Positions 1-24,000 are shown, numbered from the stretch's first letter. The stretch is DNA of 24,000 nucleotides from Streptomycetales bacterium (GCA_050699195.1 JBOHCZ010000226.1:1573-25572); one strand, 5' to 3'. Numbers and translations: made by a program. Notes: generated by a model from the letters alone, not told the origin.

Positions 1-1257
1 GACCTGACCCCGCTCAGGGTCAGCCTCCCCTACCGCCGGATGTGGCTGGGCGTCTCGCTGTCGGGGGTCGGCACCCAGCTGACGACCGTGGCTGTGGGAC
101 TGCAGGTGTACGACCTCACGCGGTCGACGTTCAACGTCGGCCTGGTGGGCCTGTTCGCCGTGGTCCCGCTGATCACCCTCGGCCTGTACGGCGGGTCGAT
201 CGTCGACGCCAACGACCGCCGCCGCGTCGTCATCACGACCTCCAGCGGCCTGCTGGTCGTCGCGATGGCGATCGCCACCCAGGCCTGGCTCGAGATCGGC
301 AACGTGTGGCTGCTCTACGCCCTCGTCGCCGCGCAGAACGGCTTCTTCGCGGTGAACACCCCGACGCGCAGCTCGATCGTCCCGAGGTTGCTCCCGGCGC
401 ACCTGTTGCCCGCAGCGAACGCCCTGTCGACCCTGTCGTTCAGCATCGGCATGACGGCTGGGCCGCTGCTCGCCGGGCTGCTGGTCGGGTGGTGGGGGTA
501 CGGCGGCGCGTACACCGTGGAGGTCGTGCTCCTGGCGGTTGCCCTCACCACGTTCGTCGCGCTGCCTCCGCTGCCGCCCGAGGGGGAGGTGCGCCGCGCC
601 GGGCTCGCGTCCGTGCTCGAGGGGCTGCGCTACCTCGGCACCCGGCCCAACCTGCGGATGACCTTCCTCGTCGACATGGCCGCGATGGTGCTGGCCCTGC
701 CCCGCGTGCTGTTCCCGGCCGTCGGTGCCGCGATCATCGGCGGTGGCGCCACCACGGTCGGCATCCTCGCCGCGGGGATCGCCGCCGGCTCCGTGCTCGC
801 GGGTGTGTTATCCGGTCCGCTCGGCCAGGTGCACCACCAAGGTTTCGCGGTTCTGGTGTCGGTGGTCAATTGGGGGGTCGCCGTCACCGGGTTCGGGGTG
901 GTTGTCGCGCTGTCACCCGGACCGGGACCGGGCGGGGCCGCGCACTGGACGCTGTGGCCCGCGCTGGGCTGCATGGCGCTGGCGGGCGCGGCGGACGCGG
1001 TGAGCGCGGTGTTCCGGATGACGATCCTGCAGGCGGCCACCCCCGACTCGATGCGCGGACGGCTGCAGGGCATCTTCGTCGTCGTGGTCGCCGGCGGCCC
1101 GCGGCTCGGAGACCTGCTGGTCGGCACGGTGGCCCAGCTGAGCACCGAGGCCATGGCCGCGATCGCCGGCGGTCTGGCGTGTGTGGTGGCGGTGATCCTG
1201 CTGGCCGTCGTCCAACCCAGGTTCGCCCGCTACGACGCGCGTGAGCCCACGCCTTAG
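1..1257 (+). CDS. MFS transporter (EntS/MFS_3-like), 5' end probably cut by the window edge
   Basis: Frame 1 is open from base 1 (DLTPLRVSLPYRR precedes the first ATG at 40). It is a long Gly/Ala/Leu/Val-rich polytopic protein with about 12 hydrophobic segments and the N-terminal motif YRRMWLG..LS..G. GC3 is high and the stop TAG is at 1255-1257. The alternative internal start is 40. Confidence 0.85.
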   Translation, partial: DLTPLRVSLPYRRMWLGVSLSGVGTQLTTVAVGLQVYDLTRSTFNVGLVGLFAVVPLITLGLYGGSIVDANDRRRVVITTSSGLLVVAMAIATQAWLEIGNVWLLYALVAAQNGFFAVNTPTRSSIVPRLLPAHLLPAANALSTLSFSIGMTAGPLLAGLLVGWWGYGGAYTVEVVLLAVALTTFVALPPLPPEGEVRRAGLASVLEGLRYLGTRPNLRMTFLVDMAAMVLALPRVLFPAVGAAIIGGGATTVGILAAGIAAGSVLAGVLSGPLGQVHHQGFAVLVSVVNWGVAVTGFGVVVALSPGPGPGGAAHWTLWPALGCMALAGAADAVSAVFRMTILQAATPDSMRGRLQGIFVVVVAGGPRLGDLLVGTVAQLSTEAMAAIAGGLACVVAVILLAVVQPRFARYDAREPTP

Positions 1258-1387
1258 CGCGGAGTTCCGGGTTTCACCAGGCGTGCGGCTGGGGAGATGC
1301 ACAGTTGGTTGGCGGACCATCTACCACTCGGGGGAGCTGAGGCTGGACCGCCCGGCTGACCGCCGGCGCAGCAGCCGTAGCCGTGCT

Positions 1388-1714
1388 ATGAGTGTCTCGA
1401 CCCGTGCAGCGCCTCCGGCGGCTCCGTTCGTTCACGAGGCGCTGTTCTACCACGATGCCGACCAGTTCCTGACCGGTGCTCCGAGGTTCATCCATGCCGC
1501 GCGTGCCGTCGGCGAACCCCCGCTGGTGCCACATCACAGACCCGCTGGCCGGGCGCATCCCGCCCCCGCCGGACCACGACAGGGGCGAGGCCTCCTGCTG
1601 GTCAACCACCTCTGTGACCTGGTTCAACGGCACACCGACCAGCTCGGCACCACCACGCGCCTGCACGTCAGTCTCGACGAGACGGGTTGTTCCTCATCGG
1701 TTCAGTGGTGGTAG
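1388..1714 (+). pseudogene. Remnant of a MEDS-domain (anti-sigma regulatory type) protein; only the first ~47 codons look genuine
   Basis: From ATG 1388 the sequence MSVSTRAAPPAAPFVHEALFYHDADQFLTGAPRFIHAARAVGEPPLV matches the typical N-terminus of actinobacterial MEDS proteins (F-x-HEALxY..(D/E)..FL....PFI......GEP.LV). After ~1528 the translation becomes Pro/Arg-rich nonsense and GC3 falls to background (~70-75% against >90% in real genes here). Confidence 0.3.
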
Positions 1715-2421
1715 GTCGGCTCGCGGGGACCCTCGCTCTCAGCGTGTTCGCCCTGGGCGTCTCACTCTTCCAGGGGTAGGCGTGGAAGCGTTCGAACGTG
1801 AGCAGGACCGCCGGTGCACGATGTAACCTGCAAGAGGCCTGGCGCCGAAACTCCGGTTCGGGCCGATTGCACGCCACGGTGGGCACGCTCCACGATCGTC
1901 TCCGGCGGCCTCCGGACATCTCGGGCGTGCCCGCCGTGGCGTCCAGAGCAAGCCGCGCGCCGGCCGGGCCTGGCGCCCGCAGCTTCCATATGCGACATCG
2001 TGCACTTACGCCTATAAGGGTCACATAGGTGGCCAACGTGGCGCGGGGTGCCTGCCTTACGTCGCCCGAAGGGGTGACGCTCCCCCGGAGATATGACTGA
2101 GCTCCCGAGCGGACTCCACGCCCACCCCAGCCCTGACCTACGTCGCCTGAGCCGGCCGGGGCCGATCCGCATTCGACCGGTAGGGCCTGCCGTTTCGGTG
2201 CCGCGGCGCCGCCGTGACGAGGCCGCCCTCTGCTGTGTGTGGGCCGTGAGAGCAATCACAGATAACAAAAAACGGGCAAAAGGGCGAGATTTCGTCAGTC
2301 GAATGAGTGACCTTGTGTCAGAGTCTGGGCCGTTAGGCGTGGAAAGCTGAGTCCCGCCATCGTTTGTGCTGGCCGGCGACAAGCGGCCAAGATCGGCGCC
2401 CGCCGGGGAGGGAGGGGGCCC

Positions 2422-2799
2422 ATGCCAGGGGTCCTCCGCGTCAAGGTCACCGAAAGGCACGGCAACCGGATCCTGCTCGACGTTTCCGGGGTGCTCGATC
2501 TGGGCAACGCCGTGTCCCTGCTGCACCGCCTGCAGGGCCTCCTGCGGATGGGGTACCGCAGGATCACGCTCGACCTGTCCGCGATGACCTGTTGCGGCAC
2601 GACCGGGGTCGCGGTGCTGCTGTCGACAAACCGGCAGGCGGCCACCCTGGGGGGCGGGATCCGGGTCGTGGGCCTGCACCCAGCCGCCCTGCGCGCCCGG
2701 CAACTGAGCCCGATCGGCCAGAGGTTCCCCCTGGGTGGTTCTTCCGATGACGCGTCGGCCATCGCGCCCGCCTCGGCGCCGGCGGCTCCCTGCGGTTGA
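2422..2799 (+). CDS. STAS-domain anti-sigma-factor antagonist (SpoIIAA/RsbV-like)
   Basis: The 125-aa product (LDVSGVLDLGNAVSLLHRLQGLL..GYRRITLDLSAMTCCGTTGVAVLL) has the STAS layout. A strong SD (gggagggaggggg) sits 4 nt upstream of the ATG. GC3 is high. Confidence 0.8.
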   Translation: MPGVLRVKVTERHGNRILLDVSGVLDLGNAVSLLHRLQGLLRMGYRRITLDLSAMTCCGTTGVAVLLSTNRQAATLGGGIRVVGLHPAALRARQLSPIGQRFPLGGSSDDASAIAPASAPAAPCG

Positions 2800-2811
2800 C
2801 CGTGACGTCGG

Positions 2812-2835
2812 CGCGCCGGGACCGGACCGGGCGCG
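2812..2835. terminator. GC-rich hairpin between convergent STAS and LCP genes
   Basis: cgcgccggg / ccgggcgcg form a 9-bp stem with one mismatch and a 6-nt loop. It lies in the 59-nt gap between two convergent stop codons. There is no U-tract. Confidence 0.3.
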
Positions 2836-2858
2836 GGGCTTGTCCTGGCCCGGCTGCT

Positions 2859-4397
2859 CTACTGGTCGGGCTGGTAGGCGCAGGCGTCATCCAGTCCCTG
2901 GACTGGACCCTCGCTCCCCCCCGCCGGGCCGGCATCCCCGCCGGCGCTCCGGCGGGCCGGCGAGGGTGATGCCGGTGCCGGTTGAAGGGCTTCCTGCGTG
3001 AACTCCCTGATGTGGTCGTAGCTGGGATCAGCGGGATCGATGATCGTGTCGTCGAAGACGATGTTGCGTACCTTGCTGTCCCTGACCTTGAACACCAGGT
3101 TGACGAGGTCCGGCAGCAGGTGCTGCGGGACGTCCGTTGAGACCATCTTCTTGGCGGACGCGGCAACGCCGTTGTAGCTGCGCAGCACGGTGAAGGGATC
3201 CGCCTGGTCGACGATCGCCTTGATGGTGCAGCGCTGGCGCGCCATCCGGTCGTAGTCGCTCGACCCGTAGCGGCCCCGGGCGTACCACAGGGCGAGCTCA
3301 CCCTCGAGGTGCTTGTCCGGTCCGGGTTCGATCCAGTCCTCCGGCGGCTGCCCGGGCTGGCCGCCGATGGGCACCGGCTGGTTCACGTTGACCGTGATGC
3401 CCCCGATGGCGTCGAGGAGCTCGACGAACCCCTCCAGGTTGACCAGCGCGTAGTGGTCGATGTGCAGCCCGAGAGCCTCGCCGACGCCGAGCTTGAGTGC
3501 CTCGACGCCCGGGTCCGCACTGTCGGCCAGGATCTCGGGATGCTCCATCGGTACGACCCGATACACCGCGTTCAGTAGGTAGTTCGCCTCCGAGCCGGGG
3601 CCGTCGAAACCCTGCGGGTACGCCTCGTGCAGCGGGCTGCCCTCGGGAAACGGCAGCGACTCGAGGTTGCGCGGCAGGCTGAACATCACGGTGGCACCGG
3701 AGTGCACGTCCACACTCGCGGCGATCACCGTGTCCGTACGGATCCCGATCCGGCCCGGCCCACCGTCGCCACCCAGCAGCAGGAAGTTGACCTGACCCCG
3801 CCCGCCCCACGGGTCCGCCCCCTGCTCGGCGGGTTGCCCGGCCGCGGGCGGCGCGAAGATCGCGTCGACCAGTCCGCGACTGACGTGCGCGTACTGGGCC
3901 GCCAACGCCAGCGGAGCGACCACGACCGCGCAGAGCACCGACACCAGGCCCCCGCCGACCAGGCGCTGTCCCCAGGACGCCGCGGGTGGGCGGACCATCG
4001 CGTACGTCAACGAGATGACGACGATCCATACCAGCGTGATCGCCGCCAGGCCGACGACGAGCACCGCGAGGGCGTTCGGCATCACCAACCAGGTCAGCAC
4101 CCGCTCGCGGTCCCGCGCCACCAGCCATGCGCCGGCCCCGAACACCCCCAGGAACGCCCCGAGGACGAGCACACCCCACGCCCGCCGCCCCGCGGCGAGG
4201 AACCCGGTGCCAGGCAAGGCGGCACCCACCACCGTCACCAGCACCCAGTGCCGGGGTCTGCGCCCCCCACGTGGGGACGGCCCGCGCCACCCGTCCCCGC
4301 TACCGCCCAGGTGACCAGGCACGCTCCGGATCTCACGCATGATCTGCCCCCAGATCACTTCGACCGAGGCGAGAAACCTACCCTCACCCGGCACCAC
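2859..4397 (-). CDS. LytR-CpsA-Psr (LCP) family cell-envelope phosphotransferase, membrane anchored
   Basis: N-terminal TM segments are followed by the LCP core: VNFLLLGGDGGPGRIGIRTDTVIAASVD, MFSLPRNL, LVNLEGFVELLDAIGGITVNV and LALWYARGRYGSSDYDRMARQRC. The GTG at 4397 has gaggga upstream. The alternative start ATG 4340 (MREIRSV) is also plausible. Confidence 0.88.
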   Translation of the reverse strand: MVPGEGRFLASVEVIWGQIMREIRSVPGHLGGSGDGWRGPSPRGGRRPRHWVLVTVVGAALPGTGFLAAGRRAWGVLVLGAFLGVFGAGAWLVARDRERVLTWLVMPNALAVLVVGLAAITLVWIVVISLTYAMVRPPAASWGQRLVGGGLVSVLCAVVVAPLALAAQYAHVSRGLVDAIFAPPAAGQPAEQGADPWGGRGQVNFLLLGGDGGPGRIGIRTDTVIAASVDVHSGATVMFSLPRNLESLPFPEGSPLHEAYPQGFDGPGSEANYLLNAVYRVVPMEHPEILADSADPGVEALKLGVGEALGLHIDHYALVNLEGFVELLDAIGGITVNVNQPVPIGGQPGQPPEDWIEPGPDKHLEGELALWYARGRYGSSDYDRMARQRCTIKAIVDQADPFTVLRSYNGVAASAKKMVSTDVPQHLLPDLVNLVFKVRDSKVRNIVFDDTIIDPADPSYDHIREFTQEALQPAPASPSPARRSAGGDAGPAGGSEGPVQGLDDACAYQPDQ

Positions 4398-4414
4398 CGC
4401 CAGTCCCTCAAACT

Positions 4415-4436
4415 TGCCCCTCTGCGACGAGGGGCA
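4415..4436. promoter_or_regulatory. Perfect 8-bp inverted repeat (tgcccctc-N6-gaggggca) in a divergent promoter region
   Basis: Read directly from the sequence. It lies 18 nt upstream of the LCP GTG (- strand) in the 240-nt divergent intergenic region and is followed by gcatgcatgc. Confidence 0.3.
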
Positions 4437-4638
4437 TGCATGCGCGGACCAGCATCGGGGTCAACGCCATGATCGCCGGGGGTAGAACCTCCACAGATCG
4501 ACTAGACGGGCCTAAAACACAGAGTTTCCTCCGACCGGCCTATCCGGTGGCGGCGCTGCGGCGACCCGATGGCGCATGATCGGACCTGACCGAAGGTCGC
4601 CAATGCACGGCCCTGTCCCACCGGCCTCTGGAGGCACC

Positions 4639-5313
4639 ATGCGCAGGCTCGTTCCAGCCAGGCAGTCCCCGCGCTGGCGCCGCGCGCCGCGCTGGGGCGT
4701 CGTGCTGATCGTGACAGCCCTGGTGCCCGGGGCACTGGGCGTGCCACCAGCCGCAGCGGCCGGGAATGGCTGGCCGGTCAACCTCGCTATCGCGATCAAC
4801 GCAGGCGTGGATGACCGCGTCACGGACCTCGCCTGGGGCGTCGCGCGTACCAGCCGGGTACCGGCGTTCGAGCGCAACGCCGCCCTCGCCCGCTCCACCG
4901 GGCGCGACCTCACCACCGCGGCCGCCGCGTTCCAGGTCGTGCTCGCGGGCCGGGCCGTCGGCCCCGTGGACGCGGTCAACCAGGCGCGGGCGATCAACCG
5001 GGACTGCCTGCGGTGCGACACCGTTGCCCTCGCCTACCAGTTCGTGGTGGTGAGCGACGACCGGATCGGGCTGTCCCGGAGGGCACGCGCCAAGCTGGCG
5101 CGGCTGCGCCACGACCTGGCCGGGGTACTCCGGTCTTCCGCGGGGGGCAGGGAGATCGTCGGGCGGGCGTGCTCGCCTCGGACGTACGCCAAGTGCTGCG
5201 CACCGGCCTCGTCGAGCGGGCCGCCGGGCGGCATCCGCTGGCCAGACCGCTCGACGCACGGCCGACGGTCTCGGTCGCCCGGTCCGTGGCGAGACCCACG
5301 CGCTAGACGGTGA
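4639..5313 (+). CDS. Secreted conserved hypothetical protein with N-x-A-x-A...C-x2-C-x-T-x-A-x-A-x-Q-x-V type repeats; apparent frameshift near 5142-5147
   Basis: A signal peptide (MRRLVPARQSPRWRRAPRWGVVLIVTALVPGALGVPPAAAA) is followed by repeats such as NQARAINRDCLRCDTVALAYQFVVV. High GC3 moves from frame 1 to frame 3 after a G6 run, so the true C-terminus probably ends at TAG 5304-5306 (..DVRQVLRTGLVERAAGR..). The start at 4639 is preferred over 4576. Confidence 0.65.
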   Translation: MRRLVPARQSPRWRRAPRWGVVLIVTALVPGALGVPPAAAAGNGWPVNLAIAINAGVDDRVTDLAWGVARTSRVPAFERNAALARSTGRDLTTAAAAFQVVLAGRAVGPVDAVNQARAINRDCLRCDTVALAYQFVVVSDDRIGLSRRARAKLARLRHDLAGVLRSSAGGREIVGRACSPRTYAKCCAPASSSGPPGGIRWPDRSTHGRRSRSPGPWRDPRARR

Positions 5314-5483
5314 GCAAGTCCTCGACCGCCGCAGGCGGGATCGTGTCTGTGGCCGATACCGGCCGTCCTGCCGGGAAGTCGCGGGCGGTATCGAACCGTT
5401 GAGCCCGGCCGCCCGTGTGGTCCGGTAGGGAGATCGCCGGCCGTGCCCAGGGCGGCCGGCGCGGCGTCGGGAGAGGGAGAGCC

Positions 5484-6143
5484 ATGTTGTCGTGGTCACG
5501 CCGAGCACTGCTGCTCGGCGCTGTTTTAGCGGCGGGGCCGCTGGCCGCTCCGACGGTCAGCGCGGATCAGCCACAGGAACAGCGCTTCGAGACCGAGCTC
5601 ATGCCCGTACCCCACGACCCGGCGAAGGACGCCGGATCGCATGCCACCGGGGAGAGCAAGCTCAAGTTGACCGGAACGGAGCTTGCGGTCAAGTTCCGGG
5701 CCGAGGACGTCACCCCGGGTCTCAACCACCTGGTGCACATTCACGGCGAGACGCAGGCCCGTAACGAGTGCCCCGACTCGCTGGCGTGGGACACCGACGG
5801 GGATGGCCTGATTTCGGTCGGCGAGGGGGCGGCCGACGTGTCATCCACGCAACTCGGGTACGGGCCGGTGCAGGTGTCGTTCACCAGGGAAGGTGATGTC
5901 AGCGCCGACAGTGGCGGGGCGCTCGCCCGCATGCCGATGGCCGACGCGGACGGCGAGGTGAGGTACAAGCGAACGTTCGCCTTGCCGTCGCCGGTGCCCT
6001 CCGGGTCGCCGGAGGACATCGCGGGTCACCTCGACGACATGGCCATGGTGATCCACGGTCACGATCTCGACGGCGATGGCGCCTACAGCAACTCGACCGA
6101 GGCCAGTCTGCCGCTCGCCTGCGGTGAGATCGTCGCCGACTGA
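5484..6143 (+). CDS. Secreted CHRD-like protein with two EF-hand-type Ca-binding loops
   Basis: SD gggagagggag precedes the ATG. The signal peptide is MLSWSRRALLLGAVLAAGPLAAPTVSA. The CHRD-like pattern is ATGESKLKL.G.ELAVKF...LNHLVHIHGE and MAMVIHGHD. DTDGDGLISVGE (5790-5825) fits the 12-residue EF-hand loop consensus exactly, and DLDGDGAYSNSTE starts at 6063. Confidence 0.6.
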   Translation: MLSWSRRALLLGAVLAAGPLAAPTVSADQPQEQRFETELMPVPHDPAKDAGSHATGESKLKLTGTELAVKFRAEDVTPGLNHLVHIHGETQARNECPDSLAWDTDGDGLISVGEGAADVSSTQLGYGPVQVSFTREGDVSADSGGALARMPMADADGEVRYKRTFALPSPVPSGSPEDIAGHLDDMAMVIHGHDLDGDGAYSNSTEASLPLACGEIVAD

Positions 6144-6145
6144 AC

Positions 6146-6166
6146 CCGGACGGCGGTCTCGTCCGG
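6146..6166 (+). terminator. Hairpin directly after the CHRD-like gene stop
   Basis: ccggacg-N7-cgtccgg forms a 7-bp stem starting 3 nt after the TGA at 6141-6143. There is no U-tract, which is common in high-GC actinobacteria. Confidence 0.3.
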
Positions 6167-6293
6167 TACGTCTCGGGCGGTACGGGCCACGATCACGTCA
6201 GCCGTTACCCGATCTTTCTTTGCCCTGGTCTCTACCGCCGAGTAGGTTGGCCGGACTCGGGGCACGTCGGTCGGCTGTCGAGAAGGGGCAGAG

Positions 6294-7145
6294 ATGAGGA
6301 TCCGCGTTCCGTTATTGCTCGCTACGGCGCTCGCGATGGTGTTCCCCGCGGCGGCGGCGTACGCCGAGTCTGATTCCGCGGCATCGTCGAGCTACGTCGA
6401 GCTGAAGGCGCCACAGCCCGGCTGGTACACCCCGGAGCTGCACCAGAAGGTGCTGGCGGCCGCCGAGCGTGGCGAGGGGGTCCCGATCCCCGAGGGCACC
6501 GAGTACGAGGCCAGTGGCCTCGCGTTCACCGGGATCCGTCCGGGTGCGTGGATGATCTCGCCTGCGGGTTGCACGCTGAACTTCGTCTTCGGTGGTCCCG
6601 GCGACTTTTACATCGGCACCGCGGGCCACTGCTCCAAGGTCGGCGAGGAGGTCACGATCATCGCCGCGCCCGGAGTTCTGATGAACATCGGCACGACGGT
6701 GAAGAGCGTCGACAACGGGGTAGGCAACGACTTCTCGCTCATCGACGTGCGGCCTGCGATGGAGCAGCACGTCAACCCGTCGATGGCGTACTTCGGCGGG
6801 CCCACGGCCGCTGGTAACCCACAGGTCACCGACATCGTCGAGCACGCGGGCCACGGGCTGGTCATCGGCACCGGCGGAACGCCTCGCGCCGGCGTGGTCG
6901 CGTTCCGCGGCCGAGGTGACACAGGAAGCAGCGATGCCTTCGCCTGGGTCGGTGCGGCCTCTCCGGGCGACTCCGGCTCTCCGGTACGGCTCGCCTCGGG
7001 TCAGGCCGCGGGAGACCTGACGCACCTCGTGATCGGTGGCAAGTACCTGCCCGCGGACACCGCCGGCACGACCATCGCTCGGATGCTCCAGATCGCCGGC
7101 AAGCCGCTGGCGACGGCGCCGAACGTGCCCGACCCGACGAGCTGA
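6294..7145 (+). CDS. Secreted S1 (chymotrypsin/alpha-lytic-type) serine peptidase
   Basis: The signal peptide is MRIRVPLLLATALAMVFPAAAAYA. The catalytic triad contexts are TAGHC (His), NDFSLI (Asp) and GDSGSP (Ser). SD gaagggg lies upstream. Confidence 0.85.
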   Translation: MRIRVPLLLATALAMVFPAAAAYAESDSAASSSYVELKAPQPGWYTPELHQKVLAAAERGEGVPIPEGTEYEASGLAFTGIRPGAWMISPAGCTLNFVFGGPGDFYIGTAGHCSKVGEEVTIIAAPGVLMNIGTTVKSVDNGVGNDFSLIDVRPAMEQHVNPSMAYFGGPTAAGNPQVTDIVEHAGHGLVIGTGGTPRAGVVAFRGRGDTGSSDAFAWVGAASPGDSGSPVRLASGQAAGDLTHLVIGGKYLPADTAGTTIARMLQIAGKPLATAPNVPDPTS

Positions 7146-7174
7146 GGCGGCCGGCCGCGCCGCGTTCCTGCGAG

Positions 7175-7450
7175 CTAACGTCCGTGCTGCGTCAGGTAGT
7201 CGACGTAGAGCGGGCGCAGCTCGTCGGCCAGCTCGCCCTCACCGGACCGCAGCAGGTCCCCGACCAGGGCGGACAGCCTGAAGACGTCGGTCTCGGCCTT
7301 GTCCACGTGCCCACGCGCGGCCTCGGCGGCCGGGATCGCCCTGAGCAGGCGCCACAGGAAGACGGCATCCAGGCGGTGCACCGCGAGCCGGACAGCGCGG
7401 CGGTGCAACTCCTCGGATGTCAGCTCCTCGAATTCGCGGGAATCCGCCAC
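7175..7450 (-). CDS. Small conserved hypothetical protein (91 aa, helical, acidic)
   Basis: GC3 is very high across the whole ORF. It starts at GTG with no obvious SD. I recognise no domain. The product is MADSREFEELTSEELHRRAVRLAVHRLDAVFLWRLLRAIPAAEAA... Confidence 0.6.
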   Translation of the reverse strand: MADSREFEELTSEELHRRAVRLAVHRLDAVFLWRLLRAIPAAEAARGHVDKAETDVFRLSALVGDLLRSGEGELADELRPLYVDYLTQHGR

Positions 7451-7744
7451 GGAAGTTAGCTTATCGAGTGCTTGGGCCGGGAGTGGTGGATCGGAGTCGT
7501 GAGATGCGCTGGGATATTTCTCCGGAGGCGGTCGAGATCAGACTATTTCCTCGTTCTACCGTGCGAATACCGGAATGCCCCACCTGGCCGCGATGGCGGA
7601 GCTGAGCACCAGGTCAGGGCGGCGTAGCGGCCGTTCACCGGCCATTGTCATCCGTTCGGCGTAGGGGAGGGGAGCGAGCCAGCCCAACCGGGCGGCATTT
7701 GGGGGAATATCCGATCTGTTACGTTCGAGATCTTTTCCACGTGA

Positions 7745-7772
7745 TTGACACCCCGACCCGCAAGCGTAGCGT
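7745..7772 (+). promoter_or_regulatory. Candidate housekeeping-sigma promoter for the hydrogenase accessory operon
   Basis: A perfect TTGACA (7745-7750), a 16-nt spacer and TAGCGT (7767-7772, matching the actinobacterial TANNNT -10) sit 30 nt upstream of ATG 7802. SD ggaaggg is at 7787-7793. Confidence 0.4.
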
Positions 7773-7801
7773 GCTGGCATGGGTACGGAAGGGTCCATCT
7801 C

Positions 7802-8422
7802 ATGACCCCCCTCTCAGCTGCCCACAAGGCTGCGGGTGAAGCTCTCAGCCGGCGGGAGGGTCCCGGGCGGGCGCTTGCCGAGGACGCGGAGCGGATAGCC
7901 CGGGCGTGTTACGACATGGCTGTGCGCTTCCACAGAGGCGGCAAGCTGATCGTCTTCGGCAACGGCGGTTGCAGCACCGATTCCAACCATGTTGCCGTCG
8001 AGTTCGTGCATCCCGTGGTCGTCGGCAAGCGCGCGCTGCCCGCCATGGCGCTCACCAGCGACGTGGCGACGGTCACGGGGATCGCGAACCGTGAAGGGTT
8101 CGGCGAGGTCTTCGCCCATCAACTCGGGCGCTTCGCAGCCCCGTCCGACATCGCCCTCGGTCTGTCGTCCGACGGCCGCTGCGTGAACGTGCTCCGTGGC
8201 CTCGAGGTTGCGGGAGAGCTGGGACTCCTGACGGTCGCCCTCGTCGGCGGCGACGGCGGTGACATCGCGAGCAGCCCCGCGGTGGATCACGCCGTGGTGG
8301 CTCGCTCGGCAGACCCGGCCGTGGTCAAGGAGATCCACGTGACCACTTACCACATCCTCTGGGAACTGGTGCATGTGTTCTTCGAACAGCCCGGGGTTCT
8401 GGGGCCCCAGGTGATCAGGTGA
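7802..8422 (+). CDS. SIS-domain protein (GmhA/phosphoheptose-isomerase-like), copy 1
   Basis: GGKLIVFGNGGCSTDSNHVAVEFVHP, ALGLSSDGRCVNVL and the C-terminal EIHVTTYHILWELVH give the SIS fold pattern. It is a paralogue of the gene at 8676-9389. Confidence 0.8.
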   Translation: MTPLSAAHKAAGEALSRREGPGRALAEDAERIARACYDMAVRFHRGGKLIVFGNGGCSTDSNHVAVEFVHPVVVGKRALPAMALTSDVATVTGIANREGFGEVFAHQLGRFAAPSDIALGLSSDGRCVNVLRGLEVAGELGLLTVALVGGDGGDIASSPAVDHAVVARSADPAVVKEIHVTTYHILWELVHVFFEQPGVLGPQVIR

Positions 8423-8676
8423 CACATGACTCACCGTCTATCCGTGACTCCGCGACCCGCGTTCCGGTCACGGAGTGTCACGCAGATGTCTGCGTGACGT
8501 GTTCGGACGAGGCGGTTCCGGTTCGCGTCGTACGGCTGCTGGACCGGGATCTGGCGCTGGTCGACACCGGGGGGTCCGAGGAAGAGGTGAGCGTCGCGCT
8601 CGTCGACGCCGGTGTGGGCGACACCGTTCTGGTGCACGCCAAGGAGGCGATCGCCGTGGTCCCAGGGGGGATCTGA
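8419..8676 (+). CDS. HypC/HupF-family (OB-fold) chaperone-like protein with a non-canonical N-terminus
   Basis: The C-terminal two thirds match the HypC barrel (LALVDTGG..EEVSVALVDAGVGDTVLVHAKEAIAVV). The N-terminus is a 20-aa extension plus CHADVCVTCSDEA instead of the invariant MC(L/I)(G/A)(I/V)P. The GTG start overlaps the upstream stop (GTGA). Confidence 0.7.
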   Translation: MTHDSPSIRDSATRVPVTECHADVCVTCSDEAVPVRVVRLLDRDLALVDTGGSEEEVSVALVDAGVGDTVLVHAKEAIAVVPGGI

Positions 8677-9389
8677 TGGCTGCCGGCGAGGGGGCACCCT
8701 CCGGGGGTGTCGAGGCGCTATATCCGTTTCTCTACTCCGACGGGCGACGTGATCTCGGTGCCGTCCTCGAGGAGGCCCGCAGGTCGACGGCCGAGAAGGC
8801 GGCCGAGATCGTCGAGCTCCGGCGGCGGGTCATCGAACAGCAGGCCGCGGCGCTGGCCCGGTGCGCCACCACGATGGCCGCCAGCTTCGCGGCTGGGGGC
8901 CGGCTGTTCGCGTTCGGGAACGGCGGATCAAGCACGGATGCCCAGGACGTGGCGACCACCTTCCTGCACCCGGCGTACGGCCGGCCGTTGCCGGCTTCGT
9001 GCCTGACCAGCGACGTCGCCGTGGTCACGGCGTTGTCCAACGACGTCGGGTTCGACGTCGTCTTCGCGCGCCAGCTCGCCGCGTTCGGGCGGCGGGGGGA
9101 CCTCGCGCTCGGCCTGTCCACCAGTGGTGGGTCGGCAAACGTTCTCCGGGCATTCGAGGAGGCCAGCCGCATCGGCATGGTGACTGTCGGGTTGGCGGGT
9201 TACCAGGGCGGCCGGATGGCCGAGCTCGATGCCCTCGACCATCTCTTCGTCATCCCGTCGGCGTCGGTGCACCGCATCCAGGAGGCCCAGACGACCGCGT
9301 ACCACGCCCTCTGGGAGCTCGTCCAGCGGGCACTCGAGGCGGCGCAGCTACCGCACAACGTCGGCCACCGAGCAGACGGCGCCCGGTGA
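8676..9389 (+). CDS. SIS-domain protein (GmhA-like), copy 2
   Basis: GGRLFAFGNGGSSTDAQDVATTFLHP, LGLSTSGGSANVL and VHRIQEAQTTAYHALWELV are present. The ATG overlaps the upstream TGA by 1 nt (TGATG). Confidence 0.8.
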   Translation: MAAGEGAPSGGVEALYPFLYSDGRRDLGAVLEEARRSTAEKAAEIVELRRRVIEQQAAALARCATTMAASFAAGGRLFAFGNGGSSTDAQDVATTFLHPAYGRPLPASCLTSDVAVVTALSNDVGFDVVFARQLAAFGRRGDLALGLSTSGGSANVLRAFEEASRIGMVTVGLAGYQGGRMAELDALDHLFVIPSASVHRIQEAQTTAYHALWELVQRALEAAQLPHNVGHRADGAR

Positions 9390-9422
9390 TCCTGGCCACC
9401 GGGCGGCCGGGGGAGGTACACG

Positions 9423-10364
9423 ATGGCGAACACGATCACGCAAGAGCCCAACCTGCGGGAGGCTGGGTCCCGGGTCGAGGACGTGCTCACCGAGCTCGCC
9501 GCGACCGGCGACCCGCGCGTCAAGCAGCGGGCGGAGGAGCTCGCGCAGCTCCTGATTCAGCTCTACGGGGGTGGACTCAGCCGGATGGTCGAGATCGTCG
9601 AGGCAGCGGCCGCGGACGCGCAGCAGTTGATGGAGCACTTCGCCGATGACGAACTCGTGGCCAGCCTGCTCGTCGTCCACGGGCTGCATCCGCTGGACGT
9701 GACCGAACGGGTCCAGCGCGCCCTGGACAAGGTGCGGCCCTACCTCGGCTCCCACGCGGGCGGGGTGCAGTTCCTCGGAGTGGACGAGGGCGGTGTCGTC
9801 GCGCTGCGGCTGGAGGGCAGCTGCGACGGCTGCCCGTCGTCGACGGTGACGGTCCGGCTCGCGATCGAGCGTGCCATCGAGGAGGCCGCACCGGAGGTCA
9901 CGCGGGTCGAGGTCGAGGGCATGACGCCCACCACGGGGCCCATCGCGGCGCCCATCACGGGGCCCACCACGGGGCCCGAGCCTGCGTTCGTACCGCTGGA
10001 GTCGCTGCAGCAACGGCCCACCGCGGACGGGGAGCGCGCGGGGCGGTGGACGGCTCTCCCAGACATCGGCGGACTCGGGCCGGGCGAGCTGCGTTCGGTC
10101 GACATCGCAGGGACACCGGTGGTGGTGTGCAACGCCGACGGGGAGCTGTACGCCTACCGGAACGGCTGCCCGGCCTGCAGCGCCTCCCTGTCGGGCGCCG
10201 GTCTCGCCGGGGGAGTCCTCGATTGTCCCGCCTGCCACGGCCGGTACGACGTACGGCTGGCGGGTCGCGGCCTCGACGAGCCGGGGACCCACCTGGCCCC
10301 GCTGCCGCTGCTCACCGGGGGCGGCCAGACCAGGATCGCGACGCCTGCACAGGTGGCACCGTGA
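9423..10364 (+). CDS. NifU C-terminal-domain / Rieske-like fusion Fe-S protein (HucE/HhyE-like putative electron-relay protein)
   Basis: The NifU-type motif is RLEGSCDGCPSSTVT (Cys at 9822-9833). A P-T/I-T/A-G linker follows. The C-terminal Rieske-like region is YRNGCPACSASL...LDCPACHGRYD (10167-10238). SD gggggagg lies upstream. Confidence 0.75.
   Translation: MANTITQEPNLREAGSRVEDVLTELAATGDPRVKQRAEELAQLLIQLYGGGLSRMVEIVEAAAADAQQLMEHFADDELVASLLVVHGLHPLDVTERVQRALDKVRPYLGSHAGGVQFLGVDEGGVVALRLEGSCDGCPSSTVTVRLAIERAIEEAAPEVTRVEVEGMTPTTGPIAAPITGPTTGPEPAFVPLESLQQRPTADGERAGRWTALPDIGGLGPGELRSVDIAGTPVVVCNADGELYAYRNGCPACSASLSGAGLAGGVLDCPACHGRYDVRLAGRGLDEPGTHLAPLPLLTGGGQTRIATPAQVAP
9927..9974 (+). repeat. 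Imperfect 12-nt tandem repeat x4 (ccc-a[c/t]c-[a/g]cg-g[g/c]g) encoding the interdomain linker PTTG-PIAA-PITG-PTTG
   Basis: Read directly from the sequence. Units 1 and 4 are identical (cccaccacgggg), unit 3 differs from them by 1 nt and unit 2 by 3 nt. Confidence 0.8.
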
Positions 10365-11002
10365 GCACGCCGGAGGTCCTGCGGCGGCTGATGGACCGCA
10401 GCCCGCCGCCACCCCCGGGCGAGCGGTGCGAGATGTGCAGCGAGGCGCTGGCCGAGGAGCACTCCCACGTCGTCGACCTGGTGAGCCGGGGCCTGATGTG
10501 CTCGTGCCGGGCCTGCTACCTGCTCTTCACCAGCGACGGGGCGGCCGGAGGCAACTACCGCGCGGTGCCCGATCGCCACCGCTACGACCCCTCGTTCCGG
10601 CTGACCGCGGCGCAGTGGGAGGAGCTTCAGATCCCGGTGGGGCTGGCGTTCTTCTTCCGCAACTCCACCATGGGCCGTTTCGTGGCCTTCTACCCGAGCC
10701 CCGCGGGGGCGACGGAGTCCGAGCTTCCGCTCGAGACTTGGAACGACGTGCTGCGGGCGAACCCCGACGTCGCCGAGCTGGAAGCCGACGTCGAAGCGCT
10801 CCTGCTCCGCCAGCGGGGCCAGCGCTTCGAGTGCTATCTCGCCCCCATCGACGCCTGCTACGGCCTGGTCGGCCGGGTGCGGCTGCACTGGCGGGGCTTC
10901 GAGGGCGGCGAGGAGGTCTGGCAGGAGATCGACACGTTCTTCGGGCAGCTCCGCGAGCGTGGCGAGCCGGCGGGAGGACAGGAGGGGGACGGCGATGGGT
11001 GA
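10361..11002 (+). CDS. Conserved hydrogenase-cluster protein of unknown function (DUF5947-like), Cys-motif N-terminus
   Basis: The GTG start is in a GTGA overlap with the upstream stop. The N-terminus reads CEMCSEAL..EHSHVVDL.SRGLMCSCRACYLLF (C-x2-C ... C-x-C-x2-C). GC3 is high. The family name is recalled from memory, not searched. Confidence 0.7.
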   Translation: MSTPEVLRRLMDRSPPPPPGERCEMCSEALAEEHSHVVDLVSRGLMCSCRACYLLFTSDGAAGGNYRAVPDRHRYDPSFRLTAAQWEELQIPVGLAFFFRNSTMGRFVAFYPSPAGATESELPLETWNDVLRANPDVAELEADVEALLLRQRGQRFECYLAPIDACYGLVGRVRLHWRGFEGGEEVWQEIDTFFGQLRERGEPAGGQEGDGDG

Positions 11003-11639
11003 GCTGGTGTTCGACTGCTTCGACGCCCGTCCGGAGCGCTACGCCGCGAGCCCGACGCTGACCTTCCGGCTGCGCGTCTCCGAGACGACCGGCCAGGACA
11101 TCCACACGATCGCCCTGCGCTGCCAGATCCGCATCGAGCCGGCGAAGCGGCGATACTCGGCGGCCGAGGCGGAACGGCTGCACGACCTGTTCGGCGACAC
11201 CCCGCGCTGGGGCGACACCCTCAAGCCGTTCCAGTTCGTCACCGTGCCGGCCATGGTCCCGGGGTTCCGCGGCAGCACCGAGATCGAGCTGTCCGCGCCC
11301 TGTACCTATGACCTGGAGGTCGCCGCCGGGCAGTACTTCCACGCGCTCGACGACGGCGAGATCCCGCTGCTGCTGCTGTTCTCCGGCACGGTTTTCGCCA
11401 AGGGGCCCGCCGGTCTGGCCGTCGAACAGGTGCCGTGGCACAAGGAGTGTGGCTACCGCCTGCCGGCCCGGATGTGGCGCGAGCTGATGGACCTGTACTT
11501 CCCGAACAGCGCCTGGCTGCGGCTGCGCCGCGAAACGGTCGACTCGCTGCAGCGCTTCAAGTCCCGCAACGCGATCCCGACCTGGGACGACACGTTCGAG
11601 GCGCTGCTCGAGCAGGCCGGGGTCGAGGGGCACCCGTGA
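10995..11639 (+). CDS. Conserved hydrogenase-cluster protein of unknown function (DUF6084-like)
   Basis: The ATG overlaps the upstream gene by 8 nt (ATGGGTGA). The 214-aa product MGELVFDCFDARPERYAASPTLTFRLRV... has no catalytic motif that I recognise. GC3 is high. Confidence 0.7.
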   Translation: MGELVFDCFDARPERYAASPTLTFRLRVSETTGQDIHTIALRCQIRIEPAKRRYSAAEAERLHDLFGDTPRWGDTLKPFQFVTVPAMVPGFRGSTEIELSAPCTYDLEVAAGQYFHALDDGEIPLLLLFSGTVFAKGPAGLAVEQVPWHKECGYRLPARMWRELMDLYFPNSAWLRLRRETVDSLQRFKSRNAIPTWDDTFEALLEQAGVEGHP

Positions 11640-12964
11640 GTGTCGAGGCCGCCCTCGACGTGGGCCGCAGGGTGGCCGACGCCGTGCTGCTCGAGGGCTA
11701 CGTCCTCTACCCCTACCGGGCCTCCGCCCAGAAGAACCGGGTGCGCTGGCAGTTCGGTGTGCTGACCCCGCGGGAGGCCGCCTCCACCGAGCCGTGGTTC
11801 AGCCAGACCGAGTGCCTCGTCGAGCCCGGCGCGCGTCCGGCCCTCGACATCACGGCGCGTTTCCTGCAGGTCAGGTCCCGGACCGGTGCCCTCCCCTGGG
11901 ACGAGGGGGTGGTGCACGAGGTACCCGTTACCGCGCCCCTCGACCGCCCCGGGCCCGAGCAGCGCTTCCCCTTCGAGATCGAGGGTGGGGAGGATGCCGA
12001 GGACGTCGACGGCCACCGGGTGCTCCGCCGCCGCTGGCCGCTGTCGGGCGTGATCACGGTCGGCGTCGAGCGCCTCGAGGGCCCCTACGGCCTTCTGAAG
12101 CTCCGGGTGCGCGTGGAGAACCACACCCCCTGGAAGGCGCCCGGGAGGCCGGAGCACAGCGACCCCGAGCCGGTACCGCGCGAGACGGTGATCCGCCACG
12201 CTCTGGTTTCCACCCACGCCCTGCTCGCCGCGCACGACGCGGTCTTCGTGTCGCTGCTCGACCCGCCGGAGTGGGCCCGCCCCTCGGCCGAGTCGTGCAC
12301 GAACCAGCACACCTGGCCGGTGCTGGTCGGCGGGGGAAACCAGGCCATGCTGTCGTCGCCCATCATCCTGTACGACCACCCGGAGATCGCCCCGGAGAGT
12401 CCGGCCGACCTGTGCGACGCCACCGAGATCGACGAGATCCTGACGCTGCGGACGATGGCCCTCACCGACGAGGAGAAGGCCGAGGCGCGGGCCACCGACG
12501 CCAGGGCGGCCGGCATCATCGACCGGGTCGACACCATGCCGGCCGAGGTGCTGGAACGGCTGCACGGCGCGGTGCGCTACCTGCGCGACGCCTCGGCCAC
12601 CGGCCGGACCGGCGCCCCACCGTGGTGGGACCCCGGTGTGGACCGGTCCGTCTCCCCTGAGCACGACAGCGTGCAGGTCCCCGGCGGGCGGGCGGCCAAG
12701 GGCAGCAAGGTGGTCCTGTGGCCCGGGGGCCGCGGCGCCGGGCGCCGGCTCACCGACGCGCAGGACATCTTCCTCAAGGGGCGGGTGGCCACGGTCACCG
12801 CGGTCCTCTTCGACGTCGACGGGGGCAGCCACCTCGCGGTGACCTTCGACGACGATCCCGCTGCCGACCTGCACGAGTGGTACGGGCGCTACCTCTACTT
12901 CACGCCCGACGAGGTCCAGCTCGTGAAGGGGGCGGACCAGCTGATGAAGGGGGAGGAACCGTGA
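11636..12964 (+). CDS. Conserved hydrogenase-cluster protein of unknown function (442 aa)
   Basis: The GTG start is in a GTGA overlap. The product begins VSVEAALDVGRRVADAVLLEGYVLYPYRASAQKNRVRWQFGVL... GC3 is high throughout. I recognise no domain. Confidence 0.7.
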   Translation: MSVEAALDVGRRVADAVLLEGYVLYPYRASAQKNRVRWQFGVLTPREAASTEPWFSQTECLVEPGARPALDITARFLQVRSRTGALPWDEGVVHEVPVTAPLDRPGPEQRFPFEIEGGEDAEDVDGHRVLRRRWPLSGVITVGVERLEGPYGLLKLRVRVENHTPWKAPGRPEHSDPEPVPRETVIRHALVSTHALLAAHDAVFVSLLDPPEWARPSAESCTNQHTWPVLVGGGNQAMLSSPIILYDHPEIAPESPADLCDATEIDEILTLRTMALTDEEKAEARATDARAAGIIDRVDTMPAEVLERLHGAVRYLRDASATGRTGAPPWWDPGVDRSVSPEHDSVQVPGGRAAKGSKVVLWPGGRGAGRRLTDAQDIFLKGRVATVTAVLFDVDGGSHLAVTFDDDPAADLHEWYGRYLYFTPDEVQLVKGADQLMKGEEP

Positions 12965-13491
12965 GGGTGCTGGTCGCGGGCGTCGGCAACATCTTCCTCG
13001 GCGATGACGGGTTCGGCGTCGAGGTGGCGCGGCGGCTCGCCGCGGAGCCGCTGCCGGAGGGCGTCGAGGTCGCCGACTTCGGTATCCGCGGCGTACACCT
13101 CGCCTACCAGCTGCTCGACGGCTACGACCTGCTGATCCTGGTCGACGCGGTCACGCGCGGGGAGGAACCGGGCACGGTCTATGTCATCGAGCCCGATCTC
13201 GACGCGATCGAGCCGGTCGGACCCGACGCGGAGGGCCCGCCGATCGACGCCCACGGCATGGCGCCAGACGCGGTCTTCGCCCTGCTCAAGACGTTCGGCG
13301 GCAGCGTCGACCGGGTCCTGGTCGTCGCGTGCGAGCCGACCGACGTCGAGGAGCGGATGGGGTTGAGCCCGCCGGTGGCCGGGGCGGTGGACCGGGCGAT
13401 CGGCGCGGTCCTGGATCTCCTCGCCGAACCGGCGAGCCGGGCGGCAACGGCAGCAGGGCGGGCAACCAGGCGGGGGAGGGACCCGGGGTGA
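12961..13491 (+). CDS. [NiFe]-hydrogenase maturation endopeptidase (HyaD/HybD/HupD family)
   Basis: The N-terminal signature is VLVAGVGNIFLGDDGFGVEVARRL, followed by LILVDAV and IDAHGM (the Asp/His metal ligand pattern). The GTG start is in a GTGA overlap. Confidence 0.85.
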   Translation: MRVLVAGVGNIFLGDDGFGVEVARRLAAEPLPEGVEVADFGIRGVHLAYQLLDGYDLLILVDAVTRGEEPGTVYVIEPDLDAIEPVGPDAEGPPIDAHGMAPDAVFALLKTFGGSVDRVLVVACEPTDVEERMGLSPPVAGAVDRAIGAVLDLLAEPASRAATAAGRATRRGRDPG

Positions 13492-14009
13492 CGAGGTACC
13501 AGATCACCCCGGACGACTCCCGGGTGTGGATCGAGGCGCGGTCCAGCCTCCACCCGATCCACGGGGAGGCGACGGGCCTGGGCGGCGAGCTGGACGTCGA
13601 GGTGTCCGGCGACCGCCTGGACCTCTCGACGCCGCCGGCGATGCGGCTGCAGCTGCCCGTGACCCGCCTGGAGTCCGGCAACGCGCTGTACGACAGGGAG
13701 ATGCGCCGCAGGATCGAGTCCAGGCGTTACCCCGTGATCAACGGTGCGGCGCGCGAGGTACGCGAGCTCGAGGGTGGCGCGGGCCGCTACCACGTCCGCG
13801 GCGATCTCACCTTCCACGGCGTGACCCGCACGGTCGACGGCGAGATCACCGTGAGCGCGCCGGGCGAGGGCACCCTCGTCATCGAAGGCGAACAGGTCTT
13901 CGACATCCGTGATTTCGATGTCGCCCCACCCAAGATCCTCACGCTACGCGTCCACCCGGAGGTGCGGGTCCGAATCCGGGCGGAGGCCCGGCGGCAGGAG
14001 CCGGAATGA
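13488..14009 (+). CDS. YceI-like (polyisoprenoid-binding lipocalin-type) domain protein
   Basis: The pattern Y.I.P..S.V.I.A.S.....G...GL.GEL, ..L.SGN.L.D......I....YP and Y.V.GDLTFHGVTR matches YceI family sequences as I recall them. There is no signal peptide. The GTG start is in a GTGA overlap with the protease gene. Confidence 0.65.
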   Translation: MTRYQITPDDSRVWIEARSSLHPIHGEATGLGGELDVEVSGDRLDLSTPPAMRLQLPVTRLESGNALYDREMRRRIESRRYPVINGAAREVRELEGGAGRYHVRGDLTFHGVTRTVDGEITVSAPGEGTLVIEGEQVFDIRDFDVAPPKILTLRVHPEVRVRIRAEARRQEPE

Positions 14010-14033
14010 CACGGATCCGGAGGAGGTGATCGC

Positions 14034-14375
14034 GTGCACGAGTTCGGCATGTGCGAAGCGATCCTGGACGCCGTCGAGCGGCGTGCGGCCGGCCGCAGGG
14101 TCACCCGCGTGCGGGTACGCGTCGGAGCCCTGCACCACGTCGCCCCACCGGCCATGGACCAGGCATTCGCACTCGCGGCGGAGGGCACCGTCGCCGACGG
14201 CGCCGATGTCGAGCTCCGCACCGTGCCCGTGCAGGTCGCCTGCCGCGCGTGTCGGAAGACCGGTGAATCCACCGACCCGCTGACGGTCTGCCCCTCGTGC
14301 GGCGGCGCGGACATCGAGCTGACCGGAGGCGACGAGGTTGTCCTCGAGTCCATCGAGCTCGGGACGTCGGTGTAG
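14034..14375 (+). CDS. hypA: Hydrogenase nickel-insertion protein HypA
   Basis: A GTG start gives the MHE N-terminus (Ni-binding). The Zn site is CRAC...CPSCG. The product is 113 aa. SD aggagg is at 14021. Confidence 0.9.
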   Translation: MHEFGMCEAILDAVERRAAGRRVTRVRVRVGALHHVAPPAMDQAFALAAEGTVADGADVELRTVPVQVACRACRKTGESTDPLTVCPSCGGADIELTGGDEVVLESIELGTSV

Positions 14376-14390
14376 CGGAAGGGGCAGCAG

Positions 14391-14663
14391 ATGTGTCTGG
14401 GGATTCCCGGAGAGGTCGTCGAGATCCTCGAGGACCGGCCCGACCTCGCCCGGGTGGACGTGAGTGGGGTGCGCCGGGCGATCAACATCGGCCTGCTCGA
14501 AGGCGAGGGCGTACGACCTGGCGACTGGATCTTGATCCATGTCGGGTTCGCGCTGTCGAAGATCGACGAGGACGAGGCCAGGTCGGCGATGGAGTTCCTG
14601 GAAGGCATCGGGCAGGCCTACGACGACGAGATCCAAGCCCTGCAGGAATCGAGGATCGAGTAG
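14391..14663 (+). CDS. hypC: Hydrogenase assembly chaperone HypC
   Basis: It has the canonical MCLGIPGEVVEI N-terminus and ..GDWILIHVGFAL. The product is 90 aa. Confidence 0.92.
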   Translation: MCLGIPGEVVEILEDRPDLARVDVSGVRRAINIGLLEGEGVRPGDWILIHVGFALSKIDEDEARSAMEFLEGIGQAYDDEIQALQESRIE

Positions 14664-14695
14664 GCCGGCAGGCCCGCCCGAGGAGGTGACGAGCG

Positions 14696-15823
14696 TTGCG
14701 TTTCGTCGATGAGTACCGCGACGCGGAGAAGGCCGAGGCGCTGGCGGCCAGGATCGTCCAGATGTGCGAGCCGGGCCGGGAGTACAAGTTCATGGAGGTG
14801 TGCGGGGGGCACACCCACACCATCTACAAGCACGGCCTGGAGGACTATCTGCCGGAGAGCATCACGCTGGTCCATGGCCCGGGGTGCCCGGTGTGCGTGA
14901 TCCCGATGGGGCGTGTCGATGATGCGATCCACATCGCGGAGCAGCCGGACGTGATCATGACCTCTTTCGGGGACATGATGCGGGTGCCGGGCGGACGCGG
15001 GTCGTTCTTCGACGCGAAGGCGGCGGGTGCGGACATCAGGATGGTGTACTCACCACTGGACGCGCTCAAGATCGCCCGGCGGAACCCGGAAAAGCGTGTC
15101 GTGTTCATGGCGATCGGGTTCGAGACGACCGCGCCGTCCACGGCGATGACGGTGTTGCGGGCTGCGGCGGAGGGCATCGAGAACTTCTCGGTCTTCTGCA
15201 ACCACGTGACGATCATCCCGGCCGTCAAGGCCATCCTGGACTCACCCGATCTTCGGCTCGACGGGTTCATCGGGCCAGGGCACGTGTCGACGGTGATCGG
15301 GTGCCGGCCCTATGAGTTCATCGCCGGTGACTATCACAAGCCGCTGGTGGTGGCGGGGTTCGAGCCGCTGGACATCTTGCAGTCGATCTATCTGATCCTG
15401 GCCCAGCTGGCCGAGGGCCGTTGCGAGGTCGGCAACCAGTACGGCCGGGTGGTGCCCTGGGAGGGCAACCGCAAGGCGCTGCGGGTCATCGGTGAGGTCA
15501 TGGAGCTGCGGCCGTACTTCGAGTGGCGGGGCCTGGGGTTCATCTCGCACTCGGCGCTCCGGATGCGGGAGACCTTCGCGTCGTTCGACGCCGAGCGGAT
15601 CTTCGACCTGCCTGGGGTGCGGGTGGCCGACCCGAAGGCGTGCCAGTGCGGTGAGGTGCTCAAGGGGGTGCTCAAGCCGTGGGAGTGCAAGGTGTTCGGC
15701 ACCGCCTGCACGCCGGAGACCCCGATCGGGACCTGCATGGTCTCCAGCGAGGGCGCGTGCGCGGCGTACTACAACTTCGGGCGGTTCACGCGTGAGCGGG
15801 TGAGGGAGGCGACACGCACGTGA
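14696..15823 (+). CDS. hypD: Hydrogenase Fe(CN)2CO assembly protein HypD
   Basis: The TTG start follows SD gaggagg. Motifs present are CGGHTH, GPGCPVCV, GFETTAPS and GPGHVS. Confidence 0.93.
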   Translation: MRFVDEYRDAEKAEALAARIVQMCEPGREYKFMEVCGGHTHTIYKHGLEDYLPESITLVHGPGCPVCVIPMGRVDDAIHIAEQPDVIMTSFGDMMRVPGGRGSFFDAKAAGADIRMVYSPLDALKIARRNPEKRVVFMAIGFETTAPSTAMTVLRAAAEGIENFSVFCNHVTIIPAVKAILDSPDLRLDGFIGPGHVSTVIGCRPYEFIAGDYHKPLVVAGFEPLDILQSIYLILAQLAEGRCEVGNQYGRVVPWEGNRKALRVIGEVMELRPYFEWRGLGFISHSALRMRETFASFDAERIFDLPGVRVADPKACQCGEVLKGVLKPWECKVFGTACTPETPIGTCMVSSEGACAAYYNFGRFTRERVREATRT

Positions 15824-16923
15824 GTCCCCAGTACCCGGCCGGCCGGGAGCACGCGAGCCGCGAGCAGCAGGTCCTGGCGCGGATCGAGAAGGCGCGGCGG
15901 CGTAAGCCGAAGGTCAAGGACGAGCGGGTCACGCTGGCGCACGGGGCCGGCGGCAAGGCCACGCACACCCTCGTCGAGGCGATCTTCCTCGACGCCTTCC
16001 GCAACCCACTGCTCGAGCCGCTCGACGATCAGGCGGTGTTCACCGCGAACGGGGTCCGGTTGGCCTTCTCGACCGACTCGTTCGTGGTGTCCCCGCTGTT
16101 CTTCCCGGGAGGTGACATCGGCGATCTCGCGGTGCACGGGACGGTCAACGATCTGGCGATGTCGGGCGCCCGGCCGCTGTACCTGTCGGCCGGGTTCATC
16201 CTGGAGGAGGGGTTCCCTGTCGCGGACCTGCGGCGGATCGTCGAGTCGATGGCCCGTGCGGCCCGGGTTGCCGACGTGCAGGTGGTGACCGGCGACACCA
16301 AGGTGGTGCAGCGGGGCAAGGCCGACGGGTGCTACATCAACACCGCCGGGATCGGCGTGATCGAGCACGACCTCACCCTCGGCGCCGGCGAGGTCCGGCC
16401 CGGGGACGCGGTGCTGGTGTCCGGGCCGATCGGGGAGCACGGCATAACGGTCATGCTCGCGCGCGGCGAGCTGGACATCGACACGGACCTGACCTCCGAC
16501 ACCGCCCCGCTGGCCGAGCCCGTGGCCCGGCTGCTGGCGGCGACCAGCGGCCTGCGGTGCCTGCGCGATGCGACCCGCGGGGGCGTGGCCACCATCTGCA
16601 ACGAGATCGCCCGGGCATCGGAGACGGCGGTCGTGCTGGACGAGAACGCGATCCCGATGCGACCGGAGGTACGCGGGGCATCGGAGATCCTGGGCATCGA
16701 CCCGCTCTACGTCGCCTGCGAGGGCCGCTTCGTCGCGGTGGTGGACGGGCCCGAAGCGGAGGCCGCCCTGCAGGCGCTGCGTTCACGTCCCCTCGGCCGC
16801 GACGCCGCCCTCATCGGGCATGTCAGAGACGATCCCCCGGGCCTGGTGCTCCTCAAGACCGAGTTCGGCGGCACCCGCATCGTCGACGTACTCATCGGCG
16901 ACCCGCTCCCCCGCATCTGCTGA
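15820..16923 (+). CDS. hypE: Hydrogenase maturation protein HypE (thiocarboxamide dehydratase)
   Basis: The GTG start is in a GTGA overlap with hypD. It has AIR-synthase-like PurM-fold motifs (LAHGAGG, GDTKVV) and the invariant C-terminal PRIC. Confidence 0.93.
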   Translation: MSPQYPAGREHASREQQVLARIEKARRRKPKVKDERVTLAHGAGGKATHTLVEAIFLDAFRNPLLEPLDDQAVFTANGVRLAFSTDSFVVSPLFFPGGDIGDLAVHGTVNDLAMSGARPLYLSAGFILEEGFPVADLRRIVESMARAARVADVQVVTGDTKVVQRGKADGCYINTAGIGVIEHDLTLGAGEVRPGDAVLVSGPIGEHGITVMLARGELDIDTDLTSDTAPLAEPVARLLAATSGLRCLRDATRGGVATICNEIARASETAVVLDENAIPMRPEVRGASEILGIDPLYVACEGRFVAVVDGPEAEAALQALRSRPLGRDAALIGHVRDDPPGLVLLKTEFGGTRIVDVLIGDPLPRIC

Positions 16924-16945
16924 GCCACCCGGAGGTGTGCTGAGG

Positions 16946-17359
16946 TCAGCCCCCCTGGTCGCCCGGGCGGAGGTTGGGCATCCGCGGGTCGATCGGCTGG
17001 CCCGGGGACACCCCCGCCTCCTCGCGGTCCTTCCTGCGCTTCTCCTCGCTGGCGCCCAGGGCCCGCTCGTTGCCCTGCGCGCTCGTGCTCACCCCGACAC
17101 CCAGCGGCGACGCGGCGGTGGTGTCGGTCGCCGGGACCCCCGAGCGCTCGACGTCGGAGACCACCCGCCCGGGGCCGGGCGGGCCCCAGGGACCCGACAT
17201 CACCTTGTGCATGTGCTCGGTGAAGGTCGGCTGGGTGGTGAGCTGCCTGCCCTCGTACGGCGGGACGAGACCACCCGGCTGCTGCTCCCCACCCGGGTAA
17301 GCAGCGGGGCCGAGGTTGGTCTGCACGTCCGCCTTCGGCTGCCTGCCCTTCATCACCAT
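16946..17359 (-). CDS. Gly/Pro-rich hydrophilic hypothetical protein (137 aa)
   Basis: GC3 is uniformly high. SD ggggag lies 4 nt upstream of ATG 17359. The product is MVMKGRQPKADVQTNLGPAAYPGGEQQPGG...EEKRRKDREEAG.. with no TM segment and no domain I recognise. Confidence 0.6.
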   Translation of the reverse strand: MVMKGRQPKADVQTNLGPAAYPGGEQQPGGLVPPYEGRQLTTQPTFTEHMHKVMSGPWGPPGPGRVVSDVERSGVPATDTTAASPLGVGVSTSAQGNERALGASEEKRRKDREEAGVSPGQPIDPRMPNLRPGDQGG

Positions 17360-17396
17360 CAGCTCCCCTCTGACAGCATCTCTCTCAGAGCGGCTA

Positions 17397-17428
17397 CCCG
17401 GCATGCGGCATGCGAAACGGCAGCCGGG
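17397..17428 (-). terminator. Hairpin between hypF stop and the 137-aa gene
   Basis: cccggc(a)tgc ... gcagccggg forms a 9-bp stem with one bulge and a 13-nt loop. It contains a tandem ggcatgc-ggcatgc. There is no U-tract. Confidence 0.3.
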
Positions 17429-17433
17429 AGTCG

Positions 17434-19728
17434 TCAGCCGGCCGCGCGCTCGCGGGCGGCTGCGACCGCCACCTGGCCCAGGCTGACGCCCCCGTCGTTG
17501 GGGGGCACGCGGTGGTGCACGAGGACGCGGAAGCCCCGCTGCTCGAGGCCCTCCACGGCGAGGTGCAGCAGCAGCTGGTTCTGGAACACCCCGCCGGACA
17601 GCGCGACCTGCGCCAGCCCCTCCTCGTCGCGGATCCGCTCGCAGCCGGCGACGATGGCGGCGGCCACGCCGCGGTGGAAGCGTGCTGCGATCGTCGCGCT
17701 GCCCACGCCGGCACGCAGGTCGTCGACGACCGCCCGTACGAGATCCGTGCCCTGCACCCGGAACGGGTCGTCCCCGGTGATCGCGGCCGGGTAACCGGCG
17801 CGCTCGGCGAGGTCGGCGCTCTGCTCCAGCTCGATGGCGGCCTGGCCCTCGTAGTTGACGGTGTCCCGGACGCCGGTCAGGGCGGCCACCGCGTCGAAGA
17901 GCCGGCCGGCGCTCGACGTGGCCGGAGCGTTCATCTCCTTTCTGGCGAGCGCGGTCACGCTCGCCCAGCGCCCGGGGTTGCGGCGGGTCACGGCCAGGCC
18001 CGCCGGCGGCGCGCCGCCGTAGGCAGCGTCGAGGTACGCGGCGGCCATCCGCCACGGCTGCCTGATCGCCGCCGTGCCGCCCGGCATGGGCACGGGAGCG
18101 AGGCTGCCGCGCCGTTCGAAGCCTGCCAGGTCGGCCACCAGGAACTCGCCGCCCCAGATAGTGCCGTCGGTGCCGTACCCGAGCCCGTCGAACGCCACGC
18201 CGATAACCCGGCCGTGCTCGGCGTTGTCGGTGAGGCAGGACGCCACGTGGGCGTGGTGGTGCTGGACGCCCACGAGCTCGACGCTGTCGTCACAGTCCAG
18301 CTGCCGGGCGTACTTGGTGGAGAGGTACTCCGGGTGCAGGTCGTGCGCGACGACCTGCGGGCGGATGTCGAACAGCCGCCGGAAGTGCTCGATGCCCTCG
18401 GTGTAGGAGCGCAGCGTCTCGTAGTTCTCGAGGTCGCCGATGTGGTGTGAGACGAAGGCGCGGCGGCTCTTGGCGAGGCAGAAGGTGTTCTTCAGCTCCG
18501 CGCCGCAGCCGAGCACCGCGCGGCGCAGCGGTGCCGCGAGCGCCAGCGGCTGCGGCGCGTACCCGCGGGAGCGGCGGACCGGCAGCTCACGGCCGCGGAA
18601 CAGGCGGGTCACCGAGTCGTCGGTGCGGATGTGGATCGGCCGGTCGTGGGTGAGGTATGCGTCGGTGATCCCGGCCAGCCGGCGCATCGCGTCCTCGTCG
18701 TGGTAGGCGATCGGCTCGTCGGAGGCGTTGCCGCTGGTGAGTACGAACGGCCCGGGCAGCTCGCGGGCGAGCAGGTGGTGCAGCGGCGTGTACGGGAGCA
18801 TGACCCCGAGGAAGCGGTTGCCCGGCGCGACCGGGCCCGCCACCGGGGTGTCCGGGTGGCGGCGCAGCAGCACGATCGGCCTGCGGGGGCTGGTGAGGGC
18901 GCGCTCCTCGGCCTCGTCGACCGTGCACAGCCGCCGCGCGGTCTCGACGTCGGCCACCATCACCGCGAACGGCTTGTCCTCGCGGTGCTTGCGGGACCGC
19001 AGGGTGCCTGCTGCCGGCTCGGACGTGGCGTCGGCGGCCAGGTGGTAGCCGCCCAGCCCCTTGATCGCGACGATCTTGCCGTCACGCAGCAGGGCGGCGG
19101 CCGTGTCCAACGGATCGCCCTCGACCGGCTTGCCGCGCGCGTCGATGAGCTGCAGGGACGGCCCGCAGGCCGGGCAGCACACCGGCTGGGCGTGGAACCG
19201 CCGGTCGGCCGGGTCGTGGTACTCCCGGGCGCAGTCACCGCACATGGCGAAATCCGCCATGGTGGTGGATGGCCGGTCGTAAGGAACGTCGCGGATGATC
19301 GTGAAGCGCGGGCCGCAGTTCGTGCAGTTCGTGAACGGGTAGCGGTGCCGGCGGTCCCCGTTGTCGGACATCTCGCGTAGGCAGTCCGCGCAGGTCGCCG
19401 TGTCGGGCGCGATGAGCGCCCGCCGCTCGCCGCCGCCCTTGCTGTCGACGATCACGAACCGGGTGCCGCCCCGCGGCTCCACGGCCTCGACGCTGATGCG
19501 GTCGATCAGCGCGAGCGGCGGGGCCTCGCGCTCCAGCGCCGTACGGAACCGGGTGAGGGACTCCGGCTCGCCCTCGACCTCGATGAACACGCCGTCGGGG
19601 TCGTTGCCGACCAGCCCTGCGAGCTCGTGGCGGAGCGCCAGCGCGTACACGAACGGGCGGAACCCCACACCCTGGACGACGCCCTCCACGCGGACCCGGC
19701 TCCGGGTACGGGCGGCACTACCGATCAT
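17434..19728 (-). CDS. hypF: Carbamoyltransferase HypF
   Basis: It has an acylphosphatase domain (VEGVVQGVGFRPFVY). Two Zn-finger pairs are present (CADCLREM...CTNCGPRF and CGDCAREY...CCPACGP). A YrdC-like domain (IVAIKGLGGYHLA) and a Kae1-like C-terminal domain follow. I start it at ATG 19728 (MIGSAARTRSRVRVEG), because the 44-codon extension to 19860 has low GC3 and overlaps mazF. Confidence 0.92.
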   Translation of the reverse strand: MIGSAARTRSRVRVEGVVQGVGFRPFVYALALRHELAGLVGNDPDGVFIEVEGEPESLTRFRTALEREAPPLALIDRISVEAVEPRGGTRFVIVDSKGGGERRALIAPDTATCADCLREMSDNGDRRHRYPFTNCTNCGPRFTIIRDVPYDRPSTTMADFAMCGDCAREYHDPADRRFHAQPVCCPACGPSLQLIDARGKPVEGDPLDTAAALLRDGKIVAIKGLGGYHLAADATSEPAAGTLRSRKHREDKPFAVMVADVETARRLCTVDEAEERALTSPRRPIVLLRRHPDTPVAGPVAPGNRFLGVMLPYTPLHHLLARELPGPFVLTSGNASDEPIAYHDEDAMRRLAGITDAYLTHDRPIHIRTDDSVTRLFRGRELPVRRSRGYAPQPLALAAPLRRAVLGCGAELKNTFCLAKSRRAFVSHHIGDLENYETLRSYTEGIEHFRRLFDIRPQVVAHDLHPEYLSTKYARQLDCDDSVELVGVQHHHAHVASCLTDNAEHGRVIGVAFDGLGYGTDGTIWGGEFLVADLAGFERRGSLAPVPMPGGTAAIRQPWRMAAAYLDAAYGGAPPAGLAVTRRNPGRWASVTALARKEMNAPATSSAGRLFDAVAALTGVRDTVNYEGQAAIELEQSADLAERAGYPAAITGDDPFRVQGTDLVRAVVDDLRAGVGSATIAARFHRGVAAAIVAGCERIRDEEGLAQVALSGGVFQNQLLLHLAVEGLEQRGFRVLVHHRVPPNDGGVSLGQVAVAAARERAAG

Positions 19729-19849
19729 GGAGCCAGCCTCGCACCCGGACGCGACGCGTGCTCGGGGTTCAGGAGGCGCTGAGGCAAGCGGGCGAGGCGA
19801 CCCGGCAGGCGCTCGCCCGGCTGCCGGGCCAGGCGTCGCCACGATGTGA

Positions 19850-20197
19850 CTACAGGGCAAGGTGCACGCGAAGTGCCTCGTCGAGCGCGCGCACCTGAGC
19901 CATCGTCAGCGCACCGCACCGCCTACCGACTCGCTCGACGGAGATTGATCGGACCTGTTCAGCTTGGGCCTTCGCATCGCGCGGCAGCCCCGTCGTCGCG
20001 GCTGGGAGCAGGACCTGGAACGGGTAGATCCGCTCGATATTGGACGTGACCGGAACGACCGTGACGACGCCGAGGCCAAGACGTGTCGCCGTCGCGTTGG
20101 CGGCATCGTTACTCACGACGACCGCCGGCCGGGTGTTGCTGGCCTCAGAACCGCGCACCGGGTCGAGGTCGACCAGGCAGATCTCGCCGCGCCGCAC
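19850..20197 (-). CDS. mazF: MazF/PemK-family type II toxin (endoribonuclease)
   Basis: (M)RRGEICLVDLDPVRGSEASNTRPAVVVSNDAANATATRLG..VVTVVPVTSN..RIYPFQVLL......GLPRDAKAQAEQVRSIS is the classic MazF pattern. From memory it closely recalls mycobacterial MazF9-type sequences. The GTG start immediately follows the antitoxin stop. Confidence 0.9.
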   Translation of the reverse strand: MRRGEICLVDLDPVRGSEASNTRPAVVVSNDAANATATRLGLGVVTVVPVTSNIERIYPFQVLLPAATTGLPRDAKAQAEQVRSISVERVGRRCGALTMAQVRALDEALRVHLAL

Positions 20198-20419
20198 TTA
20201 GCCCTCGAGGCCGTCTGCGGTGACCGCAGCCCAGACCTCGGCCTCTCCGGAAACGGTCCAGGAACGCCAGGCGTCCTCATATTCCCCAGCGAGCTCACCC
20301 GATCGGAGCAACCCGACCGCCTTGTGCAGCGCAGCGGACCTCGACACGTAGCCCTGAGACCGGGCGTACGCGTCGAGGAACTCGACATCTTCCCGTGGGA
20401 GACTCACACTCACCTTCAT
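20198..20419 (-). CDS. mazE: Ribbon-helix-helix MazE-type antitoxin
   Basis: MKVSVSLPREDVEFLDAYARSQGYVSRSAALHKAV shows the RHH N-terminus. The product is 73 aa. Its stop TAA directly abuts the toxin GTG. Confidence 0.85.
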   Translation of the reverse strand: MKVSVSLPREDVEFLDAYARSQGYVSRSAALHKAVGLLRSGELAGEYEDAWRSWTVSGEAEVWAAVTADGLEG

Positions 20420-20424
20420 ACCGT

Positions 20425-20482
20425 GATACTACCATTGGTACTACCAGGAGCAAGCACGGGAAGTCCTACCGTAGGCCTACCC
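20425..20482. promoter_or_regulatory. Candidate mazEF operator/promoter: array of TACC-containing direct and inverted repeats
   Basis: g[a/g]tactacca occurs twice (20425-20434 and 20437-20446) and encloses the palindrome tacca-t-tggta. cctac-c-gtagg-cctac lies at 20465-20480 and includes the 10-bp perfect palindrome gtaggcctac. The array starts 6 nt upstream of the mazE ATG. Confidence 0.4.
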
Positions 20483-20558
20483 CGACGCGGCGACTGCTCG
20501 CCGGACGGCCCGCGCGGGCGCAACGGTGGCGCTGGTTCGCCCTGACTACACTGGTTGC

Positions 20559-20768
20559 GTGCCGCGCTACGAGTACCGCTGCCGCTCCTGCGGGGCGACC
20601 TTCGAGATGACCCGCCCGATGAGCGAGTCGTCCGCGCCGTGCCGCTGCCCGCACGGCCACGACGACGTGGTGAAGCTGCTCACGACCGTCGCCATGACCG
20701 GGCGGGCGTCGAGCGCACCCGCCGCCCCGGCCGGGGGCTGTTGTGGCGGCGCCTGCGGCTGCGGTTGA
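20559..20768 (+). CDS. FmdB-family zinc-ribbon protein
   Basis: The GTG start gives (M)PRYEYRCRSCGATFE...CRCPHGHDDVVKL, the typical FmdB N-terminus. The tail is Cys/Gly-rich (GGCCGGACGCG). The ORF-track start at 20526 adds 11 atypical residues. Confidence 0.75.
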   Translation: MPRYEYRCRSCGATFEMTRPMSESSAPCRCPHGHDDVVKLLTTVAMTGRASSAPAAPAGGCCGGACGCG

Positions 20769-21101
20769 CGGCGCGTCACGCTCTCCCGGTTCGGTAACGG
20801 CGGCAAACCCTCCCTTGGCCGTGCCCGACCGTCCCCTCTACGGCCGGGTACGGACGGACCTAACCGAGCTTATACGTACTTAGCGGTTAGGCACTGAACT
20901 CGTCAAGGCAGATTCACCCATGCACCGGCTCACATCCGACCCTGCTCGGCAGGGCCGAAGAGGCCGACTTCGAGTGCTGGTGCAGCATGTCCACCTGCGG
21001 AAACCGCACCAAAGCCCGCATGTACGCCGCCCGCGGCAGGCCGTACGTACGTAGGCTGTGGGGCACATCCCGATGGCAACGTCTCGGGAGGGGGGATTCT
21101 C

Positions 21102-22496
21102 GTGGTCACCGGCAGCGACGTGGCCATCTTGACCGGCAGGCTTCGCGGCGAGGTCATCGAACCTGGTGATCCCGGCTACGGCGACGCCTGCGCGGTGTGG
21201 AATGGCATGATCGACAAGCGCCCGGCGCTCATCGCCCGTTGCAAGGGAACCGGCGACGTGGTCACGGCCGTGAACTTCGCCCGCGACAGCGGTCTGCCGC
21301 TGGCCGTCAGGGGCGGCGGGCACAACGTGGCCGGGATGGCCCTCGCCGACGGCGGCCTCGTCGTCGACCTGTCTCCGATGAGAGGCGTGCGCGTCGACCC
21401 GCAGCGCCGCAAGGTCCGGGTCGAGGGGGGCACCCGGCTCGGCGACCTCGACCGGGAGACCCAGGTCTACGGCCTGGCCACCCCCACCGGCGTGGTGTCC
21501 AGGACCGGGGTCGCGGGGCTGACCCTGAGCGGGGGCATCGGCTGGCTCCGGCGGAAGTACGGCATGAGCTGCGACAACCTCGTCTCCACGGAGGTCGTGA
21601 CCGCCGACGGCCGGGTGCTCACCGCCAGCGCGGGTGAGCACCCCGACCTTTTCTGGGGGCTGCGGGGCGGCGGGGGCAACTTCGGCGTCGTCACGTCGTT
21701 CGAGTTCCGACTGCACCGGGTCGGGCCGCAGGTGATGTTCTGCTTCGTGCTCTATCCCGGCGACCGGGCACCCGACGTACTGCGGGCCTGTGACCGCTAC
21801 GTGGCGGATTCGCCCGACGAGGTCAGCCCGCTGGCCTTCCTCGGCAGGGTCCCGGCCGCGGAGATGTTCCCCCCGGGGTGGCACGGCCACCCGTTCGTCG
21901 CCGTCGCCGCCCTGTACGCGGGGGGCGTCGCGGAGGGCGAGCAGGTGCTTCGCCCGCTCCGCGAGCTGCACGAGCCCATCGTGGATCTCAGCGCCGCGCG
22001 GCCCTACGTCGAGGTTCAGCAAGTGCTCGACGAGGATTACCCGGACGGGGGCAGGTACTACTGGAAGTCGGCCCATCTCGACGGCCTCGGCGACGAGGTG
22101 ATCGACCGGCTCGTCGCCCACGCCGACGCCGCGCCCTCCGACCAGTCCACGGTCGATGTCTGGTACCACGGGGGCGTGATGAGCCGGATCGGGGCGGCCG
22201 ACACCGCCTTCGGCGACCGCAGCGCCCCGATACTGATCGCGCCGGAGGCGAACTGGGTGCACCCGTCCGACGACGCTGCCAACCTCGCGTGGGCCAGGCG
22301 CTGTGTCGACGACATGCGGCGCTTCTCCGACCGGGGCGGCTACCTGAACTTCCCCGGCTTCCTCGAGGAGGGGGAGAGGCTGCTCCGGGAGGCCTACGGG
22401 GACAACTACCAACGGCTGGCCGCCGTCAAGGACGCCTACGACCCGGCGAACCTCTTCCGCATCAACCAGAACATCCAACCGGCTTCGGCGCGCTAG
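21102..22496 (+). CDS. FAD-linked oxidoreductase (PCMH FAD_binding_4 + BBE-like C-terminus)
   Basis: DVVTAVNFARDSGLPLAVRGGGHNVAG, LSGGIGWLRRKYG, HPDLFWGLRGGGGNFGVVTSFEF and the C-terminal NYQRLAAVKDAYDPANLFRINQNIQP are present. The GTG start follows SD gggagggggg. Confidence 0.88.
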   Translation: MVTGSDVAILTGRLRGEVIEPGDPGYGDACAVWNGMIDKRPALIARCKGTGDVVTAVNFARDSGLPLAVRGGGHNVAGMALADGGLVVDLSPMRGVRVDPQRRKVRVEGGTRLGDLDRETQVYGLATPTGVVSRTGVAGLTLSGGIGWLRRKYGMSCDNLVSTEVVTADGRVLTASAGEHPDLFWGLRGGGGNFGVVTSFEFRLHRVGPQVMFCFVLYPGDRAPDVLRACDRYVADSPDEVSPLAFLGRVPAAEMFPPGWHGHPFVAVAALYAGGVAEGEQVLRPLRELHEPIVDLSAARPYVEVQQVLDEDYPDGGRYYWKSAHLDGLGDEVIDRLVAHADAAPSDQSTVDVWYHGGVMSRIGAADTAFGDRSAPILIAPEANWVHPSDDAANLAWARRCVDDMRRFSDRGGYLNFPGFLEEGERLLREAYGDNYQRLAAVKDAYDPANLFRINQNIQPASAR

Positions 22497-22542
22497 GGCG
22501 AGATTCGGGCGTTCCGGGAACCCGCCCCGCCGGTCAATCTCC

Positions 22543-24000
22543 GTGAGCGGATATTCGCTCGTCAACCCCTCCTCGGGAGAACGGTTGTCCGTTAGTGTCC
22601 AAGCCATGGGAACCAGCCCCCCTGGCAACGTCTGGTTGCCTGCCGAGTACCAGGCCGCCACGGCGCAACGGACGGCAGAGCCCTGCTCCCTGCGGCTCGC
22701 CGACTCCGACGGGTGGCCGCTTGGGCATGCCTTCGACGCGATCGCCGGGCCGACCCTCATGCTGTCGGGGCCTGCGCAGCGGGTGCCCCGTTCACCGAGA
22801 CCGACACCGCGTTCCTCATGGAGGTGGCGGCCCGTGCCGCACCCGCGGTCGCCCAGGCGCGCGCCTACCACAGGGAGCGCCAGACCGCGCTGACCCTCCA
22901 GCCCGCGCTGCTTCCCCCTACCCCCGCCAGATCGCGGGTCTCGAGGTCGCCGCACGCTACGTCGCACGCGGGTCGGCGGTCGAGGTAGGTGGCGACTGGT
23001 GGGACGCCATCGACCTCGGTGCGGGGCGGGTGGGCTTCGGCGTCGGCGACGTCGCCGGGCACGGGGTGCACGCGGCCGCGATCATGGGGCAGCTCCGCAC
23101 CGCCCTGCGGACGGCCGCCAGCGCCGACCTCCCGGCCGTCGACTCACTGCGGCTGCTCGACGGCCAGCTCGCCGAGTTGCTCTCCACGGAGAGCCAGGAG
23201 GAGGGCATCGTGGAGTTCGCCACTGCCCTTTACGCCACCTTCGAACCGCACGACGGGCTCCTCAGGATCGCCGTGGCAGGGCATCTTCCGCCGCTGATCA
23301 TCACGCCCGACGGCATCTCCCGCCGCATCGACAGCGATCCCGGCGCGCCGCTCGGGCTGCACACCGGCAAGGTCGGCGAGATCGCCGTTCCGCTGCCCCC
23401 GAGGGCGACCGTCGCGCTTTCACCGACGGCCTGGTGGAGGACCGTCACACCGACATCGACGACGGGATCGACCGGCTCATCAGCAGCCTGACCCGGCAGC
23501 TGAGCGGATGCCGTCCGCTCGACGAGGTCGTCGACCGCGTTCTCGACGACCTCGATCGCAGGGCGGGACACGACGACGACGTGGCGCTGCTGCTCGTCCG
23601 GTTCACGCCTGAGGTGACGCCGGTGGCGGCCGCCGAGGTGGAGGTCACGTCGGCGGCGGAAGTCCGCAGCGCGCGGACGGCCGCCGCGGACGTCGCGGGC
23701 CGTGCCGGGCTCACCGATCTCGCGGGCACGGCGTCGCTGGTAGCCAGCGAGCTCACCACGAACGCGCTCTCGCACGCCCCGGCACCCGCGCTCCTCCGGG
23801 TGTACGCCACGCTGACCCGCCTGGTCATCGAGGTGTTCGACCCGGGTGGCCGGCTGCCCCACCGCGCGCACCCCGCAACCGACGACGAGCACGGCCGCGG
23901 CCTCGCCGTCGTCGAGCACCTGACCGACCGCTGGGGCGTACGGCTCACCGACACCGGCAAGGCCACGTGGGCCGAGCTCCGCCGCGGCGCCTCGCCCTAG
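22543..24000 (+). pseudogene. PP2C (SpoIIE-type) phosphatase fused to an RsbW-like HATPase domain, interrupted by three frameshifts
   Basis: The homologous reading passes from frame 1 (to ~22783) to frame 3, which reads FTETDTAFLMEVAARAAPAVAQARAYHRERQTALTLQPALLPP. It then passes to frame 2 from ~22922, reading IAGLEVAARY...VGGDWWDAIDL..GRVGFGVGDVAGHGVHAAAIMGQLR. It returns to frame 1 from ~23420, reading FTDGLVEDR...DDVALLLVRF...ASELTTNALSHA...EHGRGLAVV. The stop TAG is at 23998-24000. Confidence 0.75.

Follow-up and report, generated by a model that had tools for sequence, protein, structure and literature searches.

An intact [NiFe]-hydrogenase accessory cluster without structural genes in a Streptomycetales MAG, probably the helper part of a split group 1h (Hhy) system

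The Hhy hydrogenase of Mycobacterium smegmatis is encoded by MSMEG_2722-2718 (Islam et al. 2019, PMC6883350), and its HhyE, which combines a NifU-like domain with a C-terminal double CxxC, migrates together with HhySL and is essential for Hhy activity (PMC6883350). The 'actinobacterial-type' group 1h/5 locus of C. necator H16 pHG1 (H16_RS31840-31905, L001) contains a block of NifU-like, DUF5947, DUF6084, ~450-aa protein and endopeptidase genes, with small and large subunit genes directly 5' of the NifU-like gene, and it also encodes SIS, HypA, HypB, HypC, HypD, HypE and HypF. Carbonactinospora thermoautotrophica is described as growing on H2 and CO2. It encodes group 1h and 2a hydrogenases (PMC9977764), and its hhy locus (GCA_001543895.1, L010) runs contiguously from hhyS-hhyL-hhyE onwards, with a SIS-HypC-SIS trio downstream on the opposite strand and no hypB within 10 kb. 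The order in a Streptosporangiales MAG (GCA_009379995.1, L006) is SIS-HypC-SIS-HhyS-HhyL-HhyE, with HypF convergent and no hypB. A precedent for maturation at a distance is the hyp operon of Escherichia coli, whose Hyp maturases act in trans on structural operons elsewhere, while the isoenzyme-specific endopeptidases stay in the structural operons.

The window, which is the whole 24,000-bp stretch of DNA analysed here, was taken from a 25,575-bp contig, of which it leaves out no more than 1,575 bp. The source was a fragmented, short-contig MAG of a Streptomycetales bacterium (locus tags ACRDPT_). Annotation with Pfam and NCBIfam placed 13 plus-strand genes and a convergent hypF between 7802 and 19728, in the plus-strand order SIS, HypC-like, SIS, HhyE, DUF5947, DUF6084, 442-aa protein, HycI-type endopeptidase, YceI, HypA, HypC, HypD and HypE. 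Every accessory gene named in the first-pass annotation was borne out by these searches at its position, and the 14 ORFs were all intact as it had reported, with no internal stops. The plus-strand genes were spaced by -8 to +33 nt, an operon-like packing, and HypA, C, D, E and F were all encoded with their catalytic motifs (Pfam and motif inspection). Judged from its sequence, the cluster is predicted to be an intact helper set for an O2-tolerant, H2-scavenging [NiFe]-hydrogenase of group 1h (Hhy).

The locus shared with pHG1 the collinear NifU-like to endopeptidase block and the SIS, HypA, HypC, HypD, HypE and HypF genes at 35-65% amino-acid identity, but it lacked the subunit genes and hypB, and pHG1 differed further in a short NifU-like protein (192 aa, no Rieske-like domain), a single SIS gene and no YceI. 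The DUF5947, DUF6084, ~450-aa protein and endopeptidase genes were collinear in 6/6 reference loci and in a metagenome survey. C. thermoautotrophica, of the same family-level lineage, had the gene block in collinear order and the same accessory set, including the SIS-HypC-SIS trio. Its proteins were 52-76% identical to those of the window (HypD 91%), a lower similarity than in the Streptosporangiales MAG (55-89%). The latter matched the gene order of the window except that it retained hhyS-hhyL, had no YceI and carried extra genes between hypE and hypF. In M. smegmatis hhyE lies within the structural operon, whereas here it was apart from hhySL and grouped with the maturation genes; unlike in E. 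coli, a specific protease was, with HhyE, among the unlinked parts.

The first gene was preceded by a conserved non-coding leader (7690..7801, + strand), a putative promoter/operator containing TTGACA, a 16-nt spacer, TAGCGT and a GATCT...AGATC inverted repeat. The first SIS-domain (GmhA-like) protein (7802..8422, +, 206 aa, Pfam SIS_2 E 8e-13) matched the NCBIfam gmhA-like family under the equivalog cut-off and was 80% identical to its homolog in the Streptosporangiales MAG. It was followed by an 85-aa HypC/HupF-like chaperone paralogue (8419..8676, +, Pfam HupF_HypC E 2e-11), in which an N-terminal ECxxxVCVTCSD replaced the canonical Met-Cys start, and by a second SIS-domain (GmhA-like) protein (8676..9389, +, 237 aa, Pfam SIS_2 E 2e-20; 48% identity to the pHG1 SIS protein). 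The product of 9423..10364 (+) contained a NifU-like domain (Pfam NifU E 2e-21) with CDGC and a Rieske-fold C-terminal domain (Pfam Rieske E 1e-7) with two CPAC motifs; this is the HhyE-type partner signature of a NifU-like CxxC and a C-terminal double CxxC also seen in M. smegmatis, and the protein may be the Fe-S partner of Hhy or its electron acceptor. The DUF5947 gene (10361..11002, +, Pfam E 7e-76; 45% identity to pHG1 H16_RS31855) was set by hand to a GTG start at 10361, which overlaps the hhyE stop, and was followed by DUF6084 (10995..11639, +, Pfam E 3e-93). The conserved 442-aa protein (11636..12964, +; NCBI MGH3327826.1, ACRDPT_08565; 100% match to P0001) belonged to no family, was 36% identical to a 476-aa protein of pHG1, and its AF2 model (pLDDT 80) gave no convincing fold match in the PDB.

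The large-subunit C-terminal endopeptidase of the HycI/HybD family (12961..13491, +, Pfam HycI E 4e-16) scored 127 bits against NCBIfam TIGR00072 (cut-off 47), with an acidic/His metal-binding triad and with its GDDGFG, LVD and DAHG motifs kept across five orthologues. The maturation genes comprised the HypA nickel metallochaperone (14034..14375, +, Pfam E 1e-28, with an MHE N-terminus and two CxxC pairs), HypC with a canonical MCLGIPG start (14391..14663, +, Pfam HupF_HypC E 2e-25), HypD (14696..15823, +, Pfam E 5e-157, with GPGCPVC and GFETT motifs and a dN/dS of 0.08) and HypE (15820..16923, +, Pfam AIRS and AIRS_C, C-terminus PRIC; 55% identity to pHG1 HypE). The HypF carbamoyltransferase (17434..19728, -), 48% identical to pHG1 HypF across 776 aa, showed all five Pfam domain types (acylphosphatase, two zf-HYPF, YrdC, HypF_C and HypF_C_2). 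Downstream of hypF and on the same strand, a small conserved ORF of uncertain start (16946..17359, -; ATG at 17359 with a Shine-Dalgarno) had no match in Pfam or NCBIfam.

The first-pass annotation had found no large subunit, small subunit or HypB in the window, and six-frame tblastn with C. necator pHG1 queries gave no trace of them, the best E values being 0.73 for the large group 1h subunit, 0.012 for the small subunit and 0.59 for HypB, with 0.26 for HoxN. Its picture of the small subunit was right in part: the absence was upheld by homology search, but the expected Tat signal was not a feature of this group, as the N-termini of the group 1h small subunits of the sister MAG described below, the Streptosporangiales MAG and C. 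thermoautotrophica contained no twin-arginine motif. The structural genes had been expected directly 5' of the NifU/Rieske gene, and hhyL was indeed immediately upstream of hhyE in 41/45 informative related loci. The hhyS-hhyL stretch of such loci is ~2.9 kb, versus 33 nt in the window (9390..9422), where the junction contained the Shine-Dalgarno GGGGGAGG and no structural-gene remnant; in the Streptosporangiales MAG, hhyS-hhyL filled the exact site of this gap. The missing hypB had also been taken as an anomaly, but its absence proved to be the rule in this clade, with no hypB found in 18/21 related clusters, C. thermoautotrophica included. Its absence is therefore no argument against function, and by comparison of these clusters HypB is not a defining component of the Hhy locus here.

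The closest relative was a Carbonactinosporaceae MAG (GCA_050699175.1, ~80% amino-acid identity). Its cluster on contig 294 (L005) had the gene order of the window, likewise without structural genes, and a homologous junction that included a ribosome-binding site and a start codon of its own. Identities to this cluster were 84% for the first SIS protein, 90% for DUF6084, 92% for HypC and 95% for the small ORF beside hypF (annotated there as 115 aa). The unusual HypC-like motif was kept in this cluster, in the Streptosporangiales MAG and in C. thermoautotrophica, and two blocks of the leader were 94-97% identical to the sister, against 16-34% divergence at synonymous sites. As this MAG was assembled independently, the shared order and homologous junction point to one ancestral event and not to misassembly, and the comparison indicates a clean loss of hhyS-hhyL from their usual position in the common ancestor of the two MAGs.

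A second locus of the sister MAG, on contig 383 (L008), contained hhyS-hhyL flanked by unrelated genes. Its HhyL had RICGICG, DPCLPCGVH and a 25-aa C-terminal extension, the tail that the first-pass annotation had proposed looking for as the target of the protease. This HhyL, which shared 77% identity with the large subunit of pHG1, was of group 1h type, and no other hydrogenase was found in the sister MAG. No protease, hypC, hypD, hypE or hhyE was encoded alongside hhyS-hhyL in L008, and these are exactly the functions supplied by the L005/window cluster. The two sister loci were assigned to one organism by metagenomic binning and similar composition (tetranucleotide r 0.993; GC 0.716 versus 0.704), with protein accessions 770 apart. 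Unlinked structural genes, named earlier as an arrangement that might simply be normal in related genomes, were found only within this narrow lineage.

The region 7802-19728 thus probably encodes the accessory side of a group 1h (Hhy) system that has been split, with hhySL unlinked and served in trans. The first-pass annotation had left a split locus and orphan machinery as alternatives; the split locus is the most likely of the two because the closest known relative carries hhyS-hhyL elsewhere in its genome. Under the split arrangement, hhyS-hhyL would have been lost at the SIS2/hhyE site in an ancestor, with the enzyme thereafter encoded at an unlinked locus and matured in trans. The predicted client would be the 'actinobacterial-type', high-affinity, O2-insensitive group 1h Hhy, for which HypF and HypE would provide the cyanide ligands of the active site, HypC and HypD would assemble the Fe(CN)2CO unit, HypA would handle nickel, and the dedicated endopeptidase would cut the large-subunit C-terminal tail after nickel insertion. 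HhyE, DUF5947, DUF6084, the 442-aa protein and the SIS-HypC-SIS trio would be Hhy-specific partners. Several points count against a split system: the placing of L005 and L008 in one organism is by metagenomic binning and similar composition; a search for a cis-element common to the accessory locus and L008 found none, the leader sequence being absent upstream of L008 hhyS, as it was from the Streptosporangiales and C. thermoautotrophica loci; and the protein database contained other source-MAG proteins but no full-length HhyL more than 86% identical to that of the sister MAG, and none labelled as from the source MAG. For this reason we infer the split in the source genome by way of the sister MAG, and the source genome would carry its own hhySL elsewhere, the two loci working together.

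In L008, hypA and the counterpart of the 442-aa gene, the latter a truncated paralogue 3' of hhyL, branched outside the window-type clade. On this basis it is possible, though put forward tentatively, that the lineage fixed a hybrid in which hhySL survive in one degenerate hhy cluster while a second cluster supplies the accessory genes for maturation, which would be a natural demonstration of HhyE and its partners acting in trans.

It is unlikely that the operon serves another [NiFe] class elsewhere in the genome, such as a group 2a Huc-type enzyme, instead of or besides group 1h. The maturases HypA, C, D, E and F are generic, and both group 1h and group 2a hydrogenases are reported for C. thermoautotrophica, a member of the same family (PMC9977764). 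However, the window HhyE had the HhyE-type double CxxC and not the HucE-type CxH...CxxC Rieske signature, the DUF5947, DUF6084, 442-aa protein and protease genes were collinear with group 1h loci only, and the sole hydrogenase of the sister MAG was of group 1h type.

A true orphan, in which the source organism would be devoid of [NiFe]-hydrogenase and the operon is an undecayed recent relic or is kept for another role, appears rather improbable. The lack of an HhyL attributable to the source MAG in the protein database would fit it, as would the disrupted neighbor genes, which suggest local misassembly or a degree of genome erosion. Three disruptions were found in the flanks, in line with the first-pass annotation, and none in the cluster: a conserved unknown gene with 4 bp deleted near 5160, a SpoIIE domain split over two frames near 23419, and a MEDS/HATPase remnant with an internal deletion (1241-1714). 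Yet the loss of hhyS-hhyL predates ~20% amino-acid divergence, and the 14 genes were intact in both lineages. Between the window MAG and L005, every cluster gene had a dN/dS (NG86) within 0.08-0.50, comparable with that of the flanking genes, and with the catalytic motifs present this agrees with the earlier view that the machinery is maintained; the values indicate that the cluster is under purifying selection. An NG86 dN/dS of up to 0.5 is not very low, a point against the split-locus reading. At a contrast locus where hhyL was truly lost (L044/L051), hhyE was frameshifted and DUF5947 truncated, a real and rapid decay. Moreover, the sister MAG carries hhySL with a protease-dependent C-terminus, and a missing 3-kb locus is readily explained by MAG incompleteness. 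That the source organism lacks [NiFe]-hydrogenases altogether and still keeps the full Hhy accessory set, endopeptidase and HhyE included, under purifying selection is very unlikely; if true, a second, novel substrate or function for the machinery would be implied.

An artefact, with hhySL dropped by misassembly or the contig chimeric, is extremely unlikely: the MAG has short contigs and the three flanking frame disruptions could be consensus errors, but the independently assembled L005 shows the same order and junction, and composition was uniform over the whole window. Between the protease gene and hypA, the window and L005 alone carried a YceI-like gene (13488..14009, +, Pfam YceI E 7e-14), an insertion specific to this lineage. 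In a related locus (L007) this interval was occupied by DUF6893, which in L008 also lay immediately 5' of hypA.

GC3 frame analysis was used to pick out the real genes in the window DNA (G+C approximately 71%), and searches on Pfam and NCBIfam bore out the gene list of the first-pass annotation at its coordinates. The plus strand contained 13 cluster genes, coding for a SIS protein (7802-8422), a HypC-like protein (8419-8676), a second SIS protein, SIS2 (8676-9389), HhyE with NifU and Rieske-fold domains (9423-10364), DUF5947 (10361-11002), DUF6084 (10995-11639), a 442-aa protein with no family match (11636-12964), a HycI/HybD-type endopeptidase (12961-13491), YceI (13488-14009), HypA (14034-14375), HypC (14391-14663), HypD (14696-15823) and HypE (15820-16923). 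HypF (17434-19728) was encoded convergently on the minus strand. None of the 14 genes had an internal stop, and the 13 plus-strand genes overlapped or were separated by gaps of 33 nt or less, which is consistent with one operon.

The expected motifs were found in HypA (N-terminal MHE and two CxxC pairs), HypC (N-terminal MC), HypD (GPGCPVC and GFETT), HypE (C-terminal PRIC), the endopeptidase (GDDGFG, LVD and DAHG) and HhyE (CDGC and two CPAC). The product of the HypC-like gene at 8419-8676 had no Met-Cys start and carried the N-terminal motif ECxxxVCVTCSD, common to loci from the sister Carbonactinosporaceae MAG GCA_050699175.1 (L005), the Streptosporangiales MAG GCA_009379995.1 (L006) and C. 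thermoautotrophica GCA_001543895.1 (L010); genes of this type always lay between two SIS (GmhA-like) genes. The YceI-like gene (13488-14009), placed between the endopeptidase gene, which it overlapped by 4 nt, and hypA, was an insertion seen only in the window lineage. A DUF6893 mini-ORF filled the same slot in the related canonical locus L007 and also directly preceded hypA in L008, a second locus of the sister MAG. The 442-aa protein was 100% identical to MGH3327826.1 in the NCBI. Sequence searches of the PDB with DUF5947, DUF6084 and the 442-aa protein produced zero matches, and the AlphaFold model of the last (pLDDT 80) gave no convincing match except for an SH3/Tudor-like C-terminal barrel. 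All families of the cluster are already known. Trans-acting Hyp machinery is well established, and the Hyp steps and the C-terminal processing of the large subunit would follow established knowledge of these families.

The small subunit, large subunit, HypB and HoxN of the annotated group 1h locus on Cupriavidus necator pHG1 were used as tblastn queries against all six frames of the window, and none was found (best E 0.012, 0.73, 0.59 and 0.26, respectively). Degraded copies of hhyS, hhyL or hypB were likewise not detected by tblastn in the unannotated region 4500-7800 or the rest of the window. The ORFs of 4500-7800 are conserved unknowns that also occur in L005. The window therefore lacks the structural genes and hypB, even as pseudogene remnants, in agreement with the first reading, which had seen no large subunit, small subunit or HypB. 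A plasmid search returned pHG1 hypD as its sole match and gave no sign of a plasmid-borne window.

The arrangement in related loci showed what is missing. The order in L006 was SIS-HypC-SIS-HhyS-HhyL-HhyE-DUF5947-DUF6084-unknown-HycI-HypA-HypC-HypD-HypE with HypF convergent, which is that of the window except that L006 adds hhyS-hhyL exactly at the 33-nt junction 9390-9422 and the window has the extra YceI gene. The hhyL gene also lay directly upstream of the NifU-like gene in L007, C. thermoautotrophica (L009-L011) and pHG1. A DUF6084 scan provided 80 metagenome loci, which were surveyed together with the reference loci; the position of HhyL could be judged in the 45 with enough sequence. In 41 of these 45, L006 included, HhyE was preceded directly by HhyL, in line with the first-pass annotation, which had the NifU/Rieske gene directly after hhyS-hhyL in the mycobacterial Hhy locus. 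The four exceptions were the window, L005 and a near-identical pair, L044/L051. None of the 80 scanned loci exceeded 69% identity, and none added a new member to the split lineage. A two-sequence HhyE alignment run against metagenomes gave no matches, and the HhyE query against the species-representative genome collection gave only three distant loci, none of them from the source genome. The lack of hypB, which had been listed as part of the anomaly, is real but not anomalous: of the 21 loci that run from HycI through HypE, 18 lacked the gene, as did all loci sharing the HycI-HypA-HypC order of the window, C. thermoautotrophica included, so its absence is normal for the clade.

Two minor features were seen in the reference loci. 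The hhyL-hhyE intergenic region of L006 (6765-6842) and L007 (2445-2537) held a G+C-rich inverted repeat, CCGGGGCC...GGCCCCGG, which may form an mRNA stem-loop parting the structural from the accessory genes; no copy was present at the SIS2-hhyE junction of the window. In L011 (2490-3538), from the C. thermoautotrophica draft GCA_001543915.1, the small-subunit match fell in two overlapping pieces and hhyS was uncalled, probably owing to a frameshift or assembly error of that draft.

The sister MAG GCA_050699175.1 had the same gap. Its protein P0002 (80% identical) was encoded on contig JBOHCY010000294.1 (L005), which was collinear with the window through STAS, LytR, three conserved unknown genes, the whole cluster and HypF, the contig ending inside hypF; hhySL (hhyS and hhyL) and hypB were both absent from it. 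The SIS2-hhyE junction was homologous in both MAGs, with TGA followed by ...CCACCG...CGGCCGGGG(G)AGGTAC... and then ATG and the codons for (A/P)N(T/V)ITQ, which indicates that hhySL was lost once, in the common ancestor. An assembly artefact as the cause of the missing genes is ruled out, since two independent assemblies share this junction. Structural genes just past the window edges are ruled out on the contig itself: the only contig on which the 442-aa protein was seen is 25,575 bp long and leaves at most 1.6 kb outside the window against approximately 2.9 kb for hhyS and hhyL, so that "just beyond" means beyond the contig ends, which limit the view.

The split-locus alternative of the first-pass annotation was supported in the sister MAG, where hhyS (355 aa) and hhyL (598 aa; P0163, MGH3345048.1) were found unlinked on JBOHCY010000383.1 (L008), between catalase, Fur, Cpn10 and cupin genes on one side and PadR, CsoR and copper ATPase genes on the other. 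The L005 and L008 contigs had a tetranucleotide correlation of r 0.993 and GC of 0.716 and 0.704, respectively, and their protein accessions were 770 apart. HhyL of L008 carried RICGICG near the N-terminus and DPCLPCGVH followed by a 25-residue extension, MYLGGDKERVVKKLHTPTAYQPGVG, at the C-terminus, which marks it as a precursor needing an endopeptidase; the extension expected for cleavage by the protease is thus present. Genes for the protease, HypC, HypD, HypE, HhyE, DUF5947 and DUF6084 were absent from L008, and these are exactly the set encoded by the operon of the L005 and window type.

Three genes adjoined hhySL in L008 (9501-11030). The first after hhyL coded for a truncated, divergent 347-aa product that is paralogous to the 442-aa protein, at 42-49% identity across approximately 318 residues, and lacks the C-terminal 100 or so residues that correspond to the predicted SH3/Tudor-like barrel. 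The second and third were the DUF6893 mini-ORF and a second hypA, whose product had only approximately 60% identity to all other HypA sequences compared. Neighbour-joining trees placed this hypA and the 347-aa gene outside the clade of the window, L005, L006 and L007, and HhyL of L008 with L006 and L007. From these trees, L008 appears to be what is left of a second hhy cluster, not the product of a simple cut-and-paste of hhySL. Complementary gene loss in two clusters and the transfer of hhySL to a degenerate second cluster would each account for the present state. An AT-rich palindrome (AAGTGAGTTATATAGCTATATG...TCACTT) was observed upstream of L008 hhyS.

For the alternative of orphan machinery, maintenance of the operon was assessed by Nei-Gojobori dN/dS between the window and L005 (73-95% amino-acid identity), leaving out HypF, whose L005 gene is truncated. 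The ratios were 0.08 for HypD, 0.20-0.21 for HypA, HypC and HypE, 0.31 for the protease, 0.35 for HhyE and DUF5947, 0.40 for the 442-aa protein, approximately 0.5 for SIS2 and the HypC-like gene and 0.16-0.47 for flanking genes, all probably inflated by the strong GC3 bias, which depresses dS. The earlier remark on an intact cluster among frameshifted neighbours held, with no disruption inside the 12-kb cluster against three in the flanks: a frameshifting 4-bp deletion near 5160 in the first of four conserved unknown genes, a frameshift near 23419 inside the SpoIIE domain of the SpoIIE-HATPase_c_2 gene (22547-24000), and an internally deleted remnant of a MEDS/HATPase gene (1241-1714) adjoining an MFS transporter gene. 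The SpoIIE and MEDS/HATPase cases may be true pseudogenes or MAG consensus errors. By contrast, L044/L051 give the picture of an abandoned group 1h locus: hhyL was reduced to its last 20 or so codons, hhyE was frameshifted and DUF5947 truncated (L044 1-2800). In L044, from a lower-GC organism, the hhyL 3' remnant adjoined a NiCoT-type nickel transporter gene.

For the source MAG, GCA_050699195.1, we infer a split locus from the sister lineage together with the selection evidence. A search of a 5.8-billion-protein database with the sister HhyL returned nothing closer than 86% identity and no match labelled as coming from the source MAG, and the unlabelled NCBI HhyL matches (P0134, P0138 and others) carried no source-MAG accessions. 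Since proteins of the source MAG are in that database and orthologue pairs of the two MAGs are 75-95% identical, a full-length hhyL is probably missing from the deposited source MAG, the search being blind to a copy truncated at a contig end or unbinned. Within the limits set by a fragmented MAG, this is a known system whose genes are arranged in a way specific to one lineage.

Group 1h hydrogenases drive soil scavenging of atmospheric H2, and candidate roles of HhyE, DUF5947, DUF6084 and the ~450-aa protein are as electron acceptors, assembly factors or scaffolds. In this lineage the four genes are stably uncoupled from hhySL, which shows that they need not be transcribed together with the structural genes. 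In M. smegmatis, Hhy activity depends on HhyE, which co-migrates with HhyS and HhyL and as a rule belongs to the structural operon (PMC6883350). In the window its gene lies with those of the maturases. The genes kept beside hhySL (second hypA, DUF6893 and truncated 442-aa copy) serve as a small natural test of which partners have to be produced in cis. MAGs of this lineage can be misclassified when metagenomic surveys judge H2-oxidation potential by hhyL alone or by accessory genes alone.

The leader of approximately 110 bp before the first SIS gene (7690-7801; L005 6057-6159) was 94-97% identical between the MAGs, against a synonymous-site difference of 16-34%. It held TTGACA, a 16-nt spacer and TAGCGT together with a GATCT(N10)AGATC inverted repeat, and the conservation of the leader fits a putative promoter or operator. 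Neither this element nor another shared regulatory element was found upstream of L008 hhyS, and a promoter and terminator consensus scan picked up no promoter and a single terminator-like site, which does not exceed chance expectation. The stretch 7460-7690, which separates the leader from the divergent 94-aa gene, contained approximately 190 bp of extra intergenic DNA that L005 lacks (intergenic length 342 bp versus 150 bp in L005). In both MAGs, but not in L006, LytR and the operon were separated by four conserved genes with no Pfam/NCBIfam match (4639-7459); their L005 orthologues were of 227, 219 and 283 aa on the plus strand and 94 aa on the minus strand (81-91% identity). A small hydrophilic ORF of no family (16946-17359, minus strand), 95% identical in L005, followed hypF after 74 nt in the same orientation, and a MazF/PemK toxin gene with a ribbon-helix-helix antitoxin gene (19850-20428, minus strand) lay immediately upstream of hypF.
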